A stretch of 64,000 bases of DNA, from assembly GCF_023055435.1 (NCBI RefSeq), contig NW_025963902.1:2539815-2603814 (forward strand), in the 5' to 3' direction. Source of the DNA: Haliotis rufescens (taxonomy: Eukaryota). The notes beneath the pieces were generated by a model. It did no database searches, was not told the DNA's origin, and worked only from the letters and a program-made list of their open reading frames with translations. A program made the position numbers and the translations under genes. Positions 1 through 64,000 of this stretch are shown one piece after another (within the stretch, counting starts at the first letter, position 1; the number at the start of each line of letters is the position of its first letter).

Positions 1-3000
1 GAGTCAAAATTTAAAAAAAGGAGTATCATCTTGAAACTCGGTAGGCGGGTCGGACAGGTCCCCCCGACCACGTTGACGTTCAAATTGTAGATTTTTAACT
101 ATTTTCACCAGGCCTTAGGGGCGATCGTAGTGTCAAAAGCATGACTTGTCACCATGGGCTGGGGTGCCAAAATTTAAAAAAAGGAGTATCGTCTTGAAAC
201 TCGGTAGGCGGGTCGGACAGGTCCCCCCCGACCACGTTGACGTTCAAATTGTAGATTTTTAACTATTTTCTCCAGGCCTTAGGGGCGATCGTAGTGTCAA
301 AAGCATGACTTGTCACCATGGGCTGGGGTGCCAAAATTTAAAAAAAGGAGTATCGTCTTGAAACTCGGTAGGCGGGTCGGACAGGTCCCCCCGACCACGT
401 TGACGTTCAAATTGTAGATTTTTAACTATTTTCTCCAGGCCTTAGGGGCGATCGTAGTGTCAAAAGCATGACTTGTCACCATGGGCTGGGGTGCCAAAAT
501 TTAAAAAAAGGAGTATCATCTTGAAACTCGGTAGGCGGGTCGGACAGGTCCCCCCGACCACGTTGACGTTCAAATTGTAGATTTTTAAACTATTTTCTCC
601 AGGCCTTAGGGGCGATCGTAGTGTCAAAAGCATGACTTGTCACCATGGGCTGGGGTGCCAAAATTTAAAAAAAGGAGCCAAAATTTAAAAAAGGAGTATC
701 ATCTTGAAACTCGGTAGGCGGGTCGGACAGGTCCCCCCGACCACGTTGACGTTCAAATTGTAGATTTTTAACTATTTTCACCAGGCCTTAGGGGCGATCG
801 TAGTGTCAAAAGCATGACTTGTCACCATGGGCTGGGGTGCCAAAATTTAAAAAAAAGGAGTATCGTCTTGAAACTCGGTAGGCGGGTCGGACAGGTCCCC
901 CCGACCACGTTGACGTTCAAATTGTAGATTTTTAACTATTTTCTCCAGGCCTTAGGGGCGATCGTAGTGTCAAAGCATGACTTGTCACCATGGCTGGGGT
1001 GCCAAAATTTAAAAAAAGGAGTATCGTCTTGAAACTCGGTAGGCGGGTCGGACAGGTCCCCCCGACCACGTTGACGTTCAAATTGTAGATTTTTAACTAT
1101 TTTCTCCAGGCCTTAGGGGCGACCGTAGTGTCAAAAGCATGACTTGTCACCATGGGCTGGGGTGCCAAAATTTAAAAAAAGGAGTATCGTCTTGAAACTC
1201 GGTAGGCGGGTCGGACAGGTCCCTCCGACCACGTTGACGTTCAAATTGTAGATTTTTAACTATTTTCTCCAGGCCTTAGGGGCGATCGTAGTGTCAAAAG
1301 CATGACTTGTCACCATGGGCTGGGGTGCCAAAATTTAAAAAAAGGAGTATCGTCTTGAAACTCGGTAGGCGGGTCGGACAGGTCCCCCCGACCACGTTGA
1401 CGTTCAAATTGTAGATTTTTAACTATTTTCTCCAGGCCTTAGGGGCGATCGTAGTGTCAAAAGCATGACTTGTCACCATGGGCTGGGGTGCCAAAATTTA
1501 AAAAAGGAGTATCGTCTTGAAACTCGGTAGGGCGGGTCGGACAGGTCCCCCCGACCACGTTGACGTTCAAATTGTAGATTTTTAACTATTTTCTCCAGGC
1601 CTTAGGGGCGATCGTAGTGTCAAAAGCATGACTTGTCACCATGGGCTGGGGTGCCAAAATTTAAAAAAAGGAGTATCGTCTTGAAACTCGGTAGGCGGGT
1701 CGGACAGGTCCCTCCGACCACGTTGACGTTCAAATTGTAGATTTTTAACTATTTTCTCCAGGCCTTAGGGGCGATCGTAGTGTCAAAAGCATGACTTATC
1801 ACCATGGGCTGGGGTGCCAAAATTTAAAAAAAGGAGTATCGTCTTGAAACTCGGTAGGCGGGTCGGACAGGTCCCCCCGACCACGTTGACGTTCAAATTG
1901 TAGATTTTTAACTATTTTCTCCAGGCCTTAGGGGCGATCGTAGTGTCAAAAGCATGACTTGTCACCATGGGCTGGGGTGCCAAAATTTAAAAAAAGGAGT
2001 ATCGTCTTGAAACTCGGTAGGCGGGTCGGACAGGTCCCCCCGACCACGTTGACGTTCAAATTGTAGATTTTTAACTATTTTCTCCAAGCCTAAGGGGCGA
2101 TCGTAGTGTCAAAAGCATGACTTGTCACCATGGGCTGGGGTGCCAACATTTAAAAAAAGGAGTATCGTCTTGAAACTCGGTAGGGCGGGTCGGACAGGTC
2201 CCCCCGACCACGTTGACGTTCAAATTGTAGATTTTTAACTATTTTCACCAGGCCTTAGGGGCGATCGTAGTGTCAAAAGCATGACTTGTCACCATGGGCT
2301 GGGGTGCCAAAATTTAAAAAAAGGAGTATCGTCTTGAAACTCGGTAGGCGGGTCGGACAGGTCCCCCCGACCACGTTGACGTTCAAATTGTAGATTTTTA
2401 ACTTTTTTCTCCAGGCCTTAGGGGCGATCGTAGTGTCAAAAGCATGACTTGTCACCATGGGCTGGGGTGCCAAAATTTAAAAAAAGGAGTATCGTCTTGA
2501 AACTCGGTAGGCGGGTCGGACAGGTCCCCCCGACCACGTTGACGTTCAAATTGTAGATTTTTAACTATTTTCTCCAGGCCTTAGGGGCGATCGTAGTGTC
2601 AAAAGCATGACTTGTCACCATGGGCTGGGGTGCCAAAATTTAAAAAAAGGAGTATCGTCTTGAAACTCGGTAGGCGGGTCGGACAGGTCCCCCCGACCAC
2701 GTTGACGTTCAAATTGTAGATTTTTAGCTATTTTCTCCAGGCCTTAGGGGCGATCGTAGTGTCAAAAGCATGACTTGTCACCATGGGCAGGGGTGCCAAA
2801 ATTTAAAAAAAGGAGTATCGTCTTGAAACTCGGTAGGCGGGTCGGACAGGTCCCCCCGACCACGTTGACGTTCAAATTGTAGATTTTTAGCTATTTTCTC
2901 CAGGCCTTAGGGGCGATCGTAGTGTCAAAAGGATGGCTTGTCACCATGGGCATGAGTGCCAAAATTTAAAAAAAGGAGTATCATCTTGAAACTCGGTAGG

Positions 3001-6000
3001 CGGGTCGGACAGGACCCCCCGACCACGTTGACGCTCAAACTGTGCATTTTTAGCGATGTTCTCCAGGCCTTAGGGTCATCATTGTGTCAAAAATATGGCT
3101 TGTCACCATGGGTATGGCTGCCAAAATTTCAAAAAAATAGAATCATTTTGAAACTCGGTTGGCGGGTCGGACAGGACCCCCGACCACGTTGACGCTCAAA
3201 CTGTGCATTTTTAGCGATGTTCTCCAGGCCTTAGGGTCATCATTGTGTCAAAAGGATGGATTGTCACCATGGGTTTGGCTGCCAAAATTTCAAAAAAAAA
3301 TAGAATCATCTTGAAACTCGGTTCGCGGGTCGGACAGGACCCCCCGACCACGTTGACGCTCAAACTGTGCATTTTTAGCGATGTTCTCCAGGCCTTAGGG
3401 TCATCATTGTGTCAAAAGGATGGCTTGTCACCATGGGTATGGCTGCCAAAATTTCAAAAAAGGAGTATCATCTTGAAACTCGGTAGGCGGGTCGGACAGG
3501 ACCCCCCGACCACGTTGACTCTCAAACTGTGCATTTTTAGCGATGTTCTCCAGGCCTTAGGGCCATCATTGTGTCAAAAGGATGGCTTGTCACCATGGGC
3601 ATGGGTGCCAAAATTTCAAAAAAGGAGTATCATCTTGAAACTCGGTAGGCGGGTCGGACAGGACCCCCCGACCACGTTGACGTTCAAATTGTAGATTTTT
3701 AACTATTTTCTCCAGGCCTTAGGGGCGATCGTAGTGTCAAAAGCATGACTTGTCACCATGGGCTGGGGTGCCAAAATTTAAAAAAAGGAGTATCGTCTTG
3801 AAACTCGGTAGGCGGGTCGGACAGGTCCCCCCGACCACGTTGACGTTCAAATTGTAGATTTTTAACTATTTTCTCCAGGCCTTAGGGGCGATCGTAGTGT
3901 CAAAAGCATGACTTGTCACCATGGGCTGGGGTGCCGAAATTTAAAAAAAGGAGTATCGTCTTGAAACTCGGTAGGCGGGTCGGACAGGTCCCCCCGACCA
4001 CGTTGACGTTCAAATTGTAGATTTTTAACTATTTTCTCCAGGCCTTAGGGGCGATCGTAGTGTCAAAAGCATGACTTGTCACCATGGGCTGGGGTGCCAA
4101 AATTTAAAAAAAGGAGTATCGTCTTGAAACTCGGTAGGCGGGTCGGACAGGTCCCCCCGACCACGTTGACGTTCAAATTGTAGATTTTTAGCTATTTTCT
4201 CCAGGCCTTAGGGGCGATCGTAGTGTCAAAAGCATGACTTGTCACCATGGGCAGGGGTGCCAAAATTTAAAAAAAGGAGTATCGTCTTGAAACTCGGTAG
4301 GCGGGTCGGACAGGTCCCCCCGACCACGTTGACGTTCAAATTGTAGATTTTTAGCTATTTTCTCCAGGCCTTAGGGGCGATCGTAGTGTCAAAAGCATGA
4401 CTTGTCACCATGGGCAGGGGTGCCAAAATTTAAAAAAAGGAGTATCGTCTTGAAACTCGGTAGGCGGGTCGGACAGGTCCCCCCCCCCCCCCCCCCCCCC
4501 CCCCCGACCACGTTGACGCTCAAACTGTGCATTTTTAGCGATGTTCTCCAGGCCTTAGGGCCATCATTGTGTCAAAAGGATGGCTTGTCACCATGGGCAT
4601 GGGTGCCAAAATTTCAAAGAAGGAGTATCATCTTGAAACTCGGTAGGCGGGTCGGACAGGATCCCCCGACCACGTTGACGCTCAAACTGTGCATTTTTAG
4701 CGATGTTCTCCAGGCCTTAGGGCCATCATTGTGTCAAAAGGATGGCTTTTCACCATGGGCATGGGTGCCAAAATTTCAAAAAAGGAGTATCATCTTGAAA
4801 CTCGGTAGGAGTTCGGACAGGACCCCCCGACCACGTTGACGCTCAAACTGTGCATTTTTAGCGATGTTCTCCAGGCCTTAGGGTCATCATTGTGTCAAAA
4901 GGATGGATTGCCACCATGGGTATGGCTGCCAAAATTTCAAAAAAATAGAATCATCTTGAAACTCGGTAGGCGGATCGGACAGGACCCCCGACCACGTTGA
5001 CGCTCAAACTGTGCATTTTTAGCGATGTTCTCCAGGCCTTAGGGCCATCATTGTGTCAAAAGGATGGCTTGTCACCATGGGCATGGGTGCCAAAATTTCA
5101 AAAAAGGAGTATCATCTTGAAACTCGGTAGGCGGGTCGGACAGGACCCCCCGACCACGTTGACGCTCAAACTGTGCATTTTTAGCGATGTTCTCCAGGCC
5201 TTAGGGTCATCATTGTGTCAAAAATATGGCTTGTCACCATGGGTATGGCTGCCAAAATTTCAAAAAAATAGAATCATTTTGAAACTCGGTTGGCGGGTCG
5301 GACAGGACCCCCGACCACGTTGACGCTCAAACTGTGCATTTTTAGCGATGTTCTCCAGGCCTTAGGGTCATCATTGTGTCAAAAGGATGGATTGTCACCA
5401 TGGGTATGGCTGCCAAAATTTCAAAAAAATAGAATCATCTTGAAACTCGGTTCGCGGGTCGGACAGGACCCCCCGACCACGTTGACGCTCAAACTGTGCA
5501 TTTTTAGCGATGTTCTCCAGGCCTTAGGGTCATCATTGTGTCAAAAGGATGGCTTGTCACCATGGGTATGGCTGCCAAAATTTCAAAAAAGGAGTATCAT
5601 CTTGAAACTCGGTAGGCGGGTCGGACAGGACCCCCCGACCACGTTGACTCTCAAACTGTGCATTTTTAGCGATGTTCTCCAGGCCTTAGGGCCATCATTG
5701 TGTCAAAAGGATGGCTTGTCACCATGGGCATGGGTGCCAAAATTTCAAAAAAGGAGTATCATCTTGAAACTCGGTAGGCGGGTCGGACAGGACCCCCCGA
5801 CCACGTTGACGCTGAAACTGTGCATTTTTAGCGATGTTCTCCAGGCCTTAGGGCCATCATTGTGTCAAAAGGATGGCTTGTCACCATGGGCATGGGTGCC
5901 AAAATTTCAAAAAAGGAGTATCATCTTGAAACTCGGTAGGCGGGTCGGACAGGACCCCCCGACCACGTTGACGCTCAAACTGTGCATTTTTAGCGATGTT

Positions 6001-7935
6001 CTCCAGGCCTTAGGGTCATCATTGTGTCAAAAGGATGGATTGTCACCATGGGTATGGCTGCCAAAATTTCAAAAAAATAGAATCATCTTGAAACTCGGTA
6101 GGCGGATCGGACAGGACCCCCCGACCACGTTGACGCTCAAACTGTGCATTTTTAGCGATGTTCTCCAGGCCTTAGGGCCATCATTGTGTCAAAAGGGTGG
6201 CTTGTCACCATGGGCATGGGTGCCAAAATTTCAAAAAAGGAGTATCATCTTGAAACTCGGTAGGCGGGTCGGACAGGACCCCCCGACCACGTTGACGCTC
6301 AAACTGTGCATTTTTAGCGATGTTCTCCAGGCCTTAGGGCCATCATTGTGTCAAAAGGATGGCTTGTCACCATGGGCATGAGTGCCAAAATTTCAAAAAA
6401 GGAGTATCATCTTGAAACTCGGTAGGCGGGTCGGACAGGACCCCCCGACCACGTTGACGCTCAAACTGTGCATTTTTAGCGATGTTCTCCAGGCCTTAGG
6501 GTCATCATTGTGTCAAAAATATGGCTTGTCACCATGGGTATGGCTGCCAAAATTTCAAAAAAATAGAATCATCTTGAAACTCGGTTGGCGGGTCGGACAG
6601 GACCCCCCGACCACGTTGACGCTCAAACTGTGCATTTTTAGCGATGTTCTCCAGGCCTTAGGGTCATCATTGTGTCAGAAGGATGGCTTGTCACCATGGA
6701 TATGGCTGCCAAAATTTCAAAAAAGGAGTATCATCTTGAAACTCGGTAGGCGGGTCGGACAGGACCCCCCGACCACGTTGACGCTCAAACTGTGCATTTT
6801 TAGCGATGTTCTCCAGGCCTTAGGGCCATCATTGTGTCAAAAGGATGGCTTGTCACCATGGGCATGGGTGTCAAAATTTCAAAAAAGGATTATCATCTTG
6901 AAACTCGGTAGGCGGGTCGGACAGGACCCCCCGACCACGTTGACGCTCAAACTGTGCATTTTTAGCGATGTTCTCCAGGCCTTTGGGTCATCATTGTGTC
7001 AAAAGGATGGCTTGTCACCATGGGTATGGCTGCCAAAATTTCAAAAAAATAGAATCATCTTGAAACTCGGTTGGCGGGTCGGACAGGACCCCCGACCACG
7101 TTGACGCTCAAACTGTGCATTTTTAGCGATGTTCTCCAGGCCTTAGGGCCATCACTGTGTCAAAAGGATGGCTTGTCACCATGGGCATGGGTGCCAAAAT
7201 TTCAAAAAAGGAGTATCATCTTGAAACTCGGTAGGCGGGTCGGACAGGACCCCCCGACCACGTTGACGCTCAAACTGTGCATTTTTAGCGATGTTCTCCA
7301 GGCCTTAGGGCCATCATTGTGTCAAAAGGATGGCTTGTCACCATGGGCATGGGTGCCAAAATTTCAAAAAAGGAGTATCATCTTGAAACTCGGTAGGCGG
7401 GTCGGACAGGACCCCCCGACCACGTTGACGCTCAAACTGTGCATTTTTAGCGATGTTCTCCAGGCCTTAGGGTCATCATTGTGTCAAAAGGATGGCTTGT
7501 CACCATGGGTATGGCTGCCAAAATTTCAAAAAAATAGAATCATCTTGAAACTCGGTAGGCGGGTCGGACAGGACCCCCGACCACGTTGACGCTCAAACTG
7601 TGCATTTTTAGCGATGTTCTCCAGGCCTTAGGGCCATCATTGTGTCAAAAGGATGGCTTGTCACCATGGGCATGGGTGCCAAAATTTCAAAAAAGGAGTA
7701 TCATCTTGAAACTCGGTAGGCGGGTCGGACAGGACCCCCCGACCACGTTGACGCTCAAACTGTGCATTTTTAGCGATGTTCTCCAGGCCTTAGGTCCATC
7801 ATTGTGTCAAAAGGATGGCTTGTCACCATGGGCATGGGTGCTAAAATTTCAAAAAAGGAGTATCATCTTGAAACTCGGTAGGCGGGTCGGACAGGACCCC
7901 CCGACCACGTTGACGCTCAAACTGTGCATTTTTAC
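1..7935. repeat. Satellite DNA array with a ~163-bp monomer and about 48 copies. It continues past the window start. Subfamily A (core 'ggtccccccgaccacgttgacgttcaaattgtagatttttaactattttctccaggccttaggggcgatcgtagtgtcaaaagcatgacttgtcaccatgggctggggtgccaaaatttaaaaaaaggagtatcgtcttgaaactcggtaggcgggtcggaca') occupies 1-2940 and 3670-4490. Subfamily B ('...gacgctcaaactgtgcatttttagcgatgttctccaggccttagggccatcattgtgtcaaaaggatggcttgtcaccatgggcatgggtgccaaaatttcaaaaaaggagtatcatcttg...') occupies 2940-3670 and 4500-7935.
   Basis: The monomer period is 163-164 bp, measured from recurring 'gccaaaattt' at 166, 330 and 493. Sub-variants B2 ('aaaatatggc...aatagaatcattttg...ggttggcgg') and B3 ('ggatggattg...ggttcgcgg') recur at 3078/5221/6508 and 3243/5386/6035. 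The block 2950-3670 is repeated at 5095-5815. Each monomer carries the palindrome ggtcggacagg(t/a)cccccgacc. The track ORFs here (363 aa and others) arise because 163 is not a multiple of 3. Confidence 0.95.
4479..4505. repeat. Expanded poly-C homopolymer of about 27 C. It replaces the C5-C7 run found at the same position in every other satellite monomer.
   Basis: The sequence reads 'caggtcccccccccccccccccccccccccccgaccacg', whereas the other monomers have 'caggtccccccgacc'. Confidence 0.9.
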
Positions 7936-7954
7936 ACAAGAGAAAAAATACCCA

Positions 7955-8055
7955 TATATACAAAATATCCAATTTTGTATATTTGGTATTTCCAAAATAT
8001 ACAATTTTGTATAGTTGGTTTTTCCAAAACTATACAATTTTGTATATATGGAGAG
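7955..8055. repeat. Three tandem copies of a ~27-bp motif 'ttccaaaa(t/c)atacaattttgtata' at the distal edge of the satellite.
   Basis: Direct repeats are visible at 7967, 7995 and 8022. Confidence 0.7.
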
Positions 8056-8284
8056 ATTTTACCACAGCTTCATTGAATTTTTTGAACTCGCAAGAGGTTT
8101 TCTTGGGGTTTGAAACTAATGTTACCGAACAGTATTTTTTCACGTGACAATAACATGTTAATACTATTTCATTATGGCAACTATATTTGATGTGTTATGA
8201 AATAAATTTTATTTCTTTATGTTGACTGCATTTTACATAAGAAATAGAACATTTGTGCAGATTTTAGTAACAGATAATGTAAAT

Positions 8285-8645
8285 AATACCGCTGTCTTAA
8301 TTAGATCGCGGTTTGAAAAAGCACTGTTTGGATAACGAAAGGCTGCTGCTGTTTTAATTAGGTCGGAGTTAGAAAAGCTCTGTTTGTTTAACGAAAGGCT
8401 GCAGCTGTATAAACTTAATTGGGGTTAGAAAAGCACTGTTTGTATAACGAAAGGCTGCCGCTGTCTTAACTAGGTCGGGGTTAGAAAAGCACTGTTTGTA
8501 TGGGGAAAGGCTGCCGCTGTCTTAACTAAATCGGGGTTAGAAAAAACACTGTTTGTATAGCGAATGACAGACGCTGTCTTAAATAAATCGGGGTTAGAAA
8601 AGCACTGGTTGTATAACGAGAGGCTGTCGCTGTCTAAACTAGAAT
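8285..8645. repeat. Minisatellite with a ~59-bp unit and about 6 copies ('cttaattagatcgcggtttgaaaaagcactgtttggataacgaaaggctgctgctgt' and variants).
   Basis: 'gtcttaa(c/t)ta...cggggttagaaaagcactgtttgtat..cgaaaggctgc.gctgt' recurs at 8293, 8352, 8411, 8469, 8528 and 8585. Confidence 0.85.
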
Positions 8646-8989
8646 AACCACTAAACGGAATAGCAAGAGAGTAGCCTTTTAGCGATTGTCACGATCATTG
8701 CAAAATAATAGATAAAAAATCCATGAATTTAAAATTGTACAAGGAAACATATATAGGAAACACATCGTTGGAATAAATTCCTATTATATTACGTTCACGA
8801 CATTAGTTCTGGAGTTTTCAAAGTAAAATTTAATATATATGTTCCTGTGATTTCATGTAATGGTGATTCTAAATATGAAATATTGGTTGATATTGTTTGT
8901 CAAACAGTTGTACACACCGTCCATTGTGATACTTCTACTTAAGGATGTTTGTTTAGTCAATTGGCATGCGTTCATTGTAAACAAGGATC

Positions 8990-10540
8990 ATTAGTGTGAA
9001 AGGATGGTTATATCCCATTAGTTAGACATCCCATTAGTTAGACGTCCCAATTGTTAGACATGTTTATTTAGGCAAAGAGGGAATATACCTACAGGTGTAA
9101 TGGATCAGTCCTAATTAGATTAAAGTACTGGGTAGGGAAAGGGGACTCACAGTTTAGGGAGTATATATGTTATAATTTCGTTTAATTAACCTAAAAATTA
9201 CCTTACTCTCAGCACAGGTTCAATAGGCATGAGATTAACTATGTAAACTATGGAGTAGCTTAATTGTCTTACTGTATGATCAGTTGAAGGGGTTGAGTTT
9301 AGATTATCTACTCATAATAAATGATCTTGGGGTACGTATCGTTATCAGTATCGATATGGCTGGTTTAAGGAAAGTAGAGTTTTCACCTCTCGGCGTGGAA
9401 GTGAGCAGTTGATAATAGATGGATATATTTGCAACAGAAACCGCGAGAGGCAAACCTGCACACATTGGAGATGTGTCGTCAAGACGTGCAATGGGAAATG
9501 TACGACTGTCGGTGACTTTCTTTGAAATCAGTCGGAACATAACCATCCGCCTGAAGATGAAACCAGAGTGAACTTTGTCAGCAATCTTCGTAAAAGAGCT
9601 CGAGAAGAAACCACACAGATGCAGGCATTGTACGAGGAGCAAGTCACCCAAGTAGATGAAGCCAACATGCCAGCGATGCCATCATTTCAGAGCGTGAAAA
9701 GTGCACTTTACAGGTAAATATCATCCCGTATTTTTTACTTGGTTAGAATTTACTTCTTTTTTTTAGGTCCCACATAACTTGTTTCGCTCTTAAACATGTC
9801 AAGTTAATGAAATCATGATCAATATTTCATGTAACATATGTGTAACTGTTCCTTTGCTCTTGTTCAGGTGTTACATTCCAGCGTTACCCAGGTCGCGGTC
9901 AGCAGTAGACATTGAAGACAAATGGTCAGAGACAACAGATGGACGTCCCTTTCTACTGTTCAGCGACGGCGGCGATGACAAGATCCTGGCTTTCTCCACT
10001 GCAGAACAGATACAAGCCCTCCAGGAAGCTGACACCCTTTATATGGATGGTACCTTCACAGCATGTCCAGGTTTATGGGATCAAGTATACATCATTCATG
10101 CCAGAGTTGGTCCCATCACCTTCCCTCTAGTGTTCGCCCTTTTGCCAGATCGCCAAGCAACAACCTATGGCCGGCTTTTTCGACAACTGAAGACAGAAGT
10201 TCAAGAGCGACTCAACAGACCTGTCACCTAGCACACTTGCTTCGTCTGGGATAAATAAACTGTAAAAGTTATTAAATGTAAAGTGTACATTACCAAAAAC
10301 TGTCACAAAGTGTTGTTACAAACTGTATAAAATTTATCAAATGTAAAGTGTCATTAAATGTTAAGTATAATATTAAAGTATGTATTTAAAGCTGCTTTGC
10401 TTTGTTTGTCAGATCTTACCTGGACTATTCCATTTTAAAGTCTGAGGTAACAAGCATAAGGATTAGTGTGCACTCAACCGTTTAAAGTGTTGTTATAAGC
10501 TGTCTAACTATTGGGACGTCTAACTAATGGGAGGACACCG
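8990..10540 (+). mobile_element. Internally deleted and decayed MULE (Mutator-like) DNA transposon. It is bounded by ~30-bp inverted repeats and encodes a FLYWCH zinc finger plus part of a MULE transposase domain.
   Basis: The left repeat 'cccattagttagacgtcccaattgttagaca' (9027-9058) is the reverse complement of the right repeat 'tgtctaactattgggacgtctaactaatggga' (10503-10535). The internal ORFs carry FLYWCH and MULE motifs (see next feature). Confidence 0.6.
9367..10231 (+). pseudogene. Transposase remnant in two exons, 9367-9713 and 9868-10231, separated by a GT-AG intron. The N-terminal FLYWCH zinc finger (KESRVFTSRRGSEQLIIDGYIFATETARGKPAHWRCVVKTCNGKCTTVGDFL*NQSEHNHPP) contains an in-frame TGA at 9523-9525. 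The C-terminal part carries a MULE core (LYMDGTFTACPGLWDQVYIIHARVGPITFPLVFALLPDRQATTYGRLFRQL) and is truncated after ~120 aa.
   Basis: The FLYWCH signature (F..S.RG..L..DGY.F....W.C..C..C......H.HPP) and the MULE signature (DGTF....YQL.TIH......P.AFAL...K....Y..LF..L) were recognised by eye. Donor 'tacag|gtaaat' is at 9713/9714 and acceptor 'tgttcag|gtg' at 9867/9868, with the reading frame continuous across the splice. The premature stop and the missing C-terminal two thirds make it a pseudogene. Confidence 0.55.
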
Positions 10541-13500
10541 AAAGGATTACTAAGTTTGTCATCCAGTATAATGCACTTCCACGATTAGCATAATTAGAAC
10601 GGAGTTTGTAATTAGGTACATCCGGACTCCAGTTAATCAAGGCAGCTACATCAGTTGAGAGTGTGAGCAACTGGAGAAGAGGCGAGCAACTCAATGTGAT
10701 TAATGAATTAGTGGAATTTTAATAAATAAACGAACGCCTGTCGCAAAAATGCATTCGAACATTGAACACGCACAATCGCAGATTTCTATGGTACATTTGA
10801 GGGTGAACGTGAACAAAGCCGTGCAGGTTGCCTAACAGCGATTTGTCTTCAGAACACACAGTGAGCTCAGGTGAGTTTATTAATGATGATATTTTTATTC
10901 ATTCATAGATATGGCGATCATGAGCGCTGACACTATATGTGTTCGCAATAGAACATTTGGAAGACTAGACACATATTGATTCACTAAATGACTACATCAA
11001 ATCCAGTATTTGTTTAATGCAACAAGTTTAAAGCATTCAAAATTGTGCATTATTATAAAATACAATGTGTGTCGTTTCGTCCCCCATGTAAAATACATTA
11101 ATTATTTGTTTTAAATATAATTTAATATTAAGTGCAAAACCTAATCTTAAAATGAAAGGAATTAATATTTATGACTTTGGGAATAATATTTCAGTCAGAT
11201 TCTGATATTGACGAGTTAAAAAGGAAATCCCTATGATTAATTGCCTTAGAAGTCTTAGATACCTTTCTGGTGTCCACCGCCGTAAACCATACTCACTCAC
11301 TCAGTTAAATAACTCCTTTCACATAAATCGTTAGAAGTTATGAACAAGCATATAATGCCCACATTTGGGATAATTGTACCAAGAACAAGAATAATCCTAG
11401 AATGTTTCCACTAAGATTCATTCCGGACGCTGAAAAATTGCCGATGAGACGTTAAATTTTAACTTACTCACTCAATACGGACTATACGGACTATTTGTGG
11501 GGCGATAAGGGGTACAGGCCACGAGAAAATATATAGAGAAACTAACACAGCCATTACACCTTTTTACAGGATGGAAAACATCTTTGCTGTTAGTAATTAC
11601 ATTTATAGAAATCAAGCAATATACAGGCTATATGTTGTAGAACAGAATGCTTTGCCAAGTTATTCCTACCTGATACCATTAATAATTGGAATAGTCATCT
11701 GATATAGAGGATTATTAAACTTGGACAGTGTGACTTATATACAGTTAAGCCATGATACCAGATTTTGTCACATAATCCTTTATCGCCTCGGACTCGGTTG
11801 TAGTGATTTAAACTTCCATCGGCTTAAAAGACAATATATTAAGAAACGATTCGCCTTTCTATTCTAAAAGCTAAGTGAGTTTATATCCAGTGGTTTATGG
11901 GAAACAATTTGTCAATTTGGTATTTTGAAATCGGTCCATGTAAATCCTACGTTCGGGTGAATTTGCACTAATGTTATAACTTAAGAATTAATTCATCTTT
12001 TAAGACACGTTTTAAGTATTAAACAGTTAAATAGCTTTTTTTAGTAATTGAACACCTTTCCATCGACCGCACCATACTGTTGACCAATCGTTTTTCATGT
12101 ATTCTACGTCAAATAAGATCAGAACACGTGTATAATTACAACATCCCCAGGATACCAATAACAACGAAATGTACAAATTAACAAACATGACCAACATTAT
12201 TATTTCATGATAATGTAGGTGTCATGCATGTAATTATAGCTATATAAACATATGTTTAATTATTCAGTTTGTGTGAAGTCGGTCATAAATACAAGAAACA
12301 GTTGATTCTGAAATTCTTTAATCATGTACTTTTAAGTATATTTTCCCAATATTATGTTATCCCCAAAAGGGCAATTATATTCATGTTATATTTATCAGTC
12401 AATTTTTTAATACGAATTACGTAACATTTATGCTACTTTGATTTTATAAGACCAATGTTGTTGTTACAGATTCAGGGACCGACTAGGTTCATTACATGTC
12501 ATAAAAGTGCCGGGACATAATGTGGTGGCAATACATTCTCTAATTAACACCTGTCACAAAGGGACGGGCCATTTGGGTTTGTCCTCGGGGAATGTGTTAT
12601 GCAATTTGTGTATTCACGAAATAACATTCAACAAGTCGGGTGATTAAGGATTGATGCATTTGTACTTCATATAAATAAATGAATTACATTATTTTCTTAA
12701 TCGTGTGCGAAATACGCATAATGTCGGAAAGCGCAAGTTAAATCCCCAAATACTGACTTCGTTCCTAAATAAATCACAACCCTCACTTATAATTGTATCA
12801 CTGCATCACTTTAAATTTTAATGATGTAAATCACGTATCTGTCACTTTTTAATGTAGAATACGTCAGTCACTCAACCAGTTCCACTATTATTTTCCCAAA
12901 AGATCAAAGATTAAAAACAGTTATCAAGATTTAATTTCCATATATTAGATATATTTAATCTTAACATTGAAACATCTTCATGTATTATTCTGTATTGAAT
13001 GACATTAGATATACGCTCCTATACCGCCGCTGGTGTCTTAATTTGCGAGAATTAAACATTTAGTTTGCATCCAACCATGCGCGTCCCAAATTATACAGCG
13101 TCAAGCTTTCAGAGCTCCAAATAAGTTTTCCAAAGTAGAAATTAAGCAAAATGAATGTTTATCAAGTTCCTTTTGCTATAACATATGCATGCTGTTATGG
13201 TTTTTCAAAAAAAATTCTTCGTTCTCTCTGTTGTTACATTATACAGTTAATTGAAAACTGTAATCTCAAACATATCTAATGCTACTTCAACACTTTATCA
13301 TATACTTAGCAGTTGAATATTCTGTAAAATTGAAATTAATCCTCTATTAGTTTACAGTGACGATTCTTGCAGGCTATATAATGCAGGCACGGCCCGTTAT
13401 GTATCATTCAATCTTTATCTTTCTCACTTTCTTATAAAGGCATAATGATCGATAATCTCTTCTGTTGCAGTGTGAAATGTTAATTTATTGTAAGTAAGGC

Positions 13501-15149
13501 TAATCCCTTTCTCCAGACATAAATTGATCACTCACCAACAACTGACAAGGGAATACTCCTCGTTAAGGCAATACTAAGTGATACAATATACTGCAGATTA
13601 ATTAACTAATTAAGGGTTAAATGAGATTGTTTACTCAGAGTGTGATGTAATCCGTTTGATGTCGAATTACAAAGAGTGAATCTTCAAAAAGGGTAAGCAT
13701 ACCCAACACTACCAGTAGCACCTGGCATTCCCAAATAGTGTTGTTCTAATACATCAAGCTTTAATACTGACACGTTGCTTAAGGGTTATCGGAATAAATT
13801 TGAATTTGATTTTCACATATTCTCCTCCATTTCTCATGAGCATATACATGGATATACATACATATGCATTATAAATTTGAAATGCAATTGTAAATAAAGT
13901 TGTTGTTTTTCTCCAGAAGAGTCGTAACCGAGTGGGGGGTGGGTGATGCGTATTTTGTCTCAAAAGCCAAAATGGTTGGTTGTTTAAATAGTGACACTTT
14001 AATAAACTATTCTTCTTCTTCATTTTGTTCATTGTCAAGATGCTGTGTATTACTTCCCAGACTAATGACATGTGTTATCATTTTTTATCTTCAAATATCA
14101 CGATGAGCCCACTGATACCGTCATTATGTTGATTGCCTGATTGTTTAGAACTATCAGTCGCGATATGTTATATGATTGCATTGTATAACATCGGCATGCT
14201 GTTCACTTTCATTGTAAAAAGTACAGGTATAAGTATTCATATTCGACTTCTTATCATTTGTATTTGTAAGATTTTTTTAACATTTTCTTGCGCCTGTTGT
14301 ACATTACATTTATGGTCGTAGTTTGTTGACTTTGCTAACAATATTAGACTGAGCCCCAAGAAATGTTTTGAACATTTGATTGCATTTTAAGCAATTTTGT
14401 GCCGTCTGGACAATATTCATACCAAAAAATGTAACAGTGGCAAAAGTAAAAAAAACAAAGATGGCGGATGTAAAATTTCGGAGTTAAATCAGTACTTTTA
14501 AAAAATCGGGAATAGTTTCTGCGCTTCCGGCCACCTGGGTTCCAGCCATTAATGCCTAAGTCCACTTTTGCATACAAATAAATAAAACAGTGTGGAATAA
14601 ATCCTACACAATGAAAACAACATACCCATGCTAGGAATGAACTCTTTGAAATTTCTTTGAAATCATCAAATATCTGCTGGTGTATATACTATAAGAACTA
14701 ATGCAATGATGCAGAAATGATGCACTGATAGTAGGTGTCGCTGAAAATCACTGGTGCATGACTTTGTTTATTGTAGGCCGTAGGCATTAGTGGATGTAGG
14801 CATTAGTGGACGAGGACGCCACCTGGGAGCAATACTGCCACAAACGTGCAATGTCCCTTTCCCCATGTTGAAGCATATTTAGAAAAGCATACCTTTGTAC
14901 TTATTATCTTTTGTAAAACATAAAACATTAATACAACATATATCCCCGTGTTATGGGTTTTCGGACGCTGAATAAACATTCATAGTTTTTTCACATGAAC
15001 AACTGTAAAACATCTCATTCACTTATAAAAGACAACTTTATCATAAAAAAAGTCATTACTGGATTATTAACAATTTCTGTGTGACGCCTCCTACCATATA
15101 TACAAATATATGTCGTATATACAAACTTGTATATTTTTGTATATATCAT

Positions 15150-15215
15150 CATTCCAATCTTGTATATCCTTTGGAAATATCATCTTTCCAAAGGATATAC
15201 AAGCTTGTATATATG
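15150..15215. repeat. Short hairpin-forming inverted repeat 'tcttgtatatcctttggaaa / tttccaaaggatatacaag', possibly the core of a MITE.
   Basis: The perfect ~19-bp arms are visible directly. Confidence 0.5.
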
Positions 15216-16309
15216 GACTTTTTTTGCAGTGATTGATATAAGATGTGCATGCTATAATTAATTAAAAGGATCTTTTGGCCGGAAGCGAACACGCAAAACT
15301 GGCGTGCATTCAATAAGCCGTTTGTTGCCGAGGCGCCCGCGAGCGCTAGCGAGCACCTCCGAATATTTCCTAATGAACGGAACGCACGCTGAGAGTGCTT
15401 TCTTGTGCCTCCGCGCATACTGAGGAGTAGGCACGCCGAGGGACAAAGATGGCGGACTTGGACAAAGCGGGGCCTGTGAACATTACATTTTCGACATGGA
15501 ACAACTTGTTAGACATACACGCACTCAGTGGTGAAGTTTGATACCACCACATAAGTAAATACATTTATTTTGAAGACTTTTCACTTGTTCAAACCAGGAC
15601 ATTCCAATTGTTTTAGCTGCATTTTGAAGCCCCTCGCAGAGTATTTTCCCGTGCAACCCATGTTAATTTCAGAACAGAAAAAATCCTTTTCATACGTCTG
15701 TTTGTGAACAAGATACATGTTTAATAAATTTTGGTATGAATTTGCAGTTTTGTCCCAATAACACTCACATGATTTCTTTTTGTAAACATTTGACATGTAT
15801 TATTATGCGATATAAACCTTCATTTTTCGAAACTGGAAACGTAAATTGAGATATTTTCATAGGTGTCTATCTTCTATTAAATAAATCTGAAACATTGCGA
15901 TTTGTTGTTTTTTACTGCAGTCTACAATATTCCAGCAATATCAGGGCGGCCTGTAAATAATCGATTTTGTCCCTGATAACTTAACCAGTGGTTGATTTGG
16001 ACAACGTCCCATGCCGTCATGGGCATTCGTGACCAACTCTGGAACAAGCAGGTTACGGAAAGGTGCAAGTGGTGAAGAATGGCCGTCGGGGTACAATGAA
16101 ACACAATCCACCAAGGCACCGATCCATAGATTACTTTTGGTCAATCAACATAACCTGGAATCTCCAAGTGTTGACTAAAACAACACATCCCAGGAAATAT
16201 TGTTTTTCCCGAACGAGAGCGAGGGTAATACATTTATTCTTAGACGAGTTTTGTAAAATCAGTCTGACAAACATGCGAGTATAATAACTTCTTTGGTACC
16301 TATTAATTC

Positions 16310-16480
16310 CTAATCCATCTGAGCTTTCCTTTAGAGAAATGCACTGATCACGACCGCCGTCTTAGAAAACTACAATTGTCAAATGACGTCAACTGTCTTC
16401 AGCTATGACGTCATTTCTAGTGTCAGAATAAAATTTGAAATACGATAACAATGCCGCCGGATGACATACTAAAATATACT
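16310..16480. mobile_element. Partial copy of the ~250-bp MITE-B family (see 43318 and 61095).
   Basis: It shares 'cttcagctatgacgtcatttctagtgtcagaataaaatttgaaa...acaatgcc..ccg.atgac' with the other two copies. Confidence 0.45.
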
Positions 16481-17762
16481 AGTGCGCGTGAACGATATTG
16501 CACCAGTGCACATACGACTTTTAGTAACTCTATTTTTTTCTAACCCTATAGGTAAGTAATTATTTTTTTGTGATTTATGAGACTTTGTTCTTGCCGTTTT
16601 GGCAATATAGTGACATGTCTAACCCGACGCATTAAATTTAGTCCCCTTAATAACTGTCCAGAATATACTGAAATTAAATATATATGAATATAAACATCAA
16701 ACCAATATGTTTTACCCAAATAACTGGTAAATAAAATACCTGGAATGCAGTTTTAAGAAGTAAGATTTTATTTGTCTTCTTAAATCTACATATTCGACAG
16801 CTTCAATGCAGAACCAGAAGTTCTTATTCACCTAACGTTCCCATTCGACTTTATTTTATTTACCCCAGTACGTTTGTAAATACAGTACGACACGGATATA
16901 ACGAACACGGATAGAGCGAACAAACGGATGCAACAAGCTGTTACAAACTCCACGATCTCATATATTATAATATAAAATTTAATTTCCCCAACGAGCCCAT
17001 CTACCACTAATTAGTGACTTGTACAGCGAACTGAGAAATCTCATTCAGTGTCAATTGTCACTGACAATTGGCTGCACGCAGATTGCGGCGAATCAACACA
17101 ATCTAGTCCATATTTTGATTTTACAATGTTAAATAAGTCGGTAGGATTACATGAATTGGGTCGACGTATATCACGATAATGCCATACAATAGAGTTTTGT
17201 TGTCTGATCGGTGTCTGTCTAACTAACGGTACGTTTATCGTATCTTTATTCTAAACAATAATACTTCGCATACACAATGTTCATCAATATTGCTAAAATC
17301 AGTCTGCGACGCCATTTTGAAAACCGCGCCCTCCGCCGGCGGTAGTTGCAAGATCATTCGATAACACCCGAGCGCCCGCGGAGAGCGCTCAGTAAGCGCT
17401 CAGAAAGCGCCTCGGCCTACTGAACGCATGCCTGTTCTCTTCAGTGTGCACGACACATTCAGTTTAAGTCATTAGATTAACTCCCCCTTATGAAATTTAT
17501 CATGGCTGACAACGCCAAGTTGAAAACGTATCTTTCTGGAGTGAAGTAAAAGGGATTCATGAATTTACATCACTTCCAATTGTGATATTTACAAGGTTGG
17601 TATCATTAGGCTGCACATATGACTTTACCAACACAGACCAGTGAGCTGACCCGCGTAGAAGTGCGTTTCATTTATTGTAAAGATTGCCGCTTGCCCGACG
17701 TGGCGCTATAATTATATGTTTATTTCAAACTAGCTGAGTTTCTAGTGACGACTTGTTAATTA

Positions 17763-18029
17763 TCAAACATTTACCTGTAGTTCATTACTAAGTGCGTGTG
17801 ATCTTGCAGATTTGGGCTGTAATTCATCTCTCACAAAATCGCAGATATATCTGATGCTTGCCTTCCCAAAACGGTAGCGTGCCCTTACTTTTTCATCGCT
17901 CATGGATTCGAGGTGTTGAGTTCGTTTTCTGAAAACACGGTCTTTCCTTGTGCGTCCTAAGCGTTCAAACAATATGTTCGCTGCCATGTTTGTTTTTAAT
18001 GGCACGCTAATGATGCCCAGAACCTTCAT
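17763..18029 (-). pseudogene. N-terminal exon fragment of a Harbinger/PIF (HARBI1-like) transposase: RVFRKRTQHLESMSDEKVRARYRFGKASIRYICDFVRDELQPKSARSHALSNELQ. It ends at a GT donor (cag|gtaaatg), and no intact DDE domain follows.
   Basis: It matches the conserved HARBI1 N-terminus (R.FR.R.NPL...SDEE...RYRF....I.YL...L...L.....RSHALS...QVL). The downstream sequence in the same orientation hits stops within about 15 codons. Confidence 0.5.
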
Positions 18030-18689
18030 TAAGTTAATGACGCGCTAATGACACCACGACATCATTAAAACGTTAGTACAACTGGATTTAATTATACATT
18101 AGTTAAGGTTATTGACACGTTAATGCATCATTCCCAATTCGTCACCACAGCATCTCCCCGAAACAAGGGAGTTAACTGTGCATGTGTACCGTCAACTTAG
18201 CGTCAGCTCTATACATGTATCAAGTATTAAGAAAAATGAATTGTCATTTGAAAAGTTTCTGAAGACTTTAATTGATATATTTCGGATAGAGAAATCAATT
18301 GCACACAAAATCAATACAGTAAGACAGTTTGACAGAAAATGGAAAAATTTGGCAAATGAATTGTCTAGTTAATCTTTTTCAACATGAACAATTTCCACTA
18401 ATGTGCTGTAAGGATTTAGCTTCCCACTTAGTTAATAAACATGGCAAATGTAGCCTGCCCGTTTCACCATTTGTGAACATTGTGAGACACCTGTAGCCAA
18501 CTTAAATTTGCTGTATGGGTATGTAACACCTAATAAGTATACCACATGATGTGCTACTCAATGTATAACTCTGTAATATCATATACTGAATTGAATAAAA
18601 AATATTTTAAAAAAGAAAGATCGTCAACAGATATTTTCCAAATCTTTTAATGTTTTTAATCTTGGTGCTCATGTGATTTTATGCACTTC

Positions 18690-18900
18690 GCGAAGTAAGA
18701 ACCGTTTATTACAATATAGATCTTGATTATCCATCAGATCGTCTTCACTGGGAGACGCCATTTTGTTTGAAGCAAATGCAAGGGATATGAGAGGTGGAAT
18801 CTGATTGGTCAATTGGAGGGACATAGAACTCAGAGGTCGAAAGTACCAGATTGGCCCATGAGCCACCGCCTTCTGGCGTAAGACTCTTGGCAATTTATTC
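18690..18900 (-). mobile_element. Internal segment of the MITE-C family, in reverse orientation relative to the copy nested at 48320-48785.
   Basis: The reverse complement of 18720-18805 matches 48447-48530 ('ggaccaatcagattccacctct..tat..ctt..atttgcttcaaacaaaatg..gc..ccagt.a.gacgatctgat'). Confidence 0.5.
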
Positions 18901-19299
18901 AATCCAAAATTGAGAATTCACACAAGTTATGCACGGCCAAGACCAAAATATACATTAAAATACAACACAGGTGTGCATATACAATATTACGCACAGGGCC
19001 TGGCATGACCAGCCGATTGATAAGACCGGGCCCATCTTACCACCCGTCTAGGTGAAGTAAGGGTCAAAGTAGTGTGTTGGGCAAAGGAACACAGTTCCAG
19101 GAACCAGTGCCCTCAACTACAAGACTCCCGTCCTCCGCCGACACAGGGACGCAACCCACGGCAAACGGGCTGCCCACTTTGGTCGCCTCTTACGACCAGC
19201 AATGGGGTGCTGTGGAAATATTCTACCCCGGTTCCACACGGGGGAAGAGCTATTAGCGCTACTCAGCACTCACCACGAGGAGGTTCCTCTTCACGATTG

Positions 19300-20935
19300 C
19301 CGACACCACTGGGAACGAGGCACCAGTAAGAACTAGACATCATGAGGGACGAGGACCAGTAGGTACTAGATACCACTAGGGACAAGACACCAGTTGGTAC
19401 TAGACACTACTAGGGACGAGGCACCAGTAGGTACTACACACCACTAGGGACGAGGCACCAGTAGGTACTACACACCACTAGGGACGAGACAACAGTAGGT
19501 ACTAGACACCACTAGAGACAAGGCGACAGTAGGTACTAAACACTACTAGGGACGAGACAACAAGAGGTACTAGACACCACTAGAGACAAGGCGACAGTAG
19601 GTACTAAACACTACTAGGGACGAGACAACAGTAGGTACTAGACACCACTAGAGACAAGGCGACAGTAGGTACTAAACACTACTAGGGACGAGACAACAGT
19701 AGGTACTAGACACCACTAGGGACCAGGCACCAGAAGGGACTAGACACCACTAGAGACAAGGCATCAGTAGGTACTACACACCACTAGGGACAAGACACCA
19801 GTAGGTACTAGACACCACTAGGGACGAGACAACAGTAGGTACTAGACACCACTAGGGACCAGGCACCAGTAGGTACTAGACACCACTAGAGACAAGGCAC
19901 CAGTAGGTACTAGATACCACTAGGGACGAGACACCAGTAGGTACTAGACACCACTAGGGACCAGGCACCAGTAGGTACTTGACACCACTAGGGTCAAGAC
20001 ACCAGTAGGAACTAGACACTACTAGGTACGAGGCCCCAGCATGTTCTAGACACCACTAGGGACGAGGCACTAGTAGGTATTAGGGATGAGACAACAGTAG
20101 GTACTAGACACCACTAGGGACCAGGCACCAGTAGGTACTAGACACCACTAGGGACCAGGCACCAGTAGGTACTAGACACCACAAGGGACGAGACACGAGT
20201 AGGTACTAGACACCACTAGGGACCAGGCACCAGTAGGTACTAGACACCACTAGAGACAAGGCACCAGTAGGTACTAAACACCACTAGGGACGAGACAACA
20301 GTAGGTACTAGACACCACTAGGGACCAGGCACCAGTAGGTACTAGACACCACTAGGGACTAGGCACCAGTAGGTACTAGACACCACTAGGGACCAGGCAC
20401 CAGTAGGTACTAGACACCACTAGAGACAAGGCACCAGTAGGTACTAGACACCACTAGGGACGAGACACCAGTAGGTACTAGACACCACTAGGGACCAGGC
20501 ACCAGTAGGTACTTGACACCACTAGGGTCAAGACACCAGTAGGAACTAGACACTACTAGGTACGAGGCACCAGTAAGTACTAGACACTACTAGGTACGAG
20601 GCACCAGTAGGTACTAGACACTACTAGGGACGAGGCACCAGTAGGTACTAGACACTACTAGGGACGAGGCACCAGTAGGTACTAGACACCACTAGGGACG
20701 AGGCACCAGTAGGTACTAGACACCACAAGGGATTAGGCGCCAGTAGGTACTAGACAACAAAAGGGACTAGGCACCAGTAAGTACTAGACACCACAAGGGA
20801 CGAGGCACCAGTAGGTACTAGACACCACAAGGGACGAGGCACCAGTAGGTACTAGACACCACTAGAGACGAAGCACCAGTAGGTACTAAACACCACTAGG
20901 GACGAGGCACCAGACGGTACTAAATTCCACTAAGT
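19300..20935. repeat. Minisatellite with a 34-bp unit 'tagggacgaggcaccagtaggtactagacaccac' and about 48 copies.
   Basis: The regular 34-bp periodicity was counted directly. Variants include gacaaggc, ccaggcac and gagacaac. Confidence 0.9.
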
Positions 20936-21609
20936 ACTTGACTCAACTGTTTTTCAAAGTGACTGTCAGCTACATTGTTCCCAGCAGTTTGGACAGTGAC
21001 ACCTCGTTACTGTTGTGTGGGACCTACACGGTTAATGACAGGTCTGTACAGCTTGAAGTAAAGAAATAGCTTGAGGACGTTCTAGGAAGAGTCAACAGCC
21101 CGGAAAACTGCCTTGACACCTTGTATCTGAACCTTGGCGGAGATGATGATAAAGAGGGGGATGAAGGTGAGGAGGTAGATGATGGTCATGATGTGGACCA
21201 TCTGAGAAAGCTGCAGCTTATTCATGTTGTGACGACCTATGGTGGACATGGTAGGACATTTCATAAAGGACCGAATTCACAGTTAGCAAGCCGCTGCTGT
21301 GAAAATTGGGATGAGCAGTATGTTGAGAACCATCAGAAGATGGAACCAACAGTTGGAGGGCGTTATATCCATGTACAAGATACCTGAACGTGACTTGAGG
21401 TCAACTGTGTAGGGGCTGCTGATCGCAATGCTGATGGTCCAGGAACAAGCAATGAAGGCAAAGACCCGTTTCCATGCTGCTGCCTGCATATAGCCAGGTA
21501 GAGGTTTACTGAAAGGGCGCTTAGGAGACCACGCCACTGAGACTAAATAAGGAAAGTCGAAGGTGTATGTCAAATTGAACCATTCCAGGACGAATAACAA
21601 ACAAAAATA

Positions 21610-22872
21610 TACTCCTCACAAAAAGTTAAGCAACAAGTATTATTTTCCGTGCAACATTCTCATCAGTGTTGAATGCCATCCACTTAGAACAAATTCAGGC
21701 AGGAGAATTACCTACGAATACTCGAATTAAAGCCTTTTCCATGTAGATTTTCCTGCTAACACTGATAACATCGCCTGAACACAACCACCCTCAAAACACA
21801 CATGCAAAATGCACGACATGCATGTTTTACACACTTCACCCATGCACCCTGATTGCTTACAAACTGCCAGCAAGGGCAATTTGTAGAAATTAACACTTTA
21901 GACATGGCTAGGCGTCACTTAACGCCAACTGAGGTTGCTCAGATTGTTGGAATGGTACAGTGGGGTCTCACCCAAACTGCTGTTGCCAATCATTTTAATG
22001 TTCACCGCAGTGTCATCTCAAGAGCGATAACTCGATACCATCAAACTGGACTGATGACAGAGAGACCACGCACAGGTCATCCAAGGGTGACAACTCCTCG
22101 TGAGGACCGATATTTAGCCACCCTAGCCCGGAGAAACAGGTTTACTACGGCCGGGCTCTCCAGAATGACCTTCAGAGAGTTGCAGGAAACAGAGTCTCAA
22201 CACAGACAGTAAGAAACAGACTTCACGCTCAGGATCTGAGGTCCAGACGACCAGTACGACGTATCCCACTGCCTGCACACCATCGACAACAGAGACTTGC
22301 TTGGGCCGATCAACGTCGTAACTGGAGGGTGAATCGCTGGCGTAACGTTCTCTTCACAGACAAGTCAAGATTCTGCCTTGACTTCAACGATGGTAGGGCA
22401 CGTGTGTGGACATTGTGTGCATGGGACATTCTTGGAAGGCGTGTTTATGGTCTTCATGTTCGTCCTCAGAACCTGGATCAACTTGAACAGGCCTTAAGGA
22501 GAGAATGGCAGAACATTCCACAACAGACACTTGATAGGCTTATCTGGTCAATGCCAAGACGTGTAGAAGCTTGCATTCAAGCCAATAGTGGACATACACG
22601 TTACTGAACATTGGATCATTGTTTCAAAATGACTTAAACTCAAATTTAAAGATTTTCATCTTTCAGTGCAGCACATTTTGCACGACTGTTTTCATGATAC
22701 TGTTTTTGATCATTTGTAAACCTGTTAGGCATAAACGCTTTTCAGTTCCCTTTGAGGACAATGTGTGTTTGTGCTCTTTCTTTGTGTTGCTTTAGTCAGT
22801 ATTTAGTTATTGGAATATATGAACATGGACTGACACATAATAGATTTGTTGCTTAACTTTTTGTGAGGAGTA
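21610..22872 (+). mobile_element. Tc1/mariner-superfamily DNA transposon of 1263 bp, internally deleted. The 30-bp TIRs 'tactcctcacaaaaagttaagcaacaa...ttgttgcttaactttttgtgaggagta' are flanked by a TA target-site duplication.
   Basis: The left TIR is at 21610-21639 and the right TIR at 22843-22872, as perfect reverse complements. TA sits at 21608-21609 and 22873-22874. Confidence 0.85.
21853..22607 (+). pseudogene. Tc1-family transposase remnant. The N-terminal HTH domain (…TGHPRVTTPREDRYLATLARRNRFTTAGL…) is followed by a frameshift. Then come the first catalytic D region (LFTDKSRFCLDFNDGRARVW) and the C-terminal tail (LIWSMPRRVEACIQANSGHTRY). Most of the DD(34)E core is deleted.
   Basis: Two ORFs in different frames (21853-22212 and 22329-22607) carry Tc1 motifs. 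The ~150 aa between the first D and the C-terminus are missing. Confidence 0.8.
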
Positions 22873-23750
22873 TATGTTCATGATCCAGACCCACCGTGAT
22901 GGTTGTTCATGATCAAAGCCTACCATGAGGGTTGTTCATGATCCAAGCCTACCATGATGGTCGTTTGTGATCCAAGCCTACAGTGATGGTCGTTCATTAT
23001 CCAGGCCTACCGTGATGGTTGTTCATGATCCAAGCCTGCCGTGATGGTTGTTCATGATCCAAGCCTACCATGATGGTTGTTTGTGATCCAAGCCTACAGT
23101 GATGGTCGTTCATTATCCAGGCCTAACATGATGGTTGTTCATGATCCAAGCCTGCCGTGATGGTTGTTCATGATCCAAGCCTACCATGACGGTTGTTCAT
23201 GATCCACACCCACTGTGATGGTTGTTCATGATCCACACCCAACCTGATGGTTGTTCATGATCAACACCCAACGTGATGGTTGTTTATGATCCACACCCAC
23301 TGTGATGGTTGTTCATGATCCACACCCAACGTGATGGTTGTTCTAGATCCACACCCAACGTGATGGTTGTTCATGATCCAATCATACCATGATGGTTGTT
23401 CATGATCCACACCCACCATGATGGTTGTTCATGATCCAAGCCTACCATGATGGTTGTTCATGATCAAATCCTACCGTGATGGTCGTTCATGATCCACACC
23501 CACCGTGATGGTTGTTCATGATCCAAGCCTACCGTGATGGTTGTTCATGATCCAAGCCTACCATGATGGTTGTTCATGATCCACACCCACAGTGATGGTT
23601 GTTCATGATCCAAGCCTACCATGATGGTCGTTCATGATCCAAGCCTACCGTGATTGATGATCATGATCCACACCCACCGCGATGGTTGTTCTTGATCAAT
23701 ATCCCAAGATTGTTGTTCATGATCCATACCAATCGTGATGTGGTGGTCGG
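22866..23750. repeat. Minisatellite with a 29-bp unit 'atgatccaagcctaccgtgatggttgttc' and about 30 copies. It starts directly at the right TIR of the Tc1 element.
   Basis: The period was counted directly. Variants include cacacccac/aagcctacc and atgatgg/gtgatgg. Confidence 0.9.
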
Positions 23751-25140
23751 TGTCCTTCATGACGGGTATTCATTGTGATCCAGATCATGGGACGGTGGGT
23801 GTCCACCATAACGGGTGTTCATAGTGATCCGTATCTGGGACGGTGGGTGTCCACCATGTCGGGTGTTCATAGTGATCCCTATCTGGGACGGTGGGTGTCC
23901 ACCATAACGGGTGTTCATAGTGATCCCTATCTGGGTCGGTGGGTGTCCACCATAACGGGTGTTCATAGTGATCCCTATCTGGGACGGTGGGTGTTCATTG
24001 TGATCCCTATCTGGGAGTGTGGGTGTCCATCATGATGGGTGTTCATTGTGATCCCTATCTGGGACGGTGGGTGTCCACCATAACGGGTGTTCATAGTGAT
24101 CCCTATCTGGGACGGTGGATGTCCACCATAACGGGTGTTTATAGTGATCCCTATCTGGGACAGTGGGTGTCCACCATAACGGGTGTTCATAGTGATCCCT
24201 ATCTGGGACGGTGGGTGTCCACCATGTCGGGCGTTCATAGTGATCCCTATCTGGGACGGTGGGTGTTCATTGTGATCCCTATCTGGGACGGTGGGTGTCC
24301 ACCATAACGGGTGTTCATAGTGATCCCTATCTGGGACGGTGGGTGTTCACAGTGATCCCTATCAGGGTCGATGTCCACCATAACAGGTGTTCATAGTGAT
24401 CCCTATCTGGGACGGTGGGTGTTCATAGTGATCCCTATCTGGGACGGTTGGTGTCCACCATAACGGGTGTTCATAGTGATCCCTATCTGGGACGGTGGGT
24501 GTTCATTGTGATCCCTGTCTGGGACGGTGGGTGTCCACCAAAACGGGTGTTCATAGTGATCCCTATCTGGGACGGTGGGTGTTCATTGTGATCCCTATCT
24601 GGGACAGTGGGTGTCCACCATAACGGGTGTTCATAGTGATCCCTATCTGGGACGGTGGGTGTTCATTGTGATCCCTATCTGGGACGGTGGGTGTCCACCA
24701 TGTCGGGTGTTCATAGTGATCCCTATCTGGGATGATTGGAACTCATTGTGATCCCTCTCTGGGACGATGGGTGTTCATTGTGATCCCTATCTGGGACGGT
24801 GGGTGTCCATCATGACAGGTTTCCACAGTGATCCCTATCTGGGAAGGTGGGTGTCCATCATGACGGGTTTCCACAGTGATCCCTATCTGGGACGGTGTAT
24901 GTCAGTCATGATGGGTGTTCATTGTGATCCCTGTCTGGGATGATGGGTGTTCATTGTGATCCCTTATCTCGGACAGTGGGTGTCAGTCCTGGTGGGTGTT
25001 CACAGTGATCCCTATCTGGCATGGTGGGTGTCCATTGTGATCCCTATCTGGGATGATTGGTGTTCATTGTGATCCCTATCTGGGAAGATGGGTGTTCATT
25101 GTGACCCCTTTCTGAGACGGTGGGTGTCCATCATAACGGG
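23750..25140. repeat. Minisatellite with a ~48-bp unit 'ccctatctgggacggtgggtgtccaccataacgggtgttcatagtgat' and about 29 copies. Some units are shortened to ~32 bp.
   Basis: The recurring 'gtgatccctatctggga' anchor is visible throughout. ORFs 23757-24307 are repeat artefacts. Confidence 0.85.
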
Positions 25141-26139
25141 AGTTTGTCAGAACTATATAGTTATCTAATGACTCGGCAAAACCAAACACATAACAACTGG
25201 AGGAATGATGTGAACATATTTACTTTTTGATATTACCAGTGTATGAAAATAGGGAAAAGTTGTAATATAAATACAAAATAACTAGGCTGTGACAAAAATA
25301 TATGCATACATTGGAGACTGGTGACACTAAAACATCTTAACAATGTGGCGTCAGAACGTCTATAAATGATATAAATAACGGTAACAATAATGATGAACTT
25401 GGTCAGAAAATTCTGCTACACATCACAAGATGGCAGACACATCACTTCACACACCAATAAATAATAGTATACAACAGTATATCTAACACATACATACATA
25501 AACAGTCCCATCTCAGGGAGCAAGGAACATGCCAATTCCAATCCTGACTGGGCACTAAATCATGGAGCATTGTCATAAACATAACAAGCAAACAGTATAT
25601 ATCTATTATACATATACAAGTCTTTGATAGGCATTTGAGGTCCTTCCATGTGTCAGACACCCAGTTGTCAGACACTGGAATATTTTGTAACTGCCAAACA
25701 CCCCTTTACTCATATTGATATGACACAGATCTCTTTGCAGTTTTAATGGCTTGGTTAAACTGTAACTATATTTGTTTTCACTGAAGTTTGTGAGATAGTG
25801 CAATTTCTGGATGCAGCAGGTTACATTCCAACTTTGGCTTGAATGACTGACAGTACACTGACATTGATGTGGAAGTAAATATTACTATTTCATAATGATT
25901 GATGGTCATTTTATATATTATGTATATGTTATGTATTATAGTTCATGTATAAAGTGTAAAACTTCTTTAACTGAGCAATATATTCCAAAGTATAAAGTAA
26001 TAATATATCAAGAATAAATATTGATTTGCATATAGTTTGTTTTCTTTTGTACCAGTTGTCAGACAGTTGTTGACGACAGGACCAGTCTGTTTGGATTTAA
26101 GGGAATATATCACACACCTGATGTGCCCTCAACTATAAA

Positions 26140-26585
26140 AGTTGTTTTAGGGTGTCTGACAAATGGGGTGTCTGACAAATGGAGTGTCTAACAAATGGGG
26201 TGTCTGACAAATGGGGTGTCTGACAAATGGGGTGTCTGACAAATGAGGTGTCTGACAAATGGGGTGTCTGACAAATGGGTAGTCTGACAAATGAGGTGTC
26301 TGACAAATGGGGTGTCTGACAAATGAGGTGTCTGACAAATGGGGTGTCTGACAAATGAGGTGTCTGATAAATGAGGTGTCTGAGAAATGGGGTGTCTGAC
26401 AAATGGGGTGTCTGACAAATGGGGTGTCTGACAAATGGGGTGTCTGACAAATGAGGTGTCTGACAAATGGGGTGTCTGACAAGTGAGGTGTCTGACAAAT
26501 TGGGTAGTCTGACAAATGAGGTGTCTGACAAATGAGGTGTCTGACAAATGGGTAGTCTGACAAATGGGGTATCTGACAAATGGGA
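26140..26585. repeat. Minisatellite with a 16-bp unit 'ggggtgtctgacaaat' and about 27 copies.
   Basis: Direct count. The three overlapping minus-strand ORFs at 26133-26619 are artefacts. Confidence 0.9.
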
Positions 26586-27565
26586 GATGAACAGGCATAT
26601 ATATTAACATGATGAACATGATTAACTCAATACAATTAATCAGTATTCACCTGATGGAGGGCTGAAGTAGCTCTAAAACATTGCTACAAACAATAATAAA
26701 GTCGTTATCCATAACAGTGTCATATCATCCTGTACATACACAGCTGACGGCTCTCATTAAGTACACTTTGCCCACATCTACACAACAGTATAGCTCCTTC
26801 ATAAATCATAATTCAACTGAAGAACAAATCTGGAATAAAACAGTATTACTAAAACACATTCATGGGATTTTATCAAAAAGCAGTAAAACTTCTTCACAGC
26901 CATCAGCTACAAATATCATGTATGAACAGTAACAAAACAACGGAAGCATTGGATCCTGCTTCTGTTACAGACATTACCGAGACTTGGATGGCTACCAGTG
27001 GATGGCTTGTCTACTTATCACTATCGTAAACTTAGAGACATGGAAGTCTTAATAAGAGAGCACCAAAAAGATTTTGGGCATGGGTCTGAGAACAATCTCT
27101 TTTTATCCTGCCGGTGACAAACTATTTATTTCCTAAGCACCATCAAACAATCCATTCATTTTCACTATTAACACAAAAAATGACGTTTGGATATTTTCCA
27201 CAAAACAAACTTTTCCTTTTTTTCACTACTGCCACCAACCTTTTCATTTGGGGCATATTTATGGACTTTTCATTTTAAAAATCTTGCCACCCAACACCCT
27301 CTGAAATTAAATGGATGCTCCCTTAACTAAAACATTTTTTGACTCACTTTCATTAATATTTTTTTTTTTAAATCTAGACCATTTTTAAGATGACTGACCA
27401 CATGTTGTTTTACCCCACAGTCAGCAATATCACCATTATATCACCGCAGCATGTAAATCATCTAGTCTGGGCGGGGCATACTAGTGGTTGATAGCATGAG
27501 CATAGCATAGCATGATGACCCATAACCACTAGGGTCACACATTGTAATCACATATTTATCATAAA

Positions 27566-27650
27566 TCTATCATAGACCTCCGTTGCCTAGAGGATAGAGT
27601 GTCTGCCTGTAGAGCACAAGGTCCGGGGTTCGTTCCCCGGACCCTGACAC
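27566..27650 (+). other. Degenerate tRNA-like sequence: a possible tRNA pseudogene or SINE head. It has a D-arm-like 'gcctagaggatagag', a candidate anticodon loop 'ct-GTA-ga', the variable loop 'aggtc' and a T-arm 'cgggg-ttcgttc-ccccg'.
   Basis: 'aggtccggggttcgttccccgg' resembles the tRNA variable-loop/T-arm consensus 'AGGTCCCGGGTTCGATCCCCGG'. I could not find an acceptor stem that pairs. Confidence 0.3.
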
Positions 27651-27959
27651 ATCAAATGACAATAAAAAAGGGCACTTCTTGTTACCCAGCCTGGCATTCG
27701 GCATTAAGGGGCTAAAACAAGGACTGGTCTGTTCAGAGTCAGTCTAATGTGTCTGAGTAGGGTATCCATGTTAAACTGCGGCATGGTATCTTAGTGGGCT
27801 AGCACTGTAAAATCAGCATTAATCCAGAGTAGTACAAGCAGCCACACACATGCACATGTACCCGTACATGAATGCATGTAGCTACATAAGTGCAATAATC
27901 TTGCCACCTCATTTACCCTTTTGATAAGATGGGGAACTTGGACCAACTCTTTTCTTGAA

Positions 27960-28520
27960 TCTCTCTGTGGAGAAGTCAAGACGCTCATGGTGTTCCCCCC
28001 AGTGTAATGAACGGTGCTGTTGCAGCAAGTCAAGACGTTCATGGTGTTCCCCCCAGTGTAATGAACGGTGCTGTTGCAGCAAGTCAAGACGTTCATGGTG
28101 TTCCCCCCAGTGCAATGAACAGTGCTGATGCAGCAAGTTAAGATGTTCATGGTGTTCCCCATGCAATGACATGTGCACACTTAGCAAGTGAAGACGTTCA
28201 TGGTGTTCCCCCGTGCAATGACAGGTGCACTCTTAGCAAGTGAAGACGTTCATGGCGTTCCCCCGTGCAATGACAGGTGCACTCTTAGCAAGTCAAGACG
28301 TTCATGGCGTTCTCCGCTCAATGACAGGTGCACACTTAGCAAGTGAAGACGTTCATGGTGTTCCCCCGTGCCATGAACGGTGCTCATGCAGCAAGTCAAG
28401 ATGTTCATTGTGTTCCCCCATGCAATGACAGGTGCACTCTTAGCAAGTGGAGACGTTCATGGTGTTCCCCCCGGTGCAGTGAACAGTGCTCATGCAGCAA
28501 GTGAAGACGTTCTTGGTGCC
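27960..28520. repeat. Minisatellite with a ~52-60-bp unit 'gtcaagacgttcatggtgttccccccagtgtaatgaacggtgctgttgcagcaa' and about 10 copies in two unit variants.
   Basis: 'aagacgttcatggtgttcccc' recurs at 27976, 28036, 28095, 28150, 28196, 28250, 28300, 28340, 28395 and 28452. Confidence 0.85.
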
Positions 28521-29230
28521 AATGGGTAAAATATGATTTGCAACTTGTAGACAAATTTCTGACAGGTTTGTCCATAGTAATATTTACACTTCCGTTTACC
28601 CTCATGTGGCTTGACATTGAATCCATCCTCCATGAGATCATTTTCCAGACATTTCATAAACACTTCTTCGTCAGCTTGTGTTTCCCATGGCCCAATACTA
28701 ACATGAGCTGATTCCACGATGCATCCGTGGAAGGGGTTAAAGTTCTGAGCTTTCGCCTTGAACTCTGTTCTGAAAGCACATATCAATACTTCACCGATTC
28801 TGTTAATCGATGCATTAGCAACTGCTGCTCGGATGACGTCATGCTTGGCATCTTGGTACCCTGGAAACTGGGATCGATGGGATTTTTTTACGATAATAGA
28901 AGCAATTTCAGGTCGAAGCTGTAGCTTTTCAACCATGGAGTGTAGGCCATAGTACTCGGCATCTCTGTAGACAGCGGTGGATAAGTCGAACGGCGGAACT
29001 GTCCCGTAGCGGAGGTATTCCAGAATGTGGCCAAACACGGCACCGTTGGTGTCCAGGAAGTAGTGGCCATCTTTGTCTTGGTCGACCTCGTGACGGCCAC
29101 TGAACATGGCCGCTAGCATGGAGTCCGAGTACTTCAAAAGTGTGGAGAGTCGTGTCTGGTACACCACTCCGCCAACATTCAGTGATATGATTGGTGGAAA
29201 CTGCCCCAGTTTTACAACATTGTCTCGCGG
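28490..29230 (-). CDS. KCTD-family protein with a BTB/T1 domain, closest to the KCTD6/11/21 clade. This is the main coding exon: PRDNVVKLGQFPPIISLNVGGVVYQTRLSTLLKYSDSMLAAMFSGRHEVDQDKDGHYFLDTNGAVFGHILEYLRYGTVPPFDL…KFVYKLQIIFYPLAPRTSSLAA*. The initiator exon lies upstream and was not found.
   Basis: The T1/BTB_2 signature LNVGG..Y.T.L.TL...PDSML.AMFSG......D..G.YF.D..G..F..IL.YLR.G is present. A 3' splice acceptor 'tatttatttttcag|ccgcgagac' sits at 29230/29231 with no in-frame ATG. The stop is at 28487-28489. The track shows 'M' at 29167, but the codon there is GTG. Confidence 0.65.
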   Translation of the reverse strand, partial: PRDNVVKLGQFPPIISLNVGGVVYQTRLSTLLKYSDSMLAAMFSGRHEVDQDKDGHYFLDTNGAVFGHILEYLRYGTVPPFDLSTAVYRDAEYYGLHSMVEKLQLRPEIASIIVKKSHRSQFPGYQDAKHDVIRAAVANASINRIGEVLICAFRTEFKAKAQNFNPFHGCIVESAHVSIGPWETQADEEVFMKCLENDLMEDGFNVKPHEGKRKCKYYYGQTCQKFVYKLQIIFYPLAPRTSSLAA

Positions 29231-30654
29231 CTGAAAAATAAATAATCTGCAAGTGACATAGCTTGGGCAAATTAAACTTTAACGTCACGTCAGGATTATT
29301 TCAGCTATAGAGCAACACCAGTGACATAGAAATTTGCAAGTTTTGTATAACCCACTGCCCCAGCATTTGAAGAAGAAGTTACTGAAATTGACAAGCAGGG
29401 AATTAGTTGGGATTTTATCATCAATTGATGTCCCTGTCACCCTTACCACTAAAGTTTAATATTTAGGCATCCCTAGATTCACACAAGGACAGGGAAAAAT
29501 TGTTTGTTTTTCTTAAATTTTTCAAAGCTGACTAGGTCGGTAAGGAAGACTTTTTTATTTCATTTTATTTCTGATTACAAATCTATAAAAGTAAACTGGA
29601 TTCAAATGTGCTGCCCACTGCAGCCTGATCGAGTATGAAAGTATGAGGCCCCGAGGTCATGGCGACCCCAGCCATGTTCTCCTGCAGTTCTGACATACTA
29701 TCAGTCCAAAATGTACTCTGTCGCCAAAAAATAAAAATTCTGCTTCCAATTTTTGTAAGTTCTGCAACCAAAATTTTATTAATTCTGCAAACTTTAAACT
29801 TTGTTTTCATGAATTTTGTAGTTTTGCAACTGTTGGACTTGTGGAAGCATTTTGTGTATAAACTTATCTGTGGCTAGAATAGCTCACTGAAGTGAATCTA
29901 GTGATCTGGGTTTTGCTAAGCAATGATTCAAAAGTCAACTTGACTTTAAAATAACCATTTCTCAAAACGTAAAATGTTTAAGAGATTATTTGTAAACTGT
30001 CTAGAGTTTCTTTTTTCCGTAGAAAAAAACCCACCTTAAATAATTATTTGGAATGATTTAATGAATTAAATCAATACACAATTCAAATAATGACTGTTCG
30101 TTTCAGTAAACCTATGCAACTTTTACACATGTTATTTTCTGCAACATTTCTGCACAGAGTGGGCATTTCTGCAAATTATTCCGCAACCGTGGAACACAGC
30201 AGGGACAACGGGACACCATGAGTGGGTCAAACATGACCATACATTTGTATTCCTGTTGCATGTGAGCTGGAAAAATTGTTTCTGTTTTATATTTTCAGTG
30301 ATTAAATATATTTTAGATATGTATATATAATATGTATTTTATCAAGCCTAATATACAGCATCAATCCCCACCTGGCCCCCTGGCTGTCGGGGCATGGGGT
30401 CTGTGCGAGACTGTTCGTATCCTTCCCTGACATGCGTGATGAAAGGATGCTTCGCCCTTGGAACAGGCCTTGGTGCGATTTCTCGTATTGAAATATTTTC
30501 CTCAACGGAAGAATCGTCTTCATCCGTCATTTTCAACATTTCTTCAGCTGATGTACATGTTTTGACATGCTGTTGCGTTGTCTCCCTTCCCAACAAATTT
30601 AGCAAGCTCTTTCCCAGCGCGTGACACCTTCGTTACACTCTCGGTAACATAGTA

Positions 30655-30727
30655 TGGAGAGCTAGGCGAACGGGCTATCGCTGTGAGGAGCTTGCATAGT
30701 TAGCAAGCTCCTCACAGCGATAGCCGG
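30655..30727. repeat. Near-perfect palindrome with 30-bp arms and one mismatch: 'gcgaacgggctatcgctgtgaggagcttgc-atagtt-agcaagctcctcacagcgatagccggttcgc'. A partial third arm follows.
   Basis: The reverse complement of arm 1 equals arm 2 except at one position (c/g). Confidence 0.8.
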
Positions 30728-30989
30728 TTCGCTGGGAAGGAGCTTGCATATTTAGACGTAGACTAGTTTCATAATTACTGGTATTTTATTATTTTGAGAC
30801 ACAGAACTTCTGCCGATATAGGTACAAATATCGCCTTCCATTTCACACGAGCACAAACATATTTCCATCATTTAAAGATGATCGTTTTAGTAGTCAAGCA
30901 ACTACATCAAAATTATTTATAACTGTATTGCAATCTCAGGTACTCGTACTACATGTATCACAAAGGCCAGTTAAGCCTATAAACAACAA

Positions 30990-33900
30990 TGGCGAATGCC
31001 CGGGTTCTATTTCCCACATGGGTACAATGTGTGAAGCATTCCCGAAGCAAAGCGTTTGATCATGGCTTCTGTTTCTCCAACCTCAGCAGTGTCCTAAATG
31101 CATCCCTGCCAAATCTGTCATGTCTGTTGAATGCCAGACCGATATTACTTGGGTCTCAAAAGGCGCCTATTCTTTTGTACAATCCAGTTCATCTTCCCAA
31201 ACAGGTGATATATCACTATCAGCTCCAGTCTCAACTCAAATGGCAACAGCGCCTATGCCAACATTGGCACCAGCGCCAGAACTGGCATCAACACCAGCCC
31301 CTGTTAAAAGTGCAAACAAAAACGTTGACTACGCAATAAAAATTAAGATCGTGTACCAAAGGGTCACCGTGACCCTATTAAAATTTATAATCGGTATCAA
31401 ACTTTGGAGGACATGGATGTCTCTCCACATTCCCAAGGGCGCAACAGAAGTAAGTCGCCTCGAAATGGGACAAATAGATCTCCTGTTCACCCACCCGTAA
31501 CATGAACATTTCCACTCCACTAGTTCAGTGGAATTGCAGAGGTCTTCGAACCAATATTAACGAGTTACAACTTTTAATACAAGAGTTTACGCCATCAGAA
31601 ATCTGTCTTCAAGAGACGTATCTCAAACAGACCGACACCTTTGATTTGCGTCGGTAGTTCCTATCATTCATTTTCTCCACCAGGTGTTAAAGCTACTGGA
31701 GGATCTTCTGTTTCGGTGAAGCAGGACGTGATCCACAGCCCTGTTTCACTTCAAACTCATCTTCAAGCTGTTGCAGTGAGACTGGCTTTACACATAACCT
31801 TTACACTGTGTTCTCTGTATATTTCTCCCTCCTCTGTGCTTCAGAGATCGGATCTTCAGTCCTTATATGATCAGCTCTCTAAGCCCTGCATGATCATGGG
31901 TGACTTTAACGGCAAATCTCATTATGAGAAAGTGTTAAAGTTATTGTTAGGGGGGAATTACTTGAAGATCGGATTCCGATAACAATGTATGCATTTTCAA
32001 TGATGGATCTGTCACATCTGTCACTAACAGATTCAAATCTATTAAATAAATTTACTTGGTCGGTCCACGATGACTTGTGTAAATGCGACCATTTTCCTAC
32101 AATATTAACAGCAAATAATCCATCTGATGTTCCACCTACATCAAGGTGGAATTACTTTAGGATTAACACCTGATATGTTCAGGACTGTTACAAACCCTTT
32201 TCAATCGTTTTCGGATAAGCTGAATGAAATTGCTGATATAACCATTCCTAAGTCCTCTGCAAATCTACACATTTGAAACCATGGTTTGATAAAGAGTGCA
32301 AACAGAATAATTAGTGCAGGAAAAATGCGGAGACATATTTCCGCCAACATCCAACTGTACACAATTTGAATCATGTTAAAATCACAAATGCCATGGCAAG
32401 CCGTACATTCAAACAGAATAAGTGTAAGTCCTGGAGGAGTTTTGTCACCAAATTAATTCTCGCACACCAATATCCAAGGTGTGGAACATGATTGCAAAAA
32501 TTAAAGGCAAAGTATCAAAATCGATCGTCCACCACCTCAAGGAAGGTGACCATTCTGTTAACAGATAAACTGGATATTGCAAATAAATTGGGCGAAACGC
32601 TGGCCAAACACTCTTCATCATCGAATTATGATGCTAAGTTTCAAAAATATCAGAAACAACAGGAAAAGAAGAGGGTTTGTTTTACTTCTCAAAATGGAGA
32701 AGATTATAATAAGGTATTTTCACTCCATGAGCTAAATACTGCCCAAGGTCAAGCGCACGATACTGCAGCGGGAGTGGATAATATTCACTATCTGCCCGAA
32801 GAATTTGCCTGATTCATGTTTAGAGTCACGTCTTGATATATTTGATCGGATCTGGACATCGGGAGATTTTCCTCCATCGTGGCGTAATGCAATAGTTGTT
32901 CCCATACCTAAACCTGGTAGGGACCATACTTTCGCATCTAAGTATAGACCAATATCACCAACCAGCTGTGTGTGCAAAACCATGGAACGAATAGTAAATA
33001 ATCGGCTGGTGTGGTACTTGGAAACCAACAATCTCTTAGCTAACATTCAATGTGGTTTCCGTCAAATAGAAGTACCATTAACCATCTGGTACGTTCAGAA
33101 TCTTTTGTAAAAAATGCAGTTGTAAATAACCAGCATGCATTATCAATCTTTTTTTTATTTAGTTAAAAGCGTATGATACCACATGGAAGCATGGTATTTT
33201 AAAAGATCTACATGATTTGGGATTAAGAGCTTGTCCGCCTCAATATATATCCCTTTCTTTAACAGACCGACATTTTCAGGTTCGTGTGGGTTCCACCCTG
33301 TCTGACCATTATAATCAGGATCAGGGTGTCCCACAAGGCAGTATTTTGTCTGTGACTCTGTTTAGTATAAAGATTGATAGTCTGTCAAAGGTTGATGGTT
33401 CCCTTTTTGTGGACGATGTTAATATTCCATGTCGTGGCAAAAATATGCCTACCATCGAGAGACAGTTGCAGCTGTGTCTCAACAAATTCCAAAAATGGTG
33501 CCTTGAAAATGGTTTTAAGTTTTCAAAAGCTAAGACCAACTGTAGTCATTTGTGTAGGAAATACAAGCACCAGAAGGATCCAGAAGTATTTTTACATGGC
33601 ACTCTATCAAGGCTGTAGAAGAGGCCAAGTTCCTGGGTCTCATTTTCGATCATCATTTGACTCTTAAGCTACATATTAATTATCTCAAAACTAAATGCCT
33701 GAAGGCTCTAGATTTGTTGAAAGTTGTTGCTGATTCAATGTGGGGAGGTGACCAGAGAAGCCTCCTCCACTGGTATAGGTCTCTGATCCGCTCTAAATTA
33801 GATTATGGCTCCATCGTTTATGGTGGAGCCTGTAAGAGCAATTTACAAAAATTTGATTCAAGTCACCTTCAGCATTTGTTCAGGGCCTAAGACTATGTCT

Positions 33901-34700
33901 TGGCACATTTCGAACATCTCCCGTGGATAGCCTATATGTATGTAGAAGCTGATGAACCATCTTTGAATCAACGGCGCTTTGAATCAAATTATCACTTCAA
34001 TACATTACAAAATTCCATTCTAACCCATTAAACCCAGCTTACAAATGTGTTTTTGAACCCCTTTACGAAGACCTTTTTCACAGTAAGTCTAAGCTGGTTC
34101 CACCACTAGGAATACGAATTAAACCCCACAGTACAGCTGCCAATATTGATTCAGATAATATTTCTCCTTTCAGTCTTTAATCTTCAACTTCTTGGCAACT
34201 TATCAGACCGGAAGTAGACTTTACTTACACATTTTTAAAAATCAGACACAAATAATATATCAACAAGAATATATACAAGTTAGAACTAAATATGAATCCC
34301 ACCGTTCTATTTTTAAAGATGGATCCAAGGATGGTGGCAAAGTCTCCAGTGCTGCTGTTATTATTCCGTATCATCCCGATTACCAGACCATAGCTCAATT
34401 TTTACCGCTGAAGCCAAAGCCATTTCAACGGCTTTAGAATAAATTCAAAAACAATCCAGCTGCAAAGGGTTCATCACCTCGTCAGATTCACTAGATTGTC
34501 TACAGGCAATAAAAACGAGCTCTTCAAGTCATCCATTCATTTAAGTTATTTTAGAATTATACCATGAACTTGCAACTGGCCAATACATCGTCTTTTGCTG
34601 GTTGCCCAGTCATGTTGGAATTGCAGGTAACACTATGGCTGATGCATTTTGATAATATGCATTGTGAAAAGTAAGTGATTTCAATTTGGCAGAAAGATTA
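30990..34700 (+). mobile_element. Degenerate non-LTR retrotransposon (LINE). An ORF1-like region at 30990-31500 ends with an overlapping stop/start 'taacATG'. ORF2 carries an APE endonuclease (MNISTPLVQWNCRGLRTNINELQLLIQEFTPSEICLQETYL… MIMGDFNGKSH… DHFPTIL), a reverse transcriptase (YRPISPTSCVCKTMERIVNNRLVWYLE… GVPQGSILSVTLFSI… LFVDDVNI) and a C-terminal RNase H (FKDGSKDGGKVSSAAVI… SHVGIAGNTMAD).
   Basis: The domain motifs are spread over several frames (31503-31650, 31641-31982, 31985-32173, 32805-33110, 33217-33618, 33657-33890, 34192-34437, 34540-34640) with frameshifts and stops, so the copy is inactive. The APE-RT-RNH order suggests an I/Nimb/LOA-like clade; I did not assign the clade. 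Confidence 0.8.
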
Positions 34701-34927
34701 TATAACTGTGATTGTAAGTGGCTGTACCTTCAAAGGGGGTTGAAGTAACATAAAATAATTGTCCCCCTGAGAGGGTACGTAATTCCCAATACATTCAAAG
34801 TATGTTTCATTTTCCATGGTTTTAATCGTAGAATAATTGTAGGTTTTAAATCTTTTGGCTAAAACTTTCTAACAATCATCAGTAGCCAGATGGTGGAAAT
34901 CCTGGTACCAAGCAGGAAGCAGATGTA

Positions 34928-35223
34928 CCGTAAGTCCCCATGGTCCGTACTATGGTGCGACTATGCTTGCCGTAAAAGGCGACTATGCTTGTCGTAAAAG
35001 GCGACTATGCTTGTCGTAAAAGGCGACTAACGGGATCGGGTGGTCAGGCTTGCTGACTTGGTTGATGCATGTCATCGATCGCAATTGGGTGGATCGATGC
35101 TCATGATATCAATCACTGGATTGTCTGGTCCAGACTCGATTTTTTACAGACCGCTGTCATATAGCTGGAATATTGCTGAGTGCGGCGTAAAACAACAAAC
35201 AAACAAACCAACCATAGTATGGT
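34928..35223 (+). mobile_element. SINE-like repeat family 2, a ~250-300-bp non-autonomous element. It has a 5' 'gggtagaataggtcttcagcaacccatgcttgccgtaaaaggcgactatgc…' head, the core 'gatcgatgctcatgatatcaatcactggattgtctggtccagactcgattatttacagaccgc.gtcatatagctggaatattgctgagtgcggcgt', and a (CAAA)n-like tail. This copy has three tandem 22-bp 'gtaaaaggcgactatgcttgtc' units.
   Basis: More than 10 copies in both orientations occur in the window: 15900-15990 (partial), 45895-45990 (partial), 50468-50705, 50830-50925 (partial), 52935-53070 (partial), 57372-57560, 58655-58935, 60330-60450 (partial), 60690-60975 and 63120-63450. Confidence 0.7.
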
Positions 35224-35544
35224 GGTCTAACTTTGGTTGCTGGTGATCCATAGCCCATTTGTATAGTGTATCATTATTAATAGTCACACTTTATGGTTAC
35301 ATACTAGTTTTAAATCTATCTCTGTAATAATATAGTCCTTTTAACGTCCCTCAACAGATTTTATAGTCTATAATTATGTATAATTACTGTACAACTTGAT
35401 TTAGTCACGATATGGCTGAAATATTGCCAATGTGACTATAAATCTAAACTTACTCACTCACCTGTTTGGTGCACACAGTTTACTAAAGCGCCACACAGCC
35501 TTATTGTCTCCCCTGTCAGAATCACGTATTTCAACAGCTCTCAT

Positions 35545-35700
35545 CTAGGAAGGGGGCGGGCGGGTAGCCTGGTGGTTAAAGCGTTCCCTCGTCACTCCGA
35601 AGATCCGGGTACAATGTCCGAAGCCCATTTCTGGTGTCCCACTCCGTGATTTTACTAGAATATCGCTAAAAGCAGCGTAAAACCATACTGACTCACTCAC
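35545..35700 (+). mobile_element. tRNA-derived SINE family 1. It has a tRNA-like head (…ggttcgattccc…), the body 'ccatttctggtgtccc.cgccgtgatattgctggaatattgctaaaagc', and an (ACTC)n-like tail 'aaaccatactcactcactca'.
   Basis: Copies: 11255-11300 (fragment), 35545-35700 (+), 41825-42065 (-, with an internal duplication of the tRNA-like part), 42315-42450 (-, diverged), 42835-42905 (fragment), 48282-48906 (-, interrupted by a nested MITE), 51182-51320 (-) and 62691-62850 (-, flanked by the direct repeat 'cacccatata'). Confidence 0.7.
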
Positions 35701-35879
35701 TGATCTGGCAGGTATGCGACTGACAATGGGATCAAATTGTAAGAACTCTATACTAAAACAGTATTAAGAAGAAACAGGCTCAACGACGCCCCTTGTCACA
35801 TTGACAGGTTCTTGGTTGTATTTGCGTTGCATCATTTCTACACTTACAGAGATGTATTGTTATTCTGGTGATCGAAACT

Positions 35880-36270
35880 ATTTAGACGTCACTATCATTG
35901 AGATTTACAATCTAGCCGTCACTATCGTCGGGATTTACTATCGAGTCGTCACATTCGTTGGGATTTACTATCTAGTCGTCACATTCATTGGGATTTACTA
36001 TCTAGTCGTCACTATTGTTGGGATTTACTATTTAGTCATCACTATCGTTGGGATTTACTATTTAGTCGTCACTATCGTTGAAATTTACTATTTAGTCGTC
36101 ACTATCGTTGGGATTTACTATCTAGTCGTTACTATCGTTGGGATTTACTATCTAGTTGTCACTATCGTTGGGATTTACTATTTAGTAGTCACTATCCTTG
36201 GGATTTACTATTTAGTTGACACTATCGTTGCGATTTACTATTTAGTCGTGACTATCACTGGGATTTAGTT
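35880..36270. repeat. Minisatellite with a 30-bp unit 'gggatttactatctagtcgtcactatcgtt' and about 13 copies.
   Basis: Direct count. ORF 35801-36268 is an artefact. Confidence 0.9.
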
Positions 36271-36609
36271 CCCCTAGTCAAACGCTCAGCATTTTTGGCC
36301 ATAGCCTGTGACCTAGCAATCCCCACATCAGTCAGGGTACTGTGGACTTATTCTGCTAAGAATTCCAACCGGTTCAGACAAACATAAGAATTTGTTTTTT
36401 TGTTTGGTTTATAATCAAATCTAATTCAAATCCTTGTGATGCAATTCTCTTTCATAAAAGCCATTTTCACTTCACATGGGCTATTTCTCATCCTTGCCCT
36501 TTCTGACAATAACCACAAAGTGTGTTGCCTCTCAACTTGTTTATTAATACATTTAACCATCACAGCTGTCTTTGTACATATGATGCACACGTGGCAGGCT
36601 TCACCAATG

Positions 36610-36900
36610 TAAAACAAATCATATGCATTTAATCAAAACACAAATAACAATCATTTAATCAATAAACAGATCACAAGCATATAACTATTAAACAGATTAC
36701 AGACATTTAATCATTAAAAGAATTACAATCATTTAATCAATTAACACATCACAAGCATTTAATCATAAAACAATTCACAAGCATTAAATGATCATATTTT
36801 TCACAAGCATTTAATTATTAAACAATTTACAAGCATTTAATCATGAACACAAATCGCAAGCAATTAATCACTAAACAGATCGTGAACATGTAATCAATAA
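36610..36900. repeat. AT-rich degenerate tandem repeat with a ~30-bp unit 'catttaatca.taaacagatcacaag'.
   Basis: 'caagcatttaatca' recurs about 9 times. Confidence 0.6.
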
Positions 36901-37371
36901 TAAAAACAATATCACATGATCTGATCAGCAATGAAAGCCATTTAGACACAGTATATGTGCCGAATATATCTCCACGATGCATATGACGTGTAACTCATAT
37001 AAGCCAAGATTAACGTCTGGGAAAGATGATACAGCAAACAGCAGTTTAAACATTGGAAGTAAAACGATGGCAGTAAATTAAGTACAAGTACAAAAACAAA
37101 TCACAGGAATGCGAAGTTATAATTTAAAAAATGACATTGTATGCCTCTTAACAATCAAACATACTGTAGTTATACACAGAGACGGGAGTTTGATAATAAA
37201 ATGCTGAATAAGCGCAAATAAAATACCCTATTTGGTCCTCATACAAATGTTCTCGGTTCTCATTCTGTTGAGATAACAAACTTCAACAACAAAAACAGCG
37301 CCAAGGTATTGAAGCTCACCTTTCTAAGCTAACCCAACAAGACAAGATTAATGTCAGTACATGTTATTTAC

Positions 37372-37738
37372 TAGGAGTGAAACGATGCAGCAAGGTCAAG
37401 GCACGATGTTTATCCCGATACACAGGTCACGCATGGAAACTTCTTGACTATAAATATTTCAGGGCAGGTTCCAAAGGAAGAGCTAGCTATAGATTCATGT
37501 ATGTAGCGGCTATTTTTAGTAATATTTGACTGACCAAAACGCCTGGGTGGGGGTAGAGGTGTGGTTGTGGATGGGGGGGGGGGGGTTGGCGTGGGGGTCA
37601 TTAAACAAGTAGTAAGTAATTTATTTTAGCAAGTGTATTGACTTGTATGGACATAGAAAGAAAAACGTATCATATCATTGCATGAAAACTCATGATGCAC
37701 CTGTGTACCGATGTACCGTTTCACCCCTATTCATTACC
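37372..37738 (+). mobile_element. Short (~370 bp) copy of a TIR-bearing composite element. The full-length copy is at 52088-52918.
   Basis: The head 'ggagtgaaacgatgcagca' and the tail 'gtaccgtttcacccc' are inverted repeats. The G-rich tract and the 3' segment 'ggtcattaaacaagtagtaagtaa.ttattttagcaagt…catgaaaactca.gatgcacc' are shared with 52330-52918. Confidence 0.55.
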
Positions 37739-38987
37739 AATATGAAAATTACTGAAATAAACAACAAGACTTTTTAACAAAGTAAACACTACCACAGGCA
37801 AAGTAATTACGAAAATAGCATGTGAAAACACTTGTTGTGATTGGTTTGAATAAACTCCTTCCTTGTCAATTGTCCGTGTGCCCTGGAGACTTATCATAGT
37901 ACATTGGTCCTTCATGCTGACGTCCATAAGCATACAGCCGTTCCACTTAAACTGGGGGTAATCATTTCCCCCACTCACACACATCTTCAAGCCATTGCCT
38001 TTATCAGTTTAGGAAGAGAAAAGTGTTTCAGCTTCTGGGATAGACATAGCTGTGGTAACAGCATCTCTGTGCTTTTCCCTGTAAACATTGTTGATATGGA
38101 CTGATACACAGAGCTCTCCCATAGTGTATTCCTAGGATAAACAGACTGTTATAAATATGGCAGTGTATTTTATTGTTAAACAATGATTGTAACTGTGTTA
38201 CATTGTTTCTGTTGAGATTCGGTAGAGGCTCATTGCATTGTGCTTGGACAGTGATCAGTCGTCAGGAAGGTACTATATTTAGATGCTAGTGCAGTGTGTA
38301 AACTTCCGGTCCGGTATACCGTGGACGGTGATAGTATGTTACCAAAATTTCTGTAATGTTTTATGTTGAGAGGGCACCATGTGGAAATTTCCAGTAGCTG
38401 GTTAGCCTTCATAAGCCGACAAGAGCGTGTTTGTGTATCACTCACACATTTTCATCACATCAGAACCAGCTTTCATGTGAGGATCGCTCATCATCCCTGA
38501 TTCCCTGCCTTGCCCATAACTGAAGCTTGACTAGTGTTGCTGTTGGTGAATATATATATTATCACTGACTTTTGCTTTCACCACTGTATTTTTTGTATTT
38601 GATACTGACCCCTGCCATCATATTATTATACTGTTATAGAATATTGTACTACCACTCTATTGTGAACTGCCATTGAATATTGTACTACCACTATATTGTG
38701 TACTGCCATTGTAATTGCTGTGTAGTAATTTGTGTTGATTTGTAAAACCTAGTGAATTTTTGTAATACATTTGTAGATTTATACCACATGTTGGTTATTT
38801 GTGGGTTCTTTTACTTTGAGATTTCTGGGTTAATATATTGTTTCAATTTGGGAATCAACGCTTAACAAGACCAACAGTGACCCACGACAAAGGTCACACT
38901 GAAGGTATCAAGATGAACGAAAACTAAAAGTTTATCCTAAGAAAAAAATATATCATCTGAACTTTTAACCTTGGCACATGATGATGG

Positions 38988-39132
38988 TTATAGTCGGCAA
39001 CTTTGGAGCCAGGTTTCCAGGTTCGAGATCTGTTTCTCCACACTCGACTTGGCGGTTCCACCATAGGCTGTGTACTGGTCCACCGAGTTCTCATAGTTCC
39101 ACACATTGGCCACATCACTTTCGAACAGAGGG
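38988..39132 (-). CDS. ASL: ASL terminal coding exon: (S)[47 protein letters not shown]
   Basis: It matches the argininosuccinate lyase C-terminus (human [38 protein letters not shown]…). The acceptor 'ccggcag|c' is at 39132/39133. The exon starts with 1 nt that completes the AG from the previous exon. The stop is at 38988-38990. Confidence 0.85.
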
Positions 39133-40265
39133 CTGCCGGTACAAACGTAGTGAATGAGTGACATGGGGTTTAAACTGCTTTTACAGTGATAAATAATGTC
39201 AAATCGTAATGTGGGAGGTGGCCTAAAGGTGCAGATGTTTACTATCTCAATAAAACCTAATATTATGGATGTGTTGCTGACAAGGACCATAATTAAGGTG
39301 AATGTTGACTTCAAACCCATGATCAGCAGATCCTGATACAGGCAAGGGATGCAACTCATCTATAGGCCACCATGCACACACAGGTTTTAGGATAGTCACT
39401 AGAGCTGAGTATCGCTTGGTATCTTGCGTAACGATTTGTATCACGATACAGACTGACAATAGTACAGGTATCACGATACACCACATCAAATAGTAAGAAA
39501 TGATGAAATCACTGAAATTCAGCTCTAGAACCTCTTTCTTCATGCATTCATTTATTATCATCTCAAACACTTTAACAATGAACACCGAAAAAAAGAAGGT
39601 TTTCATCGAAGGGATGGTTATTAAATGTAGCAGTCAGTCGAAGTGTCCTCAGTCACCATGTCCTCGTGTGCTGCCATGGTTACAGCATGGTTATGCTACT
39701 ACTGACATTATGGGAGGTCAGTCACTCTGTTAGTTCCTGTTCTATTTATAGCATATCACGTTCAAGAATCGTGTGCATCATAGTAACGATGATATCGTAG
39801 GTATCAGTGAATCGTTACAGCCCTACAGTCTGGAAGGTAATTTAAGGTACCAACGTTTACTACAATATCTGAAAAACTATCGGACCTACTCCAGTCAAAG
39901 TTGGTATGAGATTATTAAACAGTCAAACATAACTGGATATTACATTTAAAGACAATCGGTGCATGAATAAAAAATCTGTCTATTTAGCTATCACTATATT
40001 TCCTCAACAACCAGACCTGTTCGTCATGGGTGGAATGAGCATTCATTGAAACAGCCATCTGCATAATGCTACCCTTCGTCACAGGGCAATATGACACAGT
40101 TGACCCAATCAACTCAACTCGAAAGGGTGCAAGGGAATCACGCACGCACGAATATGATGTAAGCGTTGGGCGTCTCAACGTGCGTGATTCCCGTGCATAT
40201 AGACATGCACATCAACATGCTGGCCGCGACCCTCGGGGACGGCTCACTTCACTTTATTGCTGTAC

Positions 40266-40372
40266 CTGACAGTCTTGAGGTCTTCCAAGAGGAGCTTCTC
40301 CATGACGCAGCCCTTCCTCTCCGCCAGCGCCACACAGCCGCCAGCCAATGAGTGGGCCTCACGGAACGGAAC
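40266..40372 (-). CDS. ASL: ASL exon: VPFREAHSLAGGCVALAERKGCVMEKLLLEDLKTV(S)
   Basis: Human: [36 protein letters not shown]. Acceptor 'ctgtgcag|gttccg', donor 'actgtcag|gtacag'. The exon is 107 nt with phase 0 in and phase 2 out. Confidence 0.85.
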
Positions 40373-40504
40373 CTGCACAGGCAAACACAGGATCTCACCC
40401 CAGTGTCGAAAAACTATTTCATTGTCATTTCCCTGAACAAGCTTTGTGATTGCAATACTTCACTGTTTTTCAAAAGTTATCCAGTATATCTCAATTAAGT
40501 TTTA

Positions 40505-41700
40505 AATCTTGTACCGTCTAGTCCCGTTTATCCGACATGGTTGGCTGCATATGATTATGTTGGATTAACGACTATGAAATTAGGTAGAATCAATGTTTGT
40601 GATGGAAAATCGGACAACTACATGATAGATAATGTTGTAATAAAAAAAAGGAAAAAAGAAATATTCAAATTGTTGTGTTACATTGTCAGCAGAATGTGTT
40701 TTTCTAATCATGTAACCTCTAAAGTTCAACACAAAACAACTGTTACGGGCTGTTTGACTGATTCAAAATACTTTTAAAAGCATAGTCTAGAATGGAAGTC
40801 TCCAGTTTGAAACTAGTGCCCCAATGCTTAACAACCTCATTAAAATCAAATCTTAGTTCTCGCTTCCGCTAAACAAAGATCTGAGGACATCCCATTACGG
40901 GTCACGTCAGACTGACCTTGCGCGAACTTTGACCGGCCAATGGATTGACCAATCAGAAGGGTGCTTTCTCGGGCTTTACAGCACTAATTTCAAATTGGCG
41001 ACTACGCTTCGAAACATATTTTGACAAATTCTCGATTACAAATTTTAAACCTGAACAAAAGAACATTCTGGAATGGCTAACAGATGGTCTAGACTGTATG
41101 GATTCTGTCGTTTAACCCGTAACTATCGTTCAGAATACCCCGTGTTAAAGTTTTCGAGGTTGCATGATTAGAAATCACATTCCGACTGTCACTTTCATAA
41201 TCTGGTAAGCAAAGCTCTGATTGGTCGGATGAAAGGTCGTTCTGACGTGACCCCTAATCGGATGTCTTCAGATCTTTGTTTAGCGGTAGCGAGTACTAAG
41301 GTCTGATTTTAATGAGATTGCAATGCTTAAGAAAGCTGCTTTCTTAGTGGCTAATGTCAAGGTCATTATGATGTGACCTGTAATAGGATATCCTCAGCGG
41401 TAGCGATAACTTGTATCTGATTTTAATGAGATTAAGCATGTGATTAAACCTGTTTTGTTTATTTAAATCATTAATTGTTAATTGTATCAAAACACCGGCT
41501 GTATACTCGCGGGCAGATGACCACGGAGAATGCTGATCAGTGTGTCGGATTAATGAGACTGATTAATGAGTGATTTCAGCAATTCGTTGAAAATTAGGCG
41601 TGTCGGAGTGCGAGACTGTCGGATTAACGGGTCTAAATAGCACTGATTTAATCGGTTCCCATCATTAGTGTCAGACAAAGCCGATTGTCGAATTAACAAG
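40505..41700 (+). repeat. Dispersed ~1.2-kb repeat also present at 61415-61935. The copy here carries a MITE-A insertion at 40847-41440.
   Basis: 40505-40840 aligns with 61415-61680 ('ccgacatggttggctgca.att.atgttggatt.ac…ggacaactacatgatagataa…tttctaatcatg.aacctctaaag.t.aacacaaaac'). 41440-41700 aligns with 61700-61935 ('cctgttttgtttatttaaa.catt…gtgtcggagt…gggtctaaatagcactga…ggttccc.tcattagtgtc…aaagccgattgt.g.attaac.ag'). Confidence 0.6.
40847..41440. mobile_element. MITE-A (copy 1). The ~85-bp TIRs read 'cattaaaatcagatct.agttctcgct.ccgctaaacaaagatctgaggacatcccattacgggtcacgtcagaacgacctttc'. An extra partial third TIR lies at 41340-41440.
   Basis: The left arm at 40847-40930 is the reverse complement of the right arm at 41235-41318. 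A second copy lies at 54472-55041. Confidence 0.75.
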
Positions 41701-41824
41701 ACTTGACTGTAGATGGTTCATGTATATGACATAGAGGGATAATGGAGGCAATATTACAACCCTATTGTAATCGGCACGGAAATCAGTGTCTCACAAGCGC
41801 ACAAAGACATGGCCACTACTCTGC

Positions 41825-42065
41825 TTGAGTGAGTGAGGGAGGGAGCGACTGATATTTTATGCCGCTTTTAGCAATATTCCAGCAGCATCACGGCTGCTGA
41901 CACCTGAGATGGGCATCACACATTGTACCCATGTAGGGAATCAAACCCGAGCCTGTGTGTGACGAGTGAACCCTTTAACCACTGTACCCATGTAGGGAAT
42001 CAAACCCGAGCCTGTGTGTGACGAGTGAACCCTATAACCACTAGGCTACCCAACCATCCCTACCC
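41825..42065 (-). mobile_element. SINE family 1 copy with a tandem duplication of the tRNA-like segment 'cattgtacccatgtagggaatcaaacccgagcctgtgtgtgacgagtgaaccct.taaccact'.
   Basis: Two ~63-bp copies lie at 41928-41990 and 41991-42048. Confidence 0.65.
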
Positions 42066-42220
42066 TGCTAGAACAGTAACTACTGAAAAACAAAATTTGT
42101 ATTCTCCCTCAATGAACCACTGATGAGAAAGCTAGCTGGATCTAACTGATGACATACGTTCTGAACTACCACAGCTCTGGGCGATTTTATGGCTGAAAAT
42201 CTAAAACATGGACACCTTAC

Positions 42221-42301
42221 CCCTTTCCTGACGAGGTAGTAGGCCACATCAGTTGCCAGCATGTCAGAGCTGAGCGCTGCGCTCATGGAATCAGGGTAGA
42301 T
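42221..42301 (-). CDS. ASL: ASL exon: [27 protein letters not shown]
   Basis: Human: [27 protein letters not shown]. Acceptor 'tgtttcag|atc', donor 'aaaggg|gtaagg'. 81 nt. Confidence 0.9.
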
Positions 42302-42987
42302 CTGAAACATATCAATCGTGGATTCTGCACCGTTTTAGTAATATTCCTGCAACATCATGAGGACGCTAGAAATGAACCCACGTGAGAAATCGAACCCAGG
42401 CCTTCAGCAAGATGGGTGAACGCTTTAACCACGCGGCCACCTCACTGCTTCAAAATAACAATAAAGCTGAAGATAAATATACTCACCGCCAAAACAGACG
42501 CGAACCATAGAAACATATAGAGAGATATGTACGTTAAGAAGAGATGTTTCAAATGTGTACCACTTAATGACAAAACTTACAATCAGTCAAGTGTTACCAC
42601 AGAGTGTCTTTATTCTTATCACGATATGCCGCATGTGAATTCCAAATTTCACAAGCTAATCCTGCACGAGACAAATGGTGCATCTGGATTCATGGATCTA
42701 TGACGTTACATGTGATGCGTTCGTCAGCGTCGGTTCACACAACATACCAGGATGTTCGTTTGTGCATTCAACCAATCTTATATCTCTTGAATATGAGTAA
42801 TTCTTCATATTAACCAACGTGTATTAAGCCGTCATGCCGTGATATAACTGGAATACTGTTAAAAGCGGCGTTAAACCCAACTCACTCACTCACTCACAAT
42901 AACACAGGGGCCAGCAAACTTTTGGCAAACTGTGTGTGTGTGATAAACATATGCTCTGTTTATGTTTCAATGCAAACAGTAACAAAC

Positions 42988-43071
42988 CTTGAGGGTAGAG
43001 AGGACACCCGTCGCCACCTGTAGAATGCCAGCCAGGGTGTCATAGGTGTCAAACATGGCCTCCTTGTCTTC
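42988..43071 (-). CDS. ASL: ASL exon: [28 protein letters not shown]
   Basis: Human: [28 protein letters not shown]. Acceptor 'ctttacttag|gaagac', donor 'ctcaag|gtttgt'. 84 nt. Confidence 0.9.
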
Positions 43072-43317
43072 CTAAGTAAAGCAATCGGGCAACTCGTTAG
43101 TCAGTGATCTCATCACCAGGGTGGAGTCAACCACACCCCAACAATCACGAGAATTACTCATCCACATGTACTGTACATAGACAATATCATATTCGTGTTC
43201 ATGTCATACTTTGTTCACGACATCAGTGTCTAAATCCCGTTATTTCCTGAGTGAGAGCGTAAACATAGACATGAACATAAATATGATGTTCTATTTTTTA
43301 ACGAAGAAGACGTCTAC

Positions 43318-43567
43318 ATTGAAAGACAAATGTTAGTGTTTACCTAAAAGGACAGCAAGTCACAACAGCAGCAGAACCACAATTTGTCGAAGGACGTCTT
43401 CAGCTATGATGTTGTGTCTCGCGTTACGTCATTCCAACCTCACTTCAAAATAAGATTTGAATGACGTCCACAATGCCATCCGTATGACGGAAAAATACAC
43501 TGTTGTCTCGTGACGTGATCATACCCTACGAGCACATATGATTTTATGAACCCTGATATGTTTGCCC
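43318..43567. mobile_element. MITE-B, a ~250-bp element with terminal inverted 'ttacctaaaagg…cctcttaggtaa'. It contains 'cttcagctatgatgttgtgtctcgcgttacgtcat' and two TGACGTCA-like motifs.
   Basis: Other copies lie at 61095-61340 and 16310-16480 (partial). Confidence 0.6.
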
Positions 43568-43589
43568 TCTTAGGTAATAAAAATAATTA

Positions 43590-43735
43590 CTCTTGACAAA
43601 GTCAAATTGGGAAAACAAGGACCTGACCCCTGAGGAGGTCTGACCAGACCGAGGCTGAGGTCCGGTCAGACCGCTGAAGGGGTTGGGTCAGAGGGTCCTC
43701 GTTTTCGCATATTGACCTTGTCAAGAGTAATCAAT
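43590..43735. mobile_element. Small palindromic MITE-D, immediately 3' of MITE-B. Its TIRs read 'attactcttgacaaagtcaa…ttgaccttgtcaagagtaat'. The core 'aggacctgacccctgaggaggtctgacc…ggtcagaccgctgaaggggttgggtcagagggtcct' can pair with itself.
   Basis: The reverse complement of 43713-43732 equals 43593-43612 with one mismatch. Confidence 0.55.
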
Positions 43736-44229
43736 CGTTATGTTGTACTGAAATTCACTTGAAAGTTTATGAAGCCTTAAAACCCTGCTCTGTTTCATTA
43801 CTGTAACTTAGCTGCGAACCGTAAAACGTTAGTATGCTAGATGCCATCTTGTTTTCTAGCAGACGAGTCAATATCCATCACATGACAGGTCAATACTGAT
43901 CATGTGACGAGTCAATCTTCGAGGTCAGTGTCAGTCACATGATTTGGGGGTCTACATTGAAATGTATTGTTTCGTTACGTGGTACAGATTAACGAATGGA
44001 ATTTCAAGATTCTTTTTTAATAGAGGTATAACAAGAATCATTGTCTGTAAACATTTAAATTTCTGAGAAGAGTGACTTTTCTCTAACATTGTTATTTCCC
44101 CAGTATCCATAGCTACATAATGGCGGCTACTGATCTTGCTGACTTTCACATCGTAATATTTACTTTGATATGTAGAAAATACCAGCGATTTTGGTCAAAC
44201 ACTTCAGCTCCAGATATATCACGATACAT

Positions 44230-45500
44230 ATGACCTGTAAATCTTAATGTCTTGTAGAGGTCAAGTAAATGTCCTGTATGTAACCTGTAAATGTCCTGTA
44301 TATGATCTGTAAATGTCCTGTATATAACCTGTAAATGTCCTGTATATGACCTGTAAATGTCACATAAATGTTCTTAAATTACCTGTAAATGTCCTGTATA
44401 TAACTGTAAATGTCCTGTATATGACCTGTAAATGTCCTGTATATAACCTGTACATGTCCTGTAGATGACCTGTAAATGTCCTGTATATAACCTGTAAATG
44501 TCCTGTATATAACCTGTAAATGTCCTGTATATAACCTGTAAATGTCCTGTATATGACCTGTAAATGACCTGTAAATGACCTGTAAATGTCCTGTAAATCT
44601 TAATGTCTTGTAGAGGTCACGTAAATGACCTGTAAATGTCCTGTATATAACCTGTACATGTCCTGTATAGGACCTGTAAATGTCCTGTATATAACCTGTA
44701 AATGTCCTGTAAATGACCTGTAAATGTCCTGTATATAACCTGTAAATGTCCTGTATATAACCTGTAAATGTCCTGTATATAACCTGTAAATGTCCTGTAT
44801 ATGACCTGTTAATGTCCTGTAAATCTTAATGTCTTGTAGAGGTCACGTAAATGTCCTTACATGACCTGTACGTGTCCTGTATATGACCTGTAAATGTCCT
44901 GTATATAACCTGTAAATGTCCTGTACATGTTCTGTATATAACCTGTAAATGTCCTGTATATGACCTGTAAATGTCCTGTATATGACCTGTAAATGTCCTG
45001 TATATAACCTGTAAATGTCCTGTATATGACCTGTAAATGTCCTGTAAATGACCTGTATATGACCTGTAAATGTCCTGTATATAACCTGTAAATGTCCTGT
45101 ACGTGTCCTGTATATAACCTGTAAATGTCCTGTATATAACCTGTAAATGTCCTGTAAATGACCTGTATATAACCTGTAAATGTCCTGCATATAACCTGTA
45201 AATGTCCTGTATATAACCTGTAAATGTCCTGTATATGACCTGTAAATGTCCTGTATATAACCTGTAAATGTCCTGTAAATGACCTGTATATAACCTGTAA
45301 ATGTCCTGCATATAACCTGTAAATGTCCTGTATATAACCTGTGAATGTCCTGTAAATGACCTGTATATAACCTGTAAATGTCCTGTAAATGTCCTGTATA
45401 TAACCTGTAAATGTCCTGCATATAACCTGTAAATGTCCTGTATATAACCTGTAAATGTCCTGTAAATGACCTGTAAATGTCCTGCACATGTCCTGTAAAT
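44230..45500. repeat. Minisatellite with a 22-bp unit made of two 11-bp halves, 'cctgtaaatgt' and 'cctgtatataa', and about 58 copies. It lies in the ASL intron and abuts the donor of exon 45516-45575.
   Basis: Direct count. The three minus-strand ORFs at 44826-45626 are artefacts, except their first ~20 codons, which are the real ASL exon. Confidence 0.9.
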
Positions 45501-45515
45501 GTAGATGTAAATTAC

Positions 45516-45575
45516 CTGCAGGTCCTTGTTATAGGTGCTGGGAATCCCCTTCAGGGACATCATGAACCCCGAACA
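45516..45575 (-). CDS. ASL: ASL exon: [20 protein letters not shown]
   Basis: Human: [20 protein letters not shown]. Acceptor 'catgttgcag|tgttcg', donor 'ctgcag|gtaatt'. 60 nt, phase 0 at both ends. Confidence 0.9.
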
Positions 45576-46039
45576 CTGCAACATGACGTACAATACATCT
45601 GTCATGGGACTAAGGGAGTAATACAATCATCCCGAACACTGCAACATCACGTACAATACATCTGTCATGGGACTCATCACACAAGTAAGGGATTTAACCC
45701 CATGCTGCTTTCTAATTACCCTTTATTGATTCTATTAGGACTCGTTGTTCAAGTGCTACACTGGCAGAACAAGGGAGTAATTCAACCATCCCTATTTATC
45801 ACAGTTTAATTTGACTCATTTAAAAAACCAATCACTTCAAAAACGACTTTTCCTAAAGTAACCCATAAATTGAAGTAGTCATGAGAGTGATGAGTGCATG
45901 TTGTTTATGCTACAGTCAGCAATATTCCAGCTATATCATGGTGGCCTGTAATAGTTGAGTCTAGGCCAGGCAGACCAGTGACTGCAAGCAGACTTCTGGG
46001 GACTTACAGTACTCCATAATCACTGCAGGCACAATGACA

Positions 46040-48190
<2,151 letters not shown>

Positions 48191-48204
48191 TCAGTAACTC
48201 AGTC

Positions 48205-48232
48205 ACATCATCATCATCATCATCATCATCAT
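48205..48232. repeat. (ATC)9 trinucleotide microsatellite.
   Basis: 'atcatcatcatcatcatcatcatcatc' is visible directly. Confidence 0.9.
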
Positions 48233-48281
48233 ACTGACAGAGTGATTGTAGCCCACAAGGCCTTATTAACACTTAAAGTAC

Positions 48282-48906
48282 ATCCACACCATAGTGGAGT
48301 GAGTGAGTATGGTTTTACGCATCTTCTTGAGGCAAGAGAGTTAACTGACTATGGAAAGTTTCCACCCTTGCCAAACTAGGCTGGAACTCCTGGGCTCAAT
48401 CGTAGCGCCACCAGTGGCTATTATGAGTTAAGTCCCTTCTAAGCCTCTCTTATGGACCAATCAGATTCCACCTCTCGTATCACTTGTATTTGCTTCAAAC
48501 AAAATGATGGCGCCCAGTCAGGACGATCTGATTGATTGGGAATATTTTGGAAAATTACTGTTGACAATAACTTTGCGGTGCGCATGCTTTACAAATCCTC
48601 CAATTGACCAAAATCTGCATGACAGTTCACGAACCGGATTTCAATTTCGATTTCGTTGGGTGATTTTGATTGGACTATGCATAGACTCGTTAGTCAAGCC
48701 AAAATGTAACTCCATAATACCAGCCTAGTTCGGCAAGGGTGGAAACTGGACTTTTATAGTCAGTCGACCCTCTTGCCGCCGCTTTAAACAATATTCCAGC
48801 AATATCACAGCGGGGAAAATGGGATTCACACAGTGTACACATGTGGGGATTCGAACCTGGGTCTTCGGTGTAACGAGCCAACGCGTTAACCACTAGGCTA
48901 CCCCAC
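48282..48906 (-). mobile_element. SINE family 1 copy flanked by a 14-bp target-site duplication 'cacaccatagtgga'. It is split by a nested MITE-C insertion.
   Basis: The TSD lies at 48276-48289 and 48906-48919. The SINE segments are 48290-48318 and 48786-48905. Confidence 0.65.
48320..48785. mobile_element. MITE-C, a ~465-bp element with ~55-bp TIRs 'ggcaagagagttaactgactatggaaagtttccacccttgccaaactaggctgg'. It is nested inside the SINE.
   Basis: The left arm at 48326-48380 is the reverse complement of the right arm at 48723-48783. Another left-end copy lies at 60140-60265, and the internal part is copied at 18690-18900. Confidence 0.6.
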
Positions 48907-48994
48907 CGCCCCACACCATAGTGGAACTGTTCTCACAGTGGTTCATGGTTGATAACATATGTGTTACCTTCAGGATGCATAGAGATAGATTCTG

Positions 48995-50250
48995 CTGGCA
49001 ATGTAGTCTGTATGCGTCCGAGAGCGTGACAAAGCTCCACTATTGCTACAACTCTGATCAATACTGACATGTATGTCTCCGAGAGCGTGACAAAGCTCCA
49101 CTATTGCTACAACTCTGATCCATACTGACCTGTATGCGTCCGAGAGCTTGACAAAGCTCCACTACTGCTACAACTCTGATCAATACTGACATGTATGTCT
49201 CCGAGAGCGTGACAAAGCTCCACTATTGCTACAACTCTGATCAATACTGACATGTATGTCTCCGAGAGCGTGACAAAGCTCCACTATTGCTACAACTCTG
49301 ATCAATACTGACATGTATGTCTCCGAGAGCGTGACAAAGCTCCACTATTGCTACAACTCTGATCCATACTGACCTGTATGCGTCCGAGAGCTTGACAAAG
49401 CTCCACTACTGCTACAACTCTGATCAATACTGACATGTATGTCTCCGAGAGCGTGACAAAGCTCCACTATTGCTACAACTCTGATCCATACTGACCTGTA
49501 TGCGTCCGAGAGCTTGACAAAGCTCCACTACTGCTACAACACTGATCAATACTGACATGTATGTCTCCGAGAGCGTGACAAAGCTCCACTATTGCTACAA
49601 CTCTGATCCATACTGACCTGTATGCGTCCGAGAGCTTGACAAAGCTCCACTACTGCTACAACTCTGATCAATACTGACATGTATGTCTCCGAGAGCGTGA
49701 CAAAGCTCCACTATTGCTACAACTCTGATCCATACTGACCTGTATGCGTCTGAGAGCGTGACAAAGCTCCACTACTGCTACAACACTGATCCATACTGAC
49801 CTGTATGCGTCCGAGAGCGTGACAAAGCTCCACTATTGCTACAACACTGATCCATACTGACCTGTATGCGTCCGAGAGCGTGACAAAGCTCCACTATTGC
49901 TACAACTCTGATCCATACTGACCTGTATGCGTCCGAGAGCTTGACAAAGCTCCACTATTGCTACAACACTGATCCATACTGACCTGTATGCGTCCGAGAG
50001 CGTGACAAAGCTCCACTATTGCTACAACACTGATCCATACTGACCTGTATGCGTCCGAGAGCGTGACAAAGCTCCACTATTGCTACAACTCTGATCCATA
50101 CTGACCTGTATGCGTCCGAGAGCGTGACAAAGCTCCACTCCGGCTACAACACTGATCCATACTGACCTGTATGCGTCCGAGAGCGTGACAAAGCTCCACT
50201 ATTGCTACAACTCTGATCCATACTGACCTGTATGCGTCCGACAGCGTCAC
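48995..50250. repeat. Satellite with a 61-bp unit 'tgtatgcgtccgagagcgtgacaaagctccactattgctacaactctgatccatactgacc' and about 20 copies. The first part alternates two unit types (a 122-bp dimer); the later part is homogeneous. Each unit is a copy of the last ~27 nt of ASL exon 50228-50342 plus the first ~34 nt of the following intron, including the GT donor.
   Basis: Period 61 was measured from 49011, 49072 and 49133. On the minus strand each unit reads '…agctttgtcacgctctcggacgcatacag|gtcagtatggatcag…'. The exon end reads '…agctttgtgacgctgtcggacgcatacag|gtcagtatgg'. Confidence 0.95.
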
Positions 50251-50342
50251 AAAGCTGAACTCCTTGGTGGAGTAGAGGATGAGGTCCTCCGCCCAGCGGC
50301 TGAGGTGAGTGCTGAGCAGCGACGCCCAGAACAGAAACTCCA
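50228..50342 (-). CDS. ASL: ASL exon: (V)[37 protein letters not shown](S)
   Basis: Human: [39 protein letters not shown] (the fumarate-lyase signature region). Acceptor 'tgtttcag|tggag', donor 'gcatacag|gtcagtatgg'. 115 nt. Confidence 0.9.
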
Positions 50343-50937
50343 CTGAAACATGGCGGAACAGGAGGCAAACTCAGCAACGGATACAGAGACGCCCCAGCTT
50401 GAGGCAATTAGGAATATCTGGGATAATTGGGTCCTAAATTAGCAATAGTTAATAAAATATTCATGATTGTTCAACTACTTAAAGCCACGAACCCGTGAAG
50501 ATCCGGGATAGAATAGGTCTTCAGCAACCCATGCTTGCCGTAAAAGGCGACTAAGGTGATCAGGCAGTCAGGCTCGCTGACTTGGTTGATGCATGTCATG
50601 GATCCCAATTGCGTAGATCGATGCTCATGATATCAATCACTGGATTGTCTGGTCCAGACTTGATTATTTACAGACCACTGTCATACAGCTAAAATATTTG
50701 AGTGCAGCAAACCAACCACACCAACTTTTAAATCATGAAGTTAACGCATTACAAAGTAAAGATGAGCAACAGCCCCTAGCCTAAAATGAGTCCCGAAATT
50801 ATTGCGAGTAGCCCTATCTTTGAAATTTAAAAAACGACAACACTATTTGTTTGTTTGTTGTTTAATGCTGCCCTCAGCAAAATTACAGCTATTTGACGAC
50901 GGTCTGTAAGTAATCAAGTCTGGACCAGACAACTCAC

Positions 50938-51000
50938 CGACAAAGTCTCGGTCACTGACTGCATCCAAACTGTTTCCTGTCACATCCCCAAGGCCAAGTT
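50938..51000 (-). CDS. ASL: ASL exon: (E)LGLGDVTGNSLDAVSDRDFV
   Basis: Human: [22 protein letters not shown]. Acceptor 'tggtttcag|aacttgg', donor 'tttgtcg|gtgagt'. 63 nt. Confidence 0.9.
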
Positions 51001-51181
51001 CTGAAACCAAAGATCGATTCCATTAACACCACATTCTATATATTCATGCTGAGTTTAATAAAATATGTATTTAGTCTTTTTGTTTGGAACATGGCTAAAC
51101 ATTATTTTTTCACTTCTGCTTCCAGTCAACAAGAAATAAAATGTGTAAAGAATTGACTTCAATACTTTTCGCTTTAATGGA

Positions 51182-51320
51182 GTGATCAAGGTTTTACACC
51201 GCTTTAAGCAACATTCCAGCAATATCACGGTGGGGAACACCAGAAAGGGGCTTCACACATTGTACACATGTCGGGAATCAAACCCGGGTCTTTGGTGTGA
51301 CGAGTGAATGCTTTAACATC
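51182..51320 (-). mobile_element. SINE family 1 copy.
   Basis: 'ccgctttaagcaacattccagcaatatcacggtggggaacaccagaaaggggcttcacacattgtacacatgtcgggaatcaaacccgggtctttggtgtgacgagtgaatgctttaacatctaggctaccccaccgccc' is visible directly. Confidence 0.7.
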
Positions 51321-51434
51321 TAGGCTACCCCACCGCCCATCGATTTCATGGATGCCAAAAAATCACTTGAAATTTATACATTCTTGCCTAAACACCTTTG
51401 AAACATGACACAGAAATAAGAACACTCGTTTTAC

Positions 51435-51487
51435 CTTTAGCAAGGAAGTCTCTGTCAACATCAAACGGATTCCCAGCCAGCGCACCA
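51435..51487 (-). CDS. ASL: ASL exon: (S)GALAGNPFDVDRDFLAK
   Basis: Human: SGAIAGNPLGVDRELLRA. Acceptor 'cttgtttag|tggtgcg', donor 'gctaaag|gtaaaa'. 53 nt. Confidence 0.85.
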
Positions 51488-52087
51488 CTAAACAAGAATA
51501 ACAAGAGAGTGAGACTAGCTTAACACCGCTTTGAACAGTATTTCAGTAATATCACGGCATGACAAAACGGAAATAAGATGTTTACCACCTTGTTGAAATG
51601 CAGCTACACAGGAATGGTGTTGACAAACTTAAAAACGCGATCAGTGTGAATCTGTAAATCAACCCCGCGATCACTGATTTCTCTCATACATAAGGGACAC
51701 AACTCTGTACAGCAAGTTGTTGGGCCTTTGACAACTGGGCCACCTGTGACCTTGAAAAGATTGATATCTCAATACCAGGTAATTATGCGTTAAAAAGACA
51801 AAATTTGAGAGAACAATTTCTAAACTACAAATACACATGTACATTTGTAAAGTGCCTATTTCCCACAATGCATACTCGTAGGCAGGCAATTACTACCCCA
51901 GTCAACAGGTCGCTGGACCTTCAATCTACATTCCAAGGGCCACTGAAAATCAGCACCTGGACAATTATGAATATTTTTAAAATTTTAATATTTTAATCAA
52001 CTGTTTTTATGACATGATTTACTGCTTTTTCAAATGCAAGCCATAAGCATGTGATAACACCTAACATGAATTAGTATATAATAAGGG

Positions 52088-52918
52088 TGAAACGATACAG
52101 CAGTTATATCGCGGCGTGTCAGCTTAATATGGGAGGAAAGCCCGAAGTGATGCAGGCCCCAGAAGTTTACCACTTCGGTGAAACCCACGAGCACAGGTAT
52201 GGTGCCGGCAAACCTAGAAACCTTATCGAGTCGAACCGGGATTCGAACCCATGATCATAGGTTTCTGGCATGCCCAAGGGACACAACTCTGCACAGCAAA
52301 TCGCGGTGCCTTACACGACTGGGCCACCCGTGCCCCCGTTTTTAATATTGAACTTGAAAGGCTAATTACAACACATTTTGCAATATCTGACTGACAACAC
52401 CATTCGGATTTAGGTGTGGGTGGGTGTGTGAATGGGTGTGTGTGTGTGGGTGTGGTTGGGGGTGGGTGTGTGGGTGTGGGTGTGTGGGTGGGGATAGAAA
52501 AGTGTGGTTGTGGATTGGGGCTGGGTTGAAGGTGTGGATGAGTGTGGGGGTAGAGGTGTGGTTCTGGATAGGGGTGGAAGTGGGGGTGTGGATCGGGGTG
52601 GGAGTGGATGGAGGTGTGGGTGGATTGGGGCGGGGTTGAGGGTGTGGATGGGCGTGGGGGTAGAGGTGTGGTTCTGGATAGGGGTGGAAGTGGGGGTGTG
52701 GATCGGGGTGGGGGTGGGTGGAGGTGTTGGTGGGGGTGTGGGTTGGGGTAAAGGTGTTGTTGTGGATGGGGGCAGGGGTGGGGGTCATTAAACAAGTAGT
52801 AAGTAACTTATTTTAGCAAGTATATCAACTTGTATTGATACAGAAAGAAAAATGAATTGTGTATCGCATAGTCACATGAAAACTCACGATGCACCGATGT
52901 ATCAGTTCACCCCTGGTA
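52088..52918 (+). mobile_element. Composite TIR-bearing element of ~830 bp. It has a head 'gggtgaaacgatacagcag', a reverse-oriented tRNA-like module at 52200-52330 ('…gggattcgaacccatgatcataggtttctggcatgcccaagggacacaactctgcacagcaaatcgcggtgccttacacgactgggccacccgtgccc'), a spacer, a (GGGTGTG)n-like G-rich microsatellite at 52395-52790, and a tail 'ccgatgtatcagttcacccc' that is the inverse of the head.
   Basis: The head and tail are 17/20-bp inverted repeats. A shorter copy lies at 37372-37738. Partial tRNA-like modules of the same family lie at 51640-51760 and 53290-53470. ORFs 52223-52795, 52366-52788 and 52424-52791 are low-complexity artefacts. Confidence 0.55.
52395..52790. repeat. G-rich low-complexity microsatellite, (GGGTGTG)n-like, about 400 bp. 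It is C-rich on the ASL sense strand.
   Basis: 'gggtgtgggtgtggttggggg…' is visible directly. Confidence 0.85.
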
Positions 52919-53144
52919 TATAAAATCCCATGATGGTCATAAGAAGTGACAAACAGGATCGGTGGTCAGTGTGTCAATCACTGGATTGTCTGGTCGTGAC
53001 TTGATTATTTACAGACCGATATAATAAAGTTGGAATATTGCAGAGTGCAGCATTAAACAACAAACGCACAAATGATACAAACATATCATCTCCTATTTCA
53101 AACTGCATGCTCTCTTCAGGGGAGACAACTCTGCCAGTACTGAC

Positions 53145-53222
53145 CTGCCAAGGGGCAAAACTGCTGTTCTCTCCCTCAGCTGGTCAAGTCTCTTCAGATC
53201 TCGCTGCAACATCCACCCATAG
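53145..53222 (-). CDS. ASL: ASL exon: (S)YGWMLQRDLKRLDQLRERTAVLPLG(S)
   Basis: Human: [27 protein letters not shown]. Acceptor 'cctgttgtgttcag|ctatggg', donor 'cttggcag|gtcagtactgg'. 78 nt. Confidence 0.85.
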
Positions 53223-54258
53223 CTGAACACAACAGGGACGAAGAAGTGGTCATATAAGTTTAGAGGCTGACTTCTAAGAGAGTTGGATGAGATGACACTT
53301 TGAGGAATATTTCACATTATCGAAGGAAAGCCTGATGTGATATAAGTCTTGGACATTCATCACCTTGTGAAAACCACGAGAAAGAATATGGTGCTGACAA
53401 ACCTTGAAACATAAGCAGAGCGAACCAACGACGATAATTTTCTGGCACCCTAAGGGATGCAACTCTGCCCTATGAACTTGGGTGCTTCAGGTAATAAAGG
53501 GCTCTCGTGCCCTACCCTGATGCTAGAAATAAGGGCTGGGACGAGTCCACATTTACTACCCGGGTACCCACCCCGCTATTACCCGACCCTACCTGGTACC
53601 TGCTGTAGGCCTCAAGAGCTTGGAACATAATGTGTCACTGGGAATTATCTTACATAAGCCCTGGCAAAAACTGAACTTGACTGAAGCTTTATCTTTATTC
53701 AAAAACATAAAAGTCAGAAGGAATGTGTGCATAGTCAGAAAAAATGGGGACATCAGAGTTTTGTAGTGTAACCATGGAGTTACAGTGAGTTTTTGTCATT
53801 AAACAATATATCATGTGACTAACATGAGTCCGAGTTGCAGCTGAGTTACCTGTCCAGCACCTAGCTAAAACAGAACATAATCACAACTTCTACTCATAAA
53901 ATTCTATCAAATGAACGACAGTTTGGAAGGGATTTGCCATCTCCATGACAACAATCATGTACCCATTTGGCATACCAGTACATAAACTAAATGACAAAGT
54001 ATCATTTGATACTTTGACCATGTTTATGTTAATCGAACTGCATAAAAAATATTCCAAAGGGCTTACATATCAGAAACAACATATTTTCAATTTATGCACC
54101 TTTATCGCAAATTACTTAATTTTATAATAACTGTGATAAATGATCAATAAAACTGTTCTCTTTCCCACTGCTATATTCTAACTCAAGCTTATTCTATTAA
54201 ATATTATTTCTTTAGAAACTATTTTTCCAGCCACCGACTCAAACTCACAAAGACTCAC

Positions 54259-54336
54259 CTCAGCAACCAGTGGCTCCATCTGATTGGCTGTGCTCTCTGT
54301 AGGTGTGTGTAACCAGGTAGTAAGATGTCAATTTCT
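54259..54336 (-). CDS. ASL: ASL exon: (S)[25 protein letters not shown](S)
   Basis: Human: (E)[25 protein letters not shown]. Acceptor 'atatttttcag|agaaattgac', donor 'gctgag|gtgagtc'. 78 nt. Confidence 0.85.
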
Positions 54337-54471
54337 CTGAAAAATATTTCAATCAAATTATTGGCAAAGTTCAAAGAAAAAAACATTTGAAGAAAAAGGA
54401 AAGCTGGTATCATTTATTGTGTTTGTGTCAATACAGAAAGCTATCACCACTAACTTCACGGTTGATTTGCA

Positions 54472-55041
54472 ATCTCATTAAAATCAGATCTGAGTTCTCG
54501 CTGCTGCTAAACAAAGATCTAAGGACATCCCATTACGGGTCAAGTCAGAACGACCTTTCGCGAACTTTGACCCATCACTTAAATGACCAACAAGAAGTCT
54601 ACATCAGCCAGTTAGAAAGCACCTTTCTCGAGCTTTATGGCACTCGTTTCAACCTGGTGGCTTCCATTTCAGATTACGCTTGAAAAATATGTTCACACAG
54701 TTCTTGATTAAAATTTTGAAAACTGAACAAACGAACATTCCGGAATGTCTAATATATGGTTGAGATTGTATAGCAATGCTTCCCACATACTGTTCAACAC
54801 CTCCTTCTTTCAAATGTTTATCCCACTGAAGCAAGAGATAGACGATAATTTTGACGAATCAGTCGTACGGGTCGTAACTGTCGTTCAGAATACCCCGTGT
54901 TGACGTTTTCAAGGTTGCATGATTAGAAAACACTTTTCCGCTCTGATTGGTCGGATGAAAGGTCGTTCTGACGTGCCCCGTAATGGGATGTCCTCAGATC
55001 TTTGTTCAGCGATAGCGAGAACTAGGATCTGATTTTAATTG
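54472..55041. mobile_element. MITE-A (copy 2, 570 bp). It has the same ~85-bp TIRs as 40847-41318 and lies in an ASL intron.
   Basis: The left TIR 'cattaaaatcagatctgagttctcgctgctgctaaacaaagatctaaggacatcccattacgggtcaagtcagaacgacctttc' faces the right TIR 'gaaaggtcgttctgacgtgccccgtaatgggatgtcctcagatctttgttcagcgatagcgagaactaggatctgattttaat'. Confidence 0.75.
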
Positions 55042-55431
55042 GGACTGGGTTGATTTGCTGTGTAGTCAAATCAAGACACAGCCTGATTCAAGCAAAAAGG
55101 AAGCCAGCGTATGCTCAGATTAAATCACAAGAACAACCATATGTCTCAGTGAACATGTGCCATAGCTTTACAGTCTCATCTCCTTAATACACTGTTTCTG
55201 TACCAGGCAATGGTAGGGTTCTCAAAAGATATGCCCAGAGCATGACTCATTTGATTTCAGTGATCATTTAGTGTACTAAAAATAGACACACATTAAGTGA
55301 CATTATTGTTTGGCTTGTTTGTTCTGGTTGCTGGAAAACACTACACTCAATAAACAATTGGCAAGTAAATAATCATATCTGGAACTGACAATTCAGTGAA
55401 TTGATATTGTGACTGTAGCGGCCATAAAATT

Positions 55432-55620
55432 TCTGAGTCCCGTGATGGGATTCGAACCACGGTCCTGATGATCAGAGGTCGGACACCTTGTCCATGTGAC
55501 CAAAGAGGTTAACCCCGTCAGCAAGCTGACAAGGTAAGGATGTCATCTGTGGGATGACTCCACGCCCTGCTACATGAGCAACTATGTCATCGGGGTCTGA
55601 AGACACACAATAAACCATGT
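55432..55620 (-). mobile_element. tRNA-derived SINE family 4. The reverse complement contains '…ggaccgtggttcgaatcccatcacgggact'. A second copy lies at 57222-57372.
   Basis: The two copies share 'tttc.gagtcccgt.atgggattcgaac.acgg.cct..tgatc…gatgtcatctgtggga…gccct.cta.a..aac'. Confidence 0.55.
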
Positions 55621-55750
55621 CAGCAAGCTTGACCACTCGATCCATGATCACCTCTTACGACCATCATAGGTTGGTGGGGGCCAATCCAACCTGGATTCCC
55701 CAAATGGGCGACTCGCATTGAGCTGACATTCTCTTCATCAGTGTACTCAC

Positions 55751-55905
55751 GACTTAGCCCTGTTGAGGATGACGCTGATGAAGTCGGTGAGGTAAGTGCG
55801 GAGCTGCAGCTGGGCATCTCTCATCCACAGCCTCATGTCCGTGGCCACCTGGTCATTGCGGCTCCGGCCCGTGTGCAGCTTGCCTCCTGCTGCACCGATC
55901 AACTC
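55751..55905 (-). CDS. ASL: ASL exon: [51 protein letters not shown](S)
   Basis: Human: [53 protein letters not shown]. Acceptor 'gaatgtttcag|gagttgatcgg', donor 'gctaagtc|gtgagtac'. 155 nt. Confidence 0.9.
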
Positions 55906-56470
55906 CTGAAACATTCACACCATCGTCACCTGCACTGATGCAGCTCTTAATTTAGTCATCCTGCTGCATGATCAACTCCTGAAACATTCACACCATCGTC
56001 ACCTGCACTGATGCAGCTCTTAATTTAGTCATCCTGCTGCATGATCAACTCCTGAAACATTCACACCATCGTCACCTGCACTGACGCTTCTCTTAATTTA
56101 GTCATCCTGCTGCATGATCAACTCCTGAAACATTCACACCGGCGTCACCTGCACTGATGCAGCTCTTAATTTAGTCATCCTGCTGCACCGATCAACTCCT
56201 GAAACATTCACACCATCATCCCCTGCACTGACGCTTCTCTTAATTTAGTCATCCTGCTGCATGATCAACTCCTGAAACATTCACACCATCGTCACCTGCA
56301 CTGACGCTTCTCTTAATTTAGTCATCCTGCGGAATGATCAACTCCTGAAACATTCACACAAGCATGTCTATCGTCACCTGCACTGACATGTTTCTTAATT
56401 TAGCTATCTTGTTGCACCGATAAACTCCTGAAGCATTGACAAAACAATGTCCATCGTCTCCTGCACTGAC
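55890..56470. repeat. Tandem array with a ~72-bp unit and about 8 copies. On the minus strand each unit reads 'gagttgatcatgcagcaggatgactaaattaagagctgcatcagtgcaggtgacgatggtgtgaatgtttcag'. That is the intron 3' end (pyrimidine tract plus the AG acceptor) followed by the first ~22 nt of ASL exon 55751-55905.
   Basis: The period was measured from 55891 to 55963 and then recurs. The exon start 'gagttgatcggtgcagcagga' matches the unit start 'gagttgatcatgcagcagga' with 3 mismatches. Confidence 0.9.
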
Positions 56471-56577
56471 GTTTTTCTTAACTTAGACCTTATCCTAATC
56501 CTGATCAACATAGTAAAAAAACATGAACATGTTCTGTTCCAAAAGTTTTTTGTCCCTGAATAACTCTAAATAACAAC

Positions 56578-56661
56578 CTTGAGCCTCCTCTCATTGGCAG
56601 TGTGGATGTCTTCGTCCCCTGGCTTCAACTCAAACTCATCTTTCTGCCACTCCTCCTTAAC
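56578..56661 (-). CDS. ASL: ASL exon: [28 protein letters not shown]
   Basis: Human: [28 protein letters not shown]. Acceptor 'gtgtttgcag|gttaagg', donor 'ctcaag|gttgtta'. 84 nt. Confidence 0.9.
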
Positions 56662-57092
56662 CTGCAAACACATCATAAATTCCTGCGTCAGTGATTAACA
56701 ATGTTCTAGCAACATCAGAGGGCCAAGACAAAAGTGAGTTATCTGCCCATGAATGGAGGTCCTATTTCACACTCAAAACTGGTAGTACATTCTACACTGA
56801 TACCAACCAAAGACCGTCTTTCTCGATGATTTGTCTGAATCTCCATAAATGTCAGACTGCAGTTTACTAGCATTCAAAATGACACTTCAAGCCATATCTC
56901 GCTGTAAATTGTGAACCAGACCATATTTTCTAAAGACTTCTAAATTGCATCCTCAAATGTAAGAACATATGAACTTTACAATTATTAGTAATTTTAAACT
57001 GTTTCCCAGTTTGCCCATCATGGGTGCTTAGCTTAAGATCCTAGATAAATCTCTGAGACACACACCAGAGACCCTTCAGGTTGTAAACGTCA

Positions 57093-57179
57093 CCTTCTCC
57101 AAGCCACCAAGTATGGAGTCCCTCTCGGCTGCCGTCACAATGCCCACCTTCTCCAGTGCCTTCACATACGCCTGACTTC
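57093..57179 (-). CDS. ASL: ASL exon: GSQAYVKALEKVGIVTAAERDSILGGLEK
   Basis: Human: [29 protein letters not shown]. Acceptor 'cattgttccag|ggaagtc', donor 'gagaag|gtgacg'. 87 nt. Confidence 0.9.
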
Positions 57180-57221
57180 CCTGGAACAATGTCAGCAGAT
57201 GGAAAGACCCAAATCACAGTT

Positions 57222-57372
57222 TCGAGTCCCGTTATGGGATTCGAACGACGGACCTTCTGATCCAAGGTTGGTCAACATGAACAAAGAAGTTAATACTGTA
57301 GGCCAGCTGACATGGTAGAGATGTCATCTGTGGGACTTATGATCGTATGATCATGCCCTACTAGACAACATG
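57222..57372 (-). mobile_element. SINE family 4 copy, directly adjacent to a SINE family 2 copy at 57372-57560.
   Basis: See 55432-55620. Confidence 0.5.
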
Positions 57373-57560
57373 TTTGTTTGTTGATGGTTAACGCCGCACT
57401 CGGAAATATTCCAGCTATATGATGGCGATCTGTATAAAATCGAATCTGGACCAGACAATCCAGTGATTGAGCATTGATCCATGCAATTGGGACATGATGA
57501 CATGCATCAACCAAGTCAGCGAGCCTGACCACCTGATCCCGTTAGTCGCCTATTACGGCA
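57372..57560 (-). mobile_element. SINE family 2 copy in minus orientation.
   Basis: 'ttaacgccgcactcggaaatattccagctatatgatggcgatctgtataaaatcgaatctggaccagacaatccagtgattgagcattgatccatgcaattgggacatgatgacatgcatcaaccaagtcagcgagcctgaccacctgatcccgttagtcgcc' is visible directly. Confidence 0.7.
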
Positions 57561-58467
57561 AGCATGACACAACAGAGTAACATATCAAACTATACTCACC
57601 ACCACAAGAAACGCAAAAAAACATATACAGTAAACTACGGTTATAACAAACTCAAAGGGACCACTAATTTTAGTTCGTTATAACTGCAGGTTATAAGCAT
57701 ATACAGCATATCTACAGCAAATGGACGGGACCAAGAAACAGTTTGTTATATCCATCAGTTGGTTATAAGCGTGTTCGATATAAATGTAGTTTACTGTATC
57801 CTGGTTAATATATGAATTACTCATATTCAAGAGACATAAGATTGGTTTCAAGTACAAACGAACATACTGCTTTGTTGTGTGAACTGACGCTCATGAACGC
57901 ATCACATGTGACGTCATAGGCCCATGACTCCAGATGCTCCATTTGTCTCGTGCAGGATTAGCGTGTAAAGTTCGGAAATCACGTGCAACATATTATGAAA
58001 AGTATAAAGACACTCTGCGGTAACACTTGACTGCTTGTTAGTTTTGTCATAAATAGGTACACATTGGAAACATCTCTTCTTAACAAACATACTTCTCTAT
58101 ATGTTTTTATGTTTCGTGAGTATAGTTCTGATTGAAACATACTGTGACAAGTGTATTCAATATTTGTTGAACCAAGGAACCACTCTCGCATGTCTAGGTG
58201 CATGTGTAGTTTAACATGAAGATTTTTCCACTTACAGCAAATTTGAAGTGGTTGTTTCTTATAATTGGTTTTCCTTGGACACAAAATGTAAATAAAACTA
58301 TTTTATAAAAGCAACATTTTAAACAAACAGTTTCAGAAAAAGAATAATACCCTGGCAAAACCAAAATGACACTGACAATCGTGGAAATTTAGTTTCATAT
58401 AAATAAACATATTCAAGCTGCAGGCCTTGTTAATAAGTTTTAATCAGGAAATAACAGATTGAAGTAC

Positions 58468-58575
58468 CTCAATGTCAGCCTTCCACATCCTCTTGTCATA
58501 GGAGATGGAGGCGTTGAACTTCTCCATGATCGGGTCTGTTGCCCCGGTGAACCGGCCACCCCACAGCTTACTTCC
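58468..58575 (-). CDS. ASL: ASL exon (second coding exon): [36 protein letters not shown]
   Basis: Human: (S)[35 protein letters not shown]. Acceptor 'gatccactag|ggaagtaag'; the in-frame codon just upstream is TAG, so the initiator Met must lie in an upstream exon. Donor 'attgag|gtacttc'. 108 nt. Confidence 0.85.
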
Positions 58576-58654
58576 CTAGTGGATCAAACAATGAGAGGAT
58601 ATATACGAATGACCACATGAAACCACAATTATCCAGAGCATGTATCACCACTCT

Positions 58655-58935
58655 GATCAATACCCTAGAGACCTGTGAAGATCAGGGTAGAATAGGTCTT
58701 CAGCAACCCATGCTTGCCGTAAAAGGTGACTATGCTTGTCGTAAGAGGCAACTTAAGGGATCGAGTGGTCAGGATCGCTGACTTGGTTGATGCATGTCAT
58801 CGTATCCCGATTACGTGGAACGATGCTCATGGTGTCAATCACTGGATTGTCTGGTCCAGATTCGATTATTTACAGACTGCGGTCATATAGCTGGAATATT
58901 GCTGAGTGCGGTGTTAAACAACAACCCAACCAACC
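58655..58935 (+). mobile_element. SINE family 2 copy.
   Basis: 'gaagatcagggtagaataggtcttcagcaacccatgcttgccgtaaaaggtgactatgcttgtcgtaagaggcaac…caatcactggattgtctggtccagattcgattatttacagactgcggtcatatagctggaatattgctgagtgcggtgttaaacaacaacccaaccaacc' is visible directly. Confidence 0.7.
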
Positions 58936-59230
58936 AATAGCCTTGACCCATACACCAACATAGCTTCATTTTGGAACTGACGTAAACAGCTCCATCGCCA
59001 CTGCCGTGTGAGGTCTGTCGTTGTCTTGTTGGAAAATGACTTTCGCTTGTTGCTTAATGGGAAGGACGTGTGGCTGAAGAATCTCATCCAATTACCCAGA
59101 AACTGTACTAGGTCTGTTCTACCAGTGTAGGAGATGGCAGCCCACATCATCACAGTGTCGCCACTTAATCTGTCCACTTCCTGAATGCAGTTTGTGCATA
59201 ATGTTCCCTGCGGTGCCAATAAACACGTCT
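58930..59230 (-). pseudogene. Fragment of a Tc1/mariner transposase C-terminal catalytic region (…GDTVMMWAAISYTGRTDLVQFLGNWMRFF…). It is truncated by the SINE family 2 insertion.
   Basis: It resembles the Tc1 motif GGGSVMVWG.FS..G.G.L..I.G.M. The ORF 58914-59219 runs into the SINE tail. Confidence 0.4.
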
Positions 59231-59564
59231 ACCGTCACGGCGAAGCTGTAGGATTGCGATGGCAAGCAAATGAAACCCCAACGTTTGTATATCCCAACAA
59301 GCGATGTTGCACGTGCATGTCATGTTGGTGTGGTTCGGCGCCAGGCTCTGACTTGCTTGTGTTTTGTGATTTTTCTATCTTTTCATCAAATTTCTGAAGT
59401 AGCCCAATCTTTCCACACAAATCATCCCCAATCCATGCAGAAATGTCCAATTTATTTTTGGTATCCAGTTTTTATGGACACGCTCTGTAAGATATTTACG
59501 ATTTAACTATTTGTGTGGTTTCGTTTTGCAGAGTATAATATGCTTCAAATAAAATTATGTGTAC

Positions 59565-59700
59565 AACCTATTGCTGTCTACCTCCTATTGCAGTCTACCA
59601 TCTACTACTGTCTACCACCTACCGCAGTCTACCACCTTCTGCAGTCTATGACCTATTTGCAGTCTACCATCTATTGCAGTCTACAACCTCATGCAGCCTA
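59565..59700. repeat. Tandem repeat with a 14-bp unit 'tattgcagtctacc' and about 9 diverged copies.
   Basis: 'gcagtctac' recurs every 13-15 bp. Confidence 0.7.
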
Positions 59701-60689
59701 ACCCTTTTCCAGTACACAACAACTTCAAGTCAATAGTAACAGCTTTTATGTCAAATTCAGCAGTTTCAATTTACCTATGTGCTCATTTTGCAAGCAGTTA
59801 TACTGATGATATTCAAAAACACAAAAAGAATTCTTTTATTTTACATACCGGTAGATCCTTCCACATGACAGTAAACATTTAGCCGTGCTTGCCATGGAAA
59901 TGCCACCAGCTGTTACATGGCGTTTTTCATGAAGTCAACATTCATTCTCTGAACACTTCATCATGTTTATTTATTCTATAAAAATAATAATAATAGTAAT
60001 ATACCAAGTACATGTGAATTTAAACTAATCACCATCAATAAGACTACAATTAATACTATATTAATACATTTTACATATGCAACCAAATGAGTCAATGTGA
60101 TTATATTGTTATCTCCACCACAGCAGCCTGCTGGGTAAGTGTCCATCTTCCTGAGGCAAGGGAGTTAACTGACTGTAAAAGTCCAGTTTCCACCCTTGCC
60201 GAACTAGGCTGGAATTTCTGGGCTTGATCGTAGCGCCACAAGTGGCTATTAAGAGTTATATCCCATCTATACCCATCTATAATTCACAGACTGCTTATGC
60301 CACCATGTCAACCTTGTGACAGGTGTCTTCATCCATTTAATTGAGTCTGGACCAGACAATCCACTGATTGACATCAGCATTGATCTAAGCAATTGGGATG
60401 GGATGACATGCATCAACAAAGTCAGCGAGTCTGCTAAAGCATGGGTTGCCAAAGAACAATTCTAACCCTGATCTGTACGGGTTCAACCATATTAACCACA
60501 CAATACACTATCAGTCTACTCATTGGATCACATAATACACACCTCCCCCGCTTCTTCATGCTTCGAGTCCGCCATCTTGGATGTACCTCAGTATCTGGAA
60601 AATACAACACATGGTAAACCAAAGATAAGGTATTCATTTAAGGACTGAAACAATGACCCGCGAGAATTAGTGCATCGTGGTATGAGTAA

Positions 60690-60975
60690 TATATTTTATT
60701 GTCATGATTGGTTGGTTGGTTGCTTTGTTGTTTAACGCCGCACTCAGCAATATTCCAGCTATATGACGGCGGTCTGTAAATAATCGAGTCTGGATCAGAC
60801 AATCCAGTGATTAATATCATGAGCATCGACCCACGCAATTGGGATCGATGACATGTATCAACCAAGTCAGCGAGCCTGACCACCCGATCCCGTTAGTCGC
60901 CTTTTACAAGCATAGTCGCCTTTTGCGGCAAGAATGGGTTGCTGAAGACCTATTCTACCCCGGAATCTTCACGGG
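60690..60975 (-). mobile_element. SINE family 2 copy in minus orientation. A 5'-truncated copy lies at 60330-60450.
   Basis: The consensus core is visible directly. Confidence 0.7.
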
Positions 60976-61094
60976 TCCTATTGTCATGAAACAAAATGCT
61001 AAATCATAAACATAATACTAATAGAACAAGCTATAATATACCAGTCTTATGAGCTAAACACAAATAACATAATTCTCTATTTATTACCCAAGAA

Positions 61095-61340
61095 GATGTC
61101 TTCACACAGAGACGAATTTTAGTGTTTACTTGCAAAGACAGCTGGTCGCAACAGCAGAGGAGCGTCAATTTGTCAATACGTCAACAATCTTCAGCTATGA
61201 TGTTGTTTCTAGTGTGACGTCATTCAGACCTCACGTCACAATAAAATTTGAATGACGTCAACAATGCCGTCCGAATGACGTGATATGACCCAAGGGCACA
61301 TGTTTTTTATGAACCCTGATATGTTTGCCCTCGTAGGTAA
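61095..61340. mobile_element. MITE-B copy.
   Basis: It aligns with 43318-43567 ('cttcagctatgatgttgt.tct.g.gt.acgtcattc..acctcac.tca.aataa.atttgaatgacgtc.acaatgcc.tccg.atgacg…tatgaaccctgatatgtttgccctc.taggtaataa'). Confidence 0.6.
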
Positions 61341-62092
61341 TAAGTATTGATATGTGACGGAGTCATACTGTAAATCATGAAATAAATGTGAGCATGTAAT
61401 TATCACTAATTACAGTCAAGTCCCATTAATCCGACATGGTTGGCTGCAGATTATTATGTTGGATTGACAAGTATGTCAACAAATTAAGAAGTATCAACAT
61501 CCATGATAAAAAATTGGACAACTACATGATAGATAACGATACAAACACATTGTAATAAAAAAATGAAAAATGAAATATTTATATTTTTATGTTGCATTGT
61601 TAGCGGAATATGTTTTCTAATCATGCAACCTCTAAAGCTTAACACAAAACTACTGCATGACTCATTCAAAATTCTTGTAGCGAGAACTTGTATCTGAATT
61701 TAATGAGATGGAGGTAATCTGAGCATGTAATTAATCCTGTTTTGTTTATTTAAAGCATTATTTAAAGGATTAACGAGACAGATTAAAGAGTGATTTCGAT
61801 AATTTGTTGCAAATTCGTTGTGTCGGAGTCAGAGGGGGAGACTATTGGAAAACGGGTCTAAATAGCACTGACTTGATTGGTTCCCGTCATTAGTGTCGGG
61901 TAAAGCCGATTGTTGGATTAACGAGTGTCGGATTAACGAGATTTGTCTGCAATGCAAAAAATGCAAGTGTCCTATGCTCTCAATCATAAAGTAACACATA
62001 TTCATCTGAACTTATTGCAGTTTAGTGTCATGTCCGGTTCACTGCACAAGGGCAGAAACAATGACATATACCGTATTTGACGTAATTAGCGC

Positions 62093-62400
62093 CCCGCTCT
62101 AATAAGCACCCACTGCGATATTTGCTAATGTATTGGCTAGTGAACAATCCTAATAAGCACCCCTTCCGTTTGATCAATGTACACAATATACTTATTTATT
62201 CGCGTAAAATCCGCACTCGTGTGTTACATGCACCCTTATTTATGGGCAATTAAATATATCTGTTGTAAATAAACATTTCAGGCTGTCAGCATAAACCACG
62301 AAATTAACGATCTTTCAACAACAAAATTTCACCAAAATAATATTCCAATAAGAGCCCCCTATTTCTAAATTTGAGAGCGCCCTGGGCGCTTATTACGTCG
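62093..62400. mobile_element. MITE-E, about 305 bp, with 17-bp TIRs 'gacgtaattagcgcccc…gggcgcttattacgtc' and three internal 'c.aataag..ccc' motifs.
   Basis: The reverse complement of 62378-62394 matches 62093-62109. Confidence 0.55.
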
Positions 62401-62690
62401 AATAGGGTATAACAAATATAAAACATCAACATCAGAGAATAATCAATTTTGACTATCGATTCCACTAGACGAGAAAGGCAAAATTGTGGTGAAAATCATA
62501 AGAATGGATAACTGAAAATATTTTACACAAGGTTTTTGTTAAAGGGGAAGCATGTCTTGCTCTACCAGTAGCTCACAGTAAACAGTGTAACTAAACTTTA
62601 AATTAAGTCTTCTTCTCACCAGGTACTGACTGTGTCAAGTGTGGGTAAGTTGATCAAGCAGTCAACCTGGTCAAATAATCTGCTCACCCA

Positions 62691-62850
62691 TATAATGAGT
62701 GAGTATGGTTTTATGTCGCTTTTAGCAATATTCCAGCAATATCACGGCGGGGGACACCAGAAATGGGCTTCACACAATGTACCCATGTCGGGAATCAAAC
62801 CCAGGTCTTCGGCGTGATGAGCGACCGCTTCAACCACAAGACCACCCAAC
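62691..62850 (-). mobile_element. SINE family 1 copy of 160 bp, flanked by the target-site duplication 'cacccatata'.
   Basis: The direct repeats lie at 62680-62690 and 62851-62861. Confidence 0.7.
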
Positions 62851-63119
62851 CGCCCACCCATATAAAGAACATGTCCAGAACAGTAACAGCTGTCGTGGTG
62901 AATACACCACACTGCTCATTGACAACCACTAAGAACAGTTGGAACCTGTACAATCTTCGTTGGTGACCCGACCCATCTCATTTGAATATGCGTTATATGA
63001 AATTTCCTGCTTTATATTTCATGGACATTAGATCACATATAAGGCAGTTAAGTTATGTTTGTGATCAGTTGAACTGCTTTCAATCAACACTAAATTGTGG
63101 TATTCTAAGTCTACAGTCT

Positions 63120-63450
63120 TGGCGTCTTAGTTAATCATAGGTCTTCAGCAACCCATGCTTGGTTGATGCATGTCATCGTATCCAAATTGGATGGGCCTGT
63201 GAAGATCCCGGGTAGGATAGGTCTGCCGTAAAAGGGGACTATGCTTGTCGAAAGAAGCGACTAACAGGATCGGTTGATTGCTGACCTGGTGGATGCATGT
63301 CATCGATCCCAACTGTGTGGATCGACACTCCACATGTGGATGCTCATAATGTCAATCACTGGATTGTCTGATCTAGGCTTGATTATTTACAGACCGCCGT
63401 CATATAGCAAGAATATTGATGAGTGCGGCGTTTAACAACAAACAAACAAA
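63120..63450 (+). mobile_element. SINE family 2 copy with a rearranged or duplicated head ('tcatcgtatccaaattggatgggcc…gtcatcgatcccaactgtgtggatcgacactccacatgtggatgctcataatgtcaatcactggattgtctgatctaggcttgattatttacagaccgccgtcatatagcaagaatattgatgagtgcggcgtttaacaacaaacaaacaaataatac').
   Basis: The core and the (CAAA)n tail are visible directly. Confidence 0.6.
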
Positions 63451-64000
63451 TAATACAAATTTATAGTTCAAAGGTAGTGCTACTCGCACTATTTGCAGGT
63501 CACATATTAGGCTAGGGGGCGCATTCACATACATTTGGTGACAGGTTAACTTTCATTATTACAGTGTTATGGAGGGGTTTATCTAGGATTCCAAAATTTT
63601 TCCTTTGGCAGGCAAAATGGGAAAATATCATTATTTTGTGCAAGTTCTTATTTTATTGAATTCAGTGTCATTTTAACATTGCATTCATAATTTAAGTTGG
63701 ATTCCAAACTAGCTACCCTTCGCAGGCAAATTGGACAAAAATTGTTAATCTGTTCAAAATGGGGTTTATTTTCTAATTTTCAAATTGTATTCAATACAAT
63801 AATGCAAATTAATCCTCTTCCTCTTTCTTGGTCCCGTCATAAGTGGACAACAAGTCTCCTTGACCATGTTCACCAAGCCATCACATTAGTTATAACAACA
63901 TTTACACAAACTTTTTAATTCCAAGTTTTACTGACAATTGCACAGGGATGGTTCAGACAAGCTGAGTATTTGTGCAAATATGAAAACATATTACCATCAC

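Follow-up and report, generated by a model that had tools for sequence, protein, structure and literature searches.

Evidence for a dead, non-autonomous FLYWCH-MULE DNA transposon copy with an internal deletion in the abalone Haliotis rufescens

Results

Element limits and terminal inverted repeats

We analyzed a 64,000-nt stretch of the Haliotis rufescens genome (contig NW_025963902.1; hereafter, the window), in which a Mutator-like (MULE) DNA transposon spans positions 9006-10539 (1534 bp), as delimited by a target-site duplication (TSD) and by sharp homology edges against L003, a paralogue in Haliotis cracherodii. The features of the element are listed in Table 1: two terminal inverted repeats (TIRs) enclose a broken two-exon ORF that is interrupted by one intron and carries an internal deletion. 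The alignment with L003 shows 94.3% identity over exactly 9006-10540, the homology setting in exactly at 9006, and the flanking copies of GAAAGGAT correct the limits of 8990-10540 that a first-pass annotation had given. An 8-bp TSD was found in three independent insertions, namely GAAAGGAT in the window, GTAGAAAA in L003 and ACCGCGTC in L002. The flanks of L006, where a TSD was also sought, mismatch (GGTACACA vs ATGTCTCC), which may reflect either a metagenome assembly issue or decay. The contig of L005 begins exactly at the element terminus.

Table 1. Features of the element and its immediate flanks, in window coordinates
Feature	Positions	Strand	Remarks
Left TSD copy, 8 bp, GAAAGGAT	8998-9005	.	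Same letters as 10540-10547
Left TIR	9006-9061	+	Terminus GGTTATA, then three tandem 16-nt units (TCCCATTAGTTAGACA type)
5′ non-coding region, presumed promoter and 5′ UTR	9062-9356	+	~95% identity to L003
Exon 1: ATG, FLYWCH zinc finger, linker	9357-9713	+	PF04500 match; frame broken twice
1-nt deletion, frameshift	9380-9382	+	Past codon 8-9 (MAGLRKVE); alignment with L003 and P0001
TGA nonsense codon	9523-9525	+	TGC (Cys) in L003; Cys or Arg in relatives
GT-AG intron, 154 nt, phase 2	9714-9867	+	AG/gtaaat...ttgttcag/G, polypyrimidine tract
Exon 2: pre-core region and N-terminal ~60% of Pfam MULE domain	9868-10231	+	Homology to composite protein
Internal deletion junction, 1-nt microhomology	10232-10234	+	Versus L004 and composite protein; same in L003
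Original ORF end, last six codons and stop (HLLRLG, stop)	10234-10254	+	Equals P0021 C terminus, ...ACGHLLRLG
3′ non-coding region	10255-10500	+	96-98% identity to L003 and L004
Right TIR	10501-10539	-	Two 16-nt units and terminus; minus-strand reading GGTGTCCTCCCATTAGTTAGAC...
Right TSD copy, 8 bp, GAAAGGAT	10540-10547	.	Perfect match to left copy

Inverted repeats about 1.45 kb apart had been noticed in the first-pass annotation, and we found their arms (9029-9060 and 10501-10532) to be 32 nt each, 97% complementary and separated by 1440 nt. The arms are made of a 16-nt unit, ATCCCATTAGTTAGAC, present three times on the left and twice on the right. A 15-mer allowed up to two mismatches occurs at 7 sites in the window, where 0.16 would be expected, and 5 of these 7 lie at the two ends. 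The termini read GGTTATATCCC... and GGTGTCCTCCC..., so that the copy carries TIRs as a MULE should. This architecture is also found in L003, L005, L002 and L006; its design, a GGT terminus followed by 16-nt units, is constant, and the sequence of the unit varies between subfamilies. The units are putative binding sites of the FLYWCH finger of the transposase. When the exact 31-nt TIR pattern was scanned across JGI metagenome contigs, 0 matches were obtained.

The ORF belongs to a protein family of ~457 aa with 17,176 cluster representatives. TIRs of the window type accompany the ORF in two independent copies, L003 and L004, and related versions flank the ORFs of L002 and L005, in agreement with the first-pass reading of the locus as a decayed FLYWCH and MULE DNA transposon with TIRs. 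L005, intact over its 1987 bp, has a 457-aa ORF uninterrupted by an intron, its TIR consisting of GGTTACCTCCCATAAGTCAGACA and then a second 16-nt unit, and L002 retains a near-full-length ORF; these full-length relatives are 56-65% identical to the window copy, and their TIR units are related yet different. A full-length autonomous copy with identical TIRs was not recovered among the loci examined. Sequence of the same subfamily beyond the deletion is present in two H. rufescens proteins, P0021 and P0038, of which P0021 is the nearest C-terminal half; we joined it to P0001 to obtain a composite reference protein. For comparison at the DNA level, loci of H. cracherodii took the place of the H. 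rufescens models P0001, P0006 and P0021. Among the gene models, P0003 is a chimera of 290 kb. No solved relative at E<=1 emerged when the PDB was searched with the sequence of P0039, a full-length relative.

Exon 1 and its lesions

The translation of exon 1 is 91% identical to the composite protein and matches the Pfam profile PF04500 with E=1e-7 (32.4 bits against a cut-off of 23.6 bits; profile positions 3-62 of 62). The FLYWCH finger assigned to this exon by the first-pass annotation, which had named the PF04500 search as a check, is thereby confirmed. The reading frame of the window copy carries three lesions that break it, two frameshifts and the TGA. The frameshift near 9380 is also visible as a switch from the frame of the ATG to that of the FLYWCH finger. 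The TGA lies, as previously indicated, inside the finger, between the Cys pair and the His pair, and the codons of L003 and of the relatives at this position identify it as a nonsense mutation. The second frameshift, a 2-nt deletion near 10220-10222 revealed by alignment with L003, gives rise to the TAG that ends exon 2. The copy had been called dead on account of the TGA and of the loss of coding sequence, both of which are real; the two frameshifts (near 9380 and at 10220-10222) and the TSD had escaped notice. Stop codons are present in both the window copy and L003, and the window copy is unable to encode a transposase. By comparison, two other H. rufescens sequences, P0001 and P0027, still have an intact 252-aa ORF.

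Intron

One GT-AG intron had been proposed in this ORF, and setting its borders by the GT-AG rule yields the 154-nt interval given in Table 1. Its removal returns the conserved frame and restores the conserved YRHRRKTIP (YRHRRKTIPALP in L004); L004 spliced in silico reads SALYRHRRKTIPALP, agreeing with the intronless P0004 and P0005. The intron is found in three copies (the window, L003 and L004) and is missing from the contiguous ORFs of L001, L002, L005 and L006, relatives that are 56-65% identical. Its splicing is predicted by the annotated gene models P0001 and P0008. Judging by the sequences compared, the 154-nt intron is a trait of the window subfamily, which fits the suggestion, made as one of two in the first-pass annotation, of an element family carrying introns. 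The tetranucleotide CAGG stands at both intron borders (TACAGG/TAAAT ... TTCAGG/TG).

This repeated CAGG could be a short insertion duplication and, with most relatives (L001, L002, L005 and L006) being intronless, it raises the alternative that the 154 nt are a nested insertion, of a small transposable element or of filler DNA, which gene predictors splice out to keep the frames open. We consider this unlikely, given that the donor AG/GTAAAT fits the consensus, that the acceptor shows a long pyrimidine tract followed by CAG/G, that both splice signals are kept in three diverged copies, and that removal in L004 gives the exact frame together with YRHRRKTIP. TIRs, internal repeats and further copies of the 154-nt sequence were sought in the window and none was found. 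Moreover, an insertion that is precisely spliced would amount to an intron gain anyway, such that the two readings largely converge.

Internal deletion and amplified derivative

The first-pass annotation had described the loss of the C-terminal two thirds of the protein. The alignments instead reveal an internal deletion, not a 3′ truncation, which removes ~206 codons (residues 243-448 of ~454), that is, ~45% of the protein. The second Asp (TDFE) and Glu (NNxLE) motifs are gone; what lies beyond the deletion, from the final six codons through the 3′ end to the right TIR, is spared, the remnant HLLRLG with its stop being out of frame with exon 2. The junction is common to the window and L003, whose TSDs differ. 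Furthermore, at least 13 H. rufescens gene models, located on different chromosomes, encode the junction peptide, NRPLSPSTLASSGINKL, with the consensus NRPLS(P/H)STLA(S/P)SGINKL. The sharing of one junction by L003 and these models points to an amplified non-autonomous derivative, and from the copies aligned here the truncation is best read as belonging to the whole amplified subfamily, rather than as private decay of the window copy. L004 has a separate internal deletion, of residues 267-354. The internal nature of the deletion, the junction shared across copies and the two extra frameshifts are new here.

These observations bear on whether the locus is a host gene, either a domesticated transposase-derived FLYWCH gene or a pseudogene of one, with the intron as host-gene structure. 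RefSeq/GenBank name the close relatives “uncharacterized protein” and give a spliced two-exon model, the 252-aa ORF is intact in P0001 and P0027, and host FLYWCH-domain genes of MULE origin have been reported (PMC1702500, PMC10027918). A domesticated-gene-derived copy was the other origin suggested in the first-pass annotation. We find such an origin hardly tenable in view of the perfect 8-bp TSD and the TIRs at the exact homology limits, the dispersal of at least 13 copies over different chromosomes, the differing TSD of the paralogue and the three ORF-breaking lesions of the window copy. Divergence is near-neutral as well: substitutions between the window copy and L003 are spread evenly across exons, intron and non-coding parts (2.3-5.2%), and pN/pS is 0.68, from 20 differences, too few to part weak constraint from neutrality. 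The locus is an ordinary, routine repeat and not a host gene, because the middle of the transposase gene was lost before the element spread to many places.

Exon 2 and the MULE assignment

Exon 2 is 90% identical to residues 113-237 of the composite protein and retains the first conserved Asp, within MDGTF (codons ~10044-10058). MDGTF, TDFE and NNxLE are conserved columns of the family alignment, which we take, from established knowledge of MULEs, to hold the catalytic D, D and E. Owing to the loss of residues 243-448, the window copy retains MDGTF alone and has no complete DDE triad.

The first-pass annotation had seen the core of a MULE domain in exon 2 and pointed to the Pfam MULE profile, PF10551, as the direct test. 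Neither exon 2 alone nor the joined exons gave a match to PF10551 at E<=1, and P0001, an intact truncated relative, likewise lacks one; the deletion leaves the window copy with only ~60 of the profile's 99 positions. Because exon 2 alone has no such match, the MULE call for the window copy is made by homology only. Exon 2 is 57-90% identical to relatives that pass PF10551 (E~1e-12). The matches comprise P0004, P0005, P0014, P0015 and P0021, with E values from 6e-10 to 2.5e-12, and the domain starts at MDGTF. Relatives that align over both exons carry PF04500 and PF10551, and the homologue search reached E values down to 1e-147. The assignment of exon 2 to the MULE core thus holds through its homologues, and the direct profile test failed.

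An 8-bp TSD is a hallmark of hAT elements. We attach next to no probability to the idea that the copy belongs to hAT or to another superfamily with 8-bp TSDs, as this shared TSD length and the failure of exon 2 alone against PF10551 might suggest, and that its MULE likeness is spurious: the full-length relatives, 57-65% identical over the same residues, match PF10551 at ~1e-12, their other matches are weak and under curated cut-offs (for example, DDE_Tnp_ISL3, E=0.006), Pfam scans of the window ORF and of full-length relatives returned no hAT families, and 8 bp is within the MULE range, Muta1 also yielding 8-bp TSDs.

Discussion

Taken together, these results indicate that 9006-10539 is, very probably, a dead copy of a FLYWCH-MULE (DDE) DNA transposon of Haliotis, in a non-autonomous form derived by internal deletion. 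The first-pass observation holds, and its interpretation was largely right.

Starting from what is directly observed (anatomy, homology, lesions, a junction common to several copies, and differing TSDs), we propose the following history. The ancestral element would have measured ~2.0-2.2 kb, with TIRs of ~40 nt composed of a GGT terminus and tandem 16-nt units, and with a single ORF of ~457 aa encoding an N-terminal FLYWCH finger and a MULE core with MDGTF, TDFE and NNxLE; in the ancestor of the window subfamily alone, one spliceosomal intron of ~154 nt would have been present. Residues 243-448 may have been lost by abortive gap repair following excision. Having kept both TIRs, the deleted element could then have been moved in trans by full-length relatives, in a cut-and-paste manner, each insertion generating an 8-bp TSD, and the derivative would in this way have been dispersed to many loci. 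After insertion, the window copy would have decayed neutrally, acquiring the frameshift at ~9380, the TGA at 9523-9525 and the 2-nt deletion near 10221. It could serve at most as a passive substrate, provided that expression of a compatible transposase persists.

The retention of TIRs together with the loss of the middle of the transposase is the organization of maize Mu1/dMuDR relative to MuDR, of Ds relative to Ac and of KP relative to the P element. The likeness extends to one junction being shared by many dispersed copies with differing TSDs, and to independent deletions in sister copies, here in L004; the difference is that no autonomous partner with identical TIRs was recovered here. KP has regulatory activity on the P element. 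By analogy, the 252-aa product of the intact copies (P0001 and P0027) could bind the 16-nt TIR units as a trans-dominant, KP-like repressor, or could mark the beginning of domestication into a FLYWCH DNA-binding protein, either of which we regard as very unlikely. This product joins the FLYWCH finger to an N-terminal stub that is catalytically dead, and its expression might be aided by the intron gained in this subfamily. If such a repressor or domestication did exist, the window copy would still be a dead member.

Within animals, the deleted MULE described here resembles the Phantom/Muta clade (Marquez & Pritham 2010; Muta1 of Aedes aegypti; group 20 of Dupeyron et al. 2019, PMC6446971), whose members have, like the window family, a single transposase ORF, a possible N-terminal FLYWCH domain, TSDs of 8-10 bp and comparatively short TIRs. 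They move by DDE cut-and-paste and have non-autonomous deletion derivatives moved in trans, as is proposed for the window family. MULE TSDs measure 8-11 bp, those of Muta1 8-9 bp and those of Phantom, with or without FLYWCH, 8-10 bp (PMC6446971; PMC5225508), and a FLYWCH N terminus is a known feature of MULEs (PMC1702500). The agreement, compared by description, is one of general features only (FLYWCH, 8-bp TSD, animal host). The window family differs in its ~40-nt TIRs of tandem 16-nt units, which are also short relative to those of plant MULEs, and in its short transposase of ~457 aa, and the window subfamily differs in having an intron that its nearest relatives lack. MULE-Mollusca (group 19) and MULE-Cg (group 15) of Dupeyron et al. 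2019 come from the same phylum and likewise have a single-ORF MULE transposase; their listed features, again compared by description, include no zinc finger and, for most, no defined TIRs or TSDs, whereas all three are defined in the window.

Nothing in this is surprising for a mollusc genome. The intron in one subfamily, missing from its nearest relatives, is of minor specialist interest, and the constant TIR design with varying unit sequence would fit co-evolution with the FLYWCH finger. The finding is of use chiefly to annotation: a group of gene models named “uncharacterized protein” in abalone are copies of a single MULE with an internal deletion, whose exact limits, TIR structure and TSD length can be used for masking the repeat family.

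Limits of the element and its target-site duplication

The inverted repeats placed around a transposase-like ORF by the first-pass annotation are real: two 32-nt arms, at 9029-9060 and 10501-10532, are 97% complementary and spaced by 1440 nt, and a 16-nt unit, ATCCCATTAGTTAGAC, is tandemly arrayed in each terminal inverted repeat (TIR), three times on the left and twice on the right. The 15-mer core of this unit has seven matches in the window (≤2 mismatches), compared with 0.16 expected by chance, and the two element ends account for five of them. The alignment with L003, an H. cracherodii paralogue (contig JAJLRC010000011.1), shows 94.3% identity over 9006-10540 and no match beyond, and a perfect 8-bp direct repeat, GAAAGGAT, lies directly outside the element at 8998-9005 and 10540-10547. 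Given these homology limits and the adjoining direct repeat, we assign the element to 9006-10539 (1534 bp), with termini 5'-GGTTATATCCCATTAG... on the left and, read inward, 5'-GGTGTCCTCCCATTAG... on the right. L003 is flanked by another 8-mer, GTAGAAAA, differing from that of the window, and L002, a more distant relative, carries ACCGCGTC on either flank. An 8-bp target-site duplication (TSD) is thus found in three independent insertions, inside the 8-11 bp range of MULEs (PMC6446971) and in agreement with the 8-9 bp of experimentally made Muta1 TSDs (PMC5225508).

Transposase ORF and domain assignment

The frame from 9358 encodes the proposed FLYWCH-type finger, which passes the Pfam check (PF04500, E=1e-7, 32.4 bits for a curated cut-off of 23.6). 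The exon 2 frame, which follows a GT...AG interval, runs from 9868 through ...YMDGTFTACPGLWDQVYIIHARVGPITFPLVFALLPDRQATTYGRLF... to TAG 10229-10231. The joined exons matched 25 entries of the protein collection, nearly all from abalones (H. rufescens, H. cracherodii, H. rubra and H. asinina) and one from Patella. Relatives covering both exons, such as P0004 and P0005, contain both PF04500 and PF10551, the latter with E values of 6e-10 to 2.5e-12 in the five relatives scanned and beginning at the MDGTF motif. The MULE core predicted in exon 2 stands by homology but not by the direct check: exon 2 alone had no PF10551 match at E≤1, and P0001, an intact truncated relative, likewise had no passing match, because only ~60 of the 99 profile positions are left. 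The assignment of the window copy to MULE therefore follows from its 57-90% identity to PF10551-passing proteins, not from a direct HMM match. In an alignment of 13 family members, the blocks MDGTF, (Q)TDFE and RTNNxLE are invariant or nearly so, and knowledge of MULE transposases suggests that they carry the catalytic D, D and E. No solved structure of a relative was detectable by sequence. Homology to PF10551-passing proteins, the TSD length, the TIRs and the FLYWCH N terminus together support placing the element in the MULE superfamily, and we give low weight to reading the element as a hAT transposon or as a host gene.

A subfamily-specific intron

By the GT-AG rule, a single predicted intron occupies 9714-9867 (154 nt, phase 2), with donor AG/GTAAAT and acceptor TTCCTTTGCTCTTGTTCAG/G, as the first-pass annotation had proposed. 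The intron and both splice signals are conserved in the window, in L003 and in L004, a further H. cracherodii copy, and its removal in silico from L004 yields ...SALYRHRRKTIPALP..., a stretch encoded contiguously in intronless relatives (YRHRQKTIP in L002, YRHRKTTVP in L001). With this frame comparison in view, the possibility that 9714-9867 is not a real intron carries low weight. The ORF is uninterrupted at this site in four relatives (L001, L002, L005 and L006; 56-65% protein identity), indicating that the intron is a subfamily trait, most simply explained by a gain within this subfamily. Neither TIRs nor repeats were found inside it, nor a second copy within the window. Just past the acceptor, a 9-nt loss (HRRKT to RY or CY) is common to the window, L003 and the H. 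rufescens gene models bearing the deletion junction described below, and is another marker of the deletion-derivative lineage.

Internal deletion, amplification and decay

Relative to a 454-aa composite reference (N terminus of P0001, C-terminal part of P0021, both from H. rufescens), the window keeps residues 1-242, then the last six codons and stop, an HLLRLG-stop remnant at 10234-10254 that is now out of frame. Residues 243-448 (206 codons) are absent, as are the second and third catalytic motifs; the earlier estimate that the C-terminal two thirds were lost was too high, since the deletion takes out ~45% of the protein and leaves the 3' end of the element in place. The deletion junction, ...CCTAGCA/CACTTGC... 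at ~10233 with 1-base microhomology, is identical in L003, and at least 13 annotated H. rufescens gene models, located on chromosomes or scaffolds that differ in size, terminate in the junction-spanning peptide NRPLSPSTLASSGINKL. Recurrence of one junction in many scattered copies whose TSDs differ is the hallmark of a non-autonomous derivative mobilised after deletion. L004 lacks a different internal stretch (residues 267-354) and is also truncated on its 5' side. This copy lies at 6052-7277 of H. cracherodii JAJLRC010000007.1, where 5' homology is lost abruptly and no left TIR was found within 6 kb upstream; the gene model P0008 covers it, with an unrelated first exon. Sister copies acquire independent deletions when gap repair following excision is aborted, and the deletions of the window lineage and of L004 may have arisen in this way.

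Three lesions, scored against L003 and P0001, are private to the window copy (see table), among them the in-frame stop in the finger, which we could confirm. L003 has lesions of its own: its finger lacks 12 nt, and it carries a 9-nt insertion as well as a TAA. Substitutions between the two are evenly distributed, with divergences of 4.9% (5' non-coding), 3.2% (exon 1), 5.2% (intron), 3.6% (exon 2) and 2.3% (3' non-coding). This pattern and a pN/pS of 0.68, on only 20 differences, are consistent with neutral or near-neutral decay.

Full-length relatives and TIR design

L005, a 2419-nt contig from a public sequencing run, contains an intact 1987-bp element whose left terminus coincides with the contig start; its left end is GGTTACCTCCCATAAGTCAGACACGCCACTAGTCAGACACC, its right end is the inverted copy, and its 457-aa ORF is intronless. 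Aligning the ends of the window element, L003, L004, L005, L002 and L006 showed a common design, GGT, 4-6 nt, then two or three 16-nt units, the sequence of which varies by subfamily (CCCATTAGTTAGAC, CCCATAAGTCAGAC, CCCAAACCCCTACA, CCATTTCTCATAC). Fixed period and position with subfamily-specific sequence are as expected of transposase-binding sites, and the units are putatively those of the FLYWCH finger. L006 (68-2357 of JGI 3300029811) is an intact 457-aa member with clear TIRs; its 8-nt flanks mismatch (GGTACACA vs. ATGTCTCC), which could reflect an assembly artefact or decay.

Full-length members of ~457 aa are widespread (Gigantopelta, H. rubra, bivalves, Nucella, a horsehair worm, a mite, rotifers). 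When P0039, an intact relative, was searched exhaustively, 17,176 cluster representatives passed E≤1e-3, 1,102 of them also E≤1e-30. P0119, a family member with PF10551 at 38% identity, is annotated in the microsporidian Dictyocoela muelleri. Such a patchy distribution, with the horsehair worm, mite and rotifers, could result from horizontal transfer or contamination.

Genomic surroundings

Tandem repeats are very abundant in the region, and the element lies just downstream of a 7.9-kb satellite array, which yields long spurious ORFs, and a 56-bp repeat block. The minisatellites form strikingly dense, distinct arrays (periods of 17/34, 29, 32/48/80, 11/22, 32, 61 and 73 nt; up to ~100 copies). 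The KCTD7-like exon, 97% identical to the H. rufescens protein and 93% to that of H. rubra, marks the window as abalone (Haliotis) DNA. The reverse-transcriptase fragment is probably a decayed non-LTR retrotransposon; overall, the window appears repeat-rich and gene-poor. The candidate MITE has two plus-strand units at its left end, GGTCCT TCCATGTGTCAGACAC CCAGTTGTCAGACAC, and at its right end a minus-strand array (26150-26584) of 27 copies of the 16-nt unit CCCATTTGTCAGACAC, identical at 13 of 16 positions to the TIR unit of the 9006-10539 element. Its flanking 8-mers, AGGCATTT (25629-25636) and AGGCATAT (26593-26600), agree at 7 of 8 positions. This arrangement suggests a subterminal repeat expanded to a minisatellite.

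Features of the window and private lesions of the element
Feature	Position	Strand	Remarks
163-bp satellite array	5-7934		~48 copies, 90-94% identity, 326-bp higher-order period
56/113-bp tandem repeat block	8289-8643		~6 copies, ~350 bp upstream of transposon
1-nt deletion	near 9380		splits ATG (9357, MAGLRKVE) from FLYWCH frame
Nonsense change TGC to TGA	9523-9525		in frame in FLYWCH finger
2-nt deletion	near 10220-10222		creates TAG at 10229
Minisatellite arrays	19302-20922; 22875-25131; 44265-45518; 46037-48088; 49008-50256; 55885-56486
Candidate MITE-like relative	25637-26592		956 bp, same TIR design, without ORF
KCTD7-like BTB/POZ gene, large exon	28490-29167	-	Pfam BTB_2 + KCTD_C
Reverse-transcriptase fragment	33217-33618	+	Pfam RVT_1, E=1.7e-10

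Classification

In mechanism and anatomy, the element is Mutator-like, of the FLYWCH-bearing animal kind (Phantom/Muta-like), and a non-autonomous deletion derivative, related to the full element much as Mu1 is to MuDR or Ds to Ac. Although correct, the observation is an ordinary one. Its mildly interesting aspects are an intron confined to one subfamily, a truncated ORF that was amplified and in some copies has stayed intact, and TIRs of modular build.

Follow-up and report, generated by a model that had tools for sequence, protein, structure and literature searches.

The argininosuccinate lyase gene of the red abalone Haliotis rufescens and the minisatellites that span four of its splice junctions

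Structure of the gene

The window, that is, the whole stretch of 64,000 nucleotides of H. rufescens DNA that was analysed, holds on its minus strand the gene of argininosuccinate lyase (ASL), which extends over 21.6 kb from 60575 to 38988. We think that this is a single, intact and functional ASL gene with 16 coding exons, encoding a 471-residue enzyme of the fumarate-lyase superfamily (probability about 0.97). A sequence-only reading had described a near-complete gene of 15 exons at 38988-58575, with a total of 1383 nt. This model, made by eye, is confirmed to the base and completed by exon 1: the span, the AG/GT borders and the phases agree, and the total is a multiple of 3, equal to 460 codons plus the stop. 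Two of its details are corrected here. The stop codon of this minus-strand gene, given as TGA, is TAA (plus strand TTA), and the initiator exon, described as not found in the window, lies within it. The prediction of a short ATG exon upstream of 58575 was right, as a six-frame peptide search and reading of the sequence located this exon 1967 nt upstream (Table 1), bringing the complete CDS to 1416 nt.

Table 1. Coding exons of the ASL gene and sequence features at its splice junctions (positions in the window)
Feature	Position	Strand	Length or unit	Remarks
Acceptor-like motif	60595-60611	-		tgtgttgtattttccag; ends 19 nt upstream of ATG
Exon 1, coding part	60543-60575	-	33 nt	MADSKHEEAGE; ATG at 60575; donor gtgtgtatt after
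Exon 2	58468-58575	-	108 nt	Phase 0; GSKLWGGRF...WKADIE
Exon 3	57094-57180	-	87 nt
Exon 4	56578-56661	-	84 nt
Intron 4 acceptor array	55885-56486	-	73-nt unit	6.5 copies; fills most of the intron; TRF
Exon 5	55751-55905	-	155 nt	Holds conserved region 1
Exon 6	54259-54336	-	78 nt	Holds conserved region 2
Exon 7	53145-53222	-	78 nt
Exon 8	51435-51487	-	53 nt
Exon 9	50938-51000	-	63 nt
Exon 10	50228-50342	-	115 nt
Exon 10 donor array	49008-50256	-	61-nt unit	20.5 copies; TRF, copies in register
Exon 11	48086-48170	-	85 nt	Holds conserved region 3, the fumarate-lyase signature
Exon 11 donor array	46037-48088	-	32-nt unit	64 copies; TRF, 9-mer counts
Exon 12	45516-45575	-	60 nt
Exon 12 donor array	44265-45518	-	11/22-nt unit	About 57 copies of 22 nt; TRF, 9-mer counts
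Exon 13	42988-43071	-	84 nt
Exon 14	42221-42301	-	81 nt
Exon 15	40266-40372	-	107 nt
Exon 16, coding part	38988-39132	-	145 nt	Stop TAA at 38990-38988

A tblastn search with a human ASL query gave 15 collinear blocks on the minus strand, from whose flanks the exon borders were read. An AG acceptor precedes each of the 15 exons from 2 to 16, and a GT donor follows each of them but the last. Exon 2 is indeed preceded by an in-frame TAG and an acceptor, the motif cactag^GGAAGT being both (the caret marks the exon border, here and below). For exon 5 a start at 56198 was considered and rejected, being a pseudo-acceptor copy that breaks the frame; the start at 55905 holds.

Exon 1 reads ATG GCG GAC TCG AAG CAT GAA GAA GCG GGG GAG, with the initiator in the context ccaagATGg and an in-frame TGA 15 nt upstream. 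The acceptor-like motif suggests 60594 as the start of the ATG exon, which a non-coding 5' exon further upstream may precede. Across four aligned Haliotis species this motif hardly varies, in contrast to the sequence further upstream, which is divergent. In human ASL the number of coding exons is likewise 16, and the first of them is very short, ending immediately ahead of the ...GKLWGGRF codons. At the other end of the abalone gene, AATAAA signals are found at 38174 and 37625, 813 and 1362 nt downstream of the coding part of exon 16.

The translation of the 16 exons is identical, residue for residue (100% identity), to the NCBI protein 'argininosuccinate lyase-like [Haliotis rufescens]' (P0001, 471 aa). 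The red abalone ASL is already annotated at NCBI, and it is the same gene with an identical protein. Gene structure and identity to the annotated protein are hereby established. The exact positions of the splice junctions, of a 5' UTR exon and of the poly(A) site are predicted from protein homology and from agreement with the NCBI model, itself predicted in part.

Minisatellites at four splice junctions

Four intronic minisatellites start or end on splice junctions of the gene and copy them, as seen by TRF and by listing of the copies, giving about 130 duplicated splice sites. Their overlap with exons 5, 10, 11 and 12 is 21, 29, 3 and 3 nt. The array of intron 4 is of the acceptor type, with its last unit spanning the exon 5 acceptor. 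Seven pseudo-acceptors stand before exon 5, at 55978, 56051, 56124, 56198, 56271, 56344 and 56427. Six of them read gaatgtttcag^GAGTTGATC and are identical over the window from -11 to +9, whereas the distal one (56427) reads caatgcttcag^GAGTTTATC. Computation shows that the use of any of them would lead to a stop at codon 112-113.

The other three arrays are of the donor type. In that of exon 10, the first unit consists of the last 29 nt of the exon, the donor and 32 nt of the intron. It is followed by 19 further copies of the junction, 12 with the identical 9-mer ACAG^GTCAGTATGG and 7 with ACAT^GTCAGTATTG, and the last copy is truncated precisely at ACAG. The computed outcome of using any pseudo-donor here is a stop at codon 331-349. 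The 32-nt array begins at the donor of exon 11, AAT^GTATGTGG, and has about 54 pseudo-donors (33 AAT^GTATGT and 21 AGT^GTATGT); their use would give a stop at codon 329 in the first 11 register copies, which were those tested. The array of exon 12 starts on the donor CAG^GTAATT, is open in all three frames and contains about 48 weaker pseudo-donors, CAG^GT(T/C)AT(A/T). Ten of its 51 CAGGT sites would give in-frame inserts that are free of stops, and these would therefore escape nonsense-mediated decay.

For comparison, the orthologous loci of H. cracherodii, H. asinina and H. rubra were examined together with that of H. rufescens. All four arrays recur in H. cracherodii, but their copy numbers differ between the two species (6.5 in H. 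rufescens vs 14.5, 20.5 vs 23.1, 64 vs 31, and about 57 vs about 12), while H. asinina and H. rubra are without them. This shows that the four arrays are younger than the split from H. rubra and H. asinina. In these two species the junction sequence is present as a single copy, which the array units match, and to judge from this match the units are derived from an ancestral single-copy junction. In H. rubra there are two to three independent young duplications, among them two-copy ones at the donor of exon 2 and the acceptor of exon 5.

It could be argued that the four minisatellites are ordinary intronic ones of a repeat-rich genome that meet the splice junctions by coincidence, since the window abounds in minisatellites that have no relation to exons. 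Four of the seven arrays in the ASL gene contain a junction, with P=0.0026 and P=0.0006 under two null models, in a test that was post hoc and limited to a single gene. In Pecten maximus, a junction-spanning array had been suspected from the ends of tblastn blocks, but the sequence places the start of the one array close to an exon edge 28 nt inside the intron, so that it does not span the junction, which speaks for coincidence. Besides the statistical result, coincidence is opposed by the origin of the units in the ancestral junction, by the independent duplications of H. rubra, and by the amphioxus ASL orthologue, which holds three or four such arrays. We consider chance less likely than not to be the explanation. 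Elsewhere in the window, the end of a neighbouring KCTD-like ORF is reached by a 52-nt array (27973-28518), but no GT donor was seen there, and this is therefore no splice-junction case.

Selection, copy number and protein family

Four introns full of duplicated splice sites could in principle disturb splicing, and from this it might be supposed that this copy of ASL is a paralogue in decay or without expression, and that the functional one lies elsewhere in the genome. We find this very improbable. The reading frame is intact over the 16 exons, with all splice sites canonical and every catalytic motif preserved, and each of the four Haliotis species gave a single close ASL match in the searches, with the exons collinear at all four loci. 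Moreover, comparison of the H. rufescens gene with that of H. cracherodii gives a pN/pS of 0.035, and with that of H. asinina one of 0.041. The orthologous coding sequences were built by applying the H. rufescens exon lengths to the two other species, and they reproduced the annotated proteins. Strong purifying selection on the abalone ASL (pN/pS ~0.04) is thereby established.

The functional ASL gene is also supported by family membership, which is equally well established. In Pfam, Lyase_1 (PF00206) covers residues 18-312 (E=8e-102) and is followed by ASL_C2 (PF14698) at 375-442 (E=2e-25). The argH equivalog model TIGR00838 gives 600.3 bits, above its cutoff of 279.5, whereas the next families (purB, pcaB, aspA and fumC) each stay under their own cutoff. 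The full-length alignment claimed in the sequence-only reading is borne out by phmmer against the PDB, where human ASL (1AOS) is matched with E=2e-201 and without gaps over 460 residues (9-468 vs 2-461), and BLASTP against a human ASL sequence gives 65% identity, also without gaps. Together with the full identity to the NCBI protein, this match goes far past what chance would yield. All the protein motifs quoted in that reading are present as well.

ASL, like delta-crystallin, is a homotetramer; the enzyme splits argininosuccinate into arginine and fumarate, and every active site is formed jointly by three conserved regions, each from a different subunit. The three regions are intact in the abalone protein and match those of human ASL column for column, including the fumarate-lyase signature G-S-x(2)-M-x(2)-K-x-N. 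By the gap-free alignment with an offset of +7, we take the catalytic residues to be His167 (H160), Ser288 (S281), Lys294 (K287) and Arg120/Asn121 (R113/N114), with the human numbering in parentheses. The likeness to human ASL (PDB 1AOS, 1K62) comprises the alignment, the three regions and the GSxxMxxKxN signature; the abalone protein differs in an N-terminus that is 7 residues longer, and the gene in the junction-spanning minisatellites of its introns. The abalone protein is probably an active enzyme.

That the gene has been recruited to a non-enzymatic role, like delta-1 crystallin in birds, instead of serving the urea cycle and arginine synthesis, is the least probable of the readings and can be practically discarded: delta crystallins rank next among the PDB matches (E about 1e-190) and the NCBI name is only 'argininosuccinate lyase-like', but human ASL scores above any crystallin, the argH threshold is passed, and only one such protein per Haliotis species is found among the matches, for which reason the enzyme presumably has no other source. 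Both the pseudogene and the crystallin-like readings were rejected on the selection evidence and the family scores. The red abalone ASL gene is an ordinary conserved housekeeping gene for an enzyme of arginine synthesis, and nothing but its four junction-copying arrays is out of the common.

Known counterparts and splice-site choice

The arrays appear to match two known systems, the amphioxus 'mirage' minisatellites and the VNTR of human F7 intron 7. In the amphioxus genes Adh3, globins, TnC and PGBD5, the terminal unit spans the intron-exon boundary and the splice signals are therefore copied; this occurs at 5' and at 3' exon borders alike, the repeat number is unstable, and normal splicing was reported to be unaffected (PMC3087553, PMC3902484). 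The abalone arrays share with them the tandem organization with a terminal unit across the boundary and the retention of AG/GT signals in the copies. They differ in size, as the amphioxus globins have 2-6 copies, in contrast to 20 to 64 in the abalone donor arrays, with four arrays in one gene. They also differ in host, because the papers found describe cephalochordates only and abalone is a gastropod mollusc. In a limited literature search, no relevant report of mirage-type repeats in molluscs or Haliotis was found, which is no proof that none exists; a paper on an abalone TSSK1-like gene concerns only an ordinary intronic 27-bp minisatellite.

In human F7, experiments have demonstrated that the most upstream donor of the 37-bp VNTR is selected (PMC1557585). 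That case has several repeats at one junction, whereas the abalone gene has three donor arrays with 19 to about 54 pseudo-donors each, and in addition an acceptor array, to which an explanation by 5'-to-3' scanning does not apply. By analogy with F7 (PMC1557585), we infer that the spliceosome would pass over the approximately 130 duplicated sites by committing first to the most upstream site in the three donor arrays. In the acceptor array the last copy would be chosen, because only this copy adjoins the real exon body and the strong GTGAGT donor. Mis-spliced RNAs would bear premature stops and be degraded. We assume that the pseudo-sites are silent. The conserved protein and the premature stops that would follow from their use argue, indirectly, that normal splicing may be undisturbed.

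The papers found treat mirage arrays as a cephalochordate peculiarity and human F7 as an isolated case. As there are four large arrays in one gene and two to three independent young duplications in H. rubra, we put forward, tentatively and with more doubt than conviction, that junction-spanning 'mirage' minisatellites may arise recurrently, and preferentially at the splice junctions of abalone genes. If this were true, a mutational process tied to splice junctions would seed tandem duplication in distant animal phyla, and ASL of abalone, with its 7 near-identical pseudo-acceptors and with 19 to 54 pseudo-donors per donor array, would be a natural test of splice-site choice.

In our opinion the value of these arrays is modest. 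They place minisatellites of the amphioxus 'mirage' type in a mollusc, and they represent an extreme natural case of decoy splice sites, provided that these are silent as assumed. Such a case is relevant to models of how 5' and 3' splice sites are chosen and of how introns are gained by junction duplication.

The complete argininosuccinate lyase gene

Searching the window by tblastn with human argininosuccinate lyase (ASL) as query gave 15 collinear minus-strand blocks covering human residues 7-461, and the exon borders were set by reading the sequence flanking each block. All 15 exons (2-16) have an AG acceptor and all except exon 16 a GT donor, which bears out the minus-strand exons, splice borders and consistent phases proposed by the sequence-only reading. 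Their total of 1383 nt, also as proposed, corresponds to 460 codons plus a stop with the phases in agreement, and the claimed full-length ASL match holds, the translation being 65% identical to the human protein without gaps. The stop codon is not the TGA read before but TAA (plus-strand TTA), and it is followed by AATAAA signals at distances of 813 and 1362 nt.

The same reading rightly postulated a short upstream ATG exon with a GT donor, but reported it as not found in the window, where it is in fact present. The protein search gave a 100% identity match to an NCBI argininosuccinate lyase-like protein of H. rufescens (P0001, 471 aa), followed by H. cracherodii (99%), H. rubra (97%) and H. 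asinina (96%). P0001 begins with MADSKHEEAGE, then GSKLWGGRF, and the first peptide is encoded at one place in the window, where ccaagATGg surrounds the start codon, a TGA precedes it in frame by 15 nt and a gtgtgt donor comes right after the GAG codon; intron 1 is 1967 nt long. The identification of ASL was correct; the gene is ordinary and, since the complete coding sequence (16 exons, 1416 nt) translates exactly to P0001, already annotated. The polypyrimidine-CAG motif tgtgttgtattttccag, whose end lies 19 nt before the ATG, is nearly invariant in an alignment of four Haliotis species, with divergent sequence further upstream, from which we infer that the ATG exon may start at 60594, after a putative non-coding exon further 5'.

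The protein has Lyase_1 and ASL_C2 domains (Pfam) and scores 600 bits with TIGR00838, the argH equivalog model (cutoff 279.5), all other fumarate-lyase family models being under their cutoffs. It matches human ASL (PDB 1AOS) without gaps (E=2e-201), all conserved ASL motifs being kept. The ASL product is a homotetrameric lyase that converts argininosuccinate into arginine and fumarate; the predicted catalytic residues of the abalone enzyme, by a +7 offset to human numbering, are presumably His167, Ser288 and Lys294. With the same exon lengths, the orthologous loci of H. cracherodii and H. asinina reproduce their annotated proteins, with pN/pS of 0.035 and 0.041, respectively. The red abalone gene is intact and constrained. 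For H. rubra the ungapped comparison gives a raised pN/pS of 0.116; its exon 3 has 88 nt in the assembly versus 87 nt, which probably explains both this value and the NCBI 'LOW QUALITY PROTEIN' flag. In the limpet Patella caerulea, tblastn aligns the orthologue in just three blocks (residues 1-101, 90-343 and 319-468), and most of the 15 introns present in abalone and scallop seem to be lost.

Features of the window and of orthologous ASL loci (L001, H. cracherodii; L003, H. rubra; L004, amphioxus; L005, P. caerulea); exons 2-16 from tblastn and flank reading
Feature	Position	Strand	Description
Exon 1	60575-60543	minus	from ATG
Exon 2	58575-58468	minus	
Exon 3	57180-57094	minus	
Exon 4	56661-56578	minus	
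Exon 5	55905-55751	minus	
Exon 6	54336-54259	minus	
Exon 7	53222-53145	minus	
Exon 8	51487-51435	minus	
Exon 9	51000-50938	minus	
Exon 10	50342-50228	minus	
Exon 11	48170-48086	minus	
Exon 12	45575-45516	minus	
Exon 13	43071-42988	minus	
Exon 14	42301-42221	minus	
Exon 15	40372-40266	minus	
Exon 16	39132-38988	minus	
Exon 5 acceptor array	55885-56486		73-nt unit, about 6.5 clean copies plus degenerate ones
Exon 10 donor array	49008-50256		61 nt x 20.5
Exon 11 donor array	46037-48088		32 nt x 64
Exon 12 donor array	44265-45518		11/22-nt unit, about 57 copies of 22 nt
Intron 7 G/T-rich tract	52413-52785		GGTGTG/GGGGTG
Same tract, L001	13037-13242		
Satellite	5-7934		162-163 bp unit, about 49 copies, 90-94% matches
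KCTD-like ORF	28490-29167	minus	BTB_2 + KCTD_C
KCTD minisatellite	27973-28518		52 nt x 10
Further minisatellites	19302-20922, 22875-25131, 26150-26584, 35877-36267		
30-nt array, L001	26655-26860		
SINE-like copies (examples)	60640-61000, 34985-35214, 50491-50708, 57371-57565, 58670-58937, 63224-63449		
Transposon remnants	21853-22607, 31641-33667, 9815-10231	plus	
L003 exon 2 donor	4066-4155		46 nt x 2, 100% identical
L003 exon 3	6624-6711		
L003 exon 5 acceptor	about 9395-9445		about 40 nt x 2
L003 exon 9 acceptor	13970-14036		33 nt x 2, abutting
L004 junction arrays	3800-4004, 4790-5152, 7155-7476, 2430-2478		
L005 ASL	1001-11411		

Minisatellites at the splice junctions

Four of the seven tandem arrays found by TRF within the gene start or end exactly at an exon border; the probability that at least four of the seven would include a junction is P=0.0026 under one simple null model and P=0.0006 under another, calculated post hoc on one gene. 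Upstream of the real exon 5 acceptor there are seven copied ones (pseudo-acceptors), six of them gaatgtttcag^GAGTTGATC and the distal one caatgcttcag^GAGTTTATC. The exon 10 unit comprises 29 nt of exon end, the donor and 32 nt of intron, and is repeated in 19 additional junction copies; 12 of these keep the donor 9-mer unchanged, and the final one ends exactly at ACAG. About 54 pseudo-donors are present in the exon 11 array (33 AAT^GTATGT and 21 AGT^GTATGT), and about 48 weaker sites, CAG^GT(T/C)AT(A/T), in that of exon 12. Use of every pseudo-site checked would lead to a premature stop, at codons 112-113 for exon 5, 331-349 for exon 10 and 329 for exon 11 (first 11 register copies run). All three reading frames stay open through the exon 12 array, where splicing at 10 of the 51 CAGGT sites would insert sequence in frame.

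H. cracherodii carries all four arrays at the identical junctions, with copy numbers that differ (14.5, 23.1, 31.1 and, for the 22-nt unit, about 12). These minisatellites are real and reproducible, being present in two independent species assemblies. None of the four large arrays was found at the ASL loci of H. asinina and H. rubra. Because the single-copy junctions of these species are recognisable as the founder of each repeat unit, the sequence comparison indicates that splice junctions gave rise to the arrays in the lineage of H. rufescens and H. cracherodii. The exon 10 copies retain the ancestral codons GTC and CTC, where H. rufescens exon 10 itself has the synonymous GTG and CTG. H. 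rubra has young duplications of its own: one spans the exon 2 donor, a second the exon 5 acceptor, and a third adjoins the acceptor of exon 9.

Other repeats and elements

The satellite extends past the left window edge, and long plus-strand ORFs run through it. The stretch between it and ASL contains more large minisatellites (17/34/68-nt, 29-nt, 32/48/80-nt, 16-nt and 30-nt units), and the 30-nt array also occurs 3' of ASL in H. cracherodii. The KCTD-like ORF lies on the ASL strand, some 10 kb further downstream; an upstream exon is probably missing from it, and a minisatellite covers its last 9 codons and stop. A SINE-like element of about 270 bp has 14 copies in the window, mainly within ASL introns; the copy immediately 5' of the ATG exon is shared with H. 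cracherodii and absent from H. asinina and H. rubra. The transposon remnants include Tc1/mariner-like helix-turn-helix and transposase fragments, non-LTR retrotransposon reverse-transcriptase fragments and an unclassified ORF. The low-complexity tract of intron 7, conserved in position in H. cracherodii, reads on the minus strand as a 190-aa proline/histidine-rich ORF.

Splice choice and comparison with known arrays

The abalone arrays resemble the 'mirage' minisatellites of amphioxus, whose terminal unit spans an intron-exon boundary, and the human F7 intron-7 VNTR. Splicing is reported to be undisturbed by the mirages, which have been proposed as a route of intron gain (PMC3087553, PMC3902484). 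The human F7 gene has a 37-bp VNTR across its exon 7 donor; there, selection of the most upstream donor was shown by experiment, identical pseudo-sites remaining silent (PMC1557585). By this precedent, we think that the most upstream donor would be chosen in the three abalone donor arrays. The exon 5 acceptor array calls for a different explanation: the last copy alone lies next to the true exon body, with its GTGAGT donor, and this may direct the choice. Nonsense-mediated decay would clear mis-splicing errors.

Three or four junction-spanning arrays are also present in the amphioxus ASL orthologue, including one at the acceptor of the counterpart of abalone exon 12; one 100-nt unit contains a (GGGTTA)n telomere-like tract. 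No array spans a junction in the scallop orthologue, and in the literature searched, with partial coverage, mirage-type arrays were not reported for any mollusc. The junction arrays of abalone extend a known, little-studied phenomenon to a mollusc.

Follow-up and report, generated by a model that had tools for sequence, protein, structure and literature searches.

The window analyzed in this study, a 64-kb stretch of DNA from the abalone Haliotis rufescens, contains the gene for argininosuccinate lyase (ASL), for which we assembled an exon model with the help of tblastn guides and splice motifs. The translation of this 16-exon model was identical over all 471 aa to the annotated protein P0121, "argininosuccinate lyase-like [Haliotis rufescens]". 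Coding exons 10 and 11 together encode the argininosuccinate lyase signature region, and the authentic donor of exon 10 reads CAG/GTCAGT (in splice sites the slash marks the exon-intron boundary), with its GT at positions 50227-50226. Scans for tRNAs and Rfam families between 38 and 61 kb of the window found nothing. Four tandem arrays, designated J1 through J4, lie at exon-intron junctions of the gene; their positions, with those of the exons discussed below, are given in Table 1.

Table 1. Features of the ASL locus, in positions of the window
Feature	Position	Strand	Description
ASL (argininosuccinate lyase) gene	38988..60575	minus	16 coding exons, all introns GT-AG; intact 471-aa ORF
J1, acceptor array, 73-bp units	55885..56486	minus	52 nt from the end of intron 4 and 21 nt from the start of exon 5
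Coding exon 10	50228..50342	minus	115 nt; ...EFLFWASLL...FVTLSDAY; ends TAC AG/
J2, 61-bp minisatellite, 20.5 units	49008..50256	minus	at start of intron after coding exon 10
J2 higher-order part, three 122-bp B-C dimers (units 9-14)	49342..49707	minus	B units with CAT/GTCAGTATTG
Coding exon 11	48086..48170	minus	...LFGN; acceptor exon of the J2-bearing intron
J3, 32 bp x 64 array	46037..48088	minus	starts at exon 11 donor
J4, 11/22-bp array, ~114 x 11 bp	44265..45518	minus	starts with last CAG of exon 12 (45575..45516)

Analysis of J2 with Tandem Repeats Finder gave a period of 61, 20.5 copies, and 93% matches, with no indels. Read on the minus strand in the 61-nt register, unit 0 is AGCTTTGTGACGCTGTCGGACGCATACAG/GTCAGTATGGATCAGAGTTGTAGCAATAGTGG, with the slash at the real exon-intron boundary; it is composed of the last 29 nt of exon 10 and intron positions +1 to +32, and after it come 19 full units and a partial unit of 29 nt. 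The array occupies 1220 of the 2057 nt of its intron. The original prediction, that a 61-bp array of about 20 copies is a tandem amplification of the 3' end of an ASL exon plus its 5' splice site, was borne out by these results. Its span, 48995-50342, was too wide, because it takes in the whole of exon 10 in addition to the array proper. The likeness that it reported between the exon end and the unit was also real, but the count of 24 of 27 matches was not reproduced: on re-alignment the exon part matched the standard unit at 27 of 29 positions. Both differences are synonymous, the exon having GTG and CTG where the units have GTC and CTC. The intronic 32-mer of the unit was found 19 times with at most 3 mismatches, always within the array, compared with 0 occurrences expected from shuffles, and no copy was found outside the array in the 64-kb window. 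A search of JGI metagenome contigs with a 27-nt unit pattern gave no match.

The units of J2 fall into three types: the standard type A; type B, which reads GGAGACATACAT/GTCAGTATTG (7 units); and type C, which contains GTCAAGC (5 units). The statement that every unit holds the codons for VTLSDAY together with CAG/GTCAGT was therefore incorrect, since the B units have CAT/GT and the C units have GTCAAGC. Units 1 to 8 are nearly uniform, units 9 to 14 are arranged as B-C dimers, and the units that follow are B, B, B, C, and B. In the dimer region each unit has an identity of 0.97-1.00 to the unit two back, versus 0.89-0.90 to the adjacent unit. The proposed 122-bp dimer is thus real but limited in extent to this region.

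In register, the 9-mer CAGGTCAGT was found 13 times; one of these is the real donor, and the other 12 are identical pseudo-donors. With the 7 occurrences of the weakened variant CATGTCAGT (CAT/GTCAGT), the number of pseudo-donors in J2 comes to 19, close to the "up to 20" originally predicted; the last partial unit lacks the GT. Splicing from any of the 19 was computed to end in a premature stop, since 61 cannot be divided by 3 and TAG is present in one of the unit's frames. The annotated proteins of H. rufescens (P0121) and H. cracherodii (P0122) are those of models with the first donor and the last acceptor. No Haliotis fragment was among the matches to a 66-aa junction protein query, and a look-up of P0121 for transcript evidence gave no record. 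RNA structure was considered as a cause of the choice of the real donor and was rejected, because the predicted accessibility (unpaired probability) of the real donor 9-mer, 0.42, falls inside the range of 0.21-0.61 for the pseudo-donors. From the annotated proteins, and by analogy with the human F7 gene described below, we infer that the pseudo-sites of J2 are silent and that the site contiguous with the exon is used.

The J3 unit takes in ~31 nt from the start of the ancestral intron (GTATGTGGAAGAGT...) and no more than 3 nt of the exon. This array contains 32 pseudo-donors, AAT/GTATGT, which are identical to the real donor and would all lead to a premature stop. J4 is made of units CAGGTCATTTA and CAGGACATTTA, with the seed CAG/GTAATTTA, and one of its ~10 pseudo-donors, 45 nt downstream, would retain the reading frame. 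J1 lies on the acceptor side. Exon 5 starts at 55905, and its real acceptor is the last J1 copy; upstream of it are 6 pseudo-acceptors, TTTCAG/GAGTTGATC, and two older, degenerate units. In H. cracherodii there are ~14 pseudo-acceptors. Every J1 pseudo-acceptor was computed to give a premature stop. The motif search for exon 5 matched a J1 pseudo-copy first. J1 has CAGGA at its intron edge (GATCAGGA/TTAGG) and again at its exon edge (GCAGCAGGA/GGCAAG), the signature of a duplication between short direct repeats.

The orthologous ASL loci of three abalone, H. cracherodii, H. rubra, and H. asinina, were compared with that of H. rufescens. In H. cracherodii J2 is present at the corresponding junction (61 bp x 23.1, 96% matches), and there the units do not differ from the real exon end. 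The introns of H. rubra and H. asinina are plain introns of 623 and 571 nt with the donor GTTAGTG and no J2; the idea that the array might be found at the orthologous locus of related species thus held for H. cracherodii but not for these two. J1, J3, and J4 are distributed in the same way: H. cracherodii shares them with H. rufescens, and H. rubra and H. asinina lack them, having at the J4 site only a proto-repeat (CAGGTAATGTA CAGGCCAG...). Because J2 is shared by H. rufescens and H. cracherodii and absent from the other two species, its birth can be placed, by this comparison, after the red/black abalone lineage left the lineages of H. rubra and H. asinina, and before the split between H. 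rufescens and H. cracherodii. The distal boundary of J3 is identical in H. cracherodii. The exon-distal edge of J2 is 29 nt into the unit in H. rufescens versus 8 nt in H. cracherodii, the flanks beyond it are non-homologous, and ~440 nt past it are specific to H. rufescens. Because this edge differs between the two species, the exact nucleotides involved in the founding event cannot be recovered. One part of the unit, TCAGAGTTGTAGCAATAG, resembles by eye the H. asinina intron ~270 nt from the donor; blastn gave no supporting alignment for this resemblance.

GTC and CTC, the codons of the J2 units, are also those of the real exon in each of the other three abalone, H. cracherodii, H. rubra, and H. 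asinina. Because the units share the state of the other abalone exons, the direction of copying, from exon to array, is clear. By the same comparison the units keep the ancestral synonymous states, the H. rufescens exon having changed later. Selection on the two C>G changes in this exon part was considered and rejected: there are 2 differences in these 29 nt versus 38 in 1416 nt for the whole coding sequence, and the excess is not significant.

Identity between J2 units is 93.9% within H. rufescens and 95.7% within H. cracherodii, compared with 92.5% between the two species. High-frequency variants are private to each species: the B and C variants are found only in H. rufescens and G12A and T35A only in H. 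cracherodii, and none is shared. This pattern indicates that J2 evolves in concert, by unequal exchange. The claim of continuing unequal exchange in the original prediction was accordingly upheld, by the B-C higher-order repeat, by the private variants, and by the copy numbers of 20.5 and 23.1 in the two species. Copy numbers of the other arrays in H. rufescens and H. cracherodii are 6.5 and 14.5 for J1, 64 and 31 for J3, and 114 and 23.5 for J4. That they differ so freely argues against a constraint on copy number.

These results make it likely that J2 is a "mirage"-type minisatellite in an ancient ASL intron, founded locally, turned over by unequal exchange, and carried as intron with its extra copies silent. 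The founding unit would have straddled the exon-intron boundary, with the consequence that the splice site was repeated inside the intron. Most likely J2 was founded when short direct repeats gave rise to a short tandem duplication, a microhomology-mediated event for which the CAGGA flanks of J1 give the clearest indication. Growth of J2 and its ongoing turnover by unequal exchange or replication slippage are shown by the higher-order repeat, the species-private variants, and the differing copy numbers. The spliceosome would then take the copy contiguous with the real exon body, that is, the first donor in J2 and the last acceptor in J1. The other copies would be silent, or would produce premature-stop transcripts that are cleared by nonsense-mediated decay, as the annotation and the experiments with human F7 suggest. 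J2 probably has no function of its own; free copy-number variation and erosion of pseudo-donors in both species argue against one. The arrays would be neutral or slightly harmful passengers, tolerated through use of the exon-contiguous site.

The two kinds of array place different demands on splice-site selection. Pure 5'-to-3' scanning fits the donor arrays but not the acceptor array, whereas a rule of exon contiguity fits both. Judging from the arrangement of the arrays, the selection rule would have to be exon contiguity or exon definition, because simple 5'-to-3' scanning would take the wrong J1 acceptor.

The features of J2 are those of a class of arrays already described in other animals. 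It is a head-to-tail tandem array inside a gene with a unit length within 10-160 bp, its first monomer holds the genuine exon-intron boundary, and the splice site is repeated in the intron, all of which are properties of arrays of the mirage and F7 type. It also has the length variation and concerted evolution expected of a minisatellite, as found in the comparison between species. By structure, the abalone arrays belong to this known class; the silence of their pseudo-sites applies at the level of annotation.

The amphioxus mirages are found in Adh3, troponin C, the globins BflGb6 and BflGb9, and PGBD5, at both 5' and 3' boundaries; they evolve in concert and leave splicing undisturbed, and the mechanism of their origin has been called unclear (PMC3087553, PMC3902484). 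Like the abalone arrays, they have units of 10 to ~160 bp, and several may be present in one gene. Their other features are concerted evolution from which the boundary units are left out, length instability, and normal splicing despite the repeated AG or GT (PMC3087553, PMC3902484). They differ from the abalone arrays in several respects. Their host is a cephalochordate rather than a mollusc, and the globin mirages have 3-6 copies compared with 20, 64, and ~114 in abalone. The birth of the abalone arrays, unlike that of the mirages, can be placed in time, between two splits inside a single genus. The mirages are backed by somatic instability and RT-PCR, whereas the abalone arrays are described here from genome sequence and annotation. 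No report of boundary-spanning arrays in molluscs was found in the literature searched.

Intron 7 of the human F7 gene (IVS7) contains a 37-bp VNTR of 5-9 copies, whose first monomer consists of 4 nt of exon 7 and 33 nt of intron (PMC1557585, Borensztajn et al.). All of its identical donors are functional, but only the most upstream one is used (PMC1557585). J2 resembles this array in that its first monomer lies across the boundary and identical pseudo-donors, in register, come after the authentic one. The exon contributes 4 nt to the F7 unit and 29 nt to that of J2, and the pseudo-donors number 4-8 in F7 versus 19 in J2, where some are mutated. ASL, unlike F7, also has an acceptor-side array, for which the 5'-to-3' scanning rule derived from F7 predicts the wrong site. 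The F7 rule rests on experiments, whereas the comparison with abalone is one of sequences.

Boundary-spanning minisatellites with 10-25 repeated donors are also known in intron 2 of IFI6 (6-16), intron 13 of CBS, LMNB2, and intron 4 of PDGF (PMC1557585). Splicing at the first two pseudo-sites is constitutive in IFI6 and CBS; use of the first two in J2 would shift the reading frame (+61 and +122 nt) and be unproductive.

As to why arrays of this kind arose at junctions, one possibility, which we regard as doubtful but deserving of consideration, is that splice junctions are true hot spots of minisatellite birth in these genomes, with a mechanistic cause rather than chance combined with tolerance. 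Possible causes are pausing of the polymerase or spliceosome, leading to replication stalling and template switching, or the likeness of CAGG(T/A) to the cores of recombination-prone minisatellites; CAGG is present in every unit. The four largest arrays in the ASL introns of H. rufescens all overlap a junction. For comparison with chance, a founding duplication of the observed length was allowed to fall with equal probability anywhere on the ancestral intron; H. asinina supplied the intron lengths. Under this uniform-placement null, set up post hoc and for one gene, the probability that at least 4 of 7 arrays span a junction is ~0.005. The excess of junction-seeded arrays over uniform placement, four in one gene, hints at more than random duplication.

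H. rubra, which lacks all four arrays, has three independent, (near-)perfect duplications of two copies each that lie at other junctions of ASL or adjacent to them, and these also favor a hot spot. They are a 46 bp x 2 repeat with 100% identity across the exon 2 donor, an exact 28-mer present twice with 40-nt spacing across the exon 5 acceptor, and a 33 bp x 2 repeat with 100% identity that ends 4 nt before the exon 9 acceptor. The amphioxus pattern, whose mechanism was called unclear, recurs in several genes (PMC3087553). Against these points, the abalone evidence comes from one gene in one genus, and the statistical comparison was devised after the data had been seen. In the short ancestral intron 4, moreover, a 73-bp duplication would span the junction 64% of the time by chance. 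The only other recognizable host gene in the window is KCTD-like; its 52-bp array sits at the stop codon and not at a junction. It may be, although we consider it doubtful, that abalone junctions are preferred birthplaces of minisatellites, by duplication linked to transcription, splicing, or a motif, as suspected in amphioxus, and that large arrays of identical donors and acceptors, such as the 12-32 donors and 6-14 acceptors of the essential ASL gene, would then be general in some marine invertebrate genomes.

A functional role for the arrays is unlikely. The repeated donors would in that case be landing pads or decoys for U1 snRNP that tune ASL output, and they may do so through unproductive splicing and decay or by shielding the intron from premature cleavage and polyadenylation. 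The premature stops reached from every pseudo-donor of J2 and J3 are what regulated unproductive splicing needs, and donor arrays are present in three consecutive introns. Copy numbers, however, are 2- to 5-fold apart between the sister species, and the pseudo-donor 9-mer is no better conserved than the remainder of the unit. The commonest private variants weaken the donor in both species (G-1T in H. rufescens and T+6A in H. cracherodii, in 7 units each), and H. rubra and H. asinina manage without arrays.

It is very unlikely that J2 is removed stepwise by recursive splicing, with each unit (...CTTTGTCACGCTCTC...CAG/GTCAGT) acting as a juxtaposed acceptor and donor. Joining the real donor to the CAG of a unit would regenerate CAG/GTCAGT, an identical junction. 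The pyrimidine tract before the pseudo-CAG, however, is weak (~13 of 23 positions, counted by eye), and the intron is just 2 kb long, whereas known recursive splice sites serve very long introns.

We consider it highly improbable that J2 is an assembly artifact, or a dispersed satellite or transposon-borne array that landed beside the exon. Arrays are hard to assemble, and the copy numbers in assemblies can err; J2, however, was found at the same junction in two independent assemblies from two species, with species-specific variants. A dispersed element is disfavored by the exon-derived half of the unit, which matches coding sequence conserved from fish to abalone, and by the confinement of the intronic half to the array within the 64 kb.

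The last alternative is that the intron itself was gained when an exon segment containing AGGT was duplicated in tandem (the Rogers/Rogozin model), with J2 as the remnant, and its probability is negligible, because an intron at the same site and in the same phase is present in a teleost and in the array-free H. rubra and H. asinina. In the teleost, Coryphaenoides (L003), the junction reads GACGCTTACAG/GTGCC...CAG/TACAGGG. Intron gain would account for a distant relative (P0001; ENA contigs L001 and L002) in which SDAY and STGSS are fused with no intron. This relative, however, is only ~58% identical overall and lacks a second conserved intron as well, which points to loss. The comparison thus indicates that the J2-bearing intron is ancient and was lost in the lineage of L001 and L002.

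With J2 read as a mirage-type minisatellite in this ancient intron, ASL is more striking than a single case of its kind, because four arrays are present in one gene and one of them is on the acceptor side. The gene amounts to a natural experiment in splice-site selection within a conserved gene of the arginine pathway: 12 identical donors stand behind the real one, 32 are in the next intron, and from 6 (H. rufescens) to ~14 (H. cracherodii) near-identical acceptors lie ahead of the real acceptor. The donor arrays need the first copy to be used and the acceptor array the last; together they can separate 5'-to-3' scanning from a rule by which the exon-attached copy wins. Arrays of this type are also traps for gene predictors and for short-read assembly. 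With the abalone arrays, boundary-spanning minisatellites, described in amphioxus and in a few human genes, come to include those of a mollusc, in which their origin can be dated and array-free relatives exist within the genus. In abalone, which are farmed and of conservation concern, they could serve as variable-length markers.

In red abalone, the end of exon 10 and the units of the 61-bp array that follows it in the next intron were found to differ at only two positions, window 50248 and 50242 (exon on the minus strand), where the exon reads GTG and CTG. Both changes are synonymous C>G substitutions lying 6 nt apart, and both are specific to H. rufescens. When they were compared with the gene-wide rate, the excess of changes at the exon end was not significant.

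The approximately 440 nt immediately past the array (window 48568-49007) are present in H. rufescens and absent in H. cracherodii. Within this stretch lies a tRNA-like segment with the look of a SINE, GGGGTAGCCTAGTGGTTAACGCG...GGTTCGAATCCCC, at window ~48840-48903; ARAGORN and Rfam gave no call for it. A perfect trinucleotide microsatellite lies in the same intron (see table). In H. rubra (locus L005) and H. asinina (locus L006), the first ~300 nt of the corresponding intron, which has the ancestral, array-free form, were seen by eye to hold a motif, ..AGAATGATTCAGTNGTGGAGGTTTTT.., in several degenerate copies. By eye also, the GTGGAGGTTTTTC within this motif resembles the unit junction GTGGAGCTTTGTC. 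The motif may be the remnant of an older repeat, or it may represent the microhomology that seeded the 61-bp array.

The ASL gene of H. rubra, a species without the big junction-seeded arrays, has undergone tandem duplication to two copies at three places, independently of one another, each at or adjoining a splice junction (see table). The second copy of the 28-mer includes the genuine exon 5 acceptor and the start of the exon (L005 8434), and the 33-bp duplication near exon 9 produced a TTTGCAG pseudo-acceptor. The H. rubra ASL protein is flagged LOW QUALITY by NCBI.

A distant ASL homologue, with ~58% overall identity, was found around 10019-10667 in two contigs of ENA ERZ26222911 (L001 and L002), which look like haplotypes. 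Two conserved introns, SDAY|STGSS and NKDLQ|EDKE, are missing from this homologue, and the absence of both is precise intron loss. In abalone, three introns carry donor arrays, and these two are, as it happens, among them.

Repeats and other features in the window and at the H. rubra ASL locus (L005)
Feature	Location	Strand	Remarks
163-bp satellite, ~48 copies	window 5-7934		fills first 8 kb
Further minisatellites downstream of ASL	window 8289-8643, 19302-20922, 22875-25131, 26150-26584, 35877-36267, 36611-36881		
Putative Tc1/mariner-like ORFs	window 21853-22607		label from translations alone
KCTD-like gene (BTB_2 + KCTD_C)	window 27973-28518 and 28490-29167	minus	
Putative reverse-transcriptase-like ORFs	window 31641-34437		label from translations alone
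Perfect (CAT)9 / (ATG)9 microsatellite	window 48206-48232		36 nt upstream of exon 11 acceptor
46 bp x 2, 100%	L005 3066-3155		spans exon 2 donor
Exact 28-mer GTTGTGTGAATGTTCCAGGAGTTGATCG, twice, 40 nt apart	L005 ~8376-8403 and ~8416-8443		spans exon 5 acceptor
33 bp x 2, 100%	L005 12970-13036		stops 4 nt short of exon 9 acceptor

A KCTD-like gene, whose H. cracherodii orthologue is located 9 kb downstream of ASL, ends within the first unit of a 52-bp array of 10 copies, and the repeat sequence supplies its last ~9 codons and stop codon. This array is located at a coding end, not at a splice junction.

The 163-bp satellite has a higher-order period of 326 bp with 94% matches. The further minisatellites downstream of ASL are many, with periods of 16-80 bp and up to ~95 copies, and the Tc1/mariner-like and reverse-transcriptase-like ORFs are interspersed among them. 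The tandem-repeat content of the locus is unusually high.
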